Assembly (NCBI GenBank): GCA_045592305.1
Contig: JAZNUO010000136.1
Location: 1 to 54,201 of the forward strand
Reading direction: 5' to 3'
Length of the DNA stretch: 54,201 bases
Source: Eubacteriales bacterium
GTDB lineage: Bacteria > Bacillota > Clostridia > Oscillospirales > CAG-272
The notes beneath the pieces are model-generated. The model had not been told where the DNA came from. It saw nothing but the letters and a program-made list of their open reading frames with translations, and did no database searches. The translations under genes were made by a program, and so were the position numbers. Positions 1 through 54,201 of the stretch are shown piece after piece. The first letter of the stretch is position 1, and the number at the start of each line of letters is the position of its first letter.

Positions 1-609
1 CCCACAAAGGAAACCGCGCCCCAGTCCGCCGCACCCTACCGCATGGTGGGTGAGGTATTCCACTCCTACGTCATTGTGGAGCAGGGCGACCGTATGCTGC
101 TCATCGACAAGCACGCCGCCCACGAGCGCATCATTTTTGAACAGCTCAAGGCTAACATGAAGGACAAGGCGGTGGAGTCCCAGCTACTCCTGCTCCCCAT
201 CGAGATCATGCTCATGAGCGAGGAGGTGGGGCTTCTGGACACCTACCGCGCAGAGCTGGAAGCCGTTGGATTTACTTACACCTGCCTCCGCAACACCGTC
301 CGTGTGGACAGTATCCCCAGCGGCATCGAGGCGGGTGCCGTCCCCGATATGCTGGCTACCGTTGCCGAGCAGCTCAAGAGCGGGGTGGACACCGCCAAGA
401 TCACCCGCGACATCCTCTTTGAAAAGGCCCTCTACCAAGCCTCCTGCAAGGCCGCCATCAAAGCGGGACGGGACTATCCCCCCGAGCATATCGGGTGGCT
501 GGTGGACAAGCTCATGGAGATCCCCGATATTACCTTCTGTCCTCACGGTCGCCCCGTGGCTATGGAGATGAAGAAAAGGAATATCGATCATCAGTTTGAG
601 AGGTGCTGA
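1..609 (+). CDS. mutL: DNA mismatch repair protein MutL, C-terminal domain (5' part lies outside the window)
   Basis: Frame open from the window edge. LLIDKHAAHERIIFEQL and FCPHGRPV...FER motifs are typical of the MutL C-terminus. Confidence 0.85.
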   Translation, partial: PTKETAPQSAAPYRMVGEVFHSYVIVEQGDRMLLIDKHAAHERIIFEQLKANMKDKAVESQLLLLPIEIMLMSEEVGLLDTYRAELEAVGFTYTCLRNTVRVDSIPSGIEAGAVPDMLATVAEQLKSGVDTAKITRDILFEKALYQASCKAAIKAGRDYPPEHIGWLVDKLMEIPDITFCPHGRPVAMEMKKRNIDHQFERC

Positions 610-963
610 CAAAAGATACAAAGGGATGAGGAGAGTCACATGAGCTTATCGTACGGGTGTTAACTCTTTCGTGCCGGAGAGCGCCTTTTGAAATCGGCAT
701 CCGGATAGTGAATTGCTATCACCTCTCCTCATCCGTCACGCCTTCGGCGTGCCACCTTCCCCGCTGGGGAAGGCAAAGAACGTGGTCCCATCACCGCACC
801 GAAAAAACAAAAATGAAATATCGACCGGATATTACAATAACTTTTTTTAAAAGTTCTTGAGGGGTTTGGGGAACTTCTTTCAAGAAGTTCCCCAAGCGTT
901 CTCTCGTACTTAAATACAAAACGGCCTCACATTGCATTGTGACAAGCCAAGAAAGAGGAACCG

Positions 964-2103
964 ATGTTTACGATTCTCGCAACCGACGGACGCGCCCGCA
1001 GAGGCGTGCTCCACACCGTTCACGGTGACATCCAGACCCCCGTTTTCATGAACGTGGGCACCTGCGCCGCCATCAAGGGCGGCGTATCCACCATGGAGCT
1101 GCTCAATGACGTGGATTGCCAGGTCGAGCTCTCCAACACCTACCACCTCCACATCCGCCCCGGCGACAAGCTCATCTACGACATGGGCGGCCTCCACAAA
1201 TTCATGAACTGGCCCAAGCCCATCCTCACCGACAGCGGCGGATTTCAGGTGTTCTCCCTTTCCTCCCTCCGTAAGATCACCGAGGAGGGGGTGAGGTTCG
1301 CCTCCCACGTGGACGGCAAGCGCATCTTCATGGGTCCCGAGGAGAGCATGCAGATCCAGTCTCACCTCGCCTCCACCATCGCCATGGCCTTTGACGAGTG
1401 CATCGAGAACCCCGCCCCCTACCAGTACGTCAAGCAGTCCTGTGAGCGTACCGTCCGCTGGCTGGAGCGTTGCCGCGCCGAGATGGATCGCCTCAACAGC
1501 CTCCCCGAGACCATCAACCGCAACCAGATGCTCTTCGGCATCAATCAGGGCGGCACCTACGAGGATCTCCGTATCGAGCATATGCACCGGATTTCCGAGA
1601 TCCCCTGCCAGGGCTACGCCATCGGCGGTCTGGCCGTGGGCGAGGCCACCGAGGAGATGTACCGCATCATCGACGCGGTGGAGCCCCACATGCCCAAGGA
1701 TAAGCCCCGCTACCTCATGGGCGTGGGCACCCCCTGCAACATCCTGGAGGCCGTCCACATGGGCGTGGATTTCTTCGACTGCGTCATGCCCTCCCGTAAC
1801 GCCCGCCACGGCAATTTGTTCACTTGGGAAGGGAAGATCAACCTCCTCAACGAGAAGTATATGCGGGATCCCCGCCCCATCGGCCTGACCTGCGACTGCC
1901 CCACCTGCAAGAGTTACTCCCGCTCCTACATCCGACACCTCATCAAGGCCAAGGAGTCCCTGGGTATGCGCCTGGCCGTCACCCACAACCTGTACTTCTA
2001 CAACAACCTCACCCGCAAGATCCGCGAGGCTCTGGAGGGAGGCTACTTCGAGAGCTTCTACCAAAAGTACCGCCTGATCCTCGGCGAGCGTTGCCCCGAC
2101 TAA
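964..2103 (+). CDS. tgt: Queuine tRNA-ribosyltransferase (tRNA-guanine transglycosylase)
   Basis: 379 aa. TPVFMNVGT, LTDSGGFQVFSL and a CDCPTC zinc site. RBS agaggaa upstream. Confidence 0.95.
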   Translation: MFTILATDGRARRGVLHTVHGDIQTPVFMNVGTCAAIKGGVSTMELLNDVDCQVELSNTYHLHIRPGDKLIYDMGGLHKFMNWPKPILTDSGGFQVFSLSSLRKITEEGVRFASHVDGKRIFMGPEESMQIQSHLASTIAMAFDECIENPAPYQYVKQSCERTVRWLERCRAEMDRLNSLPETINRNQMLFGINQGGTYEDLRIEHMHRISEIPCQGYAIGGLAVGEATEEMYRIIDAVEPHMPKDKPRYLMGVGTPCNILEAVHMGVDFFDCVMPSRNARHGNLFTWEGKINLLNEKYMRDPRPIGLTCDCPTCKSYSRSYIRHLIKAKESLGMRLAVTHNLYFYNNLTRKIREALEGGYFESFYQKYRLILGERCPD

Positions 2104-2104
2104 G

Positions 2105-2250
2105 TAAGATACGCGCCGAGCAAGCTCGGCAGATACAAAGATACAAAGATACAAGATACAAAGATATTAGATAAGCTGAACCCGAGGCATATCTTATATC
2201 TCGTATCTTGTATCTCGTATCTTGTATCTCGTATCTTGTATCTCGTATCC
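2105..2250 (+). repeat. GATACAA-heptamer palindromic intergenic element, copy 1 (expanded)
   Basis: AAGATAC, then a GCGCCGAGCAAGCTCGGC hairpin, GATACAA(A) units, a loop, then about 8 alternating TATCTTG/TATCTCG units. Starts 2 nt after the tgt stop. Confidence 0.85.
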
Positions 2251-2279
2251 CGACTCAACTATCCGAAAGGAGTATCCCT

Positions 2280-2441
2280 ATGTCTGTCCGCGCCATCATC
2301 TTCGACAAGGACGGCACCCTCCACGATACCGAAGAGGTCTACATGCAGGCATGGAAGCCTTCCGCCGAGGTGGAGATGCTGGCGCGGAGGAAGCTGGATC
2401 GTCTCATGGATATGGTTCCCCTGCCGGAGGGGGAGGATTGA
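2280..2441 (+). pseudogene. HAD-superfamily hydrolase N-terminal fragment (54 codons)
   Basis: RBS aaaggag, then MSVRAIIFDKDGTLHD (HAD motif I DxDGT). The ORF stops after 54 aa and a terminator follows. Full HAD enzymes are several-fold longer. Confidence 0.35.
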
Positions 2442-2486
2442 CCGTCGCCCCTGATAGGGAGAGCGGCTCACCGTCTCCCCCGGAAC

Positions 2487-2522
2487 ACCGCCAACGGTAC
2501 GTTCCGTCGGCGGTATTTTTTT
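2487..2522 (+). terminator. Rho-independent terminator
   Basis: ACCGCCAACGG / CCGTCGGCGGT stem (one mismatch) followed by ATTTTTTT. Confidence 0.5.
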
Positions 2523-2615
2523 GTGAAAAGACCAAACCAAATCCCCCCATTTGCACACGATATAGATGAACCCCATCTTCACCCAACCGTTGAGCCGCAT
2601 ACAACCAATGGTTTC

Positions 2616-2644
2616 TTGACAAACGGCTCTGCCCATGCTATACT
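2616..2644 (+). promoter_or_regulatory. Sigma-A type promoter
   Basis: TTGACA, 17 nt, TGcTATACT. Confidence 0.5.
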
Positions 2645-2690
2645 GAGAGCAAGGAAAAACCATTCACTCTGCCTACGAAAGGATCATTCC

Positions 2691-3398
2691 ATGAAAAAGA
2701 AACTTCAGGACAGTACCGCCTATTTCTACCAGAAGGACATCCTGCGCCCCATCGGTGCGGTGTTGCTCCCCCTCGGTCTCGTTGTGCTCTATTTCGGTTG
2801 GAGCTATATCTCCTACATATTCGGCGCTATGGCCGTCCCCGCGGGGTTGATTCTGTTCATCGTCGGCGGGGCAAAGCACATATCCGACAATGATGTGGCC
2901 GAGCTGATGGATCACGCCATGCTGGACTATGACAAGGCGGTCACGGATATGGTGGGGTACGAGCGTATCGTCCTCAAGCAGCCCGCGCCCTTTGAGATTT
3001 CGGCCTACAGCTTCGGCAGTGAGGCCTCCTGCTTCAAAAAGGGCAAGAACGGCACCCCCGTCTCGGATCAGTATACCCGCACCCATATCTTCTACACCAA
3101 GGACACCGTGATCGTGGTGGGACGCTCCCTCTCCCTGACCCGACTCAATGAGACCGACGGCGGGGGCATCACCGACTTTTGCGAGCACCTGACCCTTTCG
3201 GGCATCCGCTCCGCCGCGCTGGAGCAGTACGAGACCGCCGTCACCCTCACCAATACGGGCAAAACCATGACCGTCAAGTGGTGCGAGCTGGTGCTGACGG
3301 GGGAGGAGGGGGAGCTTCTCCGCGTCCCCGCCAAGAACGATATGGATGCCTCCAATTTTGTGGACGACATCAACCGCCGAAGCGCTCGGGGGGCTTGA
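2691..3398 (+). CDS. Hypothetical membrane protein (two N-terminal TM helices)
   Basis: Start chosen at MKKKLQ. The hydrophobic stretches LLPLGLVVLYFGW and AVPAGLILFIVGG follow. No recognisable catalytic motif. Confidence 0.6.
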   Translation: MKKKLQDSTAYFYQKDILRPIGAVLLPLGLVVLYFGWSYISYIFGAMAVPAGLILFIVGGAKHISDNDVAELMDHAMLDYDKAVTDMVGYERIVLKQPAPFEISAYSFGSEASCFKKGKNGTPVSDQYTRTHIFYTKDTVIVVGRSLSLTRLNETDGGGITDFCEHLTLSGIRSAALEQYETAVTLTNTGKTMTVKWCELVLTGEEGELLRVPAKNDMDASNFVDDINRRSARGA

Positions 3399-3444
3399 TG
3401 TGTTCATCGGAAGCACCCGCTTCCGATTCTTTTCCTTCCAAAAC

Positions 3445-3485
3445 AAAACCCGTTACCGACGGCTCTTCTGTCGGTAACGGGTTTT
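3445..3485. terminator. Bidirectional terminator between convergent genes
   Basis: Perfect 16-bp stem AAAACCCGTTACCGAC / GTCGGTAACGGGTTTT, with A/T runs on both sides. Confidence 0.7.
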
Positions 3486-3565
3486 GTGCTTATGTCATAG
3501 AGCTTTTTTTGGGGGGAGCTTTGCCTCCGCCGCGGGCAGAAACCGCGCGAAATATGTCGGAAGCC

Positions 3566-4147
3566 TCACCCGAACAGGGAGAAGAAGCGCTCCAGAAGTC
3601 CCAGATGCTCGAAAAGGATTTTGCACCCCATGAGGATGAGGACGATGCCGCCCACAAGCTCGGCCTTGGATTTGAACCTTGCCCCGAACAGATGCCCGAC
3701 GTACACGCCCACCGCCGACAAAGCGAAGGTAATGACACCGATCAGGGTCACGGCGGGAGCAATAGTCACCTCCAGAAACGCGAAGGTAACACCCACCGCT
3801 AAAGCGTCGATGCTGGTGGCCACCGCCATGGGGAGCATGGCCTTGGGGGAGAAGGAGCAATCGCAAGCCTCGGCACCTCCGAAGGACTCCTTGATCATGT
3901 TGGCGCCGATGAGACCCAGCAGGACGAAGGCGATCCAGTGATCCACCTGCTCGATGTAGGCGCGGAAGCCGCGAGCCAGGAAGTAACCCAGCACGGGCAT
4001 AGCGGCCTGAAATCCGCCAAAGTACAGACCCGTAATGACGGCGTGTCGGAATCTCAGCTTGGGAGCGGACAACCCCTTGCAGATGGCCACAGCCATGGCA
4101 TCCATGGACAGACCGACGGCCAATATGAATAACTCTAAAAGAGACAT
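3566..4147 (-). CDS. mntP: Manganese efflux pump MntP family
   Basis: MSLLELFILAVGLSMDAMAVAICKG with a duplicated SxDA(L/M)AVG motif. About 6 TM helices. RBS ggaggtt precedes the ATG at 4147. Confidence 0.85.
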   Translation of the reverse strand: MSLLELFILAVGLSMDAMAVAICKGLSAPKLRFRHAVITGLYFGGFQAAMPVLGYFLARGFRAYIEQVDHWIAFVLLGLIGANMIKESFGGAEACDCSFSPKAMLPMAVATSIDALAVGVTFAFLEVTIAPAVTLIGVITFALSAVGVYVGHLFGARFKSKAELVGGIVLILMGCKILFEHLGLLERFFSLFG

Positions 4148-4196
4148 GGAAACCTCCGAATATGGTTTGGTAGATCCTATTGTTACGCGGAAAGTA

Positions 4197-4225
4197 ATTA
4201 TACCACAATCGGCAGGCTTTGTCAA
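4197..4225 (-). promoter_or_regulatory. Sigma-A type promoter for mntP
   Basis: Minus strand reads TTGACA, 17 nt, TGgTATAAT. Confidence 0.6.
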
Positions 4226-4300
4226 TTATTTCCGGGAAAACATCCTGCGTCAAATATGAAAGAATTTCCGATGCCTCAGACCGTGTGACGGATGCCCGCG

Positions 4301-5941
4301 TTATAATGTTTTTTTGTGAGCCGTACGGGAGATCGAAGTCCTCGCTTCGCTCGGGGCAAGCTGCGCCAAGAAAGCAGAAATGAGAGCCTTACTTGCAGCT
4401 TGCAGGTTTCTCTTACCGAAACAAATCCTCAAAAAAGCAAGAGCACCGTATTCGCGGTGCTCTTGCTTTTTTGATGAAGCGGACGATGCAACGTCCGAAC
4501 TATTTGCCATATTTTCAATTTCTTCAGTTGTAGGTATATCGATTGGCTTATCATCGAAGGTGAGGAACACCTTGATGTAATCGTCATAAACGAATATCGC
4601 TTTGACGAGACCGTCAATCAAACGTTCCTTGTTTTTCTCAAACCTCAAATCGAGATTGCGGAACTTATGCAGTGTGAACAGGATGAAATCCTTTGTGATT
4701 TTTGGTTTCTTGTCTTCTTCCACCTTGATATTCCACTTGATTTTTTCTTCCTCTGCCTCAAGCTCCTCCAAGCGTGATTTGGTCGTGCGAGTGACAACGC
4801 CCTTTTCGATAGCCTTCATAATGTTGTCAATTGAGGATTGAACCTCTTTGAGTTGAGCCTCAAGCGCAAGAATCATTTCATCGTCCTCGTTTAAGAGAGC
4901 CATCACGTCATCTGCCATATCACTGAGAAGCTTATCGTTATTCAGCCAAGCGGATATCTGCTCGATGACCTTGTCCTCGATCCAATCCTTGCGAATTGCC
5001 TTGCGGTCACATTCGTGGCGTTTGGCACTGGCACATTTGTAATAGCGGTATATCATGCCATTTGGTTTGTTTGCGCTATCGCCGACAAACATGGAATTGC
5101 ATGTTCCGCAGAACAGCTTGGTTGTGAGTAAATATCTCTCGGGCGCTTTCGCTTTGCCCGTTGCATGCTTGTTTTGTTTCATACGAATGGCAACCCTTTC
5201 AAAAATGTCTTTGGAAACGATAGCAGGGATGGCGTTAGGAACTACGATCTCCTTGTATGCGTACTCGCCAATATATCTGCGGTTGGCAAATATACGTGCA
5301 AGGGAGTTTTTATTGAATCGATTGCCCTTGGACGTGCGGATGCCTCTTGCATTCAGATCTTCAACAATGTCGGTAATGGACTCGCCACCTGCGTATCTGC
5401 GGAACATCTCGATTACAAGCGGAGCTTTTTCGGGATCGGGCTGATAATGCTGTTCCTCGTCTATCATATAGCCGAAAGGAATATTGCCACCGTTAAAGCG
5501 GCATTTGAGAGCATTCTCGGTCATACCACGCGATACCTTCTCAGCCAGATCAGCGGAATAGTATTCAGCCATACCTTCAAGAACGGACTCAAGAATGATA
5601 CCTTCCGCACCCTCGGAGATGGATTCGGTAGCGGAAACGACCTTGACATCGTTCTTACGCAGCATCGCCTTGTACCTTGCCGAATCGTAACGGTTACGAG
5701 AGAATCGATCGAGCTTCCAAACGATAACCACATCAAAGCCCTTTTTCGCACTGTCCTTTATCATTCGCTGGAATTCAGGGCGGTTATCCGTTTTGGCAGA
5801 ATATGCCCTGTCAATATACGTTCCGACAATATCGATTCCATTCTTCTTGGCATACGCTGTGTTCTCACGAAGCTGCCCCTCAATGGATTCCTCACGCTGA
5901 TTGTCCGAAGAATAGCGTGCATAGATTACACCTCTCATCAC
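4301..5941 (-). CDS. Large serine recombinase (resolvase domain, recombinase domain, zinc ribbon, coiled coil)
   Basis: VIYARYSSDNQ catalytic serine motif and KLDRFSRN. CGTC...YYKC zinc ribbon. 546 codons. The last 70 or so codons run through a terminator hairpin and the att-like repeat. Confidence 0.9.
   Translation of the reverse strand: MMRGVIYARYSSDNQREESIEGQLRENTAYAKKNGIDIVGTYIDRAYSAKTDNRPEFQRMIKDSAKKGFDVVIVWKLDRFSRNRYDSARYKAMLRKNDVKVVSATESISEGAEGIILESVLEGMAEYYSADLAEKVSRGMTENALKCRFNGGNIPFGYMIDEEQHYQPDPEKAPLVIEMFRRYAGGESITDIVEDLNARGIRTSKGNRFNKNSLARIFANRRYIGEYAYKEIVVPNAIPAIVSKDIFERVAIRMKQNKHATGKAKAPERYLLTTKLFCGTCNSMFVGDSANKPNGMIYRYYKCASAKRHECDRKAIRKDWIEDKVIEQISAWLNNDKLLSDMADDVMALLNEDDEMILALEAQLKEVQSSIDNIMKAIEKGVVTRTTKSRLEELEAEEEKIKWNIKVEEDKKPKITKDFILFTLHKFRNLDLRFEKNKERLIDGLVKAIFVYDDYIKVFLTFDDKPIDIPTTEEIENMANSSDVASSASSKKQEHREYGALAFLRICFGKRNLQAASKALISAFLAQLAPSEARTSISRTAHKKTL
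4313..4337 (-). repeat. Imperfect copy of the tRNA-Glu 3' end (att-like direct repeat, left junction)
   Basis: TTTGTGAGCCGTACGGGAGATCGAA vs TTTGGTGACCCGTACGGGAATCGAA at 26044-26068, in the same orientation. About 22 identities with two 1-nt indels. Confidence 0.55.
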
Positions 5942-6094
5942 TTCGCCTCCTTCCTGCCTTAAGTGTGACCATTATACCATGAAGCAAAAATGCTTGCTTG
6001 CAAGGGCATTTTTGCAAAGCCGTCAATAACGCATGTGCGCAACGCGCACACAGGGCGAAGCCCAAAGACTTGTCTCGCAAGGCTTTATGCGTGT

Positions 6095-6123
6095 ATTATA
6101 CCATACAAATCTGGATTTGTCAA
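6095..6123 (-). promoter_or_regulatory. Sigma-A type promoter facing the serine recombinase gene
   Basis: Minus strand reads TTGACA, 17 nt, TGgTATAAT. It is part of a block of about 49 bp duplicated at 19830-19877. Confidence 0.5.
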
Positions 6124-6305
6124 CGAAAACTCCAAAAATATTATATAGAATTTTCAAGCAACACAACTTCCTTGTATTAAATAGCAAATCAAATATTGCA
6201 TTGCAGTAGTCAAAGAAAAGCAAAAAAGTATTTTTATTTTAGAAAAAGGTCTGGACTTTCGCAACCTTCTGTGGTATTGTTGTGTGCTAACAGGAGGTAC
6301 GGACT

Positions 6306-6587
6306 ATGAAAAGCATGATAAAAGAGTTATGGCGAGGAAATATTATGCCGCCCGAGGACAGCAGACACAACACCCCCGAGATGAAACAGCTATTGGAATA
6401 CATTAGTCGGCACAACGATGACTTGCAAAAAACAATGACGGACGAGCAAAAAGAGATATTCGAGAAATTCAACGACTGCTGGAGCGAGTATGCAAGTCTC
6501 TCTGATGAAGCGTTGTTCGAGTATGCTTTCAGATTAGGCGCACAACTGATGCTTGAAACACAGTTGCAACTCAATAAAGAGGGGTAA
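6306..6587 (+). CDS. Small hypothetical protein (93 aa, helical)
   Basis: RBS aggaggt. Tightly followed by the XRE regulator gene. Confidence 0.55.
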   Translation: MKSMIKELWRGNIMPPEDSRHNTPEMKQLLEYISRHNDDLQKTMTDEQKEIFEKFNDCWSEYASLSDEALFEYAFRLGAQLMLETQLQLNKEG

Positions 6588-6592
6588 CTGCA

Positions 6593-6946
6593 ATGCTAAA
6601 ATCAACTTTTCTTAAATCAGTTGGGCGGCGCATTGCGAAAGCTCGCACAGATAAAGGATATAGCCAAGCAACGCTTGCCGAAAAAGCCAATATTTCAGTC
6701 AGCCATTTGAGTAATATCGAGCGCGGGAGAAAAAGCCTAAGTGCCGAAGTCTTACTTAAAATTGCCGAAGCCTTGCAAATGTCGGCAGATGGCATATTGT
6801 TCACCGATATTCCTCAAGTACATAAAGAAGTGGAAAGTCAAATAGACGTCAACCTCAATAATTGTACTGTAAGAGAGAAAGAATTTATACTTAAGCTCAT
6901 CAAGGATATAGGTGCATTTATTACCGAGATTAAGACGGAACTTTAA
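6593..6946 (+). CDS. XRE-family helix-turn-helix transcriptional regulator
   Basis: GYSQATLAEKANISVSHLSNIERGRKSLS is a classic Cro/CI HTH. Confidence 0.85.
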   Translation: MLKSTFLKSVGRRIAKARTDKGYSQATLAEKANISVSHLSNIERGRKSLSAEVLLKIAEALQMSADGILFTDIPQVHKEVESQIDVNLNNCTVREKEFILKLIKDIGAFITEIKTEL

Positions 6947-6956
6947 TAACCCAAAG

Positions 6957-6996
6957 GAGATACGAGTCAGTATTTTGATTCGTATCTCTGTTTTTT
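6957..6996 (+). terminator. Rho-independent terminator
   Basis: GAGATACGA / TCGTATCTC stem followed by TGTTTTTT. Confidence 0.6.
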
Positions 6997-7135
6997 ATAA
7001 TTCATATAGTCCATAGGCTATATCATAGTCTGGGGATTATTTTCTTTTTAACTGATATTTGATACAATAATAGCAAGCATAAATATATTCATCTTATCGT
7101 GATAAAATAATTAGGTAGAAGGAGGATGATAGAAT

Positions 7136-7975
7136 ATGAGAAAAATAACAACTGAAATAATAAAATCATTCAATGACTATCTGATTAACGAGGAAAAGGC
7201 GGCGGCAACCGTCAACAAGTACCTGCACGATGTAGGAGAATTTCAAACATGGCTTGGCGAGCAGGAGCTATGTAAAACAGCAGTTCTTGCATACAAGTCA
7301 TACCTTTGCGAGCATTACGCCCCTGCAAGTGTCAATGCCGCGCTTTCTTCACTCAACAGCTTTTTCGATTTTATGGAGTGGTATGATTTGAGAGTGAAAA
7401 ATCTCAAAATTCAAAAGCAGATCTTTGCCTCCACAGACAAGGAATTGACCAAAGCCGAATATGACCGCCTTTTGCAAGCGGCAAAGCAGAAGAAAAACGA
7501 GCGCTTGTATCTCTTAATGCAGACGATATGCTCCACGGGAATCCGTGTATCCGAGGTGCGCTACGTTACTGTCGAGGCAGTGGTGTGCGGTATTGCCGAG
7601 ATCAACTGCAAGGGCAAGCGCAGACAGGTATTTTTGCCGAAGCAGCTTTGTCAGATCTTAAAGCAATATATTAAGGAGCAAAAAATAAAAAGCGGCGCCG
7701 TGTTCGTAACGAAGAACGGCAATCCGCTTGATAGATCAAATATTTGGAGTGATATGAAAAAGCTATGTAAGACGGCGAACGTGTCGGAGAAGAAGGTCTT
7801 TCCCCACAATCTCCGGCATCTTTTCGCACGCACTTATTACAGTTTGCAAAAAGACATCGTACGCTTGGCTGATATCCTCGGTCACAGTAGCGTAAACACA
7901 ACGAGAATATACACGATGGAAACCGGCGAAGTTCATCGTAGACAGATTCAAAAATTAGGGCTTTTACGGTGTTAA
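7136..7975 (+). CDS. Tyrosine recombinase, XerC/D-like (candidate invertase)
   Basis: 279 aa. GIRVSEV (Arg), HNLRHLFA (HxxR) and LGHSSVNTTRIYT (His...Tyr). No arm-binding N-domain. Ends 18 bp before the left recombination site. Confidence 0.9.
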   Translation: MRKITTEIIKSFNDYLINEEKAAATVNKYLHDVGEFQTWLGEQELCKTAVLAYKSYLCEHYAPASVNAALSSLNSFFDFMEWYDLRVKNLKIQKQIFASTDKELTKAEYDRLLQAAKQKKNERLYLLMQTICSTGIRVSEVRYVTVEAVVCGIAEINCKGKRRQVFLPKQLCQILKQYIKEQKIKSGAVFVTKNGNPLDRSNIWSDMKKLCKTANVSEKKVFPHNLRHLFARTYYSLQKDIVRLADILGHSSVNTTRIYTMETGEVHRRQIQKLGLLRC

Positions 7976-7992
7976 TATAGCTTAATAACAAT

Positions 7993-8018
7993 ACACCACA
8001 TAATTTTCGTTATGTGGT
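7993..8018. repeat. Left lox-like recombination site (inverted repeat)
   Basis: ACACCACATAA-TTTTCG-TTATGTGGT: 9-bp inverted arms around an asymmetric 6-bp spacer. Exact reverse complement of 8217-8242. Confidence 0.85.
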
Positions 8019-8046
8019 AAACAAAAGGCAATATACATAAAAATAG

Positions 8047-8070
8047 GGCGTTCGGTTAAGAACGCCTTTT
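8047..8070 (+). terminator. Terminator inside the invertible cassette
   Basis: GGCGTTC / GAACGCC stem followed by TTTT. A second 11-bp stem lies at 8072-8100. Confidence 0.5.
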
Positions 8071-8163
8071 AGACCAATGAAATCAAAATTTTCATTGGTC
8101 GCCTTTGCTATGCCTGTTTTTGTAAATTTTCATCGATTTATGGGGTTAAAACGATGTTAACAA

Positions 8164-8192
8164 TTGACATATATACTTATTTATGATATAAT
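8164..8192 (+). promoter_or_regulatory. Consensus sigma-A promoter on the invertible cassette (currently ON towards 8275)
   Basis: TTGACA, 17 nt, TGaTATAAT. Confidence 0.7.
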
Positions 8193-8216
8193 CTAATGTG
8201 AGAAATTGTATTACTC

Positions 8217-8242
8217 ACCACATAACGAAAATTATGTGGTGT
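8217..8242. repeat. Right lox-like recombination site (inverted repeat)
   Basis: ACCACATAA-CGAAAA-TTATGTGGTGT. Exact reverse complement of 7993-8018. Confidence 0.85.
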
Positions 8243-8274
8243 GAATACATCAACAAAAAAAGGAGATAAATGCT

Positions 8275-8985
8275 ATGTCACAAATGGATTTCAACAACAA
8301 TTTCTTCAACGAGGACATTCCCCCTATCGTAAACTCAAGTGAGCCTCATATGGCTTGTTTGTTTTTGCTCGATACATCCGGTTCTATGGGCTTTAAAGCA
8401 ACCGACGGCGTTGTTCCGATTGATGCGCTCAACGATGCAATGAACAGATTTAAGGCACAGGTATGTCAGGATGACAAGACCTCCGATATTTTGGATGTTG
8501 CTATCGTAGAGTTCAATAATAGCATTAATGTTATTCAGGACTTCTCGCCCGTTGAATATATGCAGCAGGTGAATCTTACCGCACGCGGAGGCACGTATAT
8601 GGCTCCCGCTATCGAAAAGGCTATCGAGATGGTTGACGAGCGTTCTCGCTTCTACAGAAGAATGGGAACAGAACCCTACAAGCCTTGGATCGTTATGATT
8701 AGTGATGGTGCACCGTTGGATAATATCAGCGATGTTTCCGCAAAGCTCACTTCACTTTCCCAGTCCAACAAGCTCGCATTTTGGTCTTTGAGCCTTCCCG
8801 GTGCTGACAATAAGGTTCTGCACGAACTGTCCGGAGCAAGAGTTTTGAATCTGATTGAATACAATTTTGCAGGCTTCTTTGATTGGGTAAACAAGAGTAT
8901 GAGAGCAGTTTCCGAGAGTTCTCCCGGAGAAAAGGTTATGCTGCCTCCTGCAAATGAAGCAATTACTCTCGATCAGTTAGGATAA
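8275..8985 (+). CDS. vWA-domain protein, TerY-like
   Basis: MIDAS motif LFLLDTSGSMG, then GGTYMAPAI and VMISDGAPLD. RBS aaaggag. Confidence 0.85.
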   Translation: MSQMDFNNNFFNEDIPPIVNSSEPHMACLFLLDTSGSMGFKATDGVVPIDALNDAMNRFKAQVCQDDKTSDILDVAIVEFNNSINVIQDFSPVEYMQQVNLTARGGTYMAPAIEKAIEMVDERSRFYRRMGTEPYKPWIVMISDGAPLDNISDVSAKLTSLSQSNKLAFWSLSLPGADNKVLHELSGARVLNLIEYNFAGFFDWVNKSMRAVSESSPGEKVMLPPANEAITLDQLG

Positions 8986-8992
8986 TAGAGCT

Positions 8993-10126
8993 ATGATGTA
9001 TTCATACGGAACAACACAACAAGGTCCATATCACGTTCAAAAAAATATTGTCTGTCAAGATTTTCATTACATAAAGAAAGTATCCGAGGATTGCGTGATC
9101 GCCGCAGTTGCTGACGGCTTGGGAAGCGAATCTCATTCGGACGTGGCTTCAAAAATTGCGGCAACCGAGTCCGTTGAATATTGTTTTGCCAATCTTCCGC
9201 CTGAATTGACCGAAGAAAATGCTTTGCAAATGATTTCGGATGCTTTTATGCACGCATTACAAAAAATCACGGATGAAGTTGCAAAAGAAAACGGCGATAT
9301 CAATCAGTATGATACCACACTGTGCCTTGCTATCTATAAAGGAAGTAACGTATATTTCGGTCAATCGGGAGATAGCGGAGCTATCGTTTTATGTAAAGAC
9401 GGACATTACGAGGGCATAACAAAACAGCAGCGTGACGAAAACGGTTGCGTTTTTCCGCTTGCTTTCGGCAAAGAAAAATGGGTGTTTGGTTCAAAATCCG
9501 ATGTCGCAAGTTTGCTGCTTGCTACCGACGGAATGCTCGAAATTTTCTTTCCCGTACTCTTACACTCGGAAAAGGTAAACATTTACGTTGCTTTGGCGCA
9601 ATTCTTCATGGATAATATATCCTTGAAATTTGATGAAGCCGGAGAGCAAGCCGTTGGGGAGAAAATGACCGCTTTTGTGCAGAATATTCCCGAAAAGCAG
9701 GTCAATGATGATAAAACGGTGCTCGTTGTCGTGAATGATTCAATCAAACCCGAGCATTTGGAGGACTCCTATTATCAAGTTCCAAATTGGGCAGAGCTTC
9801 AAAAGAAACGCCAAGAGGAATTTAACCGTCTTGCGTATCCTCATTTGTATGCGAAAGAAAAAGCGGAGGAAGCCAAAACGGCTGAAACTTCTACATCCGA
9901 AGCAACCGAACAATCAGACGAAGCAAACAACACTTCCACGGAAACCGCAAAATCCGAAGAAACAAAAAACGAGAAAAAGGATGACGGCGTAGACAAAGTC
10001 ATTCCATCCGATACCGAAACAATCGAAGAAAAGGTAGAAGACAAAAAAGAAGCCTCGGGAGAAAAATCTCCGAAGATCCTTCAACAGATCACCTCTATTT
10101 TCAAACCTAAAGCAAAGAAGGAATAA
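8993..10126 (+). CDS. PP2C-family Ser/Thr phosphatase with an E/K/T-rich low-complexity C-terminal tail
   Basis: AAVADGLGSESHSDVAS and LLATDGMLE metal-binding motifs. The last 110 or so aa are acidic/lysine-rich. Confidence 0.8.
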   Translation: MMYSYGTTQQGPYHVQKNIVCQDFHYIKKVSEDCVIAAVADGLGSESHSDVASKIAATESVEYCFANLPPELTEENALQMISDAFMHALQKITDEVAKENGDINQYDTTLCLAIYKGSNVYFGQSGDSGAIVLCKDGHYEGITKQQRDENGCVFPLAFGKEKWVFGSKSDVASLLLATDGMLEIFFPVLLHSEKVNIYVALAQFFMDNISLKFDEAGEQAVGEKMTAFVQNIPEKQVNDDKTVLVVVNDSIKPEHLEDSYYQVPNWAELQKKRQEEFNRLAYPHLYAKEKAEEAKTAETSTSEATEQSDEANNTSTETAKSEETKNEKKDDGVDKVIPSDTETIEEKVEDKKEASGEKSPKILQQITSIFKPKAKKE

Positions 10127-10131
10127 TTGCT

Positions 10132-13100
10132 ATGACCTACTATGGTGCTAATAGAAAAACGTATATATTAGACGACATACCGATAAAAAAAGGCGGAGAG
10201 GGCGCAATTCACACGGTGTCGGGCAAGTCAAATCTACTTGCAAAAATTTATCTCGCGCCCGCAAAATCTCCCGAACTAAAAGAAAAGATCTCTTTGATGG
10301 TGAAGAATCCCCCCCGTCAGGATATTCTTGACCAGATCGCTTGGCCAATTGATATCCTTTCTGATGCAGGAGGAAACTTTGTTGGTTTCGTTATGCCCAA
10401 GCTGTCGATTGACGTAGAGCTTGGCGACGTATATAAATACCCTGCCAAAAAGAAAGTAACTCTCACGGGAGAGCAAAAGGTTATCATTGCGATAAATATC
10501 TGTCGCGTTATTTCCGCAATTCATGACTTGGATTACGTATTCGGTGATTTTAATCCTTGTAATATCGGCGTTAATTTGACCAACGGACACGTGGCTTTTC
10601 TTGATACAGACTCTTATCATATTACCGACAAGGCAAGAGGCAAGACATATCGTTGTAACGTGTGCTTGAACGGTTACGTTGCTCCCGAACTGATTAAGAA
10701 GTGCAAGAACACGGGATACGCGCAAGCTCCGCTTCCTACGTTCACAAAGGAAACAGACTTGTTCTCCCTTGCTATTCATATTTTTAAGCTTTTGATGAAC
10801 GGCTTTACCCCCTATAACGGAATTCCTGAGAATGAGCGTTCTTCAACGGCTTCTCCCGGTGTTGGTAACGCTGCAATAGAAATGGATCACTATTGCTTTA
10901 AGGCAGGCAATAGACCTTTGAGCGTTGCCGTTTTGCCTTTGCAAGCGTTTCCCAACGATGTGCAAAATCTTTTTACAAGAGCTTTTGACGAAGGACATCG
11001 TAATCCAAGCAAGCGTCCCACGGCAAAGGAATGGGATGCGGTACTTACAAATTACCATTCAAATTTGAAGCAATGTAATGCCAATCCGATGCACCACCAC
11101 TATAAAGGGTTGCAAACTTGTCCCTATTGTGAAGCTGATCAGAGATACAATTTCACAATGAGTATGAGTTCTGTTTACGGAACATCATCCGGCGCGCCTT
11201 CTTCGGGACAGATGAGCTTTTCTACTCCTATGACTCCTCCGCCCACTCCTCCCTCGGGTTCTTCTTATACAAGCTCGTCGTATAACTCATCGGGTAACGG
11301 TCAGTATTCGGGAACTGTTTTGTCGGGTAGCGGTTCTTCTACGAGAGTATCTCAAAGAAGCTCCAACGGCTTTTCGAGGAAAATGCCCAAGGCAATCATT
11401 ATCAGTGTTCTTGCCATCGTTCTTGTAGTCGGAGGATATTTTGGTATTACTACTGCTATCAATAACAACAAGATTGAAAAAGTTGAAGCACTGATCGCAG
11501 ATCTTCCTACCAACCCCGATTATTATATCGATTATCATCAGGAAATCGTAGAAGCATATGCGGCATACCAAGAGCTGAACGATAAACTTCAAGATAAAGT
11601 GGAGAATGCCAACAAGCTTTTCACTTGTATGGAAAGTCTTGAAGTAGAAGAAGCCTATGAAATGCAACAGAATTTGCAATTCACAGAAGTGATTGGCGGA
11701 TATGCTGTAAGTATTAAAAGTGATCGCACCTCCAAATTAAGTGGTAAAGTTGAAATTCCTTCAACATATAGAGGAAAGCCCGTTACTTCAATTCCAACGA
11801 ATGCATTTTTGAATTGTTCAAACATAACTTCAATAATAATTCCCGACAGTGTCATTTCTATAGGTAGTGGTGCCTTTGGTGGATGCACTTCATTGAAAGA
11901 AATAACGATTCCTTTTATAGGATATGAAATGTCTCCTGAAAATCCAAGATGGGCAGTCTTTGGTTTTATATTCGGAGATGGTGAATACAATGATGACAAT
12001 ATGAACAGAGAGGATAAAGTATATAAGACCAGTGGAACAAGCGGTTTCACCTCACAAATTTCTGAAGGGTCGGGCGGATATTTCTATTTCACCATTCCTA
12101 AAAGTCTAAAAAAAGTCACAGTTACCCTCCAAACTAATATTCCGAATTATGCGTTTAACAACTGTGATTTATTAGAAAATGTTGTTTTTGTTAATGATTT
12201 GAAACAAATTGGTAACTATGCTTTTTCAGGATGTACCAATCTCTCGCAATTTAACATCAATTACGGCGTTGAATCAATTGGAATTGGTGCATTTATGAAC
12301 TGCCGCGCGTTCGATACCATAGATATCCCCAATAGTGTAACATCAATAGGACGAGAATCGTTTGTTGGTTGTTCCAAGATTACAAACATTATAATTCCTG
12401 ATAGTGTTAAATCTATAGGTAGTGGTGCATTTGGCGGATGCACTTCATTGAAGGAAATAACCCTTCCCTTTGTTGGTAGTGATAGTTCTCCTGAAAATCC
12501 AAGATGGGCAGTCTTTGGGTATATATTTGGTGATGGTAATTATGATGACGATAACAACATGCAAAAAAGTGATAAAATATATAAGACCAGCGGAACAAGC
12601 GGTTTCACATCACAAGTTTCGGAAGGATCTGGATATTTTTATTACGCTATCCCAAAAAGCCTAAAAAAAGTTACCATCACCCTTCAAACGAACATACCCA
12701 ATTATGCATTTAACAACTGCGATTTGTTAGAAACTATTACATTTATACAACCAACAAAAACGATTGGAAATTATTCGTTTGGCAATTGCTCCGAACTTAA
12801 AATGTTTTCCATGTCATCATCATTAGAAAGCATTGGCAATGGCGCATTTATGAATTGTGCACGATTTTCAAATATTGTTATCCCCGATGGCACCATTTCA
12901 ATTGGAGAATATGCTTTCTGGGGGTTGGTTAATGTAACTAACGTTATTGTACCGAATTCCGTAAAAAATATCGGTTCAGGTGCGTTTTGTCAATGTAGTT
13001 CGTTAGAGGAAATAACTTTACCGTTTATTGGTAAAAATTCCAATCCTGATAATCCCCGATGGGCAGTTTTGGGATATATTTTTGGTGATAATGATACGGA

Positions 13101-13362
13101 TGATACAATGGAAAAAAGCTCCAAAATATACAAAACAAGCGGAACCAACGGTTTTACATCTCAGGTTTCGGAAGGATCAGGATATTTCTATTATGCTATT
13201 CCTAAAAGTTTGAAAACTGTAAGAGTAACTTCTCAAACAAAAGTTCCAGATTGCGCATTTAATAATTGTGATTTGCTCGAAACAATTATCTATTCTTCCA
13301 TCGTGTCTAAAGGTGAGAATTCATTTGCAAATTGTCCTGCAAACATCATTGAAGGAAACTAA
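10132..13362 (+). CDS. Membrane-spanning Hanks-type Ser/Thr kinase with extracellular BspA-type leucine-rich repeats
   Basis: Kinase motifs: KKGGEGAIH, LAKIY, GDFNPCN, FLDTDSY, YVAPE. CPYCEADQ zinc-ribbon-like motif. S/P-rich linker. TM helix AIIISVLAIVLVVGGYFGI. Then LRR units IPDSVxSIGSGAFGGCTSLKEITxP. Confidence 0.85.
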   Translation: MTYYGANRKTYILDDIPIKKGGEGAIHTVSGKSNLLAKIYLAPAKSPELKEKISLMVKNPPRQDILDQIAWPIDILSDAGGNFVGFVMPKLSIDVELGDVYKYPAKKKVTLTGEQKVIIAINICRVISAIHDLDYVFGDFNPCNIGVNLTNGHVAFLDTDSYHITDKARGKTYRCNVCLNGYVAPELIKKCKNTGYAQAPLPTFTKETDLFSLAIHIFKLLMNGFTPYNGIPENERSSTASPGVGNAAIEMDHYCFKAGNRPLSVAVLPLQAFPNDVQNLFTRAFDEGHRNPSKRPTAKEWDAVLTNYHSNLKQCNANPMHHHYKGLQTCPYCEADQRYNFTMSMSSVYGTSSGAPSSGQMSFSTPMTPPPTPPSGSSYTSSSYNSSGNGQYSGTVLSGSGSSTRVSQRSSNGFSRKMPKAIIISVLAIVLVVGGYFGITTAINNNKIEKVEALIADLPTNPDYYIDYHQEIVEAYAAYQELNDKLQDKVENANKLFTCMESLEVEEAYEMQQNLQFTEVIGGYAVSIKSDRTSKLSGKVEIPSTYRGKPVTSIPTNAFLNCSNITSIIIPDSVISIGSGAFGGCTSLKEITIPFIGYEMSPENPRWAVFGFIFGDGEYNDDNMNREDKVYKTSGTSGFTSQISEGSGGYFYFTIPKSLKKVTVTLQTNIPNYAFNNCDLLENVVFVNDLKQIGNYAFSGCTNLSQFNINYGVESIGIGAFMNCRAFDTIDIPNSVTSIGRESFVGCSKITNIIIPDSVKSIGSGAFGGCTSLKEITLPFVGSDSSPENPRWAVFGYIFGDGNYDDDNNMQKSDKIYKTSGTSGFTSQVSEGSGYFYYAIPKSLKKVTITLQTNIPNYAFNNCDLLETITFIQPTKTIGNYSFGNCSELKMFSMSSSLESIGNGAFMNCARFSNIVIPDGTISIGEYAFWGLVNVTNVIVPNSVKNIGSGAFCQCSSLEEITLPFIGKNSNPDNPRWAVLGYIFGDNDTDDTMEKSSKIYKTSGTNGFTSQVSEGSGYFYYAIPKSLKTVRVTSQTKVPDCAFNNCDLLETIIYSSIVSKGENSFANCPANIIEGN
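11836..13362 (+). repeat. Three tandem copies of a 555-bp (185-codon) unit in the LRR ectodomain; the last copy is cut short at the stop codon
   Basis: Units start at 11836, 12391 and 12946. Long near-identical protein stretches: SPENPRWAVFGxIFGDG...KTSGTSGFTSQ(I/V)SEGSG...IPKSLKKVT(V/I)TLQTNIPNYAFNNCDLLE. Confidence 0.8.
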
Positions 13363-13383
13363 CTAAGCATACACGAGGCAACT

Positions 13384-16300
13384 ATGAACAATCAGATTAA
13401 GCAAGATATTCTTACGATTGAGAGCAAAATCAAAAGCTTACATCAAACTTATTTGAATTTGAAGGTGCTTGAGGGCACTCACGCGCAAAAGCTTTCTTCG
13501 GATCAGCAAAAGGTTGATAATGCTTTTCAAGCGGCTCAGCAGAATATCAAAAACATTCAAAGAAATTATCAAAACAGAATAGAAGCAGACAAGGATTTTC
13601 TTGCCGAGCTTACGGCGATGGTGTCGCAGTTGCCTCCAAAGTACACAAAGGAGTACAAGCCCGGTTTTGCAACGTGTCCTCAATCTATCAACATGAATCA
13701 CATTCGTGTTTTCTATGAAATGGTTATTGAGGACACGGCAGAATCCTTTAACAATCGCCTTTGGAAAAAGAACGGTTACTACGATTGGAAGCAAATGACG
13801 CTTGACTTTATGCATATGGTAGAAGAAGCGGAATTGTATTTGCAACGAGATATTCAACTTGCAGTACAGGCTTCCAATCGCGATGTTCAGCAAGCACAGC
13901 AAGCCGCAAACAATGCCCGTCAGCAAGGCAACACCAATCATCAAATGCTTGAGCAAGGACAAAAGCAATTGTTTAACGCCGAGGTGCAAAAGCTTCAGCG
14001 TGAAAGACAAGCGTTTCTTTCAAGTGAGCTTGTGCTTGGCTTTGACCGCCGCGTGAGCAGTTCTTTGGTTGATACTGGCGGTGTTAAAGCGGATTGGTCA
14101 AATTACAATGCCAAGCGAGCAATTGCAAAAGGCATTACCATTGGTAGCATCTCACAGGAGATCCATGCGGAGTCTGTTTCCTTAACCGATCAATTGGAAA
14201 AGGCAATCAAATGCTTTCATTCTATGCCGCAGCTTGGTTCTGCGGTTGGTGAGGTTGAATACACAGATGACAATGCTTTGCCGTGTAAAGATGAGCGAGA
14301 GAAAAGCCGCCGCTCCTTTGATGAAAAAGGCTGGCGCTCGTTTGGTTTGCTGAAAAAACGTTCAAATGTGTTCGGTTACGAGGATGAAGAAGATAAAAAA
14401 GAACCTCCGAAAGAACGCTTTGCAGAATTCTACACTCCGTACACATTACCGTTGACCAAGAATTTTAGACTATACTATGCCAACGGCGGTAAAAAAAGCA
14501 ACGCTGTGGCAGAGGAAATTCAAAGTATTGTTCTCAAAAAACTTCGCGGATATCCTACCGATAGCGTGCGTACATACTTTATCGATCCCGTCAGCCGTGG
14601 CATCAATCTCGGTGTACTGAATACTTCAAAAGAGAAAAACGAAGAAATCGGAATTGGTTTATACAATTCCAAGGACGATATTCGTTTAGCTCTGAAAAAG
14701 CTGGAAGCGCATATTGATGATACCGTATCTAAGCTTGGTAAGTTTTCGTCCGTTAAAGAATATAACCGAAGCAATAAAACGCCCATTGAGGAAACGATGC
14801 TGGTCATATTCGACTTCCCGGAAAGCTTCAGTCAGGATTCCTTGGAGCTTTTGAATACCATTATCAAAAACTCCGACAAATGTGGAATCGATATTATCCT
14901 CTCGTCTGAATACGCAGCGCATTATCTTAGTCTAAATGACAACGCTCCGCGTTTTGATTGGTCTATCTATTTGAAAGAAAAGTGGACGTATATCACCCGT
15001 ATGGGCGATAGGTTTATGCTTTCTGAAGATGGACACCATTATAACAACTACGAGCTTTGTACGCTAACTAATGAGCAAAGAGCTTTTATTGATACATATC
15101 GCAAGGTGTATGCCGACAGTCTGAAGATAGACAACAAATTTTCACACGTATTCAACTCTCCGCAACAAACGGCATACAAGGATGCTACAAACGGTATCGT
15201 ATTGCCCGTTATGATTAGGAACGAAAAGAAGGGTGAGATTTGCGATTTCGTTATTGGAGCAAATGCTAATTCGACTCATGCTTTGATTACCGGTAGCACC
15301 GGTTCGGGTAAATCTTCTTTTTTGCATATGCTGATCACCTCTATTCTGCTAAACTATCATCCCGACGATGTGGAATTTTGGATGATCGACTACGGTAAGG
15401 TAGAGTTTGCTCAATATGCAACTAATCGCCCGGCATCTATACGTTTTCTTTCTACCGAAAGAAGTGAGGAATTTACGTTCTCGTTCCTTGATTACATGAA
15501 AGCCTTTTTCGAGCATAGGGCAGATTTGTTTGCAAAAGAAGGTGTAAACGACATCAAAGCGTACCGTGCAAAATGCGGAAGATTAAGTATGCCTCGCGTA
15601 ATCTTGATGATAGACGAGTTCCATATTATGACGCAACAGGTTCAGCAAGATATTCGCTATAAGAATCTTCTCGAAAACTCACTGACAGACTACCGTAAAT
15701 ATGGTTTATCCTGTATTTTTAGCAACCAAACGCTTTCTGCATTAAACGGGTTGAGTGATACGGGTAAGAAGCAGATCAAAAAGCGTATAGCGATGATGAA
15801 CTCTCTTGATGAAATGAAGTTAACCCTTGATGTTCAAAACGACAACTATTCGGAAGAAATGATACACCGAATGGAAAGAACAACAACGGGTGAGCTTTGG
15901 TGTAAGGAACAGATATCGGACAGAGATTTCACCATCAATCAATTTATGGCGGTTTACATTGACGATAAAGAGCGTAACGCCGTGTTAAATTCTATTGTAT
16001 CGCGTTCTGTCGTTCCGCAAGTTGATTGCGAGGTTCACGTTATAAATGATGCGAAGCGTGAGGAAATATCGATAAGAGATCTTTGCTCAAGAATATCTTC
16101 AATGCAAAGTAATCGCATAACGCCTATACACATGGGTGTACCTGTAACCATTGAGCGAGAATTCCACTTTAATATGGAATCGAGATATAACCACAATGTT
16201 TTGGTTCTTGGCAGAGATTTGGAGTTGTCACAAGGGCTTGTTGAGGTATTGATGGCAAACATCTATGCGCAGGGCGATGCCAAACTTCTTGTGTTTGCGG

Positions 16301-16980
16301 ATCAAATGGATGACATTTATCAGAATCTTCAAGATAACGGAACTTTTGATAAATACAATAACATTGAAGTTCTTGATAATACAAGTGACATTTGTATAAA
16401 GGTCAACGAGCTCTATAATCAAATCAAAGCTAAAAAGATTTTACGGCAAAAAACATTTATTCTTTGGTTGGGATATCCCGATATCTTTGATGAGTTTAAC
16501 GTAAGTCCTTCCAAGAAGGATGTAAAATTTGCAGAAGAATCGGTTAGCGTTCCAAAGGAGAATACGGGTATTGATTTACAGAAAGCATTGCAGGATGAAG
16601 AACTGATAGCGATGGCAAAGGCTTTGGATATGCCTCTGGAGGATTTGGTGCGCTCTATGTGTCAGGTGGAAGAACCTGTAGAGATTGTAGACAAAGATGA
16701 TTATTCTTATAATGCCTGCGATGATGTTAACACGTTGATACAGATGGGAGGAAAATTCAATCTGTTTACCACGATGGTATTTGCTTCTCACAGCGATATT
16801 AGAAGAATTAAAGGATTTGATCTCAATACCTTTATTCATAAGATAGCAACATCAATGCCCAAAGAAGAATCTTATGAATGGGGAATGAAGGCGTTTGCCG
16901 CAGATCTTGAAGCCAAAACAACCGCTGTCTATTATGACGGCGAAAAAGCAAGAAAATTTAGACCGTATATCATTACATAA
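13384..16980 (+). CDS. FtsK/SpoIIIE(EssC)-like P-loop ATPase with a Q-rich coiled-coil N-terminus and no TM segment
   Basis: Walker A ITGSTGSGKSSF (about 15290-15320) and Walker B VILMIDEFH (about 15600). A second, degenerate domain follows (VLVLGRDLELSQG, FILWLGYPDIFDEF). Confidence 0.8.
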   Translation: MNNQIKQDILTIESKIKSLHQTYLNLKVLEGTHAQKLSSDQQKVDNAFQAAQQNIKNIQRNYQNRIEADKDFLAELTAMVSQLPPKYTKEYKPGFATCPQSINMNHIRVFYEMVIEDTAESFNNRLWKKNGYYDWKQMTLDFMHMVEEAELYLQRDIQLAVQASNRDVQQAQQAANNARQQGNTNHQMLEQGQKQLFNAEVQKLQRERQAFLSSELVLGFDRRVSSSLVDTGGVKADWSNYNAKRAIAKGITIGSISQEIHAESVSLTDQLEKAIKCFHSMPQLGSAVGEVEYTDDNALPCKDEREKSRRSFDEKGWRSFGLLKKRSNVFGYEDEEDKKEPPKERFAEFYTPYTLPLTKNFRLYYANGGKKSNAVAEEIQSIVLKKLRGYPTDSVRTYFIDPVSRGINLGVLNTSKEKNEEIGIGLYNSKDDIRLALKKLEAHIDDTVSKLGKFSSVKEYNRSNKTPIEETMLVIFDFPESFSQDSLELLNTIIKNSDKCGIDIILSSEYAAHYLSLNDNAPRFDWSIYLKEKWTYITRMGDRFMLSEDGHHYNNYELCTLTNEQRAFIDTYRKVYADSLKIDNKFSHVFNSPQQTAYKDATNGIVLPVMIRNEKKGEICDFVIGANANSTHALITGSTGSGKSSFLHMLITSILLNYHPDDVEFWMIDYGKVEFAQYATNRPASIRFLSTERSEEFTFSFLDYMKAFFEHRADLFAKEGVNDIKAYRAKCGRLSMPRVILMIDEFHIMTQQVQQDIRYKNLLENSLTDYRKYGLSCIFSNQTLSALNGLSDTGKKQIKKRIAMMNSLDEMKLTLDVQNDNYSEEMIHRMERTTTGELWCKEQISDRDFTINQFMAVYIDDKERNAVLNSIVSRSVVPQVDCEVHVINDAKREEISIRDLCSRISSMQSNRITPIHMGVPVTIEREFHFNMESRYNHNVLVLGRDLELSQGLVEVLMANIYAQGDAKLLVFADQMDDIYQNLQDNGTFDKYNNIEVLDNTSDICIKVNELYNQIKAKKILRQKTFILWLGYPDIFDEFNVSPSKKDVKFAEESVSVPKENTGIDLQKALQDEELIAMAKALDMPLEDLVRSMCQVEEPVEIVDKDDYSYNACDDVNTLIQMGGKFNLFTTMVFASHSDIRRIKGFDLNTFIHKIATSMPKEESYEWGMKAFAADLEAKTTAVYYDGEKARKFRPYIIT

Positions 16981-16994
16981 GGGAGGATATAAAA

Positions 16995-17276
16995 ATGTCT
17001 GACGATTTGACCAAATTAAGTTTGAGTGAGCTCCGTGAGTTCGCCGAGGCACTTGAAACATTTAAAGCGAATATCGAGAAGCGTTGCAATCATATGGAAA
17101 ACGGAATGAATAGTTGTTCCAAATACATGAAGGATGAAACTTCACAGCAACTTTTGAGAAAGTCCGCACAATCTATTGCAGAGATTAGAGAATGCTTGAA
17201 TCCTACCACGCTTCTCCTTGAAAAGGTGTATAGAATGATTGATATTCTTACATCAGGATTCTCGATGGGGGTATAA
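16995..17276 (+). CDS. Small helical protein (93 aa), paralogue 1
   Basis: LREFAEALETFKANIEKRCNHMEN aligns with the N-terminus of the 17568 protein. RBS gggagga. Confidence 0.6.
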   Translation: MSDDLTKLSLSELREFAEALETFKANIEKRCNHMENGMNSCSKYMKDETSQQLLRKSAQSIAEIRECLNPTTLLLEKVYRMIDILTSGFSMGV

Positions 17277-17280
17277 CGCT

Positions 17281-17565
17281 ATGGCAGAATTGAATGTAAA
17301 TGTCAACGATGAAAAAATGGCAGCTTTTTCGGAATATGTTAAGCAATTTGGCAAAGAAACAAAAGCTGACTGTGAAACATTGAAGGCGGCTATGAAAAAA
17401 TTGCAAAGCGCATCTTCTGATGAAGAGCTGTATCAAACGAGCAAAACTGTTGAAAAAATAGACGATATTATCACAGATGCCCAGCCAACAATCAATCAGC
17501 TTTCAAAAAAAATCGACGAGTATGTTGCATTTGTTAGAAGGCTTAAGTTGGCTGCACGCTCATAA
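17281..17565 (+). CDS. Small helical protein (94 aa), paralogue 2
   Basis: EKIDDIITDAQPTINQLSKKIDEYVAFVRRLKLA aligns with KQVEDILAASEVDLQSLVRKISDYERFVVRLKMA of the next gene. Confidence 0.6.
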   Translation: MAELNVNVNDEKMAAFSEYVKQFGKETKADCETLKAAMKKLQSASSDEELYQTSKTVEKIDDIITDAQPTINQLSKKIDEYVAFVRRLKLAARS

Positions 17566-17567
17566 TC

Positions 17568-18524
17568 ATGGATGTATCAGTAAACGTATCCTTTAGGGAA
17601 CTTGTTAGATTTCATGGTTTGGCAGATTCTTTTAAATCGGATATTGCCAAAGAATGTAATGATTTAAAAGAGGCACTTGCCAAGTTGAAAGCAAACAGTT
17701 CTAATGAGGAAATCGAAGAAATAGAACAATGCGTGAAGCAAGTTGAGGACATCTTGGCGGCTTCAGAAGTTGATCTTCAAAGTCTTGTTCGAAAGATATC
17801 TGACTATGAACGGTTTGTTGTTAGATTAAAAATGGCATCGGGAGGATTTTCGTTTGGCAATCACGCTAATAAAGCGCAATCATTTAGATCATCTGTTCCC
17901 GATTTGAGGCACACTAATCAATCTTATACGAATGTTAACATCAACGGACAAACGATGTCTGTATATGATCATCCGCAATCCTTGGGAGACCAATTAAAAT
18001 CCGAACAAGGTAACAATGATTTGAATAAGATTGGTACGTGCTCACTGGTTTCATGTACGAATATTATGAAAATTGGTGGCGTATCGGAAAGCGAGAATTC
18101 CATTGTAAAAAATGCAACACAATGGGGATTGTGTTCTCGCTCTGGTGGAACGAATGCTTCTTTTTCGCAATTATCAGAGATTCTAAGTAGATATGGAATT
18201 GAAACGGAACGCAGTTCAACACTAACGCCCGAAGGATTGGCAAAGGTTGTTGAGAACGGACACGGCACAATCATTTCTGTTGACTCCAGCATTCTGTGGG
18301 GTGAGCCATCTATGAAGATCTTTCCTTCCGTTGACCATGCAATTACTGTTACGAGTGTTGCGAGGAATCCAAGTTCCGGCAAAATAGAAGGTTTCTTTGT
18401 CTGCGATAGTGGACGTTGTATGTCGAGTGATGCGAGCAGATTTGTCGATATCAATACAATGAAACGGGCGCACTTTTATGCAAGAAACCATGGAGCAATA
18501 TATACAAAGAATGTAATTTGGTGA
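17568..18524 (+). CDS. Helical N-terminal domain (paralogue 3) fused to a predicted papain-like Cys-His-Asp domain (toxin/effector candidate)
   Basis: The N-terminal 90 or so aa are homologous to the two upstream proteins. The C-domain has GTC(158)SLVSC, VDH(257)AITV and VCD(280)SG spaced as in cysteine peptidases. Confidence 0.6.
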   Translation: MDVSVNVSFRELVRFHGLADSFKSDIAKECNDLKEALAKLKANSSNEEIEEIEQCVKQVEDILAASEVDLQSLVRKISDYERFVVRLKMASGGFSFGNHANKAQSFRSSVPDLRHTNQSYTNVNINGQTMSVYDHPQSLGDQLKSEQGNNDLNKIGTCSLVSCTNIMKIGGVSESENSIVKNATQWGLCSRSGGTNASFSQLSEILSRYGIETERSSTLTPEGLAKVVENGHGTIISVDSSILWGEPSMKIFPSVDHAITVTSVARNPSSGKIEGFFVCDSGRCMSSDASRFVDINTMKRAHFYARNHGAIYTKNVIW

Positions 18525-18531
18525 GGTGGCT

Positions 18532-19011
18532 ATGATGACAATAAAAAGCATTGAAATGGCATATGAAGAAATATATGATTTTCTCGATGAAATCGATAGC
18601 CATCCTTTAAGCGCGCAAATCTCGCTTCCCATTCCTGACTTGGTAGATGGTGTTTGGGTGGATAAATATTTTGTCTATGAAGATGTTTCTGTTGGTGGTA
18701 AGCATATTGCATATTCTCCGGAGTGGATATTCACTTTTAGCGATGGTAGCATTTGTAGTCATACTCATTGTGAAGAGAGCAATTCAACAGTTGAATACAG
18801 ATTATCTAAATCATTGCAATCAAACATAGTAAATTATATTGAACAGTATAATCGTTTCAAATCCTTGCCTGTTTCTATTTGTGAAGACAAAAACAATGAA
18901 CAAGATATTATAGTTGATCAATATTTTGAAGCATTAAAAAATATCATACCGAAAGAGATATTAGGGTATTATACGACTTCGTCGGTATTATTAAGAATGT
19001 TGAGCAACTAA
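18532..19011 (+). CDS. Hypothetical protein in the immunity-gene position
   Basis: RBS gaggtgg. Starts 7 nt after the effector stop. No recognisable motifs. Confidence 0.5.
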   Translation: MMTIKSIEMAYEEIYDFLDEIDSHPLSAQISLPIPDLVDGVWVDKYFVYEDVSVGGKHIAYSPEWIFTFSDGSICSHTHCEESNSTVEYRLSKSLQSNIVNYIEQYNRFKSLPVSICEDKNNEQDIIVDQYFEALKNIIPKEILGYYTTSSVLLRMLSN

Positions 19012-19042
19012 ACGAGTCGGATAAACCAGAACACAAAAAATT

Positions 19043-19075
19043 TTAACGAGCACATCAGCCTATTGTGCTCGTTAA
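19043..19075. terminator. Bidirectional terminator between the operon and the convergent repressor gene
   Basis: 12-bp stem TTAACGAGCACA / TGTGCTCGTTAA flanked by A-run and T-run. Confidence 0.7.
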
Positions 19076-19080
19076 TTCTT

Positions 19081-19794
19081 TTATTTTTCAACAACCCCAA
19101 TAACCCTACCGCAGCAATAAATGCTATCGTTCTCGGTCAAAGGAATAGGCTTAAATTTTTCATTATGAGAGATCAGGCACTGGTTACCAAGCTCTTTGAT
19201 GTAAACGTCACCGTTGACAACGAAGATACCAACTTCGCCAACATCAATGGAGTCACACTTCTCAACGAATACCTTGTCCCCGTCATGGTATGTAGGCTCC
19301 ATACTGTCACCGCCAACGGAGATAACAAAGTCAGCCTGTTCCGCTTCTGTACTTTCGGGAACGAGCAATTCCTCTGCCAGATCACTGTCAAGGATATTTC
19401 CTGTACCGGCAGATGCAGGCATAGCAAACCAATCTATCTTCAGCATTCTCGGCTTGGGCTTTCTTGTCAGCACCGTCACACGTTTATATTCGCTGTCGAT
19501 CAAATAATCAACAACCTCTTTACCGTGCTCATCAAGGGCGCGGTATTTTTGTAATGTATTCCATTCGGTAGCGGTAGGGCGTTGCGCCATGGACTTGCAT
19601 CCGATCAGCTCATCCGCAGATACACCGAGCAGGTCGCAAAGCTTTGCCAGCTTATCGCAATCGGGGCGACCGATACCTTTCTCCCAGTTATAGATAACTC
19701 TGCCCGAGCTCTCCCCAAGAGCATCAGCGATGTCCTGCTGGGTCATGCCTTTTATATTACGGTACTTCTTTATCTGTTCGCCAATAAAGCTCAT
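19081..19794 (-). CDS. LexA/CI-like repressor (XRE HTH plus S24 self-cleaving peptidase domain)
   Basis: GMTQQDIADALGESSGRVIYNWEKG HTH. GDSMEPTYHDGDKVFVE is the S24 serine motif, and a Lys motif lies in GDVYIKEL. Confidence 0.9.
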   Translation of the reverse strand: MSFIGEQIKKYRNIKGMTQQDIADALGESSGRVIYNWEKGIGRPDCDKLAKLCDLLGVSADELIGCKSMAQRPTATEWNTLQKYRALDEHGKEVVDYLIDSEYKRVTVLTRKPKPRMLKIDWFAMPASAGTGNILDSDLAEELLVPESTEAEQADFVISVGGDSMEPTYHDGDKVFVEKCDSIDVGEVGIFVVNGDVYIKELGNQCLISHNEKFKPIPLTENDSIYCCGRVIGVVEK

Positions 19795-19825
19795 ACGGAT
19801 ATACCTCCAAGTGTATTACGCATCT

Positions 19826-19854
19826 ATTTTACCATACAAACTTGTATTTGTCAA
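19826..19854 (-). promoter_or_regulatory. Sigma-A type promoter for the repressor gene
   Basis: Minus strand reads TTGACA, 17 nt, TGgTAAAAT. Lies within the block shared with 6099-6147. Confidence 0.5.
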
Positions 19855-19884
19855 TAGAAACTCCAAAAATATTATATAATCCTA

Positions 19885-19913
19885 TTGACAATACAATATT
19901 ATTGTGTTATAAT
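19885..19913 (+). promoter_or_regulatory. Divergent consensus sigma-A promoter
   Basis: TTGACA, 17 nt, TGtTATAAT. Confidence 0.6.
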
Positions 19914-20005
19914 AACGAATGCCCAAGTAAATTGTAGTAATCGGTATATATCCATATATATTTGGAATTTCGGTAGCGCTACCGAAAATAGAAAGAGGTG
20001 AGATT

Positions 20006-20449
20006 TTGGAAAAGCGTAAGCGAGGACGTCCGAAGGTAGACACGCACATCACAGAGGGCAATTACAATAACCGCAGACAGGAATTGAATTATAAATATAT
20101 GTTTGAGGGCAGAGGTGTATTGTTGGATGCTGCCGATGAGATCCCGGAGAGTAATATATTGTATGAGGTGGATGACGCAAATTTTTGTTTTAAGGCTTGT
20201 AAGACCGGTATCCTTGAGCAGCTCGGTCGTTTGAGGGTTCAAGATAACGCCGCGCTTGAGGATTGTGTCATCGTTGCGAATTTTGCTATTGCCGCTCTTA
20301 AGGCTGGCGTTGGAGTGAAGGAAATCACTGTTGCAATTCGAAAGTTGCGAACAGCGTTGAAGAAATATTGTGCCGATGAAGAAAATGAATTCTTGCGGAT
20401 GGAATTTCGCAGGGCATTGTATGAGTTAAGAGAATTAGGCGGTGAATGA
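20006..20449 (+). CDS. Hypothetical protein (147 aa, basic N-terminus), TTG start
   Basis: RBS agaggtga 5 nt upstream of the TTG. Flanked by CGGTAGC/GCTACCG palindromes. Confidence 0.5.
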   Translation: MEKRKRGRPKVDTHITEGNYNNRRQELNYKYMFEGRGVLLDAADEIPESNILYEVDDANFCFKACKTGILEQLGRLRVQDNAALEDCVIVANFAIAALKAGVGVKEITVAIRKLRTALKKYCADEENEFLRMEFRRALYELRELGGE

Positions 20450-20751
20450 ATATCGGTAGCCGCTACCGAAATTATTTTCTCAATCATTTCGCTACAAATA
20501 TCAAAAATTGATATGCATGGAAACAAAGAAAAAGCGGTTGGAAAATAGGAATATCTGCAATTTACTCATTTACGGTGTACACCGAGAGAATATGAGCTTT
20601 TAGCGATTTTGAGAGAGGCAAACGGTACGTTGCCCGATGAGAGCCTCGCCGTTGGGAAAATCGCAAATAACGCCGATGCAGACCGAGGCTTTTTTGAGCC
20701 AAAATGGGGGTGCTTCTCACAGGACGGAAAAACAGGGGGTTTTTGAAAAAT

Positions 20752-21036
20752 ATGATTACAGGCATCAAGAAAACGCATAAAACGACCGAGATATATTTTG
20801 ATGAGGCTGGCGAGTGGACAACGGTCTGCACCTATAACACAAGCCTCAAGAATAGGCTCCTTGCCTTTTCGAAAGAGTACCCGGAGCTATGTAAATTGAA
20901 AGACGATGACGAGAACGGCTGGCAACGATTTGAAATCAGCAAGAACTGCTTCACCTACCGCATATCCGCGCCGTACTCCGAGGAACGAAAGGCAACGGCA
21001 AGAGCGAAAATGAACGAGCTCAATGCGAAGAAATAA
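20752..21036 (+). CDS. Hypothetical protein (start uncertain; the ORF opens at 20704)
   Basis: Coding-like composition. No strong RBS at either candidate start. Confidence 0.4.
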   Translation: MITGIKKTHKTTEIYFDEAGEWTTVCTYNTSLKNRLLAFSKEYPELCKLKDDDENGWQRFEISKNCFTYRISAPYSEERKATARAKMNELNAKK

Positions 21037-21309
21037 ATACCGCAGCTGTCACCTGTCACGCTGTCACACAGTTCAAAAACTGTGATGCAGGAAACAAATA
21101 AAAGGCCATCGGCAAAATAGCGTTTCAAAACCAACGTTTGAGTCTCGGATATTTTGCCGCACGCGGCAATGTCACTATTTTTTCTGCTTTCCCGACGCTT
21201 GCGTCTGGGGCAAGCATAGCGCGTGGATGTCCACCGCCAAATGGCGGCGCCCACCTCTCACCGTCCCTGCGCTCGCACCGGGACAAAATCGGGCAGAAGC
21301 CCGAACCCA

Positions 21310-21341
21310 CTTACCTTTTCTTTGCGGAAAGAAAAGGTAAG
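21310..21341 (+). promoter_or_regulatory. Candidate oriT inverted repeat
   Basis: Perfect 14-bp stem CTTACCTTTTCTTT-gcgg-AAAGAAAAGGTAAG, 48 bp upstream of mobC. Confidence 0.4.
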
Positions 21342-21389
21342 CCAAAAGAAACGAAATCAAAAATATAACACCAAGAAAGGAGATTTTAG

Positions 21390-21707
21390 TTGGGACGATT
21401 ACAATCAGAATCGATATCTCTTCACGTAACCCCGGAAGAAAAAAAGGCGATGGTTGAACGCATGAAGGAAGCCGTCTCACCATCGATGCGAGCCTTTATT
21501 TTGGACATGTGTATGCACGGAAAGGTCATCGTGAATTCAGATCTGCGAGAGCTGAACCAAGAGCTTCGCTATCAGGGAAACAACCTCAACCAGCTCACAA
21601 AGCTCTGCCATCAAGGCAGGATCTCTGCGGTCGATCTATCGGAATTGTTATCTCTTTATAGGCAGATTCTTCTTGCGCTCGGAGGTGAAAGCGATGGCGG
21701 TAATTGA
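21390..21707 (+). CDS. mobC: MobC-family relaxosome accessory protein, TTG start
   Basis: RYQGNNLNQLTKLCH matches the MobC GxNLNQ motif. RBS aaaggag. Confidence 0.75.
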   Translation: MGRLQSESISLHVTPEEKKAMVERMKEAVSPSMRAFILDMCMHGKVIVNSDLRELNQELRYQGNNLNQLTKLCHQGRISAVDLSELLSLYRQILLALGGESDGGN

Positions 21708-23136
21708 AAGTATTCCCGAAAAGAATCAGACGCCGAGCGCACAGAAAGGTGTGCTTGATTACTGTATGCAGCCGTCAAAAACGCTCGATGAGGACGAACA
21801 GCTCGCATATATTTCGGGATATAATTGTGTGCCGGAGTTAGCAAACGAGTCCTTCCTCGCAACGCAAAAGATATATGGTCACGAACCCGACGGCGTGAGG
21901 TTTTATCATTTCGTTCAGTCCTTCAAAATAGGCGAAGCAATCTCACCGCAAGAAGCAAACGATATCGGAATGGAGCTCGTCAAAGGCTTTGAAAAATTCA
22001 AAAATCACGAGGCAATCGTCGCCACTCATATAGACAAAGACCACCTCCACAATCATATTGTCGTGTGCAGTTATGACCTTGAAAGCGGTTTGAAATTGCA
22101 TTATAATCAATTTTTTCTCTCGGACTTACGGCAAAAGAGTGACGAGATATGTCAGGCTCATGGGCTGAACGTTCTCAAAAAATACAATCCGAATGTCAAA
22201 TCTCAACGCCTCGGCCCCAAGGAATATCGAGCTGCTATGAACGGCAACAGCTGGAAGATGGCTCTGCGAGTCGCAATTGATTTCTGTATGACGAGAGCTA
22301 CAAACAAGGACGAGTTTCAGCGCGAGATGAAGAAGCTCGGCTACGATATGGTGTGGATACCCGAGCGTAAATATATCACGTACATCTGCCCAACACAAAA
22401 CGGAAAAGAATGCAGAGTCCGTGATATAAAACTAAACGATGAAAAATATCTAAAGGAGAATATGGAACATGAATTCAGGATCAGGACAGAGTTATATGGA
22501 CAAGCTCAAGGCTCGGAATATTCCTCCGGCACTGCAAGAAGCGATGGAAGAAACAGCACCGGAGCAGATGGTGGAACAGGAGATTCCGACGGTGCAGATC
22601 AGCGCAGAGGAATGGATGAAGCTCAACGAAGCGGTGCGCAGAATGGAGGCTCTGTCAGCGGAGCTGTCGGCACAGAGGGCGGATTTGAAGGCATCAGCGG
22701 AGAGTTACGCCACAGTGATGAAGAAGGCGGCAGAGGCGCAGAAAGAGGCAACGGAGACTGCTCTGCGCAAGGTGACGAAGGAAGCTTCCGAACAGGTTGG
22801 GAAAGCGAGCGCGAGAGCTTCCGAAGTTATCGACAGAAGAATTCGTCGGGACGAGGCACTGTGGTGGCTCCGTCTCGCTCTCACGGCAGTTTCAATGCTG
22901 CTGGTATTGCTCTTATGGGTGTACGTGGGATTGCAAATGTAGGCAGTATCATCGAGGCTGACGGCGAGGAATCCGAGGAAGAAAAGCGCGAGCGAGAAGC
23001 AAGGCACGCAGGTGAGGCTGTTGGTGCTGTCGTAGGCTTCGGTATAGGTGCTGTGGTTGAGTTGACGAAACAAAAGCAGATGCCTACCGATGACGTTGAC
23101 GATGGTGAGGACGAAGGATTTGAAATTACGATGTAA
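21694..23136 (+). CDS. Relaxase/mobilisation nuclease (MobA/VirD2-type)
   Basis: YHFVQSF and THIDKDHLHNHIVV (HxDxxxHxH histidine triad). RBS ggaggtg. Overlaps the mobC end. The C-terminal third is G/S/E/R-rich. Confidence 0.85.
   Translation: MAVIESIPEKNQTPSAQKGVLDYCMQPSKTLDEDEQLAYISGYNCVPELANESFLATQKIYGHEPDGVRFYHFVQSFKIGEAISPQEANDIGMELVKGFEKFKNHEAIVATHIDKDHLHNHIVVCSYDLESGLKLHYNQFFLSDLRQKSDEICQAHGLNVLKKYNPNVKSQRLGPKEYRAAMNGNSWKMALRVAIDFCMTRATNKDEFQREMKKLGYDMVWIPERKYITYICPTQNGKECRVRDIKLNDEKYLKENMEHEFRIRTELYGQAQGSEYSSGTARSDGRNSTGADGGTGDSDGADQRRGMDEAQRSGAQNGGSVSGAVGTEGGFEGISGELRHSDEEGGRGAERGNGDCSAQGDEGSFRTGWESERESFRSYRQKNSSGRGTVVAPSRSHGSFNAAGIALMGVRGIANVGSIIEADGEESEEEKREREARHAGEAVGAVVGFGIGAVVELTKQKQMPTDDVDDGEDEGFEITM
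22469..22942 (+). CDS. Candidate nested out-of-frame gene inside the relaxase 3' third (coiled coil plus C-terminal TM)
   Basis: 157 codons. AAGGAG lies 10 nt upstream of the ATG. The product looks protein-like (A/E/K coiled coil, WWLRLALTAVSMLLVLLLWVYVGL), whereas the relaxase frame is low-complexity here. Confidence 0.35.
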   Translation: MNSGSGQSYMDKLKARNIPPALQEAMEETAPEQMVEQEIPTVQISAEEWMKLNEAVRRMEALSAELSAQRADLKASAESYATVMKKAAEAQKEATETALRKVTKEASEQVGKASARASEVIDRRIRRDEALWWLRLALTAVSMLLVLLLWVYVGLQM

Positions 23137-23150
23137 GAAAGGATGATGAT

Positions 23151-23570
23151 ATGACTTGGAAAAAGTTTTGGAAGCGTGTAAATGCTCTGATTCACGATAA
23201 CCGCACGGTACTTCGTGAGGGCGAGGACATCGAGAATTGGGAAGAATGTCAGCGCAAGCAGCGTGAGATAGAAGCAGAACGGCAGAGGAAAGAACAGGAA
23301 ATCCTCGCCACATGGTTCCTGCGCGAGGAATATCTCAACGCAGGTTGGTTCAAACGTCTACTCCTGCGAATAGAATTCGTCTTCCGTGATACGCGCGGAG
23401 AGAGCCATATTCCTCAGATACCGGACCATATCAGAAGGGAGATCGCCCGTTGTCTTCTGCCTGATATCGTTGCTTACTTTGAGTCGGAGAGAGGCCAAAA
23501 AGAATTCAATGAATGGAAAAGCACAAAGAACAAGCCCGAAACAGAGTTGAACTATCAAAAAAATGAATAA
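23151..23570 (+). CDS. Hypothetical protein (139 aa)
   Basis: RBS aaaggatg. Charged helical composition. Confidence 0.55.
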   Translation: MTWKKFWKRVNALIHDNRTVLREGEDIENWEECQRKQREIEAERQRKEQEILATWFLREEYLNAGWFKRLLLRIEFVFRDTRGESHIPQIPDHIRREIARCLLPDIVAYFESERGQKEFNEWKSTKNKPETELNYQKNE

Positions 23571-23594
23571 AATATCCGAATTTCGTCAAGTATA

Positions 23595-23623
23595 TTGACA
23601 AATAAGAAAAAATATAATATAAT
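23595..23623 (+). promoter_or_regulatory. Consensus sigma-A promoter
   Basis: TTGACA, 17 nt, TATAAT. Confidence 0.6.
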
Positions 23624-23644
23624 AATTAACAAGTGAGGTGTGTT

Positions 23645-25129
23645 ATGATTAATAATTCTTATTTTAAAGATCAACATGAAAATAATTTGCCTACTGTGAG
23701 AATTAAAAAGGCGAAATTAGAGAATTTCAAAAGTGTTGCGAAAGGTGAAATCGAATTTAATTGCGGAAAACAGCATGTACCTTACGGAACATCATCTGAT
23801 ATTCTTGGAATATATGGTCAAAACGGCTCAGGAAAAACATCTTTTATCGAGGCTTTGGCTATATTGAAAAGACTTCTTATGGGAGCGCGAGTTCCAGATG
23901 AATATGCAGAGTGTGTATCAAAAAATGCAGAATACGCACATTTGGAGTTTTCTTTTGATTTGCAATATCCTAACGGAGAGATACGCGAAGCAGTATATTC
24001 ATTTTGTATGTCACATGCAGCGTTGAACGAAGATGAGTATCAAGAGCGCTTCAAGGGGGCACCAGATGATTTTGATATTCCTCAAGACGTGGAAAAGGTA
24101 ATCATTTTTAATGAAAAATTACGGTTGTCTTGGAACGAAGATGGGAAAGACAGAATATTGCAAGATATTATTGATACTTCCAGTGTAAAGGCTCCGTTTG
24201 GTCCTGCACCCAAACTGAAGGCATTTATTGGTAACGCATCTGAACAATTGGTCGAATTGGAAGTTAGCAAAAGATTGGCAAAAGAAAAATCACAGTCGTT
24301 TATTTTCAGAAACGATACTATAAAAATTTTTGATGAGTGTGATTTGTATTCAGTCTTCTACCAAGTTATTTTGGAATTAAGATATTTTGCCTCGTTGTAC
24401 TTTTTTGTAATAGATACTAAATCAACAGGATTCATTAGATTGAACTTTGCGATTCCGATATATACTCGGTTTTCTCGCTTCACATTTGATGCTCACAATT
24501 CGGTTCAAATGTCAGACGAGGAATTAGAAGCAACAGCAAAACAGATCCAAGGAATTAGCATGGTATTAAACCAAATCGTTCCAGGATTGGCAATTGAATT
24601 TAAAAAATTATCCTCTGAAAAATCTGATGATGGCAATTCCAAGAATTCTGTTGTTCTTATTGCAAGAAGAGGAAACCAAGAACTGCCATTGCGAGATGAA
24701 TCTGATGGTGTAAGAAAAATCATTTCCGTATTAAGTTTGATAACTTCCGCCTATAATGATAGATCTTGTACTGTTGCAATAGATGAGTTTGATGCCGGAA
24801 TTTTCGAATATTTGCTTGGAGAGATTCTCGAGATTTTCGAAGAATCTGGAAAAGGTCAGTTTATATTCACGTCACACAATTTAAGACCTCTTGAAGTTAT
24901 TGATAAAAAGTTCCTTTACTTTACTACCTCCAATCCCAACAATCGCTTTGTTAAGTTGAAGAATATTGGAAATACTAATAATTTGCGCGACACTTACTTT
25001 AGAGAAATAGTAGTAGGCGAGCAAGATGAGGAAGTTTATAATAAAACAAAGCGACACAAGATCGTAGCTTCGCTAATGAAAGCAGGAGCTTGGGAGGTTG
25101 ACACATATGGGAAAAAAGCCAAGATATAA
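23645..25129 (+). CDS. ABC/SMC-like AAA ATPase (AbiLi/AriA/RloA-like)
   Basis: Walker A GIYGQNGSGKTSFIEAL, Walker B VAIDEFDAGIF, and FIFTSHNLRPLE. Confidence 0.85.
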   Translation: MINNSYFKDQHENNLPTVRIKKAKLENFKSVAKGEIEFNCGKQHVPYGTSSDILGIYGQNGSGKTSFIEALAILKRLLMGARVPDEYAECVSKNAEYAHLEFSFDLQYPNGEIREAVYSFCMSHAALNEDEYQERFKGAPDDFDIPQDVEKVIIFNEKLRLSWNEDGKDRILQDIIDTSSVKAPFGPAPKLKAFIGNASEQLVELEVSKRLAKEKSQSFIFRNDTIKIFDECDLYSVFYQVILELRYFASLYFFVIDTKSTGFIRLNFAIPIYTRFSRFTFDAHNSVQMSDEELEATAKQIQGISMVLNQIVPGLAIEFKKLSSEKSDDGNSKNSVVLIARRGNQELPLRDESDGVRKIISVLSLITSAYNDRSCTVAIDEFDAGIFEYLLGEILEIFEESGKGQFIFTSHNLRPLEVIDKKFLYFTTSNPNNRFVKLKNIGNTNNLRDTYFREIVVGEQDEEVYNKTKRHKIVASLMKAGAWEVDTYGKKAKI

Positions 25130-25907
25130 AAACGTACTATTTCTAATAGAAGGAATGTCAGAGAAAAAAGCCTTCGAAATAGCTATACCAGAATTGTTTG
25201 AAAACATCGATGAAAGTTATCAAGTCTTTTTTCCGAGAATCGTAGAAGATGGCATTGAAAAAGGTGGCGATATTACTTCCAAGTATGGTATTACTGCCGA
25301 GACAATTGAAGGCTGTATCTGTAAGCTTTTCTTGGATAATTTTTTTGAAGAACAAAAAATATATCCAAGACACATTACTGAAATTATTCATATTGTCGAT
25401 TTGGATGGTGCTTTTGTACCCAATGACGTAATTCGAAATGGAAGCAATCCTTCGGGAGAAGATAAGGTTTTCTATGGTGACGATTTTATTTGTGTTAATG
25501 ATGTTGAAAAAATCATTAATAGAAACCAAAGAAAGAGGGAGAACATCAAACACTTGGTATCTCTCAAACAATTAAATGTTCGACAAAACGGAGATAATCC
25601 TAACAGCAAACAGATACCGATTGATTATTCTGTATATTTCTTTTCAAGCAACTTGGATCATTTCATAAATAACAATGCAAATATGTCATCTGAAGAAAAA
25701 GTTCGCTGTGCAGACTATTTTGCATATTCGTATATTGATGATATTGATGGTTTTGTAAAATTTTTCACCGAAGATCCTGATGCGCTCAATGATATGTCTT
25801 ATGAAGATTCTTGGAAGTATATTATGCAGGAAGGGCAACTGCATTCGTTAAAAAGACACACCAATATCAATATATTGTTGACACGTCTTAAAGAAAAGAC
25901 GACATAG
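25107..25907 (+). CDS. Toprim-like protein (RloB/AbiLii/DUF4435-like)
   Basis: FLIEGMSEKKAF (Toprim Glu) and IVDLDGAFVPND (DxD). Overlaps the ATPase gene by 23 nt. Confidence 0.65.
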   Translation: MGKKPRYKNVLFLIEGMSEKKAFEIAIPELFENIDESYQVFFPRIVEDGIEKGGDITSKYGITAETIEGCICKLFLDNFFEEQKIYPRHITEIIHIVDLDGAFVPNDVIRNGSNPSGEDKVFYGDDFICVNDVEKIINRNQRKRENIKHLVSLKQLNVRQNGDNPNSKQIPIDYSVYFFSSNLDHFINNNANMSSEEKVRCADYFAYSYIDDIDGFVKFFTEDPDALNDMSYEDSWKYIMQEGQLHSLKRHTNINILLTRLKEKTT

Positions 25908-25923
25908 TACTTCCCAATAAACA

Positions 25924-25957
25924 CCGCCGAGAGTAACCATTTGGTCGTTCTCGGCGG
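25924..25957 (+). terminator. Terminator-like hairpin after the Toprim gene
   Basis: CCGCCGAGA / TCTCGGCGG stem. The following T-run is weak. Confidence 0.45.
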
Positions 25958-25990
25958 CGTTCTATTAACATTAATTCGAATAATTATAGT

Positions 25991-26040
25991 AAAAAACAAA
26001 TCCGAACCAATTTCGATTTACGAAATAGTTCGGATTTGTT
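25991..26040 (-). terminator. Rho-independent terminator downstream of tRNA-Glu
   Basis: 13-bp stem AACAAATCCGAAC / GTTCGGATTTGTT followed, on the minus strand, by a T-run. Confidence 0.65.
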
Positions 26041-26045
26041 ACGTT

Positions 26046-26120
26046 TGGTGACCCGTACGGGAATCGAACCCATGTTTCCAGCGTGAGAGGCTAGCGTCTT
26101 AACCGCTTGACCAACGGGCC
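26046..26120 (-). tRNA. tRNA-Glu (anticodon CUC), CCA encoded
   Basis: Hand-folded cloverleaf of 75 nt. Acceptor GGCCCGT/ACGGGTC, anticodon loop CTCTCAC, T-arm ATGGG-TTCGATT-CCCGT, then A-CCA. Confidence 0.85.
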
Positions 26121-26139
26121 GTGTCACAACGACTTGCAC

Positions 26140-26168
26140 ATTATAGCACAAGCAGGGAATTTTGTCAA
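26140..26168 (-). promoter_or_regulatory. Consensus sigma-A promoter for tRNA-Glu
   Basis: Minus strand reads TTGACA, 17 nt, TGcTATAAT, ending about 20 nt upstream of the tRNA 5' end. Confidence 0.6.
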
Positions 26169-26280
26169 GTGCTTTTTGAAAAAAAGTTTTGCAAAATGTC
26201 GGAATTCTTCAGAATGCTTGGGAAAGCACGAGGGGGGCGGCTCGGGGATTGGGGGGGACGGGGGATGGGGCGTGGGAGAG

Positions 26281-26309
26281 TTGACAAAAAAACCAAGGTG
26301 TGCTATAAT
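26281..26309 (+). promoter_or_regulatory. Consensus sigma-A promoter
   Basis: TTGACA, 17 nt, TGcTATAAT. Confidence 0.6.
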
Positions 26310-26357
26310 AGTGCTATACTATAAGGAGAAAACCTGCGGAGAAAGGAGAGTCCGAGA

Positions 26358-28496
26358 ATGGATCTGCGTCAGTATACCGAGGAGAAAAGCATGACCGAGT
26401 CACACCTGCGTATGGGTATGGCTTTTTTGGCAGAGAATCCCGAGGCGTACGGCTTTGTGCCGGATGCTTGCCCCGCGGTTACATCGGAGCTGATGGTCGC
26501 TGTCAACGGACACGGGGCTTCTGGCGGGAGTGCCTCACCCACGTATCCCGTGGAGGCAGAGGGGACTGACGGTCTGTTTGACACCCTGTTTGGCGGTCTC
26601 ATCCACCGAACCGATGATAACGCCCGTTTGCTCCGCGCCACCTTTGGGGAGAGCGAGGGGGCGCAGGAGCATCCCATCGCCCGATACTGCGCGGCGCTGA
26701 CCGAGGCGGTCGCCCTGCAAACCCTGAACGGGGCGGCAAAGGGCGCGTCCTTCGAGCAGACCTGCCTCATGCTGGGCAGCGAGATTCCCAAAAAGCTTTT
26801 CCGCCTGCGGGAGACGATTTGCGCTGACGGTCTCGCCGAGGGGGATCCCATTTTCTACACCGTGTCCTTGGGGGCTTGCCGCGTGACACCCGCAGGGGAC
26901 GGGAATTACTCCATCGATATTTTTTCCGCGGGAGATTTTCGGGTGTTTCTGCTGGATCGGGACGGACTCCATCCTCTCTGGCTGACGGATACCCCCGTTC
27001 TGTCCCCCGATACCAACGTTACCCCAACGGGCAGAAGTCTGCATCTCCACCATCCCGAGCCCTTCGCGGTGGTGCTTCTGTCGGACAGCGTCTGCGCGCT
27101 GAATCCGTCCGAGATCCGCGCGTTGCGGGAAAATGCGGGCATGATCTGGCGTTACCGTATGCGTCTGGAGGATCAGATCCTCCGTCTCATCACAGCCTGC
27201 GTCCGTGAGCAGGAATTCGGCGAGAGAGCCGCCCGCTTCTTTACGGGACGGTCCCGCGGCCGTGACAGCGCGTCGGGGGCTATGCTGATTCTGCGGGAGG
27301 GGGTGTCCTACGAGGTCTTTCGCTCCATCTGCGGCGATCGCCTGTCCCGCCTGGAGAATATGATCTCACTTTTGCCCGAGGGGTACGACCCCTCCAACCT
27401 TCCCACTCTCCCCTCCCGCGAGGCCGTAGAGCTGGATCATCTCCAACGCCTTTTGTCCCGTGAAGCGGGACTGTCCGACCGTGTGGCCGAGGCGCTCCGT
27501 TGGTGCGCCGCCCAAAAGCTGCGGGAAGGGAAGGATGGCAGCACGCCGCCTCCCGCCGATGTCCCCGCGTACCGCCGCCTGTCCTATGGGGAGGTGTGGA
27601 ATACCTACCGCCGCTACGATCGGGAGAATGACACCGACCGCGACCGCGTGGAGCAGAACCGACGGATCCTGCGGGACAACCTGACGGATCATTGGATCAC
27701 TCTCCGTCCCTACCTGCGGCAGGCATCCGACCGCCTCGCCTCTCCTGCCGCGGAGCGGAGCTACGCCGCCTGTGCGGACATGCACGCCCGCCTCGGAGGT
27801 ATGCTGGCGGCTCGGAAAAAAGCTTTGTCCACATTGGAATCCCTGCTGTCCGACAGCCTGACCGTCCTGCGCGCGGACGGGCGTGACTGGCTGGAGGGAA
27901 GGGCGGGCGACGGCTGCGTCACCGCGTGGGCGGATCGCCTGACGGATGAGCTTCCCCTCGCCACCGCCCCCATTCTGGAGAGCTGGCGGGAGAACACCGA
28001 CCGTTACCGCAGCCTGCTGACCGCCTACACCTACGAGAGGGAGCTTCTGTTCCGTCTGGATACCGAGGACGACGGCTTTTTCGTCGACGATTGGAGGAGC
28101 ATCCGCGACGGAACCCTCCCCGATAGCCGCTGGGATACCCTTCGCGAGAGCCTGCATACCGCCGAGCCTTACCGCGAGCTTCTGGATTCCCTGCGCCGTG
28201 TCTCCAAGGGGACGGGAGCCCTCCGCGCCCGCATCGAGAGTCGCGGTGCCGAGCATCGCATGGCGCGGGAGTTGTCCGCTCAGGTCGATCTTCAGATCGC
28301 CGCCCTGCGCGCCTCCGCCTATGAGGACGCAGATTGGGGTGAGAGCGTTGTGGCCGTGCTGGAGCCCGCCCGGCGAAGAGACCACCGCGACGTTGTCCGC
28401 CGCTGGCAGGAGAGCCGCGAGCTGGCCGCCCGCAGAGCCGAGGCATATGAGACCTACTCACGGTCATACGGCGTGTTTCTGCGCGCCGAATCCTGA
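26358..28496 (+). CDS. Large hypothetical protein; possibly degenerate PP2C-like N-terminal domain plus long helical R/E/L-rich C-terminal region
   Basis: RBS ggagag. SAGDFRVFLLDRDGL and VVLLSDSVC resemble PP2C strands, but the first metal motif reads AVNGHGASGG (Asn in place of Asp). Confidence 0.6.
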   Translation: MDLRQYTEEKSMTESHLRMGMAFLAENPEAYGFVPDACPAVTSELMVAVNGHGASGGSASPTYPVEAEGTDGLFDTLFGGLIHRTDDNARLLRATFGESEGAQEHPIARYCAALTEAVALQTLNGAAKGASFEQTCLMLGSEIPKKLFRLRETICADGLAEGDPIFYTVSLGACRVTPAGDGNYSIDIFSAGDFRVFLLDRDGLHPLWLTDTPVLSPDTNVTPTGRSLHLHHPEPFAVVLLSDSVCALNPSEIRALRENAGMIWRYRMRLEDQILRLITACVREQEFGERAARFFTGRSRGRDSASGAMLILREGVSYEVFRSICGDRLSRLENMISLLPEGYDPSNLPTLPSREAVELDHLQRLLSREAGLSDRVAEALRWCAAQKLREGKDGSTPPPADVPAYRRLSYGEVWNTYRRYDRENDTDRDRVEQNRRILRDNLTDHWITLRPYLRQASDRLASPAAERSYAACADMHARLGGMLAARKKALSTLESLLSDSLTVLRADGRDWLEGRAGDGCVTAWADRLTDELPLATAPILESWRENTDRYRSLLTAYTYERELLFRLDTEDDGFFVDDWRSIRDGTLPDSRWDTLRESLHTAEPYRELLDSLRRVSKGTGALRARIESRGAEHRMARELSAQVDLQIAALRASAYEDADWGESVVAVLEPARRRDHRDVVRRWQESRELAARRAEAYETYSRSYGVFLRAES

Positions 28497-28501
28497 AACT
28501 G

Positions 28502-28534
28502 ATCCGTCGGGGACACCCCCGTTCTCCGACGGAT
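28502..28534 (+). terminator. Terminator-like hairpin
   Basis: ATCCGTCGG / CCGACGGAT stem starting 6 nt after the stop. Confidence 0.45.
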
Positions 28535-28580
28535 TCCCCTTGTAACTGTGCAGCCAACCTTCAAATTTGGGGTTGGCTGT

Positions 28581-28705
28581 AAGATACAAAGATACAAGAT
28601 ACGAGATACAAGATATGCAAAAAACCATATGGTATCGCTTGTTTTTCTATCTTGTATTTTGTATCTTGTATCGGCCGAGCTTGCTCGGCGCGTATCTTGT
28701 ATCTC
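28581..28705 (-). repeat. GATACAA-heptamer palindromic element, copy 2 (opposite orientation)
   Basis: Same architecture as the other copies, read on the reverse strand. The GCCGAGCTTGCTCGGC hairpin is at the right end. Confidence 0.8.
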
Positions 28706-28832
28706 TCTGCTGAGCTGTGCTCAGCGATAAACCCCAATTTGAGTATTAGCTGAATCGTTACATCCCTTTCCTTCGACCGAGACAAGGGTCTGAGGCTGTC
28801 AAAAAAATATTTCGGATTTTTTCAAAAAAGCC

Positions 28833-28861
28833 TTGACAAAAGGGCTTTCGTGTGGTATACT
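28833..28861 (+). promoter_or_regulatory. Sigma-A type promoter of the infC-rpmI-rplT operon
   Basis: TTGACA, 17 nt, TGgTATACT. Confidence 0.6.
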
Positions 28862-29015
28862 ATCACAGTAAATGAAGCGAAACCGCCCGGTTTCCACCCC
28901 GCCGTTCCTGAACGAGCGCGGGTCAATAGATTTCTCCACTCAAAGAAACGGGTGGGTCTCTGTGTGCCGGGGCTGTCGCTTCGGTACGATTTTTATTTTT
29001 AGGAGGTGTTTACCT
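28862..29015 (+). promoter_or_regulatory. Candidate L20-responsive leader/attenuator
   Basis: Leader of about 155 nt. It ends in a GUGCCG...CGGUAC hairpin followed by GAUUUUUAUUUUU immediately before the infC RBS. The position matches the Firmicute L20 leader. Confidence 0.35.
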
Positions 29016-29549
29016 ATCGCCGCGAATGCTAAAGAAGCTCAGACTCTCCTCAACGAGGAAATCACCGCGAAGGAGATCCGAGTCGTAACCGCCGCCGGAG
29101 AGCCCCTTGGGATCATGAGCTCCAAGGAAGCCCTCAAGATCGCCTATGAGAGGGAATTGGATCTGGTCATGATCGCACCCATGGCAACGCCCCCCGTGTG
29201 CAAGATCATGGACTACGGCAAGTTCTGCTTTGAGAAGCAGAAGAGAGAGAAGGAAGCCAGGAAGAAGCAGCAGACCGTGGAGCTCAAGGAGATCCAGCTA
29301 TCCTGCCGCATCGACACCCACGATTACGAGACCAAGATGAATCAGGCCAAGAGGTTTTTGACCTCGGGCAACAAGGTCCGCGTGGTCATGAAGTTCCGCG
29401 GACGCGAGATGAGCCACATGGCCATCGGTCGCGATATTCTCGAGAAGTTCCTCGAGGACGTCAAGGAAGTGGGCTCCTGCGACAAGAAGCCCGTGCTGGA
29501 CGGTCGCTTCATGAGCATGGTCATAAACCCCCTCTCGAGCAAAAAGTAA
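29016..29549 (+). CDS. infC: Translation initiation factor IF-3, probable non-AUG (AUC) start
   Basis: EEITAKEIRVV...PPVCKIMDYGKF...KEIQLSCRIDTHDYETK. No in-frame ATG/GTG/TTG after RBS AGGAGG (29001-29006). ATC lies at the right spacing. Confidence 0.85.
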   Translation: MAANAKEAQTLLNEEITAKEIRVVTAAGEPLGIMSSKEALKIAYERELDLVMIAPMATPPVCKIMDYGKFCFEKQKREKEARKKQQTVELKEIQLSCRIDTHDYETKMNQAKRFLTSGNKVRVVMKFRGREMSHMAIGRDILEKFLEDVKEVGSCDKKPVLDGRFMSMVINPLSSKK

Positions 29550-29763
29550 GCACTCGTGTGCCGCAGACTCTGTCTGCCGCGGATTCATCCGCATCGGTGG
29601 GTAGCCAACGATATACGCACAAACCCCGCGCCCCGATTTTGTTCATGAACCCGTCGTTTTGATGCGGTCTACATGATATAAGGCTCCGAAAGGGAAGCCA
29701 ACGGATGCGCCGTGCGAACCCCATTGCGCGGCCATTCAGTACAATGAAAGAAGGAAAAGAAAA

Positions 29764-29958
29764 ATGGGAAAGGTTAAGACACACAAGGCATCTGCCAAGA
29801 GATTTTCCGTGACCGGTACCGGCAAGGTCAAGATCAACCACTGCCACCACCGCCACAACCTGGGTAAGAAGCCCTCCAAGAGAAAGAGACATCTGCGCTC
29901 CAGCGCCATTCTGAGCGAGGCAATGACTGCCAACATCAGAGCTATGATCCAGAAGTAA
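29764..29958 (+). CDS. rpmI: 50S ribosomal protein L35
   Basis: MGKVKTHKASAKRFSVTGTGKVK. Confidence 0.95.
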   Translation: MGKVKTHKASAKRFSVTGTGKVKINHCHHRHNLGKKPSKRKRHLRSSAILSEAMTANIRAMIQK

Positions 29959-29991
29959 TCGACAAGAGAATCGTTATAGGAGGAAAGAAAA

Positions 29992-30345
29992 ATGGCAAGA
30001 ATTAAGGGCGCAATGATGACGCGCAAGAGAAGAAATAAGGTTCTGAAGGCTGCCAAGGGCTACTGGGGCAGCAAGTCCAAGCACTTCAAGATGGCTAAGG
30101 AAGCCGTCATGAAGAGCGGCAACTATGCATTCGCCGGCCGTCGCCTGAAGAAGCGCGACTTCCGCCGTCTGTGGATCACCCGTATTTCCGCCGGCTGCAA
30201 GGCCAACGGCATGAACTACTCCACCTTCATGAACGGTCTGAAGAAGGCAGGTATCACCCTGAACCGCAAGATGCTGTCCGAGATCGCTATCTCCGACAAG
30301 GAGGCTTTCGCCGCTCTGTGCGAGCAGGCCAAGGCTGCCCTGTAA
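29992..30345 (+). CDS. rplT: 50S ribosomal protein L20
   Basis: [26 protein letters not shown]...[11 protein letters not shown]. Confidence 0.95.
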
Positions 30346-30354
30346 TGACTTCAT

Positions 30355-30389
30355 AAAAACCCGATGGGCTCAGGTCCACTCGGGTTTTT
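30355..30389 (+). terminator. Rho-independent terminator after rplT
   Basis: AAAAACCCGA / TCGGGTTTTT stem. Confidence 0.7.
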
Positions 30390-30510
30390 ATCATTGAACG
30401 GCCTGTGTCAAATGGGTCGAAATCCCCCGAAAAAGCCCTGCTTTCAGGCGGTTTCGGGGGTCTTTTCCCCCTCTTTTGGGGGTGAAAAATCACCGAAACG
30501 AGGTGCTCTC

Positions 30511-31377
30511 ATGTCTGCATCTGTCCGCTTTGACGGCGAGATCATTACCTCCCGCCAGAACCGCCGTATCGTCGAGCTCGTGAAGTTAGACGACCGCCGC
30601 GCCCGCGAAAAGACCCGTACCTTCCGCTTCGACGGGGTCAAGCTCCTCTGCGAGGCCCTCCGCCGCGGGGTGGAGCTTGACTCGGTATTCCTTCGCGTGG
30701 GCACCGCCGAGCGGGTGTCCGCCCGTATGGAGGAGCTGTACGGCTGTACCCTCGCGGAGCTGGATTGCCCCGTGTTCGGGGTGGAGGATAGCCTTTTCGA
30801 GAAAATTTCTCAAGAAAATGCCCCCGACGGGGTCATAACCGCCGCAAAATATATTGACAAATCCCACAATTTAATTATAATATATAAGGAAGATGAAATT
30901 TCCCCGCGTCAGGGCGCGCCCATTCTCCTTCTGGAGTCGGTGCGGGATCCTCTCAACGTGGGGGCCATCATCCGCAGTGCCGCCGCGCTGGGCGTGGGTC
31001 GCATCATCATGAGCGCCGATTGCGCCGACCTCTACCATCCCAAGACTCTCCGCGCCGCCATGGGGCCGCTGTTCTCCATGCCCGTCACCCGCGTGGAGGA
31101 TCTGGCGGGTACGGTTACTGCCCTCCGTCAGTCGGGTCGCCGTATCTACGCCGCCGCGCTGGACGATACCGCCATCCGCCTCGGCTCTCCCGAATTTGAT
31201 GCCGAGCGGGAGGGACACCCCGTAGGGGCTGTGATCGGTAATGAGGGACACGGGCTATCGGAAGCCGTCATCGCCGCCTGCGACCGCAGCGTCTACATCC
31301 CCATGGAGGCCGACACCGAGTCCCTCAACGCGGGGGTGGCCGCCGCGCTCATTATGTGGGAAATCTGTAAGAGATAA
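30511..31377 (+). CDS. TrmH/SpoU-family RNA 2'-O-methyltransferase
   Basis: Start at MSASVRF with RBS gaggtg. ESVRDPLNVGAIIRSA, VIGNEGHGLS and ESLNAGVAAALIMWE. Confidence 0.85.
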   Translation: MSASVRFDGEIITSRQNRRIVELVKLDDRRAREKTRTFRFDGVKLLCEALRRGVELDSVFLRVGTAERVSARMEELYGCTLAELDCPVFGVEDSLFEKISQENAPDGVITAAKYIDKSHNLIIIYKEDEISPRQGAPILLLESVRDPLNVGAIIRSAAALGVGRIIMSADCADLYHPKTLRAAMGPLFSMPVTRVEDLAGTVTALRQSGRRIYAAALDDTAIRLGSPEFDAEREGHPVGAVIGNEGHGLSEAVIAACDRSVYIPMEADTESLNAGVAAALIMWEICKR

Positions 31378-31396
31378 GCTATACGGTTCTCTCTCA

Positions 31397-31512
31397 AAGA
31401 TACAAGATACGCACCGAGCAAGCTTGGTCGATACAAAATACAAGATATGGCCTGAACCGCGCCAACCATGAGTATCTTTGTTTTATCTTGTACCTCGTAT
31501 CTTGTATCTCTT
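31397..31512 (+). repeat. GATACAA-heptamer palindromic element, copy 3 (most diverged)
   Basis: AAGATACAAGATAC, then ACCGAGCAAGCTTGGT, GATACAAAATACAAGATA, a loop, then TATCTTGTACCTCGTATCTTGTATCT. Confidence 0.8.
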
Positions 31513-31553
31513 CGCGATCCCTCATTTCTATGTTTGTTTGAAAGGAGTCCGCC

Positions 31554-32867
31554 ATGAAGGACAGGCTGTTTGAGATCTGGTTCGCCCTGCGATGCGGGGT
31601 ACAGAATAAGGAATTCCAATCTCTGCTGGAGGCGTGCGGTACACCCTTTGATCTGTACAAGGCCGATGAGAACGAGCTGGAGAGTCTGCCCTGCTCTCAA
31701 AGTCTGAAGGCACGTTTGGCGGATAAGTCCCTGAAGGAAGCCACCCGCATCATGGAGTATTGCAAGCAGCATCGGGTGGGCATTCTGTTCTGGCAGGACG
31801 AGAACTACCCCGCCTCTCTCCGCCCCCTGCGGGATCCCCCCGTTCTGCTCTACTACCGCGGAAACCTCCCCGACCTGTCGAGACGGCTCTGCATCAGCGT
31901 GGTGGGCACCCGCAGCATGAGCGAATACGGCAAGCGTATCGCGTATAAAATAGGCTATGAGCTGGGGGCGGCGGGCTCCGTGGTGGTCTCGGGCATGGCT
32001 CTGGGCAACGACGGCGTGGCCGCCGCGGGCGCGATCCTGGCGGGAGGTTCCACCGTAGCCGTGCTGGGCAGCGGGATCGACGTCCCCTATCCCCGCGAGC
32101 ACGGCAGGCTTCTGGAGGCCATCACCGAGCGAGGCGCGGTCATGACCGAGTTCGCGCCCGGCACACCGCCCGAGGGCAGGAATTTCCCCATTCGGAACCG
32201 CATCATCAGCGGTCTCTCCCAAGGCACCGTGGTGGTGGAGGGAGACTTGAGATCGGGTGCTCTCATCACCGCCCGCACCGCCATCCTCCAGGGTCGCGAC
32301 ATCTACGCCTTCCCCGGCAACGTGGGGGAGACCAATTCGGCGGGCACCAATCAGCTCATCAGTGACGGTGCCGCCATGATCCTGCGCGCCCGCGATCTGC
32401 TGGACAATTACGCCTTCCTCTACAGGGACACGCTGGACATGGCCAGGCTGACCCGTGCCGAGACCCGCTCGGATATAGACGAGGCGGGACTGGGACGGCT
32501 GGGGGTCTGCGTCCGTACAGAAAGCACCAAGGAGGAGACAACCACCTCCCCCGCTCCCCGCGGCCGCCGCGGAGAAGCGCCCTCTGACACCCGTCGGAAT
32601 CCCTCCGCGCGTAAATCCCCGTCCCCGAGGGCTACCGTGCCGCCCCCCTCAGTCCCCGCCCACGGAGATGCCTCGGAGCGCGCACTAAAATCCCTCACCG
32701 ATACCCAAAGACGGCTGTTCGAGCTTCTGCCGCTGGATCACGCCGTCACCATCGACTGCCTGACCCGCGAGGGCTTCACCATCGGCGAGGTCATGGCCGC
32801 CATGACGGTGCTGGAGATCAAGGGGCTGACCGTCACCCTCCCCGGAGGGCTTTGCTCAAGAAAATAA
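31554..32867 (+). CDS. dprA: DNA processing protein DprA (Smf)
   Basis: VVGTRSMSEYG...VVSGMALGNDG...GSGIDVPYPREH...RNRIISGLS. Confidence 0.9.
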   Translation: MKDRLFEIWFALRCGVQNKEFQSLLEACGTPFDLYKADENELESLPCSQSLKARLADKSLKEATRIMEYCKQHRVGILFWQDENYPASLRPLRDPPVLLYYRGNLPDLSRRLCISVVGTRSMSEYGKRIAYKIGYELGAAGSVVVSGMALGNDGVAAAGAILAGGSTVAVLGSGIDVPYPREHGRLLEAITERGAVMTEFAPGTPPEGRNFPIRNRIISGLSQGTVVVEGDLRSGALITARTAILQGRDIYAFPGNVGETNSAGTNQLISDGAAMILRARDLLDNYAFLYRDTLDMARLTRAETRSDIDEAGLGRLGVCVRTESTKEETTTSPAPRGRRGEAPSDTRRNPSARKSPSPRATVPPPSVPAHGDASERALKSLTDTQRRLFELLPLDHAVTIDCLTREGFTIGEVMAAMTVLEIKGLTVTLPGGLCSRK

Positions 32868-32912
32868 TGGGACTTCCCCCACGGGGAAGCCAACGAAAGG
32901 AATACAGATCAC

Positions 32913-35246
32913 ATGGCAAAAACCAATCTGGTCATCGTGGAGTCTCCCTCCAAGGCGAGCACTATCAAGGGCTATCTCGGCTCCAACTACAAGGTCATCG
33001 CCTCGGTGGGTCACGTCCGCGACCTGCCCAAGAGCACCCTCGGTGTGGACATTGAGAACAACTTCGCCGCCCACTACATCAACATCCGCGGTAAGGGCGA
33101 CATCATCAAGGAGATCAAAAAGGAGGCCAAGAACGCGGGCAAGGTCTTCCTCGCAACCGACCCCGACCGCGAGGGCGAGGCGATTTCGTGGCATTTAGCC
33201 AACGCTCTGGGCATCCCCGTGGAGCAGGTCCAGCGCGTCACCTTCAACGAGATCACCAAGACCGTGGTCAAGGCCGCCATCAAGCAGCCCCGACCCATCG
33301 ACATGAATCTGGTCAACGCCCAGCAGACCCGCCGCATCCTCGACCGTATCGTGGGCTACAAGCTCTCCCCCTTCCTGTGGAAGACGGTCAGAAGCGGTCT
33401 CTCCGCAGGCCGCGTGCAGTCGGTGGCCACCAAGATCATTGTGGACAGAGAGAACGAGATCCGCGCCTTTGTCCCCGAGGAGTATTGGACCATTGACGCT
33501 ACCCTCATTCCCGCCGACGGCAAGTCCTTCACCGCCCGCTTCTACGGCAACCACAGCGGGAAGATTCGCCTCTCCAACGAGACTCAGGCCATGACGGTGG
33601 TCAGCGCCGTGGAGGGTCAGCCCTTCACCGTGGACAGCGTCAAGCGCTCCACCCGCAAGAAGAATCCCGCCCCTCCCTTCACCACCTCCACCATGCAGCA
33701 GGAGGCCTCCCGTAAGCTGGGCTTCCAGTCCCAGAGAATCATGCGGGTGGCGCAGGAGCTCTACGAGGGTGTCAACCTCGGCCCCGAGTTCGGCGGTGTG
33801 CAGGGTCTTATCACCTATATGCGTACCGACTCCCTCCGTGTGTCGGCTGACGCGCAGGCCGCCGCCGCTACCCTCATCCGCGAGAAGTACGGCGACAGCT
33901 ACTACCCCGAGATTCCCCGCGTCTACAAGACCCGCGCCACGGCGCAGGATGCCCACGAGGCTATCCGTCCCGCTCGGGTAGAGATCGAGCCCGCCATGGT
34001 GCGGAAGGCGCTCTCCTCGGATCAGTACCGTCTCTATAAGCTCATCTGGGAGCGCTTCGTGGCCAGCCAGATGGAGTCCGCCGATCTGGCGACCCTGACG
34101 CTGGACTTCGACTGCAAGGGCTACCTCTTCCGCACCAGCGGCTACACCGTCACCTTCCCCGGCTACATGGCGGTCTACGAGGAGTCTGTGGACGAGTCCC
34201 ACCGCCCCCACGCCGACGAGCCCGAGGAGCAGAAGGATCTCCGCATCCCCGCCCTCACCGAGGGTCAGGTGCTGAACTCCGACAGGATCGACCCCGCCCG
34301 TCACTTCACCGAGCCTCCGCCCCGCTACACCGAGGCATCCCTCATTAAGCTTCTTGAGGAGAAGGGCATCGGCCGTCCCTCCACCTTCGCCACCATCATC
34401 ACCACCATCATCTCCCGCGGCTACGTCAAGAGAGAGTCCAAGTCGCTGGTGCCCACCGAGCTGGGTGAAGTCACCAACACCATTATGCTCAGGAGCTTCT
34501 CCACCGTGGTGGATGAGCAGTTCACCGCCCGCATGGAGGACGAGCTGGACGGCATCGAGGCAGGGAACGAGGAGATGCTGACGGTTCTGTCCCGCTTCTG
34601 GGACAGCTTTGAACGTCAGCTCACCGCCGCCGAGGAGACCATTGGCAGCATCAACGTCCAGCTCCCTGTGGAGACAACCGACATGGTCTGCGACAAGTGC
34701 GGGGCTCAGATGATCGTCAAGAACGGTCGCTTCGGTAAGTTCGCCGCTTGCCCCAACTATCCCGCCTGTAAGAATACCAAGCCCCTGACCCCCGAGGGCG
34801 ACCCCGCCGCCGAAAAGAAGGCTTCCGAGGCTCCCGAGACCGCCGAGGCAGAGAAGAAGCTCCAGACGGTCACGGATATGGTCTGCGAGAAGTGCGGCGC
34901 GCCCATGGTGCTCCGTAACGGTCGCTACGGCAGCTTCTACGCCTGCTCGGCCTACCCCACCTGTAAGTTCACCAAGCCCAAGACCCGAGACATCGGGGTG
35001 GCTTGCCCCAAGTGCTCCGCCAAGCTGGTCATGAAAACGGGTCGCAACAAGACCGTGTTCTATAGCTGCGAGCGCTATCCCGACTGCGATTTTTCCTCTT
35101 GGGATCTCCCCACCGCCGAGACCTGCCCCACCTGTGGGCAGATGCTCTTCCGCAAGAAGGGTAAGGCTCTTCTGGTCTGTCACGACCGGAGCTGCGGCTA
35201 CTCCCGCGAGGTGGAGTCCATGACCGATGCCCCCGCCGAGGAGTAA
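32913..35246 (+). CDS. topA: DNA topoisomerase I
   Basis: LVIVESPSKASTIKGYLG Toprim, TYMRTDS active-site Tyr motif, and three C-terminal CxxC...CxxC zinc ribbons. Confidence 0.95.
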   Translation: MAKTNLVIVESPSKASTIKGYLGSNYKVIASVGHVRDLPKSTLGVDIENNFAAHYINIRGKGDIIKEIKKEAKNAGKVFLATDPDREGEAISWHLANALGIPVEQVQRVTFNEITKTVVKAAIKQPRPIDMNLVNAQQTRRILDRIVGYKLSPFLWKTVRSGLSAGRVQSVATKIIVDRENEIRAFVPEEYWTIDATLIPADGKSFTARFYGNHSGKIRLSNETQAMTVVSAVEGQPFTVDSVKRSTRKKNPAPPFTTSTMQQEASRKLGFQSQRIMRVAQELYEGVNLGPEFGGVQGLITYMRTDSLRVSADAQAAAATLIREKYGDSYYPEIPRVYKTRATAQDAHEAIRPARVEIEPAMVRKALSSDQYRLYKLIWERFVASQMESADLATLTLDFDCKGYLFRTSGYTVTFPGYMAVYEESVDESHRPHADEPEEQKDLRIPALTEGQVLNSDRIDPARHFTEPPPRYTEASLIKLLEEKGIGRPSTFATIITTIISRGYVKRESKSLVPTELGEVTNTIMLRSFSTVVDEQFTARMEDELDGIEAGNEEMLTVLSRFWDSFERQLTAAEETIGSINVQLPVETTDMVCDKCGAQMIVKNGRFGKFAACPNYPACKNTKPLTPEGDPAAEKKASEAPETAEAEKKLQTVTDMVCEKCGAPMVLRNGRYGSFYACSAYPTCKFTKPKTRDIGVACPKCSAKLVMKTGRNKTVFYSCERYPDCDFSSWDLPTAETCPTCGQMLFRKKGKALLVCHDRSCGYSREVESMTDAPAEE

Positions 35247-35249
35247 GCC

Positions 35250-36584
35250 ATGGCACACATCAATGTTTTCGGCGCGGGGCTTGCGGGCTGCGAGGCTGCT
35301 TGGCAGGCGGCGCGGAGAGGTGTGAACGTCACCCTCTACGAGATGAAGCCCAAAAAGTTCACCCCCGCCCACCACAGCGAGGGCTACGCCGAGCTGGTCT
35401 GCTCCAACTCCCTGCGCTCCGACCGTGTCACCGTGGCCTCGGGACTTCTCAAGGAGGAGCTTTCCCGCATGGACTCCCTCATCATGGAGGCCGCCCGCGC
35501 CACGAGGGTCCCCGCAGGCTCGGCTCTGGCGGTGGATCGGGAAAGGTTCTCGGCGTACGTCACCGAGAAGATCAAAAATCACCCCCTCATCAAGGTGGTG
35601 GAGTCCGAGATCACAGAGCTCCCCGCCGAGGGCATTACCGTGGTGGCCACGGGACCGCTGACCTCGGATGCCTTCGCCGAGTGGCTGAAGAACAACCTTG
35701 TGGGTGAGGGACTCCACTTCTTCGACGCGGTAGCCCCCATCGTGGATTTCGCCTCGGTCAATATGGACGTGGCCTTCCTCGCCTCTCGCTACAACAAGGG
35801 CGATGCCGACTACATCAACTGCCCCATGACAAGGGAGCAGTACGATGCCTTCTATAACGCCCTCATCACAGCCGAGGAGGCAGAGCTCAAGGACTTCGAC
35901 AAGGATCTCAAGGTCTTTGAGGGCTGTATGCCCGTGGAGGTCATGGCCAAGAGAGGCTACGATACCCTGCGTTACGGCCCCCTGAAGCCTGTGGGGCTGG
36001 TGGACAGCCGCACCGATGCCCGCTCCTATGCCGTGGTTCAGCTCCGCCGCGAGGACGAGGAGGGAACCATGTACAATCTGGTGGGCTTCCAGACCCACCT
36101 CACCTTCCCCGCCCAGAAGCGTGTTTTCTCCATGATTCCCGGACTGGAGAACGCCGATTTCCTGCGCTACGGTGTCATGCACCGCAACACCTACCTCCCC
36201 TCTCCCGAGCTGCTGGATGCCGACTACCGCCTCCGCAAGGGCTATGGCGAGGGGCAGGTCTACTTCGCGGGCCAGATGACGGGTGTGGAGGGCTACATCG
36301 AGTCTACAGGCTCGGGCTTCGTGGCGGGACTCAACGCCGCCCGCAGGGCTCTGGGACTTGACCCCATCGTGTTCCCCCGGACCACCATGATCGGCGCGAT
36401 GGCTCACTATATCAGCCACGGGGGGCTCGGTGATTTCGTCCCCATGAACGCCAATTTCGGCATCATCCCCAGCCTCGACCACCGCGTCAAGGGCGGCAAG
36501 ATCGCCCGCTACGAGGTCTACGCCGCCAGAGCTCTGGAGGCGCTGGACGGGGTGATGGATACCGTCAACCAAGCCAAGCAGTAA
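35250..36584 (+). CDS. trmFO: Methylenetetrahydrofolate--tRNA-(uracil-5-)-methyltransferase TrmFO
   Basis: VFGAGLAGCEAAWQAARRG FAD motif. dprA-topA-trmFO synteny is typical of Firmicutes. Confidence 0.95.
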   Translation: MAHINVFGAGLAGCEAAWQAARRGVNVTLYEMKPKKFTPAHHSEGYAELVCSNSLRSDRVTVASGLLKEELSRMDSLIMEAARATRVPAGSALAVDRERFSAYVTEKIKNHPLIKVVESEITELPAEGITVVATGPLTSDAFAEWLKNNLVGEGLHFFDAVAPIVDFASVNMDVAFLASRYNKGDADYINCPMTREQYDAFYNALITAEEAELKDFDKDLKVFEGCMPVEVMAKRGYDTLRYGPLKPVGLVDSRTDARSYAVVQLRREDEEGTMYNLVGFQTHLTFPAQKRVFSMIPGLENADFLRYGVMHRNTYLPSPELLDADYRLRKGYGEGQVYFAGQMTGVEGYIESTGSGFVAGLNAARRALGLDPIVFPRTTMIGAMAHYISHGGLGDFVPMNANFGIIPSLDHRVKGGKIARYEVYAARALEALDGVMDTVNQAKQ

Positions 36585-36721
36585 AACACGCCCAACGGAA
36601 CCTGCCCATGTCGGTCGGGTTCCGAGCGGCCAAAAGTCTTTAATCGCGATACCCCTTAAAGGCTTTTGCCCGTTCCGCCTCGCGGTTGGGTTTCCACCTC
36701 GAAAAGAAAGGAAACCGAAAC

Positions 36722-37726
36722 ATGAAGATCATCATCGATTGCATGGGCGGTGATAACGCCCCACTGGAGATACTCAAGGGTGTCATCAACGCCAAGACCG
36801 AGCTGGGAGGGGAGTACCTTCTCGTCGGTCATAAGGAGATCCTCGAGACCACCGCCCGCGAAAACGGTCTGGACATATCGGGCTTCGAGATCCTCCACGC
36901 CGAGACCGTCATCACCATGGAGGACGATTCCATGGCCTTCCGCGAGAAGAAGGACTCCTCCATGACCGTCGCCCTCAAGGCACTGGCGGACGGGGAAGGT
37001 GACGCCATGGTTTCCTGCGGCAATACGGGCACCCTCTTCGCGGGGGCGACCCTCACCGTCCGCCGCATCAAGGGAGTCCACCGCGCCGCGCTGGCCGCCA
37101 TCCTCCCCTTCAATCCCCCCGTACTGCTTCTGGACTGCGGTGCCAACGTCACGGTTCAGCCCGAGTTCCTCCCCCAGTTCGCCGCCATGGGCTCGGCCTA
37201 CATGAAGGCTCTCTACGGTCTGGATAATCCTCGGGTGGGACTCCTCAACAACGGTGCCGAGGAGCATAAGGGTACCCCCATCCAGACCGAGGCTCATCAG
37301 CTCCTCAAGGTCTGCCCCGACGTCAACTTCGTGGGCAACGTGGAGGGCAATCAGGTGCCCTTCGGCGCGTGCGACATTCTGGTCGCCGACGGCTATACGG
37401 GAAACGTCCTGCTCAAGACCATGGAGGGTATGGGCAAGCTCTTCATGGTGCGCATGAAGGGCATCTTCTACTCCTCCCTCGTGGCTAAGCTGGCCGCCCT
37501 CACCGTCAAAAAGTCCTTTATGCAGTTCAAAAAGGATATGGACGTCAAGGAGCACGGCGGCAGTCCCATTCTGGGTATCCGCAAGCCCGTCATCAAGGCT
37601 CACGGCTCCTCGGATGCCCGCGCCTTCAAGTCCGCCATCCGTCAGGCCATGCGCTTTGCCGAGTCGGGGGCTATTGAGACACTGGAGAAGCAGTTGGGCG
37701 GCGTTGCCCCCGCGGGAAAGGAGTAA
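36722..37726 (+). CDS. plsX: Phosphate acyltransferase PlsX
   Basis: MKIIIDCMGGDNAP...VSCGNTGT. Confidence 0.9.
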   Translation: MKIIIDCMGGDNAPLEILKGVINAKTELGGEYLLVGHKEILETTARENGLDISGFEILHAETVITMEDDSMAFREKKDSSMTVALKALADGEGDAMVSCGNTGTLFAGATLTVRRIKGVHRAALAAILPFNPPVLLLDCGANVTVQPEFLPQFAAMGSAYMKALYGLDNPRVGLLNNGAEEHKGTPIQTEAHQLLKVCPDVNFVGNVEGNQVPFGACDILVADGYTGNVLLKTMEGMGKLFMVRMKGIFYSSLVAKLAALTVKKSFMQFKKDMDVKEHGGSPILGIRKPVIKAHGSSDARAFKSAIRQAMRFAESGAIETLEKQLGGVAPAGKE

Positions 37727-37729
37727 GCC

Positions 37730-38455
37730 GTGACCGCTGAACAGAATGCCACTCCCATGGAGCGGTTGGAGTCCGCCATCGGATACTCCTTTCAGGATAA
37801 GACCCTGCTCCGCCGCGCCATGACCCACTCCTCCCACTCCAACGAGACGGGGGAGCGGAACCACCACCTCCTTTGCAACGAGCGGCTGGAGTTTCTCGGC
37901 GACTCGGTGCTGTCCATCGTGGTCAGCCGCTACCTGTATACCGCCTATCCCAACGAGGGGGAGGGCACCCTCACCAATATGCGCAAGGACGTGGTCTGCG
38001 CCGAGGCGCTGGCTCGCTACGCCCGCGGTATTGGTATCGGGGCGTGCCTGCTTCTCGGTAAGGGCGAAGCCCAGACGGGGGGCTGTGACAAGGAAAACAT
38101 ATTGGCCGATGCCTTCGAGGCTCTCCTCGCCGCCGTCTATCTGGACGCGGGAGAGCGGGGCATGGACATCATCGCCGCCTTCCTGCTTCCGCTGGTACAG
38201 AAGGATCTGTCCGAGCTGGAATCCAAGGGCATCGACGGGGACTACAAAACCCCCCTCCAGCAGCTCGTCCAGCAGACCGAGGGAGACGTGCTGGAATACA
38301 TCCTCATCCGCGCCGACGGCCCCGATCACCAAAAGACCTTCGAGGTGGAGGTCAGGGTCAATTCCAACCCCTGCGGCAGAGGGGTGGGCACCTCCAAGAG
38401 AAAAGCCGAGCAGGCCGCGGCCAAGGCGGCGCTGAAGGTCTTTGGGATCTGCTGA
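37730..38455 (+). CDS. rnc: Ribonuclease III (GTG start)
   Basis: NERLEFLGDSVL signature and a C-terminal dsRBD (GPDHQKTFEVEV...GTSKRKAEQAAA). Confidence 0.9.
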   Translation: MTAEQNATPMERLESAIGYSFQDKTLLRRAMTHSSHSNETGERNHHLLCNERLEFLGDSVLSIVVSRYLYTAYPNEGEGTLTNMRKDVVCAEALARYARGIGIGACLLLGKGEAQTGGCDKENILADAFEALLAAVYLDAGERGMDIIAAFLLPLVQKDLSELESKGIDGDYKTPLQQLVQQTEGDVLEYILIRADGPDHQKTFEVEVRVNSNPCGRGVGTSKRKAEQAAAKAALKVFGIC

Positions 38456-38458
38456 TCG

Positions 38459-38573
38459 TAAGATACAAGATACACGCCGAGCGAGCTCGGCAGATACAAG
38501 ATACAAGATAAAGCACGAAAAGACATATCAGTTTCGCATATCTTGTATCTCGTATCTCGTATCTTGTATCTCT
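38459..38573 (+). repeat. GATACAA-heptamer palindromic element, copy 4
   Basis: Starts 3 nt after the rnc stop. AAGATACAAGATAC, then ACGCCGAGCGAGCTCGGC, AGATACAAGATACAAGATA, a loop, then TATCTTGTATCTCGTATCTCGTATCTTGTATCT. Confidence 0.85.
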
Positions 38574-38610
38574 TGTGAATCAAAATTATTGTGTTAACAG
38601 GAGAAACTCC

Positions 38611-41600
38611 GTGTACTTAAAATCAATCGAAATGCAGGGCTTCAAGTCCTTTCCCGACCGCACTAAGCTGGTCTTCGATCCCGGTCATAAGGGCTCGGAT
38701 CAAATCGTGACCGACGGCTCCTCGGTGGGCGTTACGGTCATCGTCGGTCCCAACGGAAGCGGAAAATCCAACATCGCCGACGCGATGCGATGGGTGCTGG
38801 GTGAAATCTCCTCCAAGACCCTGCGAAGCAGTAAAATGGAGGACGTGATCTTCGGCGGCGCGGACAGCCGCCGTCCCATGGGCTACGCCGAGGTATCCGT
38901 GACCTTCGACAACACCTCCGACTTCGGAAAGCTGGATTGCCCCTACGACGAGGTTACAGTCACCCGCCGTTATTTTCGCGCGGGAGAAAGTGAATATCTC
39001 ATCAACCGCAAGGCCGTGCGCCTGAGGGACATCTACGAGCTGTTCCTCAATACGGGTATCGGTCGGGACGGCTATTCCATCATCGGTCAGGGCCGTATCG
39101 CCGACATGGTTTCCCGCAAGAGCGAGGAGCGGCGAAGCGTATTTGAGGACGCTTCGGGCATCGCCAAGTACCGCGTCAAGAAGAACGAGGCCGAGCGCAA
39201 GCTGAACGCCACCGAGAACAATCTGGTGCGTATCCGCGACATTTTCGCCGAGGTGGAATCCCAGATCATTCCTCTGGAAAAGGAAGCCAACAAGGCCCGC
39301 AAGGGCATCGTGCTGCTGGAGGCCAAGAAGCGCGCCGACATCAGCCTGTGGCTCTACGATACCGAGCGGCTCAACCAAGAGATCACCGAGGCGACCTCCC
39401 TGCGGAGCCATGCCGAATTCGACCTGAATCAGGCCGAGGAGTCGGTGCAGGCTCTGGACGTTCGCCGCGAGCGTCTTTCCGAGATGAGTCAGGGAAGCCG
39501 CGCCGCCTCCGAGGAGCTTCTGGGTAGGATCACCGCCCTCACCGAAGCCCAGCACGATCTGGACAGCCGCTACCGCGTCACCGAGACCACCATGCGGCAT
39601 ACCGAGGAAATGATCGCCGCCGCCTCCGAGTCCCGCGCCGCCCTGACCCGCCAGCTTGACACCGATAGAGCCGAGCTGGAAGCCCACCGCGCCGAGTGCG
39701 CCAAGCTGGGTGAGGCTCTGACCGCCTTGGAGAAGCGATCCTCCGACAATGCCGCCGAGATCGAGAGCCTGAACCGCCGTATCGAAAAGCTCACCGAGCT
39801 CATCGACTCCGCCGCCGCCGATATTCGGGATCGGGAGGAGAAGCTGGTGGAGCTGCGGGTCAGCATCTCGGTGCTGGAGACCACCCGCGATTCCGACAGC
39901 GACCGCAACAGCGGCATTCTGTCTGAGATCGAGGAATACGAGCGCATCTCCCGCGGACTCCAAAAGGAAGTGGACGATCATCAGCGGGTGGTGGATCAGT
40001 ACACCGAAAAGCTGAATACCATCGCCGAGGGGATCACCGCCGCTGAGCAGAAGCTGGCTCAGCTCAACGAGGCGTACGGCGACCTCCACGAGCAGCACAA
40101 CTCCGCCCTGCTTCGCCGGGATTCGGTGACTCAGCGCATCACCACCTACCGAGCCATGGAAGCCCAGTTCGAGGGCTATGCCGACGCGGTGAAGTTCGTC
40201 ATGAAATCCTACCGCGAGGGAAGGATCCCCGACTATAACGGCGCGTCCTGCGGCAAAATTTACGGTCCCCTGTCCCAGCTCATCTCGGTGGAGCAGGACT
40301 ATATCACCGCCGTGGAGACCGCTCTGGGTGCCAGCCTCCAGAACATCGTGGTGGAGGACGAGGATACCGCCAAGGCCGCCATTTACGCGCTGAAGCGGGC
40401 AGGGGCGGGTCGAACCACCTTCTACCCCCTCACCTCCATGCGCCCCTCCGCCGAGACCGACGACATGAAGCGCGCCACGGGCTACGCGGGCTACATCGCC
40501 GTGGCGGATACCCTGGTCTCCTGTGATGACCGCTACAGAACCGTCCTGTCCTCCCTTCTGGGACGGACGCTGGTGTTCGACAGCATCGATAACGCCACCG
40601 CTATGGCCAAAGCCCTGAAGTACCGCGTCCGCGTGGTGACTCTGGACGGTCAGCAGATCAATGTGGGCGGCTCCTTCACGGGCGGCTCCACGGGGCGTAA
40701 GAACAGCTCCCTGACCCGCGCCGCTGAGATCAAGCGCATGGAGGAGGATCTGACTTCTCTTGAGGAGACCGTCAAGAGCTCCGAGTCCGGGCTCGCCTCT
40801 CTGCGGGAGGAGATCAAGCGCGCCGATGCCGAAAGGATGGGTCTGGAGGACAAGCGAGACCTCACCCGCGCGGTTATGGCGGGGGAGACCGACCGTCTCA
40901 ATAAGTCGCAGGCCAATCTGGATGCTAACGAAGCCCTCCTGTCCCGTGTCCGCGAGGACTCCGAGGCCATTCTCCGCCAGAACGAGGAGAACGAGAACGC
41001 CATGACCACCCTTCGCGCCGAGGAAACGGGTCTGGAGCAGGCCGTCAGTGAGCTGCGTACCCTCCGCGAGGAGAAGGCCACAGAGCGGGGCGACTGCGAG
41101 GACCGCGTGGATCAGCTCGAGACCGAGCAGACCCGCTTGTTCATTGAGATTTCCGCCGCCCGCAAGGACGTGGAGACCCGCGAGACCCTGGCCGCTCTCT
41201 GCGAGGAGCGTATGGCCTCCACCAATAACGATATCCGCGTCACCGACGAGCGGGTGGAAGCCCACCGTCAGAAGCTGACCGAGGCCGCCGAGTCCCAGAC
41301 CGAGAACCGCCGCCTCTATGCCGAGGGCGAGACCGCACTGACCGCTCTGGTTTCTGACCGCACCCGCGCCGACGAGAACTCCGCCGTCTACGAACAGAAG
41401 CTGAACGCCATCAACACCCGCCTGCGGGAGGAGATGGACCGTAAGGAGAACCTGTTCCGCGAGTTCACTACAGCCGACAGTAAGCTCACGGGGCTACAGG
41501 CCGAGATGGACAAGCTCTCGGGTAAGCTCTGGGAGGACTATGAGCTGTCCCGCGCCGAGGCCGTCGCCCTGGGCTATCTCCCCGTGACCGCCGAGACCCG

Positions 41601-42288
41601 CCGCGAGGTGGTGGCAACTCAGACCGACTGCCGCAATAAGCTCCGCTTCATCGGTCATTTTGATCCCGATGCCGTGGAAAAATACAACGAGACCAAGGCC
41701 CGCTACGACACCATGAGCGAGCAGCTTGCCGATCTGGAGAAGTCCAAGGGCGAGCTGATGGGCATTATCGGACGGTTGGAGGGGGAGATGAAGACCGCCT
41801 TCGTGGATGCCTTCAACAAGATCAACGAAAACTTCGCGGTGACTTTCTCCGAGCTCTTCGGAGGCGGCTCTGCTGAGATCACTCTGAGTGACCCCGACAA
41901 CGTTCTGGAGAGCGGCATCGAGATCAAGGCCGCCCCTCCCGGAAAGATCATCAAGAGCCTCATGCAGCTTTCGGGCGGCGAGCAGGCCTTCATCGGCGTC
42001 GCCCTGTTCTTCGCCATTTTGAAGGTCAACCCCACCCCCTTCTGCATTCTGGACGAGATCGAGGCCGCTCTGGACGAGGTCAACGTGGAACGCCTCGCCC
42101 AATACATCAAGCGCTACTCCGACGAGACCCAGTTCATCATGATTACCCACCGCCGCGGTACCATGGCCGCCGCCACCCGCCTTTACGGTGTGACCATGCC
42201 CGAGCGCGGCATCTCCAAGGTGCTGACTCTGGACGTAGCCGATATTGCCAAGAATAAGGAGAACGATTGGAATGGCCTTTTTAGCTAA
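38611..42288 (+). CDS. smc: Chromosome segregation protein SMC (GTG start)
   Basis: YLKSIEMQGFKSF...GPNGSGKSN, long coiled coils, a hinge, then LSGGEQAF and ILDEIEAALD. Confidence 0.9.
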   Translation: MYLKSIEMQGFKSFPDRTKLVFDPGHKGSDQIVTDGSSVGVTVIVGPNGSGKSNIADAMRWVLGEISSKTLRSSKMEDVIFGGADSRRPMGYAEVSVTFDNTSDFGKLDCPYDEVTVTRRYFRAGESEYLINRKAVRLRDIYELFLNTGIGRDGYSIIGQGRIADMVSRKSEERRSVFEDASGIAKYRVKKNEAERKLNATENNLVRIRDIFAEVESQIIPLEKEANKARKGIVLLEAKKRADISLWLYDTERLNQEITEATSLRSHAEFDLNQAEESVQALDVRRERLSEMSQGSRAASEELLGRITALTEAQHDLDSRYRVTETTMRHTEEMIAAASESRAALTRQLDTDRAELEAHRAECAKLGEALTALEKRSSDNAAEIESLNRRIEKLTELIDSAAADIRDREEKLVELRVSISVLETTRDSDSDRNSGILSEIEEYERISRGLQKEVDDHQRVVDQYTEKLNTIAEGITAAEQKLAQLNEAYGDLHEQHNSALLRRDSVTQRITTYRAMEAQFEGYADAVKFVMKSYREGRIPDYNGASCGKIYGPLSQLISVEQDYITAVETALGASLQNIVVEDEDTAKAAIYALKRAGAGRTTFYPLTSMRPSAETDDMKRATGYAGYIAVADTLVSCDDRYRTVLSSLLGRTLVFDSIDNATAMAKALKYRVRVVTLDGQQINVGGSFTGGSTGRKNSSLTRAAEIKRMEEDLTSLEETVKSSESGLASLREEIKRADAERMGLEDKRDLTRAVMAGETDRLNKSQANLDANEALLSRVREDSEAILRQNEENENAMTTLRAEETGLEQAVSELRTLREEKATERGDCEDRVDQLETEQTRLFIEISAARKDVETRETLAALCEERMASTNNDIRVTDERVEAHRQKLTEAAESQTENRRLYAEGETALTALVSDRTRADENSAVYEQKLNAINTRLREEMDRKENLFREFTTADSKLTGLQAEMDKLSGKLWEDYELSRAEAVALGYLPVTAETRREVVATQTDCRNKLRFIGHFDPDAVEKYNETKARYDTMSEQLADLEKSKGELMGIIGRLEGEMKTAFVDAFNKINENFAVTFSELFGGGSAEITLSDPDNVLESGIEIKAAPPGKIIKSLMQLSGGEQAFIGVALFFAILKVNPTPFCILDEIEAALDEVNVERLAQYIKRYSDETQFIMITHRRGTMAAATRLYGVTMPERGISKVLTLDVADIAKNKENDWNGLFS

Positions 42289-43558
42289 GCTATTTGGAAA
42301 GAAAAAGGACAACGCTCCCGCCGAGGAAGCCGTCGCCGCGGAGGAGGGCCTGACACCGAATGAGCCCCTCGACGAGGATTTCGCCTCGGCAGCCGCCGAG
42401 GAAGCCGCCGAGACCGCGATTCTGAGCGGTGAGGAGCTGACCGAAGCCGAGATCCCCGAGGAGGAGATCAACGAGGAGGCTCCCGTGGAGGAGACCCCCG
42501 TGGAGGAGCCCGTGGTCGAGGAGATCACCGAGGAGACTCCCGTGGAGGAGCCTGCGGTTGAGGAGACCCCCGCTGAGTCTGCCGAGCCCCTCGTCGAGCC
42601 CCTCGTCGAGCCCCTCGTCGAGGCGGAGATCGAGGAGACCGCCACCAAGAAGTCCTTCTGGGGCCGCCTCAAGTCGGGACTGACCAAGACCCGTAACGCC
42701 ATCTTCGCCCCCGTGGACAATCTGCTGAAGGCGTTTACCAAGGTGGACGAGGAGCTTCTGGAGGAGCTGGAGGAGATTCTGATCTCCGCCGACGTGGGAT
42801 TTGCCGCCACCGAGGAGATCATGGACGAGCTCCGCGAGCGGGTCAAGGACGGCCGTCTCAAGGAAAAGGAGCAGGTCATGGATGCCCTGCGCGAGATCAT
42901 GACCGACATGATCGGCGAGTCTCAGCCCCTGACCCTGACCACCACCCCCAGCGTCCTGCTGGTCATCGGTGTCAACGGCGCGGGCAAGACCACCTCCATC
43001 GGCAAGATCTCCAAGCGCCTGCGTTTGCAGGGCAAGCGCGTGGTGGTGGCCGCCGCCGATACCTTCCGCGCCGCCGCCATCGACCAGCTCGCCGTGTGGT
43101 GTGAGCGCGCCCGCGTGGATATGGTGAGGCAGAGCGAGGGAAGTGACCCTGCCGCCGTTGTCTTTGATGCCATCGCCGCCGCCAAGAAGAAGCAGGCCGA
43201 CGTGCTCATCATCGACACCGCGGGTCGCCTGCAGAACAAGAAGAACCTCATGAACGAGCTTGCCAAGATCGACCGCGTCATCGACCGCGAGCTGCCCGGT
43301 GCCTGCCGCGAGACCCTGCTGGTGCTGGATGCCACCACGGGTCAGAACGCCGTGTCCCAGGCCAAGGAATTCGGAAGCGCCGCCAAGATCACGGGCATTA
43401 CCCTGAACAAGCTGGACGGCACCGCCAAGGGCGGCATCATCATCTCCATCAAGCGTGAGCTGGGCATCCCCGTCAAGTTCATCGGCGTGGGCGAGAAGAT
43501 CGACGATATGCAGGAATTCGATGCCGAGGATTTCGTCTCGGCTTTGTTCGGAGAGTAA
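42272..43558 (+). CDS. ftsY: Signal recognition particle receptor FtsY with an acidic repetitive N-terminus
   Basis: [22 protein letters not shown] and [12 protein letters not shown]. Overlaps the smc end by 17 nt. Confidence 0.9.
42584..42619 (+). repeat. Perfect 12-bp x3 tandem repeat (EPLV x3) within ftsY
   Basis: GAGCCCCTCGTC repeated three times. Confidence 0.8.
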
Positions 43559-43561
43559 ACC

Positions 43562-44161
43562 ATGGAACTGATCCTTGCATCCCGCAACAAAAAGAAGATC
43601 CGCGAGATGGAGACTATTCTGGCAAACCACTTCCCGAATGTCTGTGTCCTCTCGCTGGATGACGTGGGCTACGAGGGCGACATTGAAGAGAACGGCGCGA
43701 CCTACGAGGAGAACGCGCTGACCAAGGCCCGTACCGCCGTGGAGGCAGGGGGGCATCGTTACCCCGCCATCGCCGACGATTCAGGCTTGTCGGTGGATGC
43801 CCTGAACGGCGCGCCCGGGGTATACTCCGCCCGTTACGCGGGCGGTCACGGCGACGATGCCGCCAACAACGCGCTTTTGCTGAAGAATCTGGCGGATACC
43901 CCCGCCGAGGAACGCACCGCCCGCTTCGTCTGCTGCATCGCGCTGGTCTACCCCGACGGCAGAGAGATCACCGTCCGCGGCGAGACCGAGGGACTCATCA
44001 TCGATGATGCCCGCGGAGACGGCGGCTTCGGCTACGATCCCTACTTCTATTACCCTCCCTTCGATAAGACCTTCTCGGAGATGACCGCCGAGGAAAAGAA
44101 CACCATCAGCCACCGCGGCAAGGCCATTGCGAGGGTGGCCGAGATTTTGAAGAACGATTAA
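43562..44161 (+). CDS. rdgB: dITP/XTP pyrophosphatase (RdgB/HAM1 family)
   Basis: [12 protein letters not shown]...[22 protein letters not shown]...ISHRGKA. Confidence 0.9.
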
Positions 44162-44270
44162 GATACAAGATACACGCCGAGCAAGCTCGGCCGATACAAG
44201 ATACAAGATAACGCACCGAAACTGACGGTCAAATATATCTTGTATCTCGTATCTTGTATCTTTGTATCTC
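44159..44270 (+). repeat. GATACAA-heptamer palindromic element, copy 5
   Basis: The rdgB stop TAA is the first 3 nt of TAAGATACAAGATAC. Same architecture as copy 4. Confidence 0.85.
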
Positions 44271-44295
44271 AACCTACACCAATACGGAGAAAACT

Positions 44296-44619
44296 ATGAA
44301 CAACGAACGCATCTATCCCCCCGCCCCTGTGATCACCTCATCCCAGCGCGCCAAGCTCCGCTCTCTGGCCTCTACCATGTCCCCCGTGACCCAGATCGGC
44401 AAGGGCGGTGTCACCGAAAACTTCCTGACAGGTATCGACGATGCCCTGGAGGCTCGCGAGCTCATCAAGATCTCGGTGCTGGAGACCTCGGAGTATACCC
44501 CCCGTGAGGCCGCCGAGGGCATCGCCGAGGCTCTGAACGCTACCGTGGTCGGTGTCATCGGTCGCAAGATCATCCTCTACCGCCGCTCCCTGAACGGGAA
44601 GCGTCACATCGAGCTGTAA
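44296..44619 (+). CDS. yhbY: YhbY-like CRM-domain RNA-binding protein
   Basis: LRSLASTMSPVTQIGKGGVTENF...GRKIILYR. Confidence 0.8.
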   Translation: MNNERIYPPAPVITSSQRAKLRSLASTMSPVTQIGKGGVTENFLTGIDDALEARELIKISVLETSEYTPREAAEGIAEALNATVVGVIGRKIILYRRSLNGKRHIEL

Positions 44620-45224
44620 TGCGGGTCGGAATCTACGGGGGCACCTTTTCCCCCATCCACAACGGTCACGTGGCCGCCGCCCGCGCCTTCATGGAGCAGA
44701 TGTGGCTGGACATCCTCTATATCATCCCCACGGGTGTCTCTCCCCATAAGGACATGAAGGGAGACGCTACCGCCAAGGATCGGCTGGAGATGTGCCGTTT
44801 GGCCTTTGCGGGCATGGAGGGCGTGATCGTCAGCGATCTGGAGATCAGGCGGGAAGGGAAGAGCTACACCGTGGACACCCTCCGCGAGCTCTATGACCCC
44901 AACGGCCGCCTGTTCCTCTTGATGGGCACCGATATGCTCCTGACGCTGGATCAGTGGCGCCATCCCGAGGAGATCTTCCGCCTCTGCTACCCCGCCTACA
45001 TCCGCCGCGAGGAGAATGAGGAGCTGGATGCCGCTATCGTGGAAAAGATCAAGCTCTATCATGAAAAGTACGGTAAGGTAGTGCGCCGCATCGTAGCCCC
45101 CGCCATTGAGCTGTCCTCCACCGACATCCGCACCGCCGCGGCCGACGGTTTCTCCATTAAGGAAGCCGTCCCCCCCGCCGTCGCCGCCTATATCCGCGAG
45201 CACAACCTCTACCGCAACGCCTGA
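44619..45224 (+). CDS. nadD: Nicotinate-nucleotide adenylyltransferase
   Basis: GIYGGTFSPIHNGHV. TAATG overlap with yhbY. Confidence 0.9.
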   Translation: MRVGIYGGTFSPIHNGHVAAARAFMEQMWLDILYIIPTGVSPHKDMKGDATAKDRLEMCRLAFAGMEGVIVSDLEIRREGKSYTVDTLRELYDPNGRLFLLMGTDMLLTLDQWRHPEEIFRLCYPAYIRREENEELDAAIVEKIKLYHEKYGKVVRRIVAPAIELSSTDIRTAAADGFSIKEAVPPAVAAYIREHNLYRNA

Positions 45225-45257
45225 TACGGGGTAAATACCCCGAGAATAGGATATACT

Positions 45258-45917
45258 ATGAATCAAACCCACTACGCCTTCGGAGAAGCAGACATCGCCG
45301 CCCTGCGGGAGACCGTCGTGAGTCGGATGTCCTCCAAGCGCTACCACCATACCGCCGCCGTGGAGGATATGGTTGCCCGCCTTGCCACCCTCTACTGCCC
45401 CGGGGAGATCCCCGCCCTCCGCGCCGCCGCCCTGCTCCATGACATCACCAAGGAGTATGATATTCCCACCCAGATCGCCCTGCTCATGGAGGCGGGGATA
45501 CCTGTGGAGGCGGGGGAGAGCTTCTCCCATAAGACCTTCCACGCCAGAACCGCCGCCCTGCTCATTCCCGACGACTACCCCGCCTTCAACTGCGAGACCG
45601 TAGTCAACGCCGTCCGCTGGCATACCACAGGGCGGGCGGGCATGACCCTCACCGAAAAGCTGCTCTATCTGGCCGACTACATCGACGAATCCCGCCTGTT
45701 CCCCGACTGCGTCCGTCTCCGCTCCTTCTTCTGGAGTGAGAATCCCGAAAGAATGACCCCCGATGAACGCCGTATCCACCTCCGCCGCACCCTCATCATG
45801 TCCTTCGACATGACTATGCGCGCTCTCCTCTCCGAGGGAGCCGTCATTTCCCCCGACACCGCCCTCGCCCGCAACGAGCTTGTGCTGGAGGAGCTGACCG
45901 AGTGCGGAAGCTACTGA
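45258..45917 (+). CDS. yqeK: HD-domain hydrolase YqeK
   Basis: RYHHTAAV...AALLHDITKE. Conserved position after nadD. Confidence 0.85.
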   Translation: MNQTHYAFGEADIAALRETVVSRMSSKRYHHTAAVEDMVARLATLYCPGEIPALRAAALLHDITKEYDIPTQIALLMEAGIPVEAGESFSHKTFHARTAALLIPDDYPAFNCETVVNAVRWHTTGRAGMTLTEKLLYLADYIDESRLFPDCVRLRSFFWSENPERMTPDERRIHLRRTLIMSFDMTMRALLSEGAVISPDTALARNELVLEELTECGSY

Positions 45918-45936
45918 AAAGAAAGGAAGAATCACT

Positions 45937-46329
45937 ATGACCTTCAAGGAAAGAATCGCCGCCGAGCTGGAAGCTCCCGACACCACCCCCGCCCCCCTGG
46001 AGGGCGCGACTCCCGCCGAGCTGGCCGAGGCCATCGCCCTGTTTCTGGACAATAAGCGAGGCCGTGAGATCAAGATCATCAACATGAACGGCAAGACCGA
46101 CATCTGTGACTATATGGTGCTGGCCACCGGTACCTCCAATACCCACGTGAACACCCTCGGCGGTGAGGTGGAGTACGAGATGGGTCGCCGCGGCATCGAC
46201 CCTCTGCACACCGAGGGGCGGGACGGAGGCACCTGGATGGTGCTGGACTACGCCCATATCATGGTTCACGTCTTTACCCGCGATACCCGCGAGTTCTACA
46301 ATCTGGACAAGCTCTACGGAGACTGCTAA
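45937..46329 (+). CDS. rsfS: Ribosome silencing factor RsfS
   Basis: DICDYMVLATGTSNTHV...WMVLDYAHIMVHVF. Confidence 0.9.
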   Translation: MTFKERIAAELEAPDTTPAPLEGATPAELAEAIALFLDNKRGREIKIINMNGKTDICDYMVLATGTSNTHVNTLGGEVEYEMGRRGIDPLHTEGRDGGTWMVLDYAHIMVHVFTRDTREFYNLDKLYGDC

Positions 46330-46338
46330 CGGACAAGA

Positions 46339-46372
46339 CCCGACGGCTTGGCGCGATCAGCCGGCCGTCGGG
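46339..46372 (+). terminator. Terminator-like hairpin after rsfS
   Basis: CCCGACGGC / GCCGTCGGG stem, then CTGCTTATTTT. Confidence 0.5.
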
Positions 46373-46447
46373 CTGCTTATTTTCCGCAAAAAGGACATAA
46401 ATCATTCATTTTTTATAAAGAATTGGAAACTTTTTTGCAAAAAACTC

Positions 46448-46476
46448 TTTACATTTTCCTCGGTGTATGATATAAT
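46448..46476 (+). promoter_or_regulatory. Sigma-A type promoter of the two-component operon
   Basis: TTTACA, 17 nt, TGaTATAAT. Confidence 0.55.
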
Positions 46477-46613
46477 GTCAAATGGATAAAATTGTATCCC
46501 CAAAAAGGTTTTCGATGAATTTTCATCCAGTCTTCACATGGATTTCCTATTGATATGGTATGATAGAATCGTAACCGTGTATGCGCGTCAAAAATAAGGA
46601 GGAATGAAACCCC

Positions 46614-47306
46614 ATGATGGACACCAAAATTCTCGTGGTTGACGACGATCCCAATATCAGCGATCTGCTGAAAATATATTTTGAAAACGAGGGCTATGAG
46701 GTCAAGACCGTCGGCGACGGAGCCGAGGGCATCAACTACTTCAAGATGTACGAGCCTGATCTGGTGCTTCTGGACATCATGCTCCCCAAGAAGGACGGCT
46801 GGCAGGTCTGCCGCGAGATCCGTGAGATCTCCTCCAAGCCCATCATTATGGTCACGGCCAAGGGCGAGGTCTTTGACAAGGTTCTGGGTCTGGAGCTGGG
46901 AGCCGACGATTTCGTGGTCAAGCCCTTCGACATGAAGGAGCTGTCCGCCCGCGTCAAGGCGGTTCTCCGCCGCTATCAGGCGCACACCAGCCAGAACGAT
47001 GACGAGGTCATTCGCTTTGATAATATCGAGATCAGCAAGCTGAAGTACGAGCTCAAGCTCAAGGGAAGATCCATCGACATTCCCCCCAAGGAGCTGGAGC
47101 TGCTCTACTTCCTCGCCTCCAACTACAACCGCGTCTTTACCCGTGATGCCCTCCTCGATAAGGTCTGGGGCTTCGACTATCTGGGCGACTCCCGCACCGT
47201 GGACGTCCACGTCAAGCGTCTGCGCGAGAAGCTGGAGGGGGTTTCCGACAAGTGGACCCTCAAGACCGTCTGGGGCGTGGGCTATAAGTTCGAGCTTCTG
47301 AACTGA
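46614..47306 (+). CDS. OmpR/PhoB-family response regulator
   Basis: ILVVDDDPN...DLVLLDIMLPKKDG, and a winged-helix C-terminus (VDVHVKRLREKL...GVGYKF). Confidence 0.9.
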   Translation: MMDTKILVVDDDPNISDLLKIYFENEGYEVKTVGDGAEGINYFKMYEPDLVLLDIMLPKKDGWQVCREIREISSKPIIMVTAKGEVFDKVLGLELGADDFVVKPFDMKELSARVKAVLRRYQAHTSQNDDEVIRFDNIEISKLKYELKLKGRSIDIPPKELELLYFLASNYNRVFTRDALLDKVWGFDYLGDSRTVDVHVKRLREKLEGVSDKWTLKTVWGVGYKFELLN

Positions 47307-47364
47307 CGGATTCCGACCAATCATGACCCTCGGGGGCTGCGGCCTCCGAGGGAGATAGGATACT

Positions 47365-48990
47365 GTGTTGAAAAGCATATTTGCCAAGTACGTCATCACC
47401 TTTACGGTGCTGCTTCTGGTGAGCTTTCTCTTGCTCCTCTTCATCGTGGACAGTGTGGTGAGCAATTACTCTCTCCGCGCGGGGAGACGGGATACGCGGG
47501 GCGTAGCCGCCGCCTGCGCCCAAAATCTGGGAGAGACCTTCGCCGCCGGCGGCTCTGCGAATTTTTCCGACTTTATCCAAGGTGGGACAGCGACAGGCGT
47601 TCAGGGACAGGGGTATATCCACCGCCTGCTGGATGCCATCATGACCAATTTCGAAGATATGACCGTCTACGTCACCGATGCAAGCGGTGGCTTTATTTTC
47701 TCTACGGGAAAGGCCGCCGATGCCGCCCCTCCCGTGGGCACGGTCATCCTGAGCGACGAGGAGCTGGCTATTCTGAAGGGGGATGCCGAGAGCGAGACCG
47801 AAACGGTCAAGGTCACGGCGGGTGTTTCCGCCTCCACACCCGAGACCTCCGCCGAGGAGACCGCCGCGGCGGGCACCTTCCTGTGGGAGCACCCCCTGCT
47901 GACCGATCAGAGAAGCTACGCCTACGCCCTCCCCGTGACGGGAGAGGATCAAGCCCCCGTGGGCTATATTCTGGTGGTCTCCACCGCCGAGACATGGAAT
48001 ACACTGATGAATACCACCGTCCGTTCGGTCACGGTGGCGGCGCTCTGGATCTCTCTGGCGGCGCTGATCGCCATCTACTTCATCACCGAGCGCACCGTCG
48101 CCCCTCTGCGTGACATGAGCCGCGCCGTCAAGAGGATGGCGGTGGGGCAGTACGACGTTCGCGTCCGTGTTCACGGGCGGGACGAGGTGGCCGAGTTGGC
48201 GGTGGCCTTCAACCAGATGGCCGAATCCCTGGAGAATCTGGAGCGGATGCGCAACTCCTTCGTGGCCAACGTCTCCCACGATCTCCGTACCCCCATGACC
48301 ACCATCTCGGGCTTTGTGGACGGCATTCTGGACGGGGTCATCCCCCCCGAGCAGCAGAAGCACTACCTCACGGTTGTTTTGGGCGAGGTGCGCCGCCTCT
48401 CCCGTCTGGTCACGGCTTTGCTGGACGTTTCCCGTTTGCAGGCAGGGGATCGCAAGTTCGATATGAAGCCCTTCGATGTTTGTGAGATGGGGCGGCAGAT
48501 CCTCATCTCCTTTGAGCAGAAGATCGACAGTAAGGGCCTGGACGTGGAATTTCAGTGCGACGAGGATAATATGTACGTTCTGGCGGACATGGACGCGATC
48601 CACCAGATCCTCTACAATATCTGCGATAACGCCGTAAAATTTGCCTCCGAGGGGGGAAAGCTGAGAATGAGCTTTACCTGGTCGGTGGAGGGCGCGAGCC
48701 GCCACCATAAGGCGGTTGTCACGGTCTATAACGAGGGACAGGGCATCCCCCCCGAGGATATCCCCTTCGTCTTTGAGCGTTTCTATAAGAGCGACAAGAG
48801 CCGCGGTCTGGACAAAACAGGCGTTGGTCTGGGGATGTTCATTTCCAAGACCATCATCGAGGCTCACGGCGAGTCTATTTCGGTGGACAGCGAGTACGGT
48901 ACGTATTGCGCCTTCACCTTTACTCTGGCGCGTACCGAGCCCCCCGCGCAGAAGGGGCGCGCCCTTTATACCCAAGGAGGAAACTCATGA
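47365..48990 (+). CDS. Sensor histidine kinase (2 TM, HAMP, HisKA, HATPase)
   Basis: FVANVSHDLRTPMTTISGF H-box, plus NAVKF, GLGMFISK N/G boxes. Confidence 0.85.
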   Translation: MLKSIFAKYVITFTVLLLVSFLLLLFIVDSVVSNYSLRAGRRDTRGVAAACAQNLGETFAAGGSANFSDFIQGGTATGVQGQGYIHRLLDAIMTNFEDMTVYVTDASGGFIFSTGKAADAAPPVGTVILSDEELAILKGDAESETETVKVTAGVSASTPETSAEETAAAGTFLWEHPLLTDQRSYAYALPVTGEDQAPVGYILVVSTAETWNTLMNTTVRSVTVAALWISLAALIAIYFITERTVAPLRDMSRAVKRMAVGQYDVRVRVHGRDEVAELAVAFNQMAESLENLERMRNSFVANVSHDLRTPMTTISGFVDGILDGVIPPEQQKHYLTVVLGEVRRLSRLVTALLDVSRLQAGDRKFDMKPFDVCEMGRQILISFEQKIDSKGLDVEFQCDEDNMYVLADMDAIHQILYNICDNAVKFASEGGKLRMSFTWSVEGASRHHKAVVTVYNEGQGIPPEDIPFVFERFYKSDKSRGLDKTGVGLGMFISKTIIEAHGESISVDSEYGTYCAFTFTLARTEPPAQKGRALYTQGGNS

Positions 48991-50507
48991 GTAATCTCGA
49001 GAATCTCAACCCCACCCCCGATGAATCCAAGCCCGAGGGCGAGCCCGCGCCCGTCGAGCGGGATATACCTGTAGAGGAGCCCCTCCCCGTGGCGGAGATA
49101 ACCCCGCCTTCCGAAGGCTCCGCAGACTCTGCTGACGAGCCCGCCGCTCCCGCACAAGGGGCGGATACCGCCGACAAGCCTCCCCATGAGGCTCCCGCCG
49201 CCGAGACGGAGACTCCCACCGAGTCCGCCCCCGCCGCGGAGGAGCCTGCAACCCCTCCCGCGAGTGAGGCTCCTACGCCTCCCCCCGCCGCTCCTCAAAC
49301 CGTATACCGCTGGAGCTACGCCGACGAGACCGCCCGCCGCGCCCCCAAAAAGGGGAAAGGAGTCGTGGTCTACGCCGCCATCATGACCGCCGTATTCCTG
49401 CTCAGCTTCGGACTTCTGCTGGCTGTCCTGCTCATTGAGGGTGACGGCAGCTTCCAAGGCCTTCTCCGTCCCGGAATCACCGAGACCGAGGGGGATGACG
49501 AGGCCGTAGCAGGCGTGGAGCAGGCCAAGCGTTCGGTGGTGGTCATTGAGGTCATCACCGGAAACGGCGGCGGTACGGGTACCGGCATCATCATGACCTC
49601 CGACGGCTATATCGCCACCAACCACCACGTCATTGAGGGCGCGACCCGCATCAAGGTCACTTTCTATGACGGAACCGTCATGGAAGCCGAGGCGGTGGGC
49701 TCTTCCAAAATGGATGACTTGGCCGTCATTAAGGTGGATACCGTGGGACTTCCCGCCGCCACCTTTGCCCACTCCGACGATTGCTACGTGGGTCAGACCG
49801 TCTACGCCATCGGCACCCCCGCAGGCCCCGATTTCGGCTGGACCACCACCAAGGGCATCATTTCCTACAAGGACCGCGAGGTCAAGATCTACGACGATGC
49901 CGACGGAACTCTCCAGAAGAAGCTCCGCCTCCTCCAGACCGATGCCAACGTCAACCCGGGGAACTCGGGAGGACCTCTGGTCAATACCAAGGGCGAGGTC
50001 GTGGGTGTCGTTTCCATGAAGCTGGCCGACGGCTATGAGGGCATCGGCTTTGCCATTCCCTCGGACGGCGCGGTGGAGATTCTGGAGGCCATTGTAAAGT
50101 TCGGGAACGCCGACAACATCAATTCCTCCCTCCACCACAAGCGTCCCATGCTGGGCATTACGGGCGTATACGTGGACGGCGGCGAATACTACCTGCCCAA
50201 CGAAACGGGAGTCAAGCGTCTCACCGAGGAGGAGCTGGCCAATTACGACAAGAGCGAGCTCATCCACCCCGCGGTTTCGGGGGTGTACGTCATGGGCTTT
50301 GCCGAGGGTATGGATGCCGCCGACAAAATGGAGGTGGGCGACATCATCACCGCCTGCCAAGGGGAGGAGATCACCTCCATGAACGTCCTCTCGGGGATCA
50401 TCAATGACTACTACGCGGGGGACACCATCACCCTGACGGTCTACCGCGGCAGCGTCTATTCCCCGGTAGACATTGTCCTCTCCGCCCAGCCCGAGGAGAC
50501 AAAGTGA
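48987..50507 (+). CDS. htrA: HtrA/DegP-like serine protease (P/A/E-rich N-terminus, TM, trypsin domain, PDZ)
   Basis: ATNHHVIEGA, DDLAVIKV and NPGNSGGPLVN catalytic triad motifs. ATGA overlap with the kinase stop. Confidence 0.85.
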   Translation: MSNLENLNPTPDESKPEGEPAPVERDIPVEEPLPVAEITPPSEGSADSADEPAAPAQGADTADKPPHEAPAAETETPTESAPAAEEPATPPASEAPTPPPAAPQTVYRWSYADETARRAPKKGKGVVVYAAIMTAVFLLSFGLLLAVLLIEGDGSFQGLLRPGITETEGDDEAVAGVEQAKRSVVVIEVITGNGGGTGTGIIMTSDGYIATNHHVIEGATRIKVTFYDGTVMEAEAVGSSKMDDLAVIKVDTVGLPAATFAHSDDCYVGQTVYAIGTPAGPDFGWTTTKGIISYKDREVKIYDDADGTLQKKLRLLQTDANVNPGNSGGPLVNTKGEVVGVVSMKLADGYEGIGFAIPSDGAVEILEAIVKFGNADNINSSLHHKRPMLGITGVYVDGGEYYLPNETGVKRLTEEELANYDKSELIHPAVSGVYVMGFAEGMDAADKMEVGDIITACQGEEITSMNVLSGIINDYYAGDTITLTVYRGSVYSPVDIVLSAQPEETK

Positions 50508-50558
50508 GCGATTCACAAATAATTCGCAAATTATTTTGAGCTTTTTTCAAAGAACCTA

Positions 50559-50587
50559 TTGCATTTTTCTTTCGAGTGTGGTATAAT
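50559..50587 (+). promoter_or_regulatory. Sigma-A type promoter for secG
   Basis: TTGCAT, 17 nt, TGgTATAAT. Confidence 0.55.
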
Positions 50588-50648
50588 ATCTCGGTAAGAG
50601 TATGCGCACGCCCTGCGCGTGCAAACAAGTATTGGAGGATATACCAAA

Positions 50649-50894
50649 ATGCCTACTATTGAACTGATTCTCGGCATCGTGCTGGGTGTGATTTCTCTGG
50701 GTCTGGTGGTTGCTGTTCTGATGCAGCCCGGTAAGGATAAGCGTCTGTCCGGTGCGATCGCCGGCGGTGCCGATACCTTCTTCGCCAAGGGTAAGGCCGG
50801 TAAGTGGGACCAGCTTCTGGGTAAGATCACGGTTGCTATGTGCATCGCCTTCTTCGCGCTGATTCTGGTTCTGTATTGCCTCGTCGCGGCCTGA
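50649..50894 (+). CDS. secG: Preprotein translocase subunit SecG
   Basis: 81 aa with two TM helices. LMQPGKDKRLSGAIAGGADTFF. Confidence 0.85.
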   Translation: MPTIELILGIVLGVISLGLVVAVLMQPGKDKRLSGAIAGGADTFFAKGKAGKWDQLLGKITVAMCIAFFALILVLYCLVAA

Positions 50895-50952
50895 GAACGA
50901 CACGCTCGACCGCTAACCCGCCGCGCCTCGGCGTTGGCGATATTGCGGTAAG

Positions 50953-50988
50953 AAAAGTCCGTTTCCTGACCGAAGCGGACTTTTTCTT
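50953..50988 (+). terminator. Rho-independent terminator after secG
   Basis: AAAAGTCCG / CGGACTTTT stem running into TTTTTC. Confidence 0.6.
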
Positions 50989-51062
50989 ATGAAAGCAGAC
51001 CGAGCCCGCCCTGCGGCGCGTTTTCGGGATGCTCTTCCGATTTTCATATATTGGAGGTACGT

Positions 51063-52220
51063 ATGAACAATACCCCCCGTTATCACGAACCCACCCGTAC
51101 CCGCCGTCCCGCAGAGGACGCCGAGCCCATCCGTACCGTGGACGAGATCAAGGCGGGCTGGCCCATGGCGGGCTTTCGGTTCCGCTTTGACGATCGGACA
51201 AGCCTTTTGATGCTTGTGCTGATCGCTCTTTTGACTCTGTCCCTGATCCTGTCCCTGATCCTATTCATCAGCGGTCGGGAGATTTACTTCAATTTCCCCT
51301 CCAAGCCCTCAGCCGAGGAAAGCGGCGGCGGCGTAGCCGCTGAAAAGGGGGATTTCCCCTATGCCGACGGTGTCAGCGGAAGCATCCTGCTCCCGTGGGC
51401 GGATAAGGTGAGCATCATTCCCGCCGATAGCATCAACGCCGCCCATGCCGCCCTGGCCGACCTCTCCACGGGGGAGATCATCGCCTCCCGCAAGGCTGAC
51501 GAGACCATATACCCCGCCTCCATGACCAAGGTCATGACCCTCATCGTGGTGGTGGAGAACCTGCCCGACGAGGACTGCCTCAAGGAGGAGATCACCATCA
51601 GCTCGGACATCTACGAGCAAATGAAGGCCGAGGGCTCCTCGGGCATCGGTATGGTGGCGGGAGAAAAGCTGACGGTAGAGTCGCTGCTCTACGCCCTCAT
51701 GCTGAAATCCGACGGCATAGCCGCCTGTGAGCTGGCTCGCTACGTGGCGGGAAGCGTGGAGGATTTCGTGGAGCTCATGAACCAGAAGGCCGAGAAGATG
51801 GGGCTTTCAGGCACCCACTTCGAGAACCCCACGGGTCTGTTCCACCAGAACCACAGATCCACCGCCCGCGAGATCGCTTCCATCATGGCCTACGCCATGA
51901 ACATGAGGCTCTGCCGCAAGATCCTTCTGACCCAGTCCTACGTCGCCCCTTGCGTGGGTGTGGACGGGCAGAAGTTCAACTACAACCTCTACCATAATCT
52001 CATCGTCACCCAGTTCGAGCGGGTTGACGTGAACCAGCCCACTACCGTCAAGGTGGCGGCGGGTAAGACCGGCTTTACCAACGAGAGCCGCTACTGTCTT
52101 GTCACCTATGCCGAATCCGCCGACGGTCACGGCTACGTCTGCGTCACCGCCGAGGGCGACAGCTACAGCACCTGTATCGCTGACTACATCGCCATCTACA
52201 ATACCTACGCCAATCCGTAA
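51063..52220 (+). CDS. D-alanyl-D-alanine carboxypeptidase (peptidase S11) with an N-terminal TM anchor
   Basis: PASMTKVMT (SxxK) and AGKTGFT (KTG). Confidence 0.85.
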   Translation: MNNTPRYHEPTRTRRPAEDAEPIRTVDEIKAGWPMAGFRFRFDDRTSLLMLVLIALLTLSLILSLILFISGREIYFNFPSKPSAEESGGGVAAEKGDFPYADGVSGSILLPWADKVSIIPADSINAAHAALADLSTGEIIASRKADETIYPASMTKVMTLIVVVENLPDEDCLKEEITISSDIYEQMKAEGSSGIGMVAGEKLTVESLLYALMLKSDGIAACELARYVAGSVEDFVELMNQKAEKMGLSGTHFENPTGLFHQNHRSTAREIASIMAYAMNMRLCRKILLTQSYVAPCVGVDGQKFNYNLYHNLIVTQFERVDVNQPTTVKVAAGKTGFTNESRYCLVTYAESADGHGYVCVTAEGDSYSTCIADYIAIYNTYANP

Positions 52221-52221
52221 A

Positions 52222-52266
52222 GAAAAACCGTTGCGTTCCAACATCGAGCGCAACGGTCCTTTTTTA
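52222..52266. terminator. Bidirectional terminator between convergent genes
   Basis: ACCGTTGCG / CGCAACGGT stem flanked by AAAAA and TTTTTT. Confidence 0.65.
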
Positions 52267-53049
52267 CAGAATCAAGAGAAACAGAAGCTTACTGACGATA
52301 TGCACCCCCGCGTGAGCCAGCATGGCGTAGCCTACGTGGTGCTTGGTGTAGAGCCACCCAAAGCCCAGAGCCAGACCGCCGTTGAGCAGGAAGCAGCGGA
52401 TCAGCAGAGCGGGGGTCAGCTCGCCGAACAGCACCGCGGTGGCGGGGAGATGCCCCGCGGCGAAGAGGAGAGCGGCGACGATATTGGCCACGGCGAAGAG
52501 CCAAGCGGGCAGGGAGTCGGTGTCTGTTCCCTTACAGAACAGCTTGCGAAGCACCCATGCCACCAAGGACAGGAAGAACAGACGGAGCATGACCTCCTCG
52601 ATGACACCGCCATAGAGCAGGGAAGCCATCCAAGCGTCCGCCGTCAACCCGCCCCTGTCGCTATTCAGAATGAGATCTCCACCCACGGCGGGGTTGAAAA
52701 CAAAGGTATCCAGCAGAGACAGGGCAAGACCGCCCGCCACAGAAATGAGCAGCGTAAAGACCGCGGGCTTTTCGGAGAGCCTGAAGGGACGGATCAACCC
52801 CAGCCCATCGGCCAGGATATAGCCGAAGAAGCCGCAGAAGGAAGCGTACAGGACGGCCTGCATCACGGTGATGGCGTAGACCATCCCGATACTGCCCACC
52901 TGCGCCACCGCCGCCTCAATCTCCTCCTCGGGGATGAAAGCGAACTGGTAGCGGAGAGTGAAGAAGCCGCCTGCAAGGGCGAAGGGAATCAGGGAGAGGG
53001 TGAAGAACAGAGCCCTCTTCCATTTGTTGTGTGTACGGTCGGGAATCAT
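52264..53049 (-). CDS. CPBP-family intramembrane glutamic endopeptidase (CAAX protease-like)
   Basis: GGVIEEVMLRLFF (EExxxR), FAAGHL and AHAGVH motifs. Multi-TM. Confidence 0.85.
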   Translation of the reverse strand: MIPDRTHNKWKRALFFTLSLIPFALAGGFFTLRYQFAFIPEEEIEAAVAQVGSIGMVYAITVMQAVLYASFCGFFGYILADGLGLIRPFRLSEKPAVFTLLISVAGGLALSLLDTFVFNPAVGGDLILNSDRGGLTADAWMASLLYGGVIEEVMLRLFFLSLVAWVLRKLFCKGTDTDSLPAWLFAVANIVAALLFAAGHLPATAVLFGELTPALLIRCFLLNGGLALGFGWLYTKHHVGYAMLAHAGVHIVSKLLFLLIL

Positions 53050-53810
53050 ACTTCCTCCTCCTTGTCCGCGGCGTTGATATGAGTCTCCACGCAGTAGCCC
53101 CTGTGACCGCAGGCGGGACAGGTCAGCTTGCGGGTGTTGGGGGTATGAAAGGCGTTGAAGAAGCTCCAGAATTTGGGTTGGAATACCTTGTGGCAGGCGG
53201 GGCAGATGTAGGCGACCTGCCTATAGTAGTAGGCGGTCAACCACAGGCACAGGGCGATGGCCACGGGCATACCCACGGCGAAGGGCCACCAGATGCCCTC
53301 CAGTACCCACAGAATCACGGTGCCGATCTCGATCAGCTCGGCCAGAACGGCTACGGCGATCATGACCGCGCGGGTCTTGCATAGCTTTTTCTTGTTTTGC
53401 ATAACGGTTGCTATGTCTCCAATGGATTCAAGGGAAAAAGACTCCACACCTGCCACCTCGCGGCGCAGGTAACTGATCTTTTCCAGCTTGTCTCGGCTCT
53501 CCTCCAGCTCGCTGCGCACCTCCCGCTCCTGCTCGGAGAGCAGAAGGTGGATGACCCGCTCGGGATGCTCCTCCGAGAGCAGCTCCCCGATACGGTTGAT
53601 AGAGAGCCCCAGATCCCGCAGAAAGCAGATCACCCGCATACGCTTTACATCGGCAACGGTATAGAGCCGCCGTCCGCCCTCGGTGAGCGAGGAGGGGATG
53701 AGGATGCCGCGGGTATCGTAGTATTGCACGGTACGTACCGACACGCCGCAGAGCTTGGCGATCTCTCCCGTGGTGTACAGGCCGTCGGGGTTCTTGATGG
53801 GTTCGGACAT
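53046..53810 (-). CDS. MerR-family transcriptional regulator with C-terminal TM segments and a CxxC...CxxC zinc ribbon
   Basis: YTTGEIAKLCGVSVRTVQYYDTRGIL. ATGA overlap with the downstream CPBP gene. Confidence 0.85.
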   Translation of the reverse strand: MSEPIKNPDGLYTTGEIAKLCGVSVRTVQYYDTRGILIPSSLTEGGRRLYTVADVKRMRVICFLRDLGLSINRIGELLSEEHPERVIHLLLSEQEREVRSELEESRDKLEKISYLRREVAGVESFSLESIGDIATVMQNKKKLCKTRAVMIAVAVLAELIEIGTVILWVLEGIWWPFAVGMPVAIALCLWLTAYYYRQVAYICPACHKVFQPKFWSFFNAFHTPNTRKLTCPACGHRGYCVETHINAADKEEEV

Positions 53811-54201
53811 AGCGTTTACCTCCTTTCAAGGGCTATTATAGCATATTACGCGGCGTCATGAGCAACCCCTTACGCAGGGGGATTTTTTTGTTTTGGGCAA
53901 AAAAGTTTTAAATTGAGGTTTATAGGTGGCTTGCATAGCACCAAAAGAATACTCACCCAAATGCCCGCATTCTCCCCCACCCGCTTCGCGGGAGGTCTCC
54001 CTGCGGGTCGGTCACAACGCGGCTCTGGCCGCCACTGGCGGCCATTCACTACCGCGTTGCCGCTTCGCTACCCCTCGGGGAGGGAGCCTCTTTCCCAACC
54101 CCGCGGAAATTCTTTGCCCGATAAGTGGTTTTTGCCCGCGCTCTTTAGGCTCCCTCCGGGAGCGAGCTCCCGCCCGCAGGCGGGTGAAGGAGTACGCGTG
54201 C

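Follow-up and report, generated by a model that had tools for sequence, protein, structure and literature searches.

Between a tyrosine recombinase gene and an eight-gene operon in the window (the whole 54,201-nt stretch of DNA that was analysed) there is a short segment carrying a promoter and bounded by inverted repeats. The question that it raises is whether this segment is turned round in the living population so that the operon is alternately transcribed and silent. The conclusion reached here is that the locus is very probably a phase-variation switch with an invertible promoter. What argues for a real on/off switch is that the same locus occurs in public metagenomes with the cassette in either direction. 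The features involved are listed in Table 1.

Table 1. Coordinates of the features of the switch and of the operon next to it
Feature	Position	Strand	Remarks
Extended -10 (TGATAAAAT) of the recombinase's own promoter	7100..7108	+	putative, placed by alignment; RBS AGGAGG 7121-7126
Tyrosine recombinase, 279 aa, presumed invertase	7136..7975	+	SAM-like core-binding and catalytic domain, without arm-binding domain
Left (recombinase-proximal) core site	7993..8018	.	arm 7995-8003, spacer 8004-8009 (TTTTCG), arm 8010-8018
Invertible cassette, 198 bp	8019..8216	.	here ON (promoter towards operon); both orientations between same flanks in relatives
GC-rich terminator hairpin, promoter-distal cassette end	8045..8070	-	stronger on minus strand, tail CTATTTTTAT
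Perfect palindrome GACCAATGAAA-N7-TTTCATTGGTC	8072..8100	.	conserved
Sigma-70-type promoter TTGACA-17-TATAAT	8164..8192	+	12/12 consensus positions; TG at 8184-8185
Right (cargo-proximal) core site	8217..8242	.	arm 8217-8225, spacer 8226-8231 (CGAAAA), arm 8232-8240
8-gene operon	8275..19011	+	tightly packed; intergenic gaps 1-21 nt
vWA gene	8275-8985	+	PF13519/PF00092
PP2C gene	8993-10126	+	PF13672
Ser/Thr kinase with BspA-type LRR	10132-13362	+	PF00069
FtsK/HerA-like ATPase, 1198 aa	13384-16980	+	Pfam

The two core sites (ACACCACATAATTTTCGTTATGTGGT on the left and ACCACATAACGAAAATTATGTGGTGT on the right) show 100% complementarity over 26 nt with 198 nt in between, and the exact reverse-complement sites of 9-6-9 layout that an earlier, sequence-only reading had claimed were confirmed at every coordinate. 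Each is made up of a 9-bp arm, a 6-bp spacer and a second 9-bp arm, the arms being inverted copies of ACCACATAA, and the CGAAAA of the right spacer is the reverse complement of the TTTTCG of the left one. Inverted arms around an asymmetric spacer that is identical in the partner sites are what is found in lox/FRT-type sites. The pattern ACCACATAA-N6-TTATGTGGT occurs only at these 2 places in the 54-kb window even when up to 3 mismatches are tolerated (chance expectation 0.02). Across 72 loci compared, the ACATAA beside the spacer is nearly invariant. The exact 24-mer site of the window, spacer included, had 0 matches in metagenome contigs.

The lox-like view of the sites, at first a matter of their appearance, draws support from the way in which the spacers covary in 79 loci of species-level genomes, where the spacers are exactly reverse-complementary in 89 of 94 nearby site pairs and 51 distinct spacer pairs are represented. 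A palindromic centre is present in 0 of 67 spacers of the form T....A (~4 would be expected). The arms in this set were fixed by the search pattern, so that the conservation of the arms is partly ascertainment; the covariation of the spacers is unaffected. An inner-arm polymorphism (ACTAC or ACCAC) keeps to the cassette end that has the terminator, whichever way the cassette lies (L141 compared with L138), which locates the crossover within the spacer. The recombinase protein P0008, without any change in its sequence, occurs with two different spacers. In genomes with two loci the spacers differ between the copies in 4 of 5; L003 and L073, from one MAG, have TTCGCA in common, which leaves the idea of spacer orthogonality a tentative one. 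Lox-like site anatomy with locus-specific spacers does not appear to have been described earlier.

An exact look-up of the window recombinase found no record elsewhere, and the comparison of orientations was therefore built on the vWA protein and on close recombinase homologs. Among contigs with an identical vWA protein the cassette lies as in the window in L139, L140 and L141 and is flipped in L138 and L142, where it is the reverse complement of the window's cassette between the same flanks at 94.9% identity; the cassettes of this one locus (L138-L142) are 94-97% identical and have identical TTTTCG/CGAAAA spacers. The switch that the sequence-only reading proposed depended on the existence of the flipped orientation, which is indeed present in these public assemblies (L138, L142). 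At a near-isogenic sister locus, whose recombinase is 97% identical, L131, L134 and L136 are opposite in orientation to L132. Between L131 and L132 the left flank agrees over 1852 nt at 100%, the next 247-nt segment at 100% in reverse only, and the right flank over 2759 nt at 99.7%, with 7 substitutions in 2.76 kb of cargo. L064 and L095 give the same picture of inversion. Across the species genomes the promoter is ON in 15, OFF in 49 and unclear in 8. In addition, the ends of many contigs coincide with a site or lie no more than ~60 nt from one (L005, L017, L067, L099, L125, L137 and L144-L147), which is expected if both orientations coexist in one sample and is suggestive of that. Switching may be frequent in this strain.

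As in an inverton, the segment is short and lies between inverted repeats (26-nt exact repeat, 198-nt interior), has a promoter within it that is directed outward at a gene, and is found in nature in both orientations between the same flanks, at orthologous and sister loci. The perfect TTGACA-17-TGnTATAAT promoter that had been called at 8164-8192 does have all 12 consensus matches and the TG before its -10. It stops 24 nt short of the right site and 82 nt short of the ATG (from the right site to the ATG at 8275 there are just 32 nt, RBS included), and almost every related cassette has the same promoter at a distance of 25-45 nt from one of its inner arms. The hairpin at 8045-8070 passes a terminator scan on the minus strand only, the plus strand failing because that side has just 4 T, and sister cassettes have an equivalent hairpin at the same position. 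In the palindrome next to it, GACCAAT...ATTGGTC is the sole conserved block other than the promoter among 29 divergent cassettes. Both cassette hairpins fold as earlier described (z = -6.1). The function then given to them, insulation of the promoter from recombinase read-through, calls for correction in the case of the main terminator, which acts chiefly against the direction of the promoter; its job is likely to be to keep transcripts of the recombinase gene from running on into the operon when the switch is OFF, and not to shield the promoter when it is ON.

The events of a switching cycle can be proposed as follows, with the consequences of cassette orientation for transcription predicted from sequence. 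Recombinase dimers would occupy both 24-bp core sites, and synapsis and strand exchange within the spacers would flip the 198-bp cassette. Inversion and not deletion would result because the spacers are identical in sequence and opposite in orientation. In the window orientation (ON) transcription from the promoter would cross the right site and enter the vWA-PP2C-kinase-FtsK-like operon. After inversion the promoter would read the 3′ end of the recombinase gene in antisense, and the terminator of the cassette, now in front of the right site and immediately ahead of the operon, would stop read-through from the recombinase gene (OFF).

The catalytic domain of the recombinase (PF00589, residues 103-261) scores 105.5 bits where the cut-off is 27.1 (E = 3.5e-30), which places the protein within the tyrosine recombinase superfamily. 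PF02899 covers residues 9-81 (E = 1.1e-7) and nothing is N-terminal to the two domains; a SAM-like N-domain and a catalytic domain alone are the make-up of a simple, Xer/Cre-like recombinase. Its best solved-structure relative is the XerA-like 4a8e (E = 7e-21), and alignment to 4a8e and 5hxy gives the full catalytic set: R137, K159/K161, H224, R227, H250 and Y259. The NCBIfam cut-offs for the Xer equivalogs are not reached (score/cut-off for XerA 137/220, XerD 133/330, XerC 118/335 and XerS 70/267), nor are those for the FimB/FimE type (PRK09870/PRK09871; 31 and 20 bits versus 221 and 222). The description of the enzyme as XerC/D-type without an arm-binding domain was thus correct for the absent arm domain and the Xer-like fold and incorrect for membership of the Xer family, the scores being far below the cut-offs. 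Its ORF ends 17 nt before the left 26-nt repeat. The -10 region of its own promoter aligns with a conserved TTGACA...TGGTAAAAT...AAAGGAG block that precedes the homologous recombinase genes of 14 other loci, though this promoter scores below the threshold of the consensus scan.

A homologous tyrosine recombinase (46-86% identity) abuts the site pair in 87 of 120 loci, and apart from it no gene is consistently linked to the sites; homologs of the HTH protein or of the serine recombinase encoded upstream are present in 0 of those 87. The alternative that had been allowed for, hairpins occurring genome-wide without recombinases, fails on this linkage, and it is linkage that points to the adjacent tyrosine recombinase as the putative invertase.

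Several other explanations have to be set against an invertible promoter. That the palindromes are merely hairpins or operators (a terminator, a 5′-UTR stem or a repressor site), with loops complementary by chance or for RNA kissing and with no rearrangement of DNA, is scarcely credible. Both sites do fold as stable hairpins, the right one being in the ON state a predicted 5′-UTR hairpin in the transcript and the left one having a T-rich tail after it on the minus strand, and an HTH gene is upstream. However, the intervening DNA exists in both orientations, as the flipped contigs testify, the HTH gene is missing from all 87 related species-level loci, and a terminator between the sites would put them on separate transcripts. 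(The HTH protein, encoded at 6593-6946, was also considered as a part of the switch or as the binder of the cassette palindrome, and was rejected because many of these loci without a homolog of it keep the palindrome.) The flipped contigs could in turn be suspected of being assembly artefacts of the inverted repeat: short-read assemblers can misjoin at repeats, and L135 and L143 do fuse a cassette fragment to unrelated sequence. Next to no weight can be given to this, for the 26-nt repeat is far below the final k-mers (k141 contigs) and the read length, and a flipped junction is therefore assembled only from reads that contain it; moreover independent samples, assemblers and loci all yield the flipped state, and the inner-arm polymorphism moves consistently with the cassette.

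A rare evolutionary polymorphism in place of an active switch, with the cassette effectively fixed ON here (for example with a silent or inactive recombinase), is very unlikely. Differences in orientation have arisen independently in at least four pairs of lineages and are seen across 64 species-level loci, flanks of up to 100% identity over 1.85 kb surround a flipped cassette, contigs break at the sites, the sites are perfect, and the recombinase ORF is intact with all its catalytic residues and a conserved promoter. These outweigh the fact that every orientation variant comes from a different sample, so that the variants are not strictly clonal, and the 7 SNPs downstream by which L131 and L132 differ. 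As to the enzyme, inversion might be due to the large serine recombinase encoded at 4301-5941, 1.2 kb upstream, or to one acting in trans, with the tyrosine recombinase serving, for instance, the mobility of the element. RecV of C. difficile is a precedent for action in trans (PMC5903667), and the site pairs of L048 and L093, for which there is no recombinase within the fetched 8 kb, make such action possible. Another invertase is nevertheless highly improbable: homologs of the serine recombinase are at 0 of the 87 switch loci (on which ground it was rejected) and an abutting tyrosine recombinase is at 87 of 87, and inverted arms with a partner-matched 6-bp spacer are the anatomy of tyrosine-recombinase sites. 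The reading preferred is still that of a promoter inverted by the product of the adjacent gene.

The family to which this promoter switch belongs is a large one. Recombinases 94-97% identical number thousands in gut metagenomes, and homologs are found in Lachnospiraceae, Oscillospiraceae and other Clostridia, with one match in Rikenellaceae (L081). Family members are present in the isolates Blautia celeris NSJ-34 (L007), Blautia hominis KB1 (L023), Lentihominibacter faecis BX16 (L032), Lacrimispora sp. DFI.3.58 (L079) and Clostridium transplantifaecale (L101). Plasmid and phage collections gave 5 distant plasmid matches and 1 viral contig; the family is mainly chromosomal or on integrative mobilizable elements. 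Recombinase and switch form a module of ~1.2 kb that recurs in gut Clostridia ahead of many different cargo genes, mostly for surface proteins, with capsule genes and c-di-GMP enzymes also represented. When modules are compared, their homology gives out no more than ~30 nt from the outer arm of the site on the cargo side, and this suggests, as a possibility, that the recombinase itself helps to place the module or to exchange its cargo. (A transposition-type third site or half-site was looked for at the left edge of the module and none was found.)

In the window the cargo is on an integrative mobilizable element. Its first three genes, for vWA, PP2C and Ser/Thr kinase proteins, are consecutive and make up the TerY-P triad (vWA TerY, PP2C phosphatase and Ser/Thr kinase) reportedly described by Anantharaman, Iyer and Aravind in 2012. 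Unlike in that triad, the kinase here has BspA-type LRRs, an FtsK/HerA-like ATPase and four small or unassigned ORFs follow, and there are no ter genes. PADLOC gave weak or partial matches only (TerY 4e-4 for the vWA protein, mad6 1e-5 and mad8 1.5e-17). A known anti-phage defence system was rejected as the identity of the cargo, as no PADLOC system is complete and the cargo of relatives is mostly surface-related and not defence. An exact look-up of the PP2C protein returned no record, and in the literature searched phase-variable control was not reported for any TerY-P-type module.

A wider reading, held only tentatively and less likely than not, is that the ~1.2-kb unit, made up of the recombinase with a promoter of its own, both sites and the promoter cassette, may be a self-contained, horizontally spreading phase-variation module for arbitrary cargo, that universal arms with locus-specific spacers may constitute a natural set of heterospecific lox-like sites, and that a TerY-P-like conflict operon on a mobilizable element may here be under bet-hedging control. 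If so, heterospecific sites would let many near-identical recombinases and their switches share a genome without cross-recombination. The genes predicted to come under ON/OFF control through the family are those for surface proteins, capsule and c-di-GMP enzymes, together with the vWA-PP2C-kinase-FtsK-like conflict module of the window. One practical consequence is that the presence of a gene in these genomes does not imply its expression (about three quarters of the reference assemblies hold the promoter OFF), and another is that assemblies are prone to breaks at these sites. The 24-bp sites with interchangeable spacers and the 279-aa recombinase are candidate orthogonal recombination tools for Clostridia, and, for a phase-variable TerY-P-type module, comparison of cells locked ON with cells locked OFF would be a handle on what the module does.

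Among known systems the Xer recombinases (XerA, XerC/D and XerH) are the best relatives in sequence and structure (4a8e, 5hxy and 1a0p), and dif likewise has a 6-bp central region between inverted arms. However, dif is single, at the replication terminus, and its recombination resolves dimers, whereas the sites here are paired, inverted and beside a gene, and the product is inversion. Cre/loxP, FLP/FRT and the engineered heterospecific lox sites share with the present sites minimal inverted arms, an asymmetric spacer that sets orientation, the need for matching partners and the lack of arm-type sites. The arms here are 9-10 bp and the spacer 6 bp, in place of the 13 and 8 of lox; the diversity of spacers (51 pairs) is natural and not engineered; and no close sequence relationship of the recombinase to Cre is detectable.

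In its layout the switch resembles E. coli fimS with FimB/FimE: a short invertible segment with a promoter, short inverted repeats, an operon alongside, and orientation-dependent transcription into or out of the recombinase region. FimB and FimE are likewise small tyrosine recombinases without an arm-binding domain, encoded upstream with the cargo downstream. The differences are that the window recombinase is outside their family (31 bits versus a cut-off of 221) and is one rather than two, that the core sites here are fully palindromic (9-6-9) whereas fimS has 9-bp IRs with flanking half-sites, that the cassette has 198 bp against the 314 bp of fimS, and that the module is portable, being found in many genera. 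In C. difficile the RecV-dependent switches (cwpV, flgB and others) are promoter or UTR inversions by a tyrosine recombinase that give ON/OFF heterogeneity (PMC5903667). There a single master enzyme, RecV, works in trans on a number of dissimilar repeats. The switches of the present family are each served by a recombinase encoded in cis, and their sites have universal arms with locus-specific spacers.

Outside a 2025 survey of the hCom2 gut community (PMC11892184), no description of the family came up in literature searches that combined invertible promoters with Clostridia, defence, TerY or DUF6809, and searches for the arm sequences gave only unrelated primer or oligo matches. According to the text of that survey, inverton group 139 (invertase group 35) has 33 members spread over 17 strains, and 32 of these are clostridial. 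Repeats of 26 bp and an interior of ~205 bp follow from the example coordinates; a tyrosine-type recombinase, not regulated by the switch, is adjacent in nearly all; and reads showed flipping during passaging in culture. The text has no match for 'spacer' or 'palindrom' and describes neither core-site anatomy, spacers nor TerY-P-like cargo. One member of the group is outside Firmicutes_A, which agrees with the Rikenellaceae match here. The switch family is widespread and, as far as the text of the survey goes, probably already catalogued there, and the window switch probably belongs to inverton group 139, as judged by geometry, taxon range and recombinase linkage and not by motif sequence; what appears to be new here is only the TerY-P-like cargo and the anatomy of the sites.

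The two core sites of the window are, as the sequence-only reading claimed, exact reverse complements over 26 nt, with 198 nt between them. Each consists of ACCACATAA, a 6-nt spacer and TTATGTGGT. The arms are palindromic, and an inverted arrangement can be told from a direct one only by the spacer and two flanking bases. The spacers (left TTTTCG, right CGAAAA) are asymmetric and oppositely oriented, which also agrees with that reading. No further copy of the site pattern occurs in the 54-kb window, even at three mismatches (0.02 expected from shuffles).

The flipped orientation, on which the sequence-only reading had staked its case, is present in other assemblies. Contigs encoding exactly the window's vWA protein were looked up, and the five that span the switch (L138–L142) all have the window's spacers. 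The cassette is in the window orientation in L139, L140 and L141 (94–97% identity forward) and reverse-complemented in L138 and L142 (94.9% identity over 195–198 nt), the right flanks of the latter two being 95–97% identical to that of the window. Four contigs with the same vWA protein (L144–L147) start within or just past the right site. At a sister locus, whose recombinase (P0008) is 97% identical to that of the window, contigs L131 and L132 are 100% identical over 1852 nt of left flank and 99.7% over 2759 nt of right flank, while the 247-nt segment that spans the two sites and the cassette matches at 100% in reverse only. This result is reproduced by L134 and L136, and the same kind of inversion separates two species-level MAG loci, L064 and L095. 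As the inverted repeat is far below assembly k-mer length, the flipped junctions must be present in the reads. An inner-arm variant, ACTAC in place of ACCAC, travels with the cassette's terminator end in either orientation (L141 versus L138), as is predicted by exchange inside the spacer.

Many contigs start or end at a site or within about 60 nt of one (L005, L011, L017, L067, L085, L099, L103 and L114; also L039, L053, L120, L125, L137 and L144–L147). This would fit assembly-graph branching from mixed orientations. In L143:1-320 and L135:1644-2200 a flipped-cassette fragment is fused to unrelated sequence, lacking the expected second or left site; possible sources of these joins are chimerism at contig tips, deletion, and recombination with secondary sites.

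When one genome per species was scanned for ACCACATAA-N6-TTATGTGGT, at least 120 loci were found, nearly all in Clostridia. When partner sites were sought with up to two mismatches per arm and 100–1200 bp between pair members, the loci listed gave 94 site pairs, 89 of which (79 loci) have exactly reverse-complementary spacers; 51 distinct spacer pairs occur across them. The spacer has the form T....A in 76 of the 89, and none of 67 distinct T....A spacers has a palindromic centre, about four being expected. The ACATAA beside the spacer hardly varies, whereas the outermost three arm bases are looser, the arms being partly fixed by the search pattern. The overlap regions of tyrosine-recombinase core sites must be homologous, and conserved arms around asymmetric spacers that match within a locus and vary between loci are the signature of such sites. 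A homolog of the window recombinase (46–86% identity) abuts the site pair with its 3′ end at 87 of the 120 listed loci. Homologs of the HTH protein and of the serine recombinase of the window are absent from those 87, which leaves the tyrosine recombinase as the sole consistently linked gene. The promoter faces the cargo (ON) at 15 of the species-level listed loci and the recombinase (OFF) at 49, with 8 unclear; the roughly threefold excess of OFF in reference assemblies reflects either biased switching or costly cargo.

Two site pairs with reverse-complementary spacers, L048:1565-1795 and L093:2017-2234, have no recombinase homolog within the fetched 8 kb and could be orphan switches that are acted on in trans; their MAGs carry further sites (L097, L110). 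Three or four sites occur at L051, L062, L065, L068, L075, L091, L106 and L113, which would permit nested or alternative inversions. [At L051:6606-6981 each side has two tandem site copies 40 bp apart, all with matching spacers.] Complete recombinase and site modules are also found in bins classified outside Clostridia, namely L027, L043 (a Gastranaerophilaceae MAG) and L081 (a Rikenellaceae MAG), and in L148, an IMG/VR predicted viral contig that shares its spacer pair with Blautia hominis L023. Either horizontal transfer or binning error would account for these.

Features of the switch and of its putative host element in the window
Feature	Position	Strand	Remark
Large serine recombinase	4301-5941	-	element gene
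DUF6809 protein	6306-6587		element gene
HTH, Xre-type	6593-6946		element gene
Intrinsic terminator closing HTH gene	6956-6989	+	15-bp stem then GTTTTTTATA, strong
Recombinase's own promoter	7100-7108		extended -10, conserved
Tyrosine recombinase	7136-7975		279 aa; SAM-like core-binding domain, no arm-binding domain
Left core site	7993-8018
Hairpin 1	8045-8070		GC-rich, promoter-distal end of cassette; terminator on - strand only
Hairpin 2	8072-8100		perfect palindrome GACCAAT...ATTGGTC
Cassette promoter	8164-8192	+	12/12 consensus with extended -10
Right core site	8217-8242
S24-peptidase/HTH repressor, LexA/CI-like	19081-19794	-	element gene
MobA/VirD2 relaxase	21673-23136		element gene
AAA_21 ATPase, AbiEii-like	23633-25129		element gene

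The adjoining recombinase gene, the absence of an arm-binding domain from its product and the consensus promoter in the cassette had all been proposed from sequence, and all were recovered. The recombinase has a complete catalytic set (R137, K159/161, H224, R227, H250, Y259); by curated cut-offs it belongs to neither the FimB/E nor the Xer family, and among solved structures archaeal XerA-type enzymes are nearest to it. Since the HTH gene is closed by a strong terminator, the recombinase would be transcribed from its own promoter and not from upstream genes.

Nearly all family cassettes have a TTGACA-17-TATAAT promoter 25–45 nt from one inner arm. When 29 cassettes were aligned, each oriented by its own promoter, the only conserved blocks were the promoter and the palindrome, whose carriers include L001, L003, L018, L021, L054, L055, L057, L064, L070, L117, L119, L121 and L131. 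The palindrome reads identically in both cassette orientations, and its half-sites are 13 to 29 nt apart. As it is kept in loci that have no HTH gene, a role as operator of the window's HTH protein is ruled out. It may be an architectural site aiding synapsis of sites 222 bp apart, an accessory recombinase site, or a component of a bidirectional terminator.

Both hairpins that were thought to shield the promoter are present and strong (z = -6.1), but the shielding role has to be revised, since hairpin 1 is a predicted terminator on one strand only. A GC-rich hairpin occupies the promoter-distal end in the aligned cassettes too, and in the L121/L131 clade its T-tract is likewise opposite the promoter side. 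A terminator active on that side would, after inversion, lie directly upstream of the cargo, stopping read-through from the recombinase gene and giving a tight OFF state, in which the strong cassette promoter would fire into the recombinase gene in antisense direction. Read-through would do no harm in the ON state. The predicted invertible-promoter mechanism is thus revised in this detail and otherwise supported by sequence comparison.

Homology between loci in differing contexts extends from about 60–140 nt 5′ of the recombinase start to the cargo-side outer arm, ending +0 nt (L043/L078), +18 nt (L133/L132) or +29 nt (L003/L073) past it. Right after that arm the window diverges from its 97%-identical relatives, and an identical P0008 protein occurs with two spacers (TTCTCG, TTCCCA) and differing neighbours. 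The first cargo gene (52 loci) most commonly encodes a surface or envelope protein (Listeria-Bacteroides repeat, collagen repeat, dockerin/cohesin, BspA LRR, C-type lectin, SLH, Wzy, CpsB). GGDEF/EAL and TetR proteins also occur, and a few defence-type domains (e.g. TIR, LmuA).

The window's cargo is, as had been claimed, an operon of 8 genes. They are tightly packed and start 32 nt 3′ of the right site: vWA, PP2C, a Ser/Thr kinase bearing BspA-type LRRs, an FtsK/HerA-like ATPase of 1198 aa, and four ORFs that have no assignment. By domain content it is a TerY-P-like triad plus the FtsK/HerA-like ATPase; PADLOC gave partial hits only (mad8 1.5e-17, mad6 1e-5, TerY 4e-4). The kinase (10132-13362) has BspA-type LRR_5 repeats (E = 3e-76), and a stand-alone LRR_5 protein, L003:2284-3705 (-), is cargo of an unrelated switch copy, so LRR_5 proteins recur downstream of the switch family. 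The locus looks to be on an integrative mobilizable element that has inserted 3′ of tgt (964-2103). L138 has the same arrangement of serine recombinase, DUF6809, HTH and recombinase; close relatives have TnpV where the window has DUF6809.

The switch is functionally like fimS in being a promoter inversion with a cis-encoded simple tyrosine recombinase. Unlike the C. difficile RecV switches, those of this family each have their own recombinase. A 2025 inverton survey (PMC11892184), made on a defined gut community, describes an inverton group 139 of 33 invertons, 32 from Clostridia, in 17 strains, with an example of 26-bp repeats and ~205-bp interiors. Of the groups in that survey it has the strongest link to a tyrosine recombinase group next to it, and its flipping was observed at read level during passaging (PMC11892184). 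By its description, group 139 is probably the present family; the survey makes no mention of spacers or palindromic core sites. What is new is the cargo under control, a TerY-P-like operon, and apparently also the description of the site anatomy, with spacers specific to each locus, and of a portable 1.2-kb module.

Follow-up and report, generated by a model that had tools for sequence, protein, structure and literature searches.

A phase-variable operon joining a TerY-P-type signalling triad to a putative T7SS-derived polymorphic toxin cassette in gut Clostridia

The window, by which we mean the whole 54,201-nt contig that was analysed, carries an eight-gene operon that is one phase-variable system. 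It is best explained as a T7SS-derived polymorphic toxin cassette controlled by a TerY-P-type phospho-signalling triad. The host belongs to the gut Clostridia.

Operon layout and promoter inversion

The recombinase, the promoter switch and the end of the transcription unit are placed as follows:

7136 to 7975, + strand: tyrosine recombinase of 279 aa, candidate invertase of the adjoining promoter switch (Pfam Phage_integrase 3.5e-30, plus a SAM-like N domain)
7993 to 8018, no strand: left inverted repeat of the inverton, 26 nt, 100% complementary to 8217-8242
8019 to 8216, no strand: invertible segment, 198 nt between the arms, holding the operon promoter 8164-8192 (+), here in the ON orientation
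8217 to 8242, no strand: right inverted repeat, 26 nt, pairing with 7993-8018
19043 to 19075, no strand: intrinsic terminator with a stem of 12 bp (19043-19054 / 19064-19075), a loop of 9 nt and a T-run

All eight genes lie on the + strand, with gaps of 7, 5, 21, 14, 4, 2 and 7 nt between them. The earlier note had proposed a single promoter and a single terminator for this packed array, and the gaps, the promoter and the 12-bp stem were all recovered. The promoter (TTGACA, 17 nt, TATAAT, with TG) has 12/12 positions of the sigma-70 consensus and is the sole such match within 7900-19900. A scan limited to loops of 8 nt had overlooked the terminator, with its 9-nt loop; this terminator is probably common to the operon and a convergent S24/LexA-like repressor gene.

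The invertible promoter, until now a candidate, is supported by a naturally inverted allele in a related MAG (L007): positions 7995-8242 of the window align with 4862-4615 of that contig at 93.5% identity in reverse orientation, with collinear flanks. The 248-bp stretch is the same in this MAG but turned round; the promoter lies within a real inverton, both orientations of which are found in nature. L001 and L007 have equivalent 24-nt inverted repeats, likewise spaced by 198 nt, and L005 has a 33-nt pair. In L001-L003 and L007, too, the operon is immediately preceded by the 279-aa recombinase gene, which is a pseudogene in L005. A terminator-like hairpin inside the segment (- strand, 8066-8047) would face the operon after inversion. 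The dedicated tyrosine recombinase would flip the ~250-bp promoter element, so that the operon would be expressed by part of the population only. Gut-bacterial invertons, reportedly characterised by Jiang et al. in 2019 as invertible promoters with an adjacent recombinase, resemble this element in the perfect 26-nt repeats around a consensus promoter, the adjoining recombinase gene and the occurrence of both orientations in natural samples. The literature searched yielded no T7SS-like or TerY-P locus described as being under inverton control.

Signalling triad and EssC-like ATPase

The first four genes of the operon encode the triad and a large ATPase:

8275 to 8985, + strand: gene 1, cytoplasmic vWA protein of 236 aa, TerY/TscE-like (Pfam VWA_2 1.6e-8, VWA 3.4e-7)
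8993 to 10126, + strand: gene 2, PP2C/PPM phosphatase of 377 aa with an acidic and S/T-rich C-terminal tail (Pfam PP2C_2 6.2e-21; NCBIfam Stp1_PP2C 2.4e-13)
10132 to 13362, + strand: gene 3, receptor Ser/Thr kinase of 1076 aa (Pfam LRR_5 3.2e-76; Pkinase 1.7e-6; TM KD 2.63)
13384 to 16980, + strand: gene 4, soluble EssC/EccC-like FtsK-family ATPase of 1198 aa (Pfam FtsK_SpoIIIE 3.2e-21; NCBIfam T7_EssCb 1.4e-18)

The identification of genes 1 and 2 as a TerY-like vWA protein with an intact MIDAS (D33-x-S35-x-S37, T107, D144) and a PP2C phosphatase held, and a hydropathy scan found no TM in the vWA protein. PADLOC did not recognise the locus as TerY-P: gene 1 matches TerY weakly (E 3.9e-4) and gene 2 has no match. 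Gene 3 is a kinase, as had been claimed, but its TM helix, Zn ribbon and three BspA-LRR repeats had been missed, and the protein is a single-pass receptor. Its cytoplasmic kinase domain is followed by a Zn ribbon (C315, H321, C330-P-x-C333), an S/T/P-rich linker, one TM helix (421-439) and an ectodomain of three extracellular BspA-type LRR_5 repeats of ~185 aa each, encoded by three 555-nt repeats across 11814-13290. The Pkinase match is weak, yet all catalytic motifs (GGEG loop, A37-K38, G-D139-x-N-P-x-N144, D158-x-D160, APE) are invariant in 8 orthologues, as are the Zn-ribbon residues, and from these residues the kinase looks catalytically intact. The large ectodomain varies between relatives, with the active site invariant.

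Gene 4 begins with a coiled coil of ~230 aa (an AF2 model of low confidence shows long helices at 2-81 and 135-212), followed by three P-loop-like domains. Walker A (GSTGSGKS, 637-644) and Walker B (MIDEF, 742-746) are present in the central one alone; the other sites, at 368 and 940, are degenerate. The top NCBIfam match is T7_EssCb and the top PDB matches are YukB (3.8e-17) and EccC, which points to T7SS ancestry. The earlier description of a cytoplasmic FtsK/EssC-like ATPase was borne out by the lack of an FHA domain and of any TM or hydrophobic segment (maximum KD19 1.13). Pfam and NCBIfam profile searches found no EssA, EssB, EsaA, EsaB or EspG-like genes in the operon, in agreement with the same description for the first three, and the only membrane protein encoded is the single-pass kinase. 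About 90-94% of the full-length ATPases in the family are soluble. Among full-length sequences, 5 of 49 metagenome ORFs and 7 of 116 representatives have one or two TM helices at residues ~70-290, mostly 150-290, roughly where those of EssC sit. Two of the TM-bearing ATPases (L033 and L039) keep the same HEL-HEL-toxin-immunity cassette.

Toxin cassette and relation to described systems

The remaining genes form the cassette proper:

16995 to 17276, + strand: gene 5, 93-aa helical protein of the HEL family, WXG100-like without WxG (NCBIfam ESAT6_2 E 0.004)
17281 to 17565, + strand: gene 6, 94-aa helical protein of the HEL family (Pfam WXG100 E 0.053)
17568 to 18524, + strand: gene 7, predicted polymorphic toxin of 318 aa (AF2 pLDDT 71.7, C-domain about 80-90; Foldseek)
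18532 to 19011, + strand: gene 8, candidate cognate immunity protein of 159 aa, cytoplasmic, always directly 3' of the papain-fold toxin type

Genes 5 and 6 are paralogous to each other and to the N-terminal part of gene 7 (blastp E 1e-8 to 1e-14), with invariant F16, F23 and C31; identity between gene 6 and the toxin N-domain is 30-37% in several loci (E 1e-8 to 1e-14), and gene 5 carries a YxxxD motif at 79-83. In the wider family, surveyed at 74 metagenome loci, HEL genes of ~90 aa come immediately after the ATPase in 66, and 60 loci have at least two of them. Matches to WXG100 are weak (E 0.004-0.05), the WxG motif is absent, as had been noticed, and hhalign against two canonical Bacillus WXG100 proteins was insignificant; a common origin of the HEL proteins and WXG100 is not established. 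In gene 7 the HEL-type helical hairpin (residues 9-91) is joined by a disordered linker to a domain (120-318) modelled with a papain fold and with Cys158, His257 and Asp280 as putative catalytic residues, in keeping with the Cys-His-Asp fusion already proposed. Its Foldseek matches are papain-like (2bu3 8e-5, C39-like 3erv, staphopains and CdiA-CT 8ssm, the last a CDI toxin).

The polymorphism of this protein had gone unseen. Proteins that end in other toxins (PF15644 Gln_amidase and one unassigned domain) have an N-domain 77-87% identical to this one. The same N-domain is joined to at least three different C-terminal toxins, each time with its own downstream gene; the toxin is polymorphic, with a swappable C-domain. 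Gene 8, in which no known domain, signal peptide or TM was found, co-varies with the toxin domain, consistent with its assignment to the immunity position: beside another toxin domain an unrelated small gene replaces it (71 aa, DUF7675; 83 aa). A relative on a Helicobacter plasmid has an HNH toxin together with an immunity gene of the SMI1/KNR4 type. A cognate, co-varying immunity gene beside a domain-swapping toxin is, reportedly after Zhang et al. in 2012, a hallmark of exported polymorphic toxins.

The suggested analogy with type VIIb LXG loci stands: the order of ATPase, small helical proteins, toxin with helical N-domain and immunity gene is the same, a T7SSb layout is seen in the B. mycoides plasmid L100, and toxin C-domain and immunity gene swap together. 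The T7SSb LXG toxins of Firmicutes are said by Klein et al. to have Lap1/Lap2 targeting partners and cognate immunity. Here, by contrast, no LXG domain is matched, the N-domain has ~90 aa and is paralogous to its two partners, the EsaA, EssA, EssB and EsaB genes are absent and the ATPase is soluble.

The claim that the operon is an undescribed type did not survive. Bell et al. 2024 (PMC11090510) describe a TerY-P triad linked to an EssC-like ATPase that has a coiled-coil head and no TM, to two WXG100-like genes, and to an effector fused to a helical domain with a small protein after it; they credit Anantharaman et al. 2012 for the TerY-P/ATPase/WXG100 link. Uchiyama et al. 2016 (PMC4978471) also reported a soluble EssC-like ATPase and WXG100 genes together with TerY-P. 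Newness lies in the particular variant, the gene combination itself being known from comparative genomics papers. With the TerY-P-associated 'WXG100/FtsK-like ATPase operon' of these three papers the present locus shares an EssC-like ATPase that lacks TM and FHA regions, starts with a coiled coil and has only one active P-loop domain, the central of three. Both also have two small WXG100-like genes (WxG is missing from one in CoCoNuT and from both here), an effector fused to a helical domain, a small candidate neutraliser encoded next, and a linked triad of vWA, PP2C and kinase-ZnR, and a mobile stand-alone cassette is suspected. Unlike the published operon, the present one has no CoCoNuT/McrBC core and a single vWA gene, its effector is a putative papain-fold protease or deamidase rather than a D-ExK nuclease, a TM helix and a variable extracellular LRR domain have been added to its kinase, it has its own inverton and recombinase, and its host is a gut Clostridia member rather than one of the Proteobacteria/Campylobacterota.

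Core parts are shared with T7SSc (TscA-G) of Bacillota, which comprises a vWA protein (TscE), a PPM phosphatase (TscF), a membrane kinase (TscD), EssC (TscC) and WXG100 (TscA) (Garrett, Higginson & Palmer 2024, PMC11217815). In both, the vWA protein is cytoplasmic and comes with a PPM phosphatase, the membrane kinase has an active site and is EssB-like in topology, and the EssC-type ATPase lacks FHA; small helical protein(s) of WXG100 type are also common to the two, as are toxin substrates with small helical partners. Here, however, the ATPase lacks TM helices and has a single active P-loop domain, ubiquitin-like TscB and EspG-like TscG are absent, and WXG100 membership of the small proteins is not demonstrable. 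The antiphage system TerY-P (Gao et al. 2020, cited in PMC11090510) likewise has the vWA, PP2C and Ser/Thr kinase triad in one operon, but its validated form, as cited there, has an OB-fold after the kinase where we see a Zn ribbon, TM helix and LRR repeats; PADLOC models barely match, and five further genes are attached here.

Competing readings of function

Kinase-gated, T7SS-derived delivery of an interbacterial toxin is the reading we tentatively prefer, one that falls just short of probable. It draws on the unity of the system, the T7SS ancestry, the conserved HEL cassette, some TM-bearing relatives, the T7SSc precedent, the polymorphic toxin signature, the kinase pattern and the inverton. 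Against it stand the lack of a translocon in the operon, an ATPase without TM or FHA (Bell et al., PMC11090510, argue that a missing TM domain points away from a classical secretion mechanism), and the uncertain WXG100 homology of the HEL proteins.

The main rival, possible but on the doubtful side, is an intracellular abortive-infection switch, in which the triad would sense phage, perhaps via the kinase ectodomain or envelope damage, and the papain-fold toxin would be freed inside the infected cell; the soluble ATPase would export nothing, its T7SS-derived unfoldase activity stripping the immunity protein from the toxin-HEL complex. This agrees with the predominance of soluble ATPases and the operon without channel genes, with the stand-alone antiphage role of a TerY-P-like module (Gao 2020, as cited in PMC11090510) and with an AbiLi-like ATPase on the same island. 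It also agrees with two observations that speak against delivery: the cassette lies in or beside modules generally taken to be intracellular defence, being inserted in restriction operons of the CoCoNuT type (PMC11090510), with E2/JAB/E1 genes in L014-L016 and with a DO-GTPase with vWA in L045; and immunity homologues were toxin-adjacent in 6/6 contexts examined, with no orphan genes among them. Phase-variable expression would suit a costly defence. The co-varying immunity gene with a domain-swapping toxin is nevertheless the mark of an exported toxin, some close family ATPases are membrane-anchored with the same cassette, the same triad stands in a secretion context in T7SSc (PMC11217815), PADLOC does not call the locus TerY-P, and a large variable extracellular LRR receptor would be unusual as an internal phage sensor.

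A chance juxtaposition, in which a stand-alone TerY-P triad would share a transcript with an unrelated ATPase/toxin cassette in this contig only, is very improbable and was largely refuted by co-conservation. The halves do occur apart: 33 of 41 family loci with at least 5 kb upstream lack the full triad, TerY-P triads exist without the cassette (PMC11090510), and conservation is mosaic (in L005 the vWA protein is 96.6% identical and the ATPase only 54%). Yet the close gaps and the single promoter and terminator speak for unity, and contigs whose ATPases are 54-97% identical repeat the order recombinase, inverton, vWA, PP2C, kinase, ATPase, HEL, HEL, toxin, immunity. Of the 9 loci that have enough flank and an ATPase only 29-32% identical, 6 still have strict orthologues of all three triad genes (E 1e-25 to 1e-70) upstream of it, and the linkage was reported independently in Proteobacteria and Helicobacter (PMC11090510, PMC4978471). 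By this neighbourhood survey the two halves are co-conserved in other genomes down to ~30% ATPase identity, for which reason we infer that both belong to one system; the unity of the operon is strengthened accordingly.

There is equally little to recommend gene 4 as a DNA translocase or coupling protein for island transfer, with the toxin-immunity pair as a stabilising addiction module: the island, whose mobile character stands, does have a MobA/VirD2 relaxase (21673-23136) and a serine recombinase with no coupling protein evident, and gene 4 weakly matches TrwB_AAD_bind and plasmid TraB, but EssC/EccC score far above TraB or FtsK, only one of three P-loop domains is active and the N-terminus is a coiled coil, and the ATPase travels with HEL genes and toxins in relaxase-less loci and chromosomal contexts.

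Under kinase-gated toxin delivery, the two free hairpins and the toxin N-domain would form a helical bundle, like Lap1, Lap2 and LXG or EsxA/EsxB, for a hexameric ATPase to recognise. An external cue, such as competitor contact or envelope stress, would trigger the receptor kinase, which with its EssB/TscD-like topology would recruit the ATPase to the membrane and activate it; PP2C would reset the switch, and the vWA protein may act as a phospho- or metal-dependent adaptor. The ATPase would then separate the toxin from its immunity protein and pass it to an export route, and the toxin would attack neighbouring bacteria without the immunity gene.

Operon layout, genomic island and promoter switch

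Re-examination of the open reading frames and of the promoter and terminator signals agreed in full with the coordinates and gaps that an earlier note had given for the eight-gene operon (8275–19011). All genes lie on the + strand, with intergenic gaps of 7, 5, 21, 14, 4, 2 and 7 nt from gene 1 to gene 8. The sole 12/12 match to the sigma-70 consensus between 7900 and 19900 is located at 8164–8192 and contains an extended -10 TG, and a terminator 3' of gene 8 consists of a 12-bp stem (19043–19054 / 19064–19075), a 9-nt loop and a T-run.

Features of the operon and its surroundings

4301–5941 (-), 6306–6946 (+), 19081–19794 (-) and 21673–23136 (+): among these, island genes for a large serine recombinase, a DUF6809 and HTH pair, an S24/LexA-like repressor and a MobA/VirD2 relaxase, the latter at 21673–23136 (+)
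7136–7975: tyrosine recombinase, 279 aa, ending 18 nt 5' of the inverted repeat
7993–8018 and 8217–8242: perfect 26-nt inverted repeat arms enclosing the promoter
8275–8985, +: gene 1, vWA protein
8993–10126, +: gene 2, PP2C/PPM phosphatase
10132–13362, +: gene 3, receptor kinase
13384–16980, +: gene 4, EssC/EccC-like ATPase
16995–17276, +: gene 5, hairpin protein (HEL), 93 aa
17281–17565, +: gene 6, hairpin protein (HEL), 94 aa
17568–18524, +: gene 7, HEL hairpin and papain-fold toxin
18532–19011, +: gene 8, candidate immunity protein
23633–25129: AAA_21 ATPase (PADLOC AbiLi 5.8e-29, AriA 6.5e-20)
25098–25907: 269-aa partner gene overlapping the AAA_21 ATPase gene, without database match

The operon is located within a low-GC island of ~22 kb (~4.3–26 kb; ~40% G+C against a host background of ~60%), where its neighbours encode recombinases, HTH proteins, an S24 repressor, a relaxase and an AbiLi-like ATPase. 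The relaxase, the serine recombinase and the AbiLi match fit the mobilisable context with a neighbouring defence pair that had been proposed: the island looks like an integrative mobilisable element, and the AAA_21 ATPase gene and its overlapping partner likely represent an AbiL-type defence pair adjoining the relaxase.

The candidate invertible promoter was likewise borne out, by a reversed allele in an uncultured Clostridia MAG (locus L007). Here the recombinase and vWA flanks are collinear with the window and enclose a 248-bp segment with 93.5% identity in reversed orientation, providing direct evidence for natural inversion of the element. Repeats surround the promoter, a recombinase gene adjoins them and both orientations are seen; transcription of the operon is phase-variable. 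The window promoter is in the ON state, facing the operon. The invertible segment also contains a terminator-like hairpin (8066–8047, - strand), which would face the operon once inverted. In the related locus L001, 24-nt repeats have the identical 198-nt spacing, and promoter-like hexamers recognised by eye point away from the operon; in L005, a more diverged relative, the repeats differ and the recombinase has decayed. The literature library searched contained no description of such a locus under inverton control.

Signalling triad, ATPase and toxin cassette

The earlier note had read the gene products as a vWA protein with an intact MIDAS motif, a PP2C phosphatase, a Hanks-type kinase, an FtsK/EssC-like ATPase devoid of TM and FHA regions, and three paralogous helical domains with no visible WxG motif, the third followed by a papain-like domain. 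Profile matches, motif checks and structural modelling upheld these assignments; the description of the kinase proved incomplete: its catalytic motifs are intact, and it additionally carries a zinc ribbon, a TM helix and an LRR_5 ectodomain.

Gene 1 encodes a cytoplasmic vWA protein (Pfam VWA_2, 1.6e-8) with a full MIDAS (D33-x-S-x-S37, T107, D144), and gene 2 a PP2C/PPM phosphatase (PP2C_2, 6.2e-21), both without TM or signal peptide. In gene 3, residues 1–340 form the kinase, with Gly loop, K38, D139/N144, D158-x-D160 and APE invariant across eight orthologues; this is followed by a C-H-C-P-x-C zinc ribbon, equally invariant (C315, H321, C330, C333), an S/T/P-rich linker, a single TM helix (421–439) and an extracellular part made up of three BspA-type LRR_5 repeats of ~185 aa each (E 3e-76), which are encoded by three 555-nt DNA repeats. 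The kinase, phosphatase and vWA set is intact, and it contains every element of the TerY-P definition (Anantharaman 2012, as far as it is quoted in PMC11090510), namely a MIDAS-bearing TerY-like vWA protein, a PP2C phosphatase and a kinase–zinc ribbon protein in one operon, with the zinc ribbon C-terminal to the kinase. In PADLOC (TerY-P component models), gene 1 matched TerY only at E 3.9e-4 and the kinase matched mad6/PD-T4-6 at ~1e-5, with no match for the phosphatase.

Across relatives, the kinase ectodomain varies in length and type, total kinase length ranging from 898 to 1342 aa; the L001 kinase is devoid of LRR_5 and L005 has two tandem kinases. A shufflon-like inversion in the kinase gene, considered for L002 and L003 where a kinase call was absent, was rejected, as blastn revealed only a 71-nt indel in the repeat region. 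Some more distant loci of the triad type (L021, L022, L025, L026, L030) have an extra gene of 67–83 aa between the phosphatase and the kinase, absent in the window. Its product is helical, not ubiquitin-like, and a conserved W-x-D-D-M-S-K-K-[YF] resembles the WNDKKY of the N-domains of two related toxins (P0021, P0022).

Gene 4 encodes a soluble, single-site ATPase of T7SS ancestry. Its best matches were NCBIfam T7_EssCb and, in the PDB, YukB and EccC; a role in DNA transfer is highly improbable. There is no FHA domain and no hydrophobic segment (maximum KD19 1.13, compared with 2.63 for the kinase TM). A single Walker A (637–644) and a single Walker B (742–746) mark the active domain, with degenerate P-loop-like domains before (~360–560) and after it (~900–1198; degenerate sites at 368 and 940). 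The first ~230 residues include predicted long helices (2–81, 135–212) in an AF2 model of low overall confidence (pLDDT 44); this model, built from an 8-sequence alignment, was too poor for a fold search, and domains were set by motifs and profile matches.

An exhaustive profile search (E ≤ 1e-30) delineated an ATPase family of 1,355 clusters at 50% identity, originating from metagenomes, including those of the human gut, and some plasmids. The typical member is 1,100–1,250 aa long with one central Walker A, a single site shared by nearly all listed relatives, and a TM-like segment was absent in 109 of 116 full-length relatives. A minority (7/116 representatives; 5/49 full-length metagenome ORFs) possess one or two TM helices at residues ~70–290, most at 150–290, which we take to be roughly where the TM helices of EssC sit. 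Two TM-bearing loci (L033 and L039) keep an identical cassette, suggesting that membrane attachment can come from the ATPase itself or from a partner protein. Close relatives (54–97% identity) are rare: eight protein clusters among 5.8 billion were retrieved, and the 185,579 species genomes contributed two loci, both in Clostridia MAGs (one fecal Eubacteriales). One metagenome relative came from a Hadza gut sample.

Gene 5, gene 6 and residues 1–95 of gene 7 are paralogous to one another (blastp E 1e-8 to 1e-14), with F16, F23 and C31 invariant in their joint alignment and no WxG motif. In size, helical hairpin and position they fit TscA, the WXG100 protein of T7SSc. Profile matches were weak (WXG100 E 0.053, ESAT6_2 E 0.004, HP0062 E 0.026), hhalign against two Bacillus WXG100 proteins was not significant, and the family profile retrieved mostly coiled-coil noise from PDB sequences. 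Near the C-terminus of gene 5 we observed a YxxxD motif (residues 79–83, 17229–17243), which becomes YxxxE in L006 and is missing from L001 and L005; it resembles what we take to be the T7SS YxxxD/E export signal, and is too short for significance alone. Separately, an additional 168-aa gene separates the ATPase from the first hairpin gene in some close relatives (L019 3470–3976, L102 3954–4460, L103 6929–7435); it has no Pfam match and no counterpart in the window.

Gene 7 combines the third paralogous hairpin with a papain-fold toxin in one protein. Its AF2 model (pLDDT 71.7) comprises hairpin helices 9–43 and 46–91, a disordered linker and an alpha/beta domain, the structural neighbours of which are all papain-like (phytochelatin-synthase-like 2bu3, C39-like 3erv, staphopains and the CdiA-CT toxin 8ssm); C158, H257 and D280 form its putative Cys-His-Asp triad. 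Gene 8 has no known domain, signal peptide or TM. The gene 7 N-domain is 75–87% identical in three related proteins (P0024, P0025, P0027), each with another C-terminal part: PF15644 Gln_amidase (glutamine-deamidase papain-fold toxin) in P0025 and P0027, and in P0024 a domain assigned to no family and different from that of gene 7. Their operons have an 83-aa gene or a 71-aa DUF7675 gene in place of gene 8. The 3' gene co-varies with the toxin, in the manner of polymorphic toxin-immunity systems in general, with a shared N-domain, alternative C-terminal toxins and a small 3' gene belonging to each. Conversely, the window-type papain domain is also found behind quite different helical N-domains (P0020–P0023). 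Orphan immunity genes, a sign of interbacterial use, were found in none of the six contexts examined.

Co-conservation, alternative front ends and known systems

Gene order is the same in every long-enough contig with a 54–97% identical ATPase. Divergence increases towards the 3' end of the operon, as L005 and the window are 96.6% identical in the vWA protein (2256–2966 vs 8275–8985), 75% in the phosphatase, 48–58% in the kinase, 54% in the ATPase and 36–45% in the hairpin proteins. Such mosaic conservation suggests recombination within the operon or strong diversifying selection towards its 3' end.

To cover the wider ATPase family, 80 metagenome loci were inspected, 74 of them with downstream sequence. 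Hairpin genes of ~90 aa directly followed the ATPase in 66/74 loci (at least two in 60); a larger gene usually came next, and then one of 150–170 aa. Strict phmmer detected the window-type papain domain in the larger gene in 23 loci, the iterated profile in 24. Triad genes were counted by single-pass phmmer in place of an iterated kinase HMM (44/80 loci 'with kinase'), which had drifted to 250-aa membrane proteins without kinase similarity. All three triad orthologues (E 1e-25 to 1e-70) were present upstream in 8/41 loci with at least 5 kb of flank, and in 6 of the 9 closest of these (29–32% ATPase identity). The triad and the cassette are therefore linked across relatives and belong together, as the earlier note had assumed, having named a complete lack of co-conservation as the sign of the opposite; their chance juxtaposition is very unlikely.

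Elsewhere, the cassette is connected to other genes. L014–L016 (~2124–12921) encode the ATPase, three hairpin proteins, a 216-aa protein, the papain toxin P0022 (C-domain ~50% identical to that of gene 7), a 162-aa protein and a 495-aa LRR_5 protein, preceded by E2-CBASS, Prok-JAB and ThiF/E1 genes and small ORFs instead of the triad, i.e. a ubiquitin-like conjugation set in place of the kinase triad; the toxin is here too accompanied by a candidate immunity gene, and this module is found in many contigs (43 index blocks). In L045 (3210–4568, 7101–8303, 15645–16790), a DO-GTPase (PF19993/PF19975) and a vWA protein of 400 aa precede the cassette, and a calcineurin-like phosphoesterase comes after it; the 250-aa membrane protein encoded immediately 5' of this ATPase is not demonstrable as a kinase. 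Distant ATPases (1181–1476 aa) in Bacteroidota-like loci (L008–L013; PorV, Peptidase_C25), whose hosts would be diderm, are without the triad and show a conserved order of 136- and 226-aa proteins, ATPase, 93-aa hairpin protein, 156- and 80-aa proteins, a double-zinc-ribbon protein and a small LRR_5-like protein. In a Helicobacter plasmid relative, the partners are an HNH toxin and an SMI1/KNR4 immunity gene. Given these E1/E2/JAB, DO-GTPase–vWA, zinc-ribbon and Helicobacter contexts, the cassette is a plug-in module used with several regulatory front ends.

Some relatives appear decayed or inactivated. In L007 (10001–11146), with its inverton OFF, the ATPase is truncated after ~327 aa; L005 (333–2037) has a recombinase pseudogene, and a resolvase gene at the place of the toxin; and P0028 is an in-frame fusion of ATPase residues 1 to ~390 with the last ~40 of the toxin, reflecting a deletion or misassembly.

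The operon had been presented as a candidate conflict system of an undescribed type, a claim which did not hold, as this gene combination is already present in comparative genomics. Bell et al. 2024 (PMC11090510) described an insertion between the TerY-like vWA genes of Type III-A CoCoNuT operons, comprising an EssC homologue without TM or FHA, in which a coiled coil at the N-terminus precedes three ATPase domains (the central one alone being active), two proteins of WXG100 type (WxG being absent from one), a coiled-coil–nuclease fusion and a following small protein. For the association of TerY-P with such ATPase and WXG100 genes they credited Anantharaman et al. 2012; Uchiyama et al. 2016 (PMC4978471) made the same point for Helicobacter. 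Gene 4 shares all of these ATPase features (the coiled coil coming from the low-confidence model), and the succession of two hairpin proteins, fusion and small protein is the same, whereas the effector has a papain fold here and is a D-ExK nuclease there. The embedding differs, with one vWA gene here and no McrBC-like CnuB/C or CnuH/E.

Close kin is also found in T7SSc (Garrett et al. 2024, PMC11217815), which comprises the vWA protein TscE, the PPM phosphatase TscF, the membrane kinase TscD (active, and EssB-like in its topology), a membrane-bound EssC without FHA (TscC), the WXG100 protein TscA, ubiquitin-like TscB and EspG-like TscG. Genes 1 and 2 supply the cytoplasmic vWA and PPM proteins, likened by domain and description. 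Gene 3 resembles TscD in its N-terminal cytoplasmic kinase, TM helix and invariant active site, and gene 4 is EssC-type and FHA-less like TscC but has no TM. No YukD or EspG match that would correspond to TscB or TscG was found among the eight genes, and the 2–21-nt gaps leave no space for further ORFs. With no TscB, TscG, ATPase TM, second vWA or McrBC-like core, the operon is, strictly speaking, neither a T7SSc nor an example of the CoCoNuT extension. In line with the initial reading, profile searches of the operon and its neighbours detected no EsaA-, EssA- or EssB-like genes; EsaB and an FHA/TM-bearing EssC are missing too, in contrast to the canonical T7SSb layout of L100, a B. mycoides plasmid match that was considered as T7SSc and proved to be a T7SSb locus. 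Gene 7 differs from LXG toxins, having no LXG match and a ~90-aa hairpin N-domain paralogous to genes 5 and 6.

The combination is known only by comparative genomics, and our literature search found no experimental study of the soluble EssC-like class. The operon is a variant of this computationally recognised class, and its own features are a variable-LRR receptor kinase, papain and deamidase toxins, a dedicated inverton and a mobilisable island in gut Clostridia.

Possible mechanisms and significance

Our best explanation, which we put forward tentatively, is kinase-gated, T7SS-derived export of an interbacterial toxin. The hairpins would bundle and present the toxin to the ATPase, which the receptor kinase would anchor and gate at the membrane; the toxin would then be parted from its immunity protein and exported against competitors. 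Export is favoured by the polymorphic toxin-immunity pair, by the T7SSc precedent of the same triad in a secretion system, and by the minority of close ATPase relatives with one or two TM helices, including those that keep the cassette. It is weakened by the operon encoding no conduit, and by the hairpin–WXG100 homology not being demonstrable.

The operon could possibly act instead as an intracellular abortive-infection switch, with the ATPase only stripping the immunity protein from the toxin. Consistent with this are the solubility of the ATPase, the defence-type partners of the cassette (CoCoNuT, E1/E2/JAB, DO-GTPase), the AbiLi-like neighbour on the island and the lack of orphan immunity genes in the six contexts. 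A bolder proposal, which we consider less likely than not, is that the soluble ATPase is a T7SS motor detached from the membrane and put to use inside the cell: once the receptor kinase gives a phospho-signal, it would strip off the immunity protein and free the hairpin-bundled toxin inside the producer, one engine wired in turn to the TerY-P triad, E1/E2/JAB, DO-GTPase–vWA and CoCoNuT. If true, such reuse would be a new principle of effector activation in bacterial immunity and, for secretion systems, a new fate.

A large, mostly anchorless EssC-like family travels with WXG100-like hairpins and swappable toxin-immunity pairs, and the operon is a compact and complete example of it, with its own switch, a candidate input (the variable-ectodomain kinase) and a candidate output (a protease toxin and its antidote). 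This makes it a tractable model for distinguishing a minimal new secretion route, as under toxin export, from intracellular defence by a repurposed secretion motor. Whichever applies, the outcome would broaden our view of T7SS evolution, of TerY-P signalling and of antagonism or immunity under phase variation in gut bacteria.
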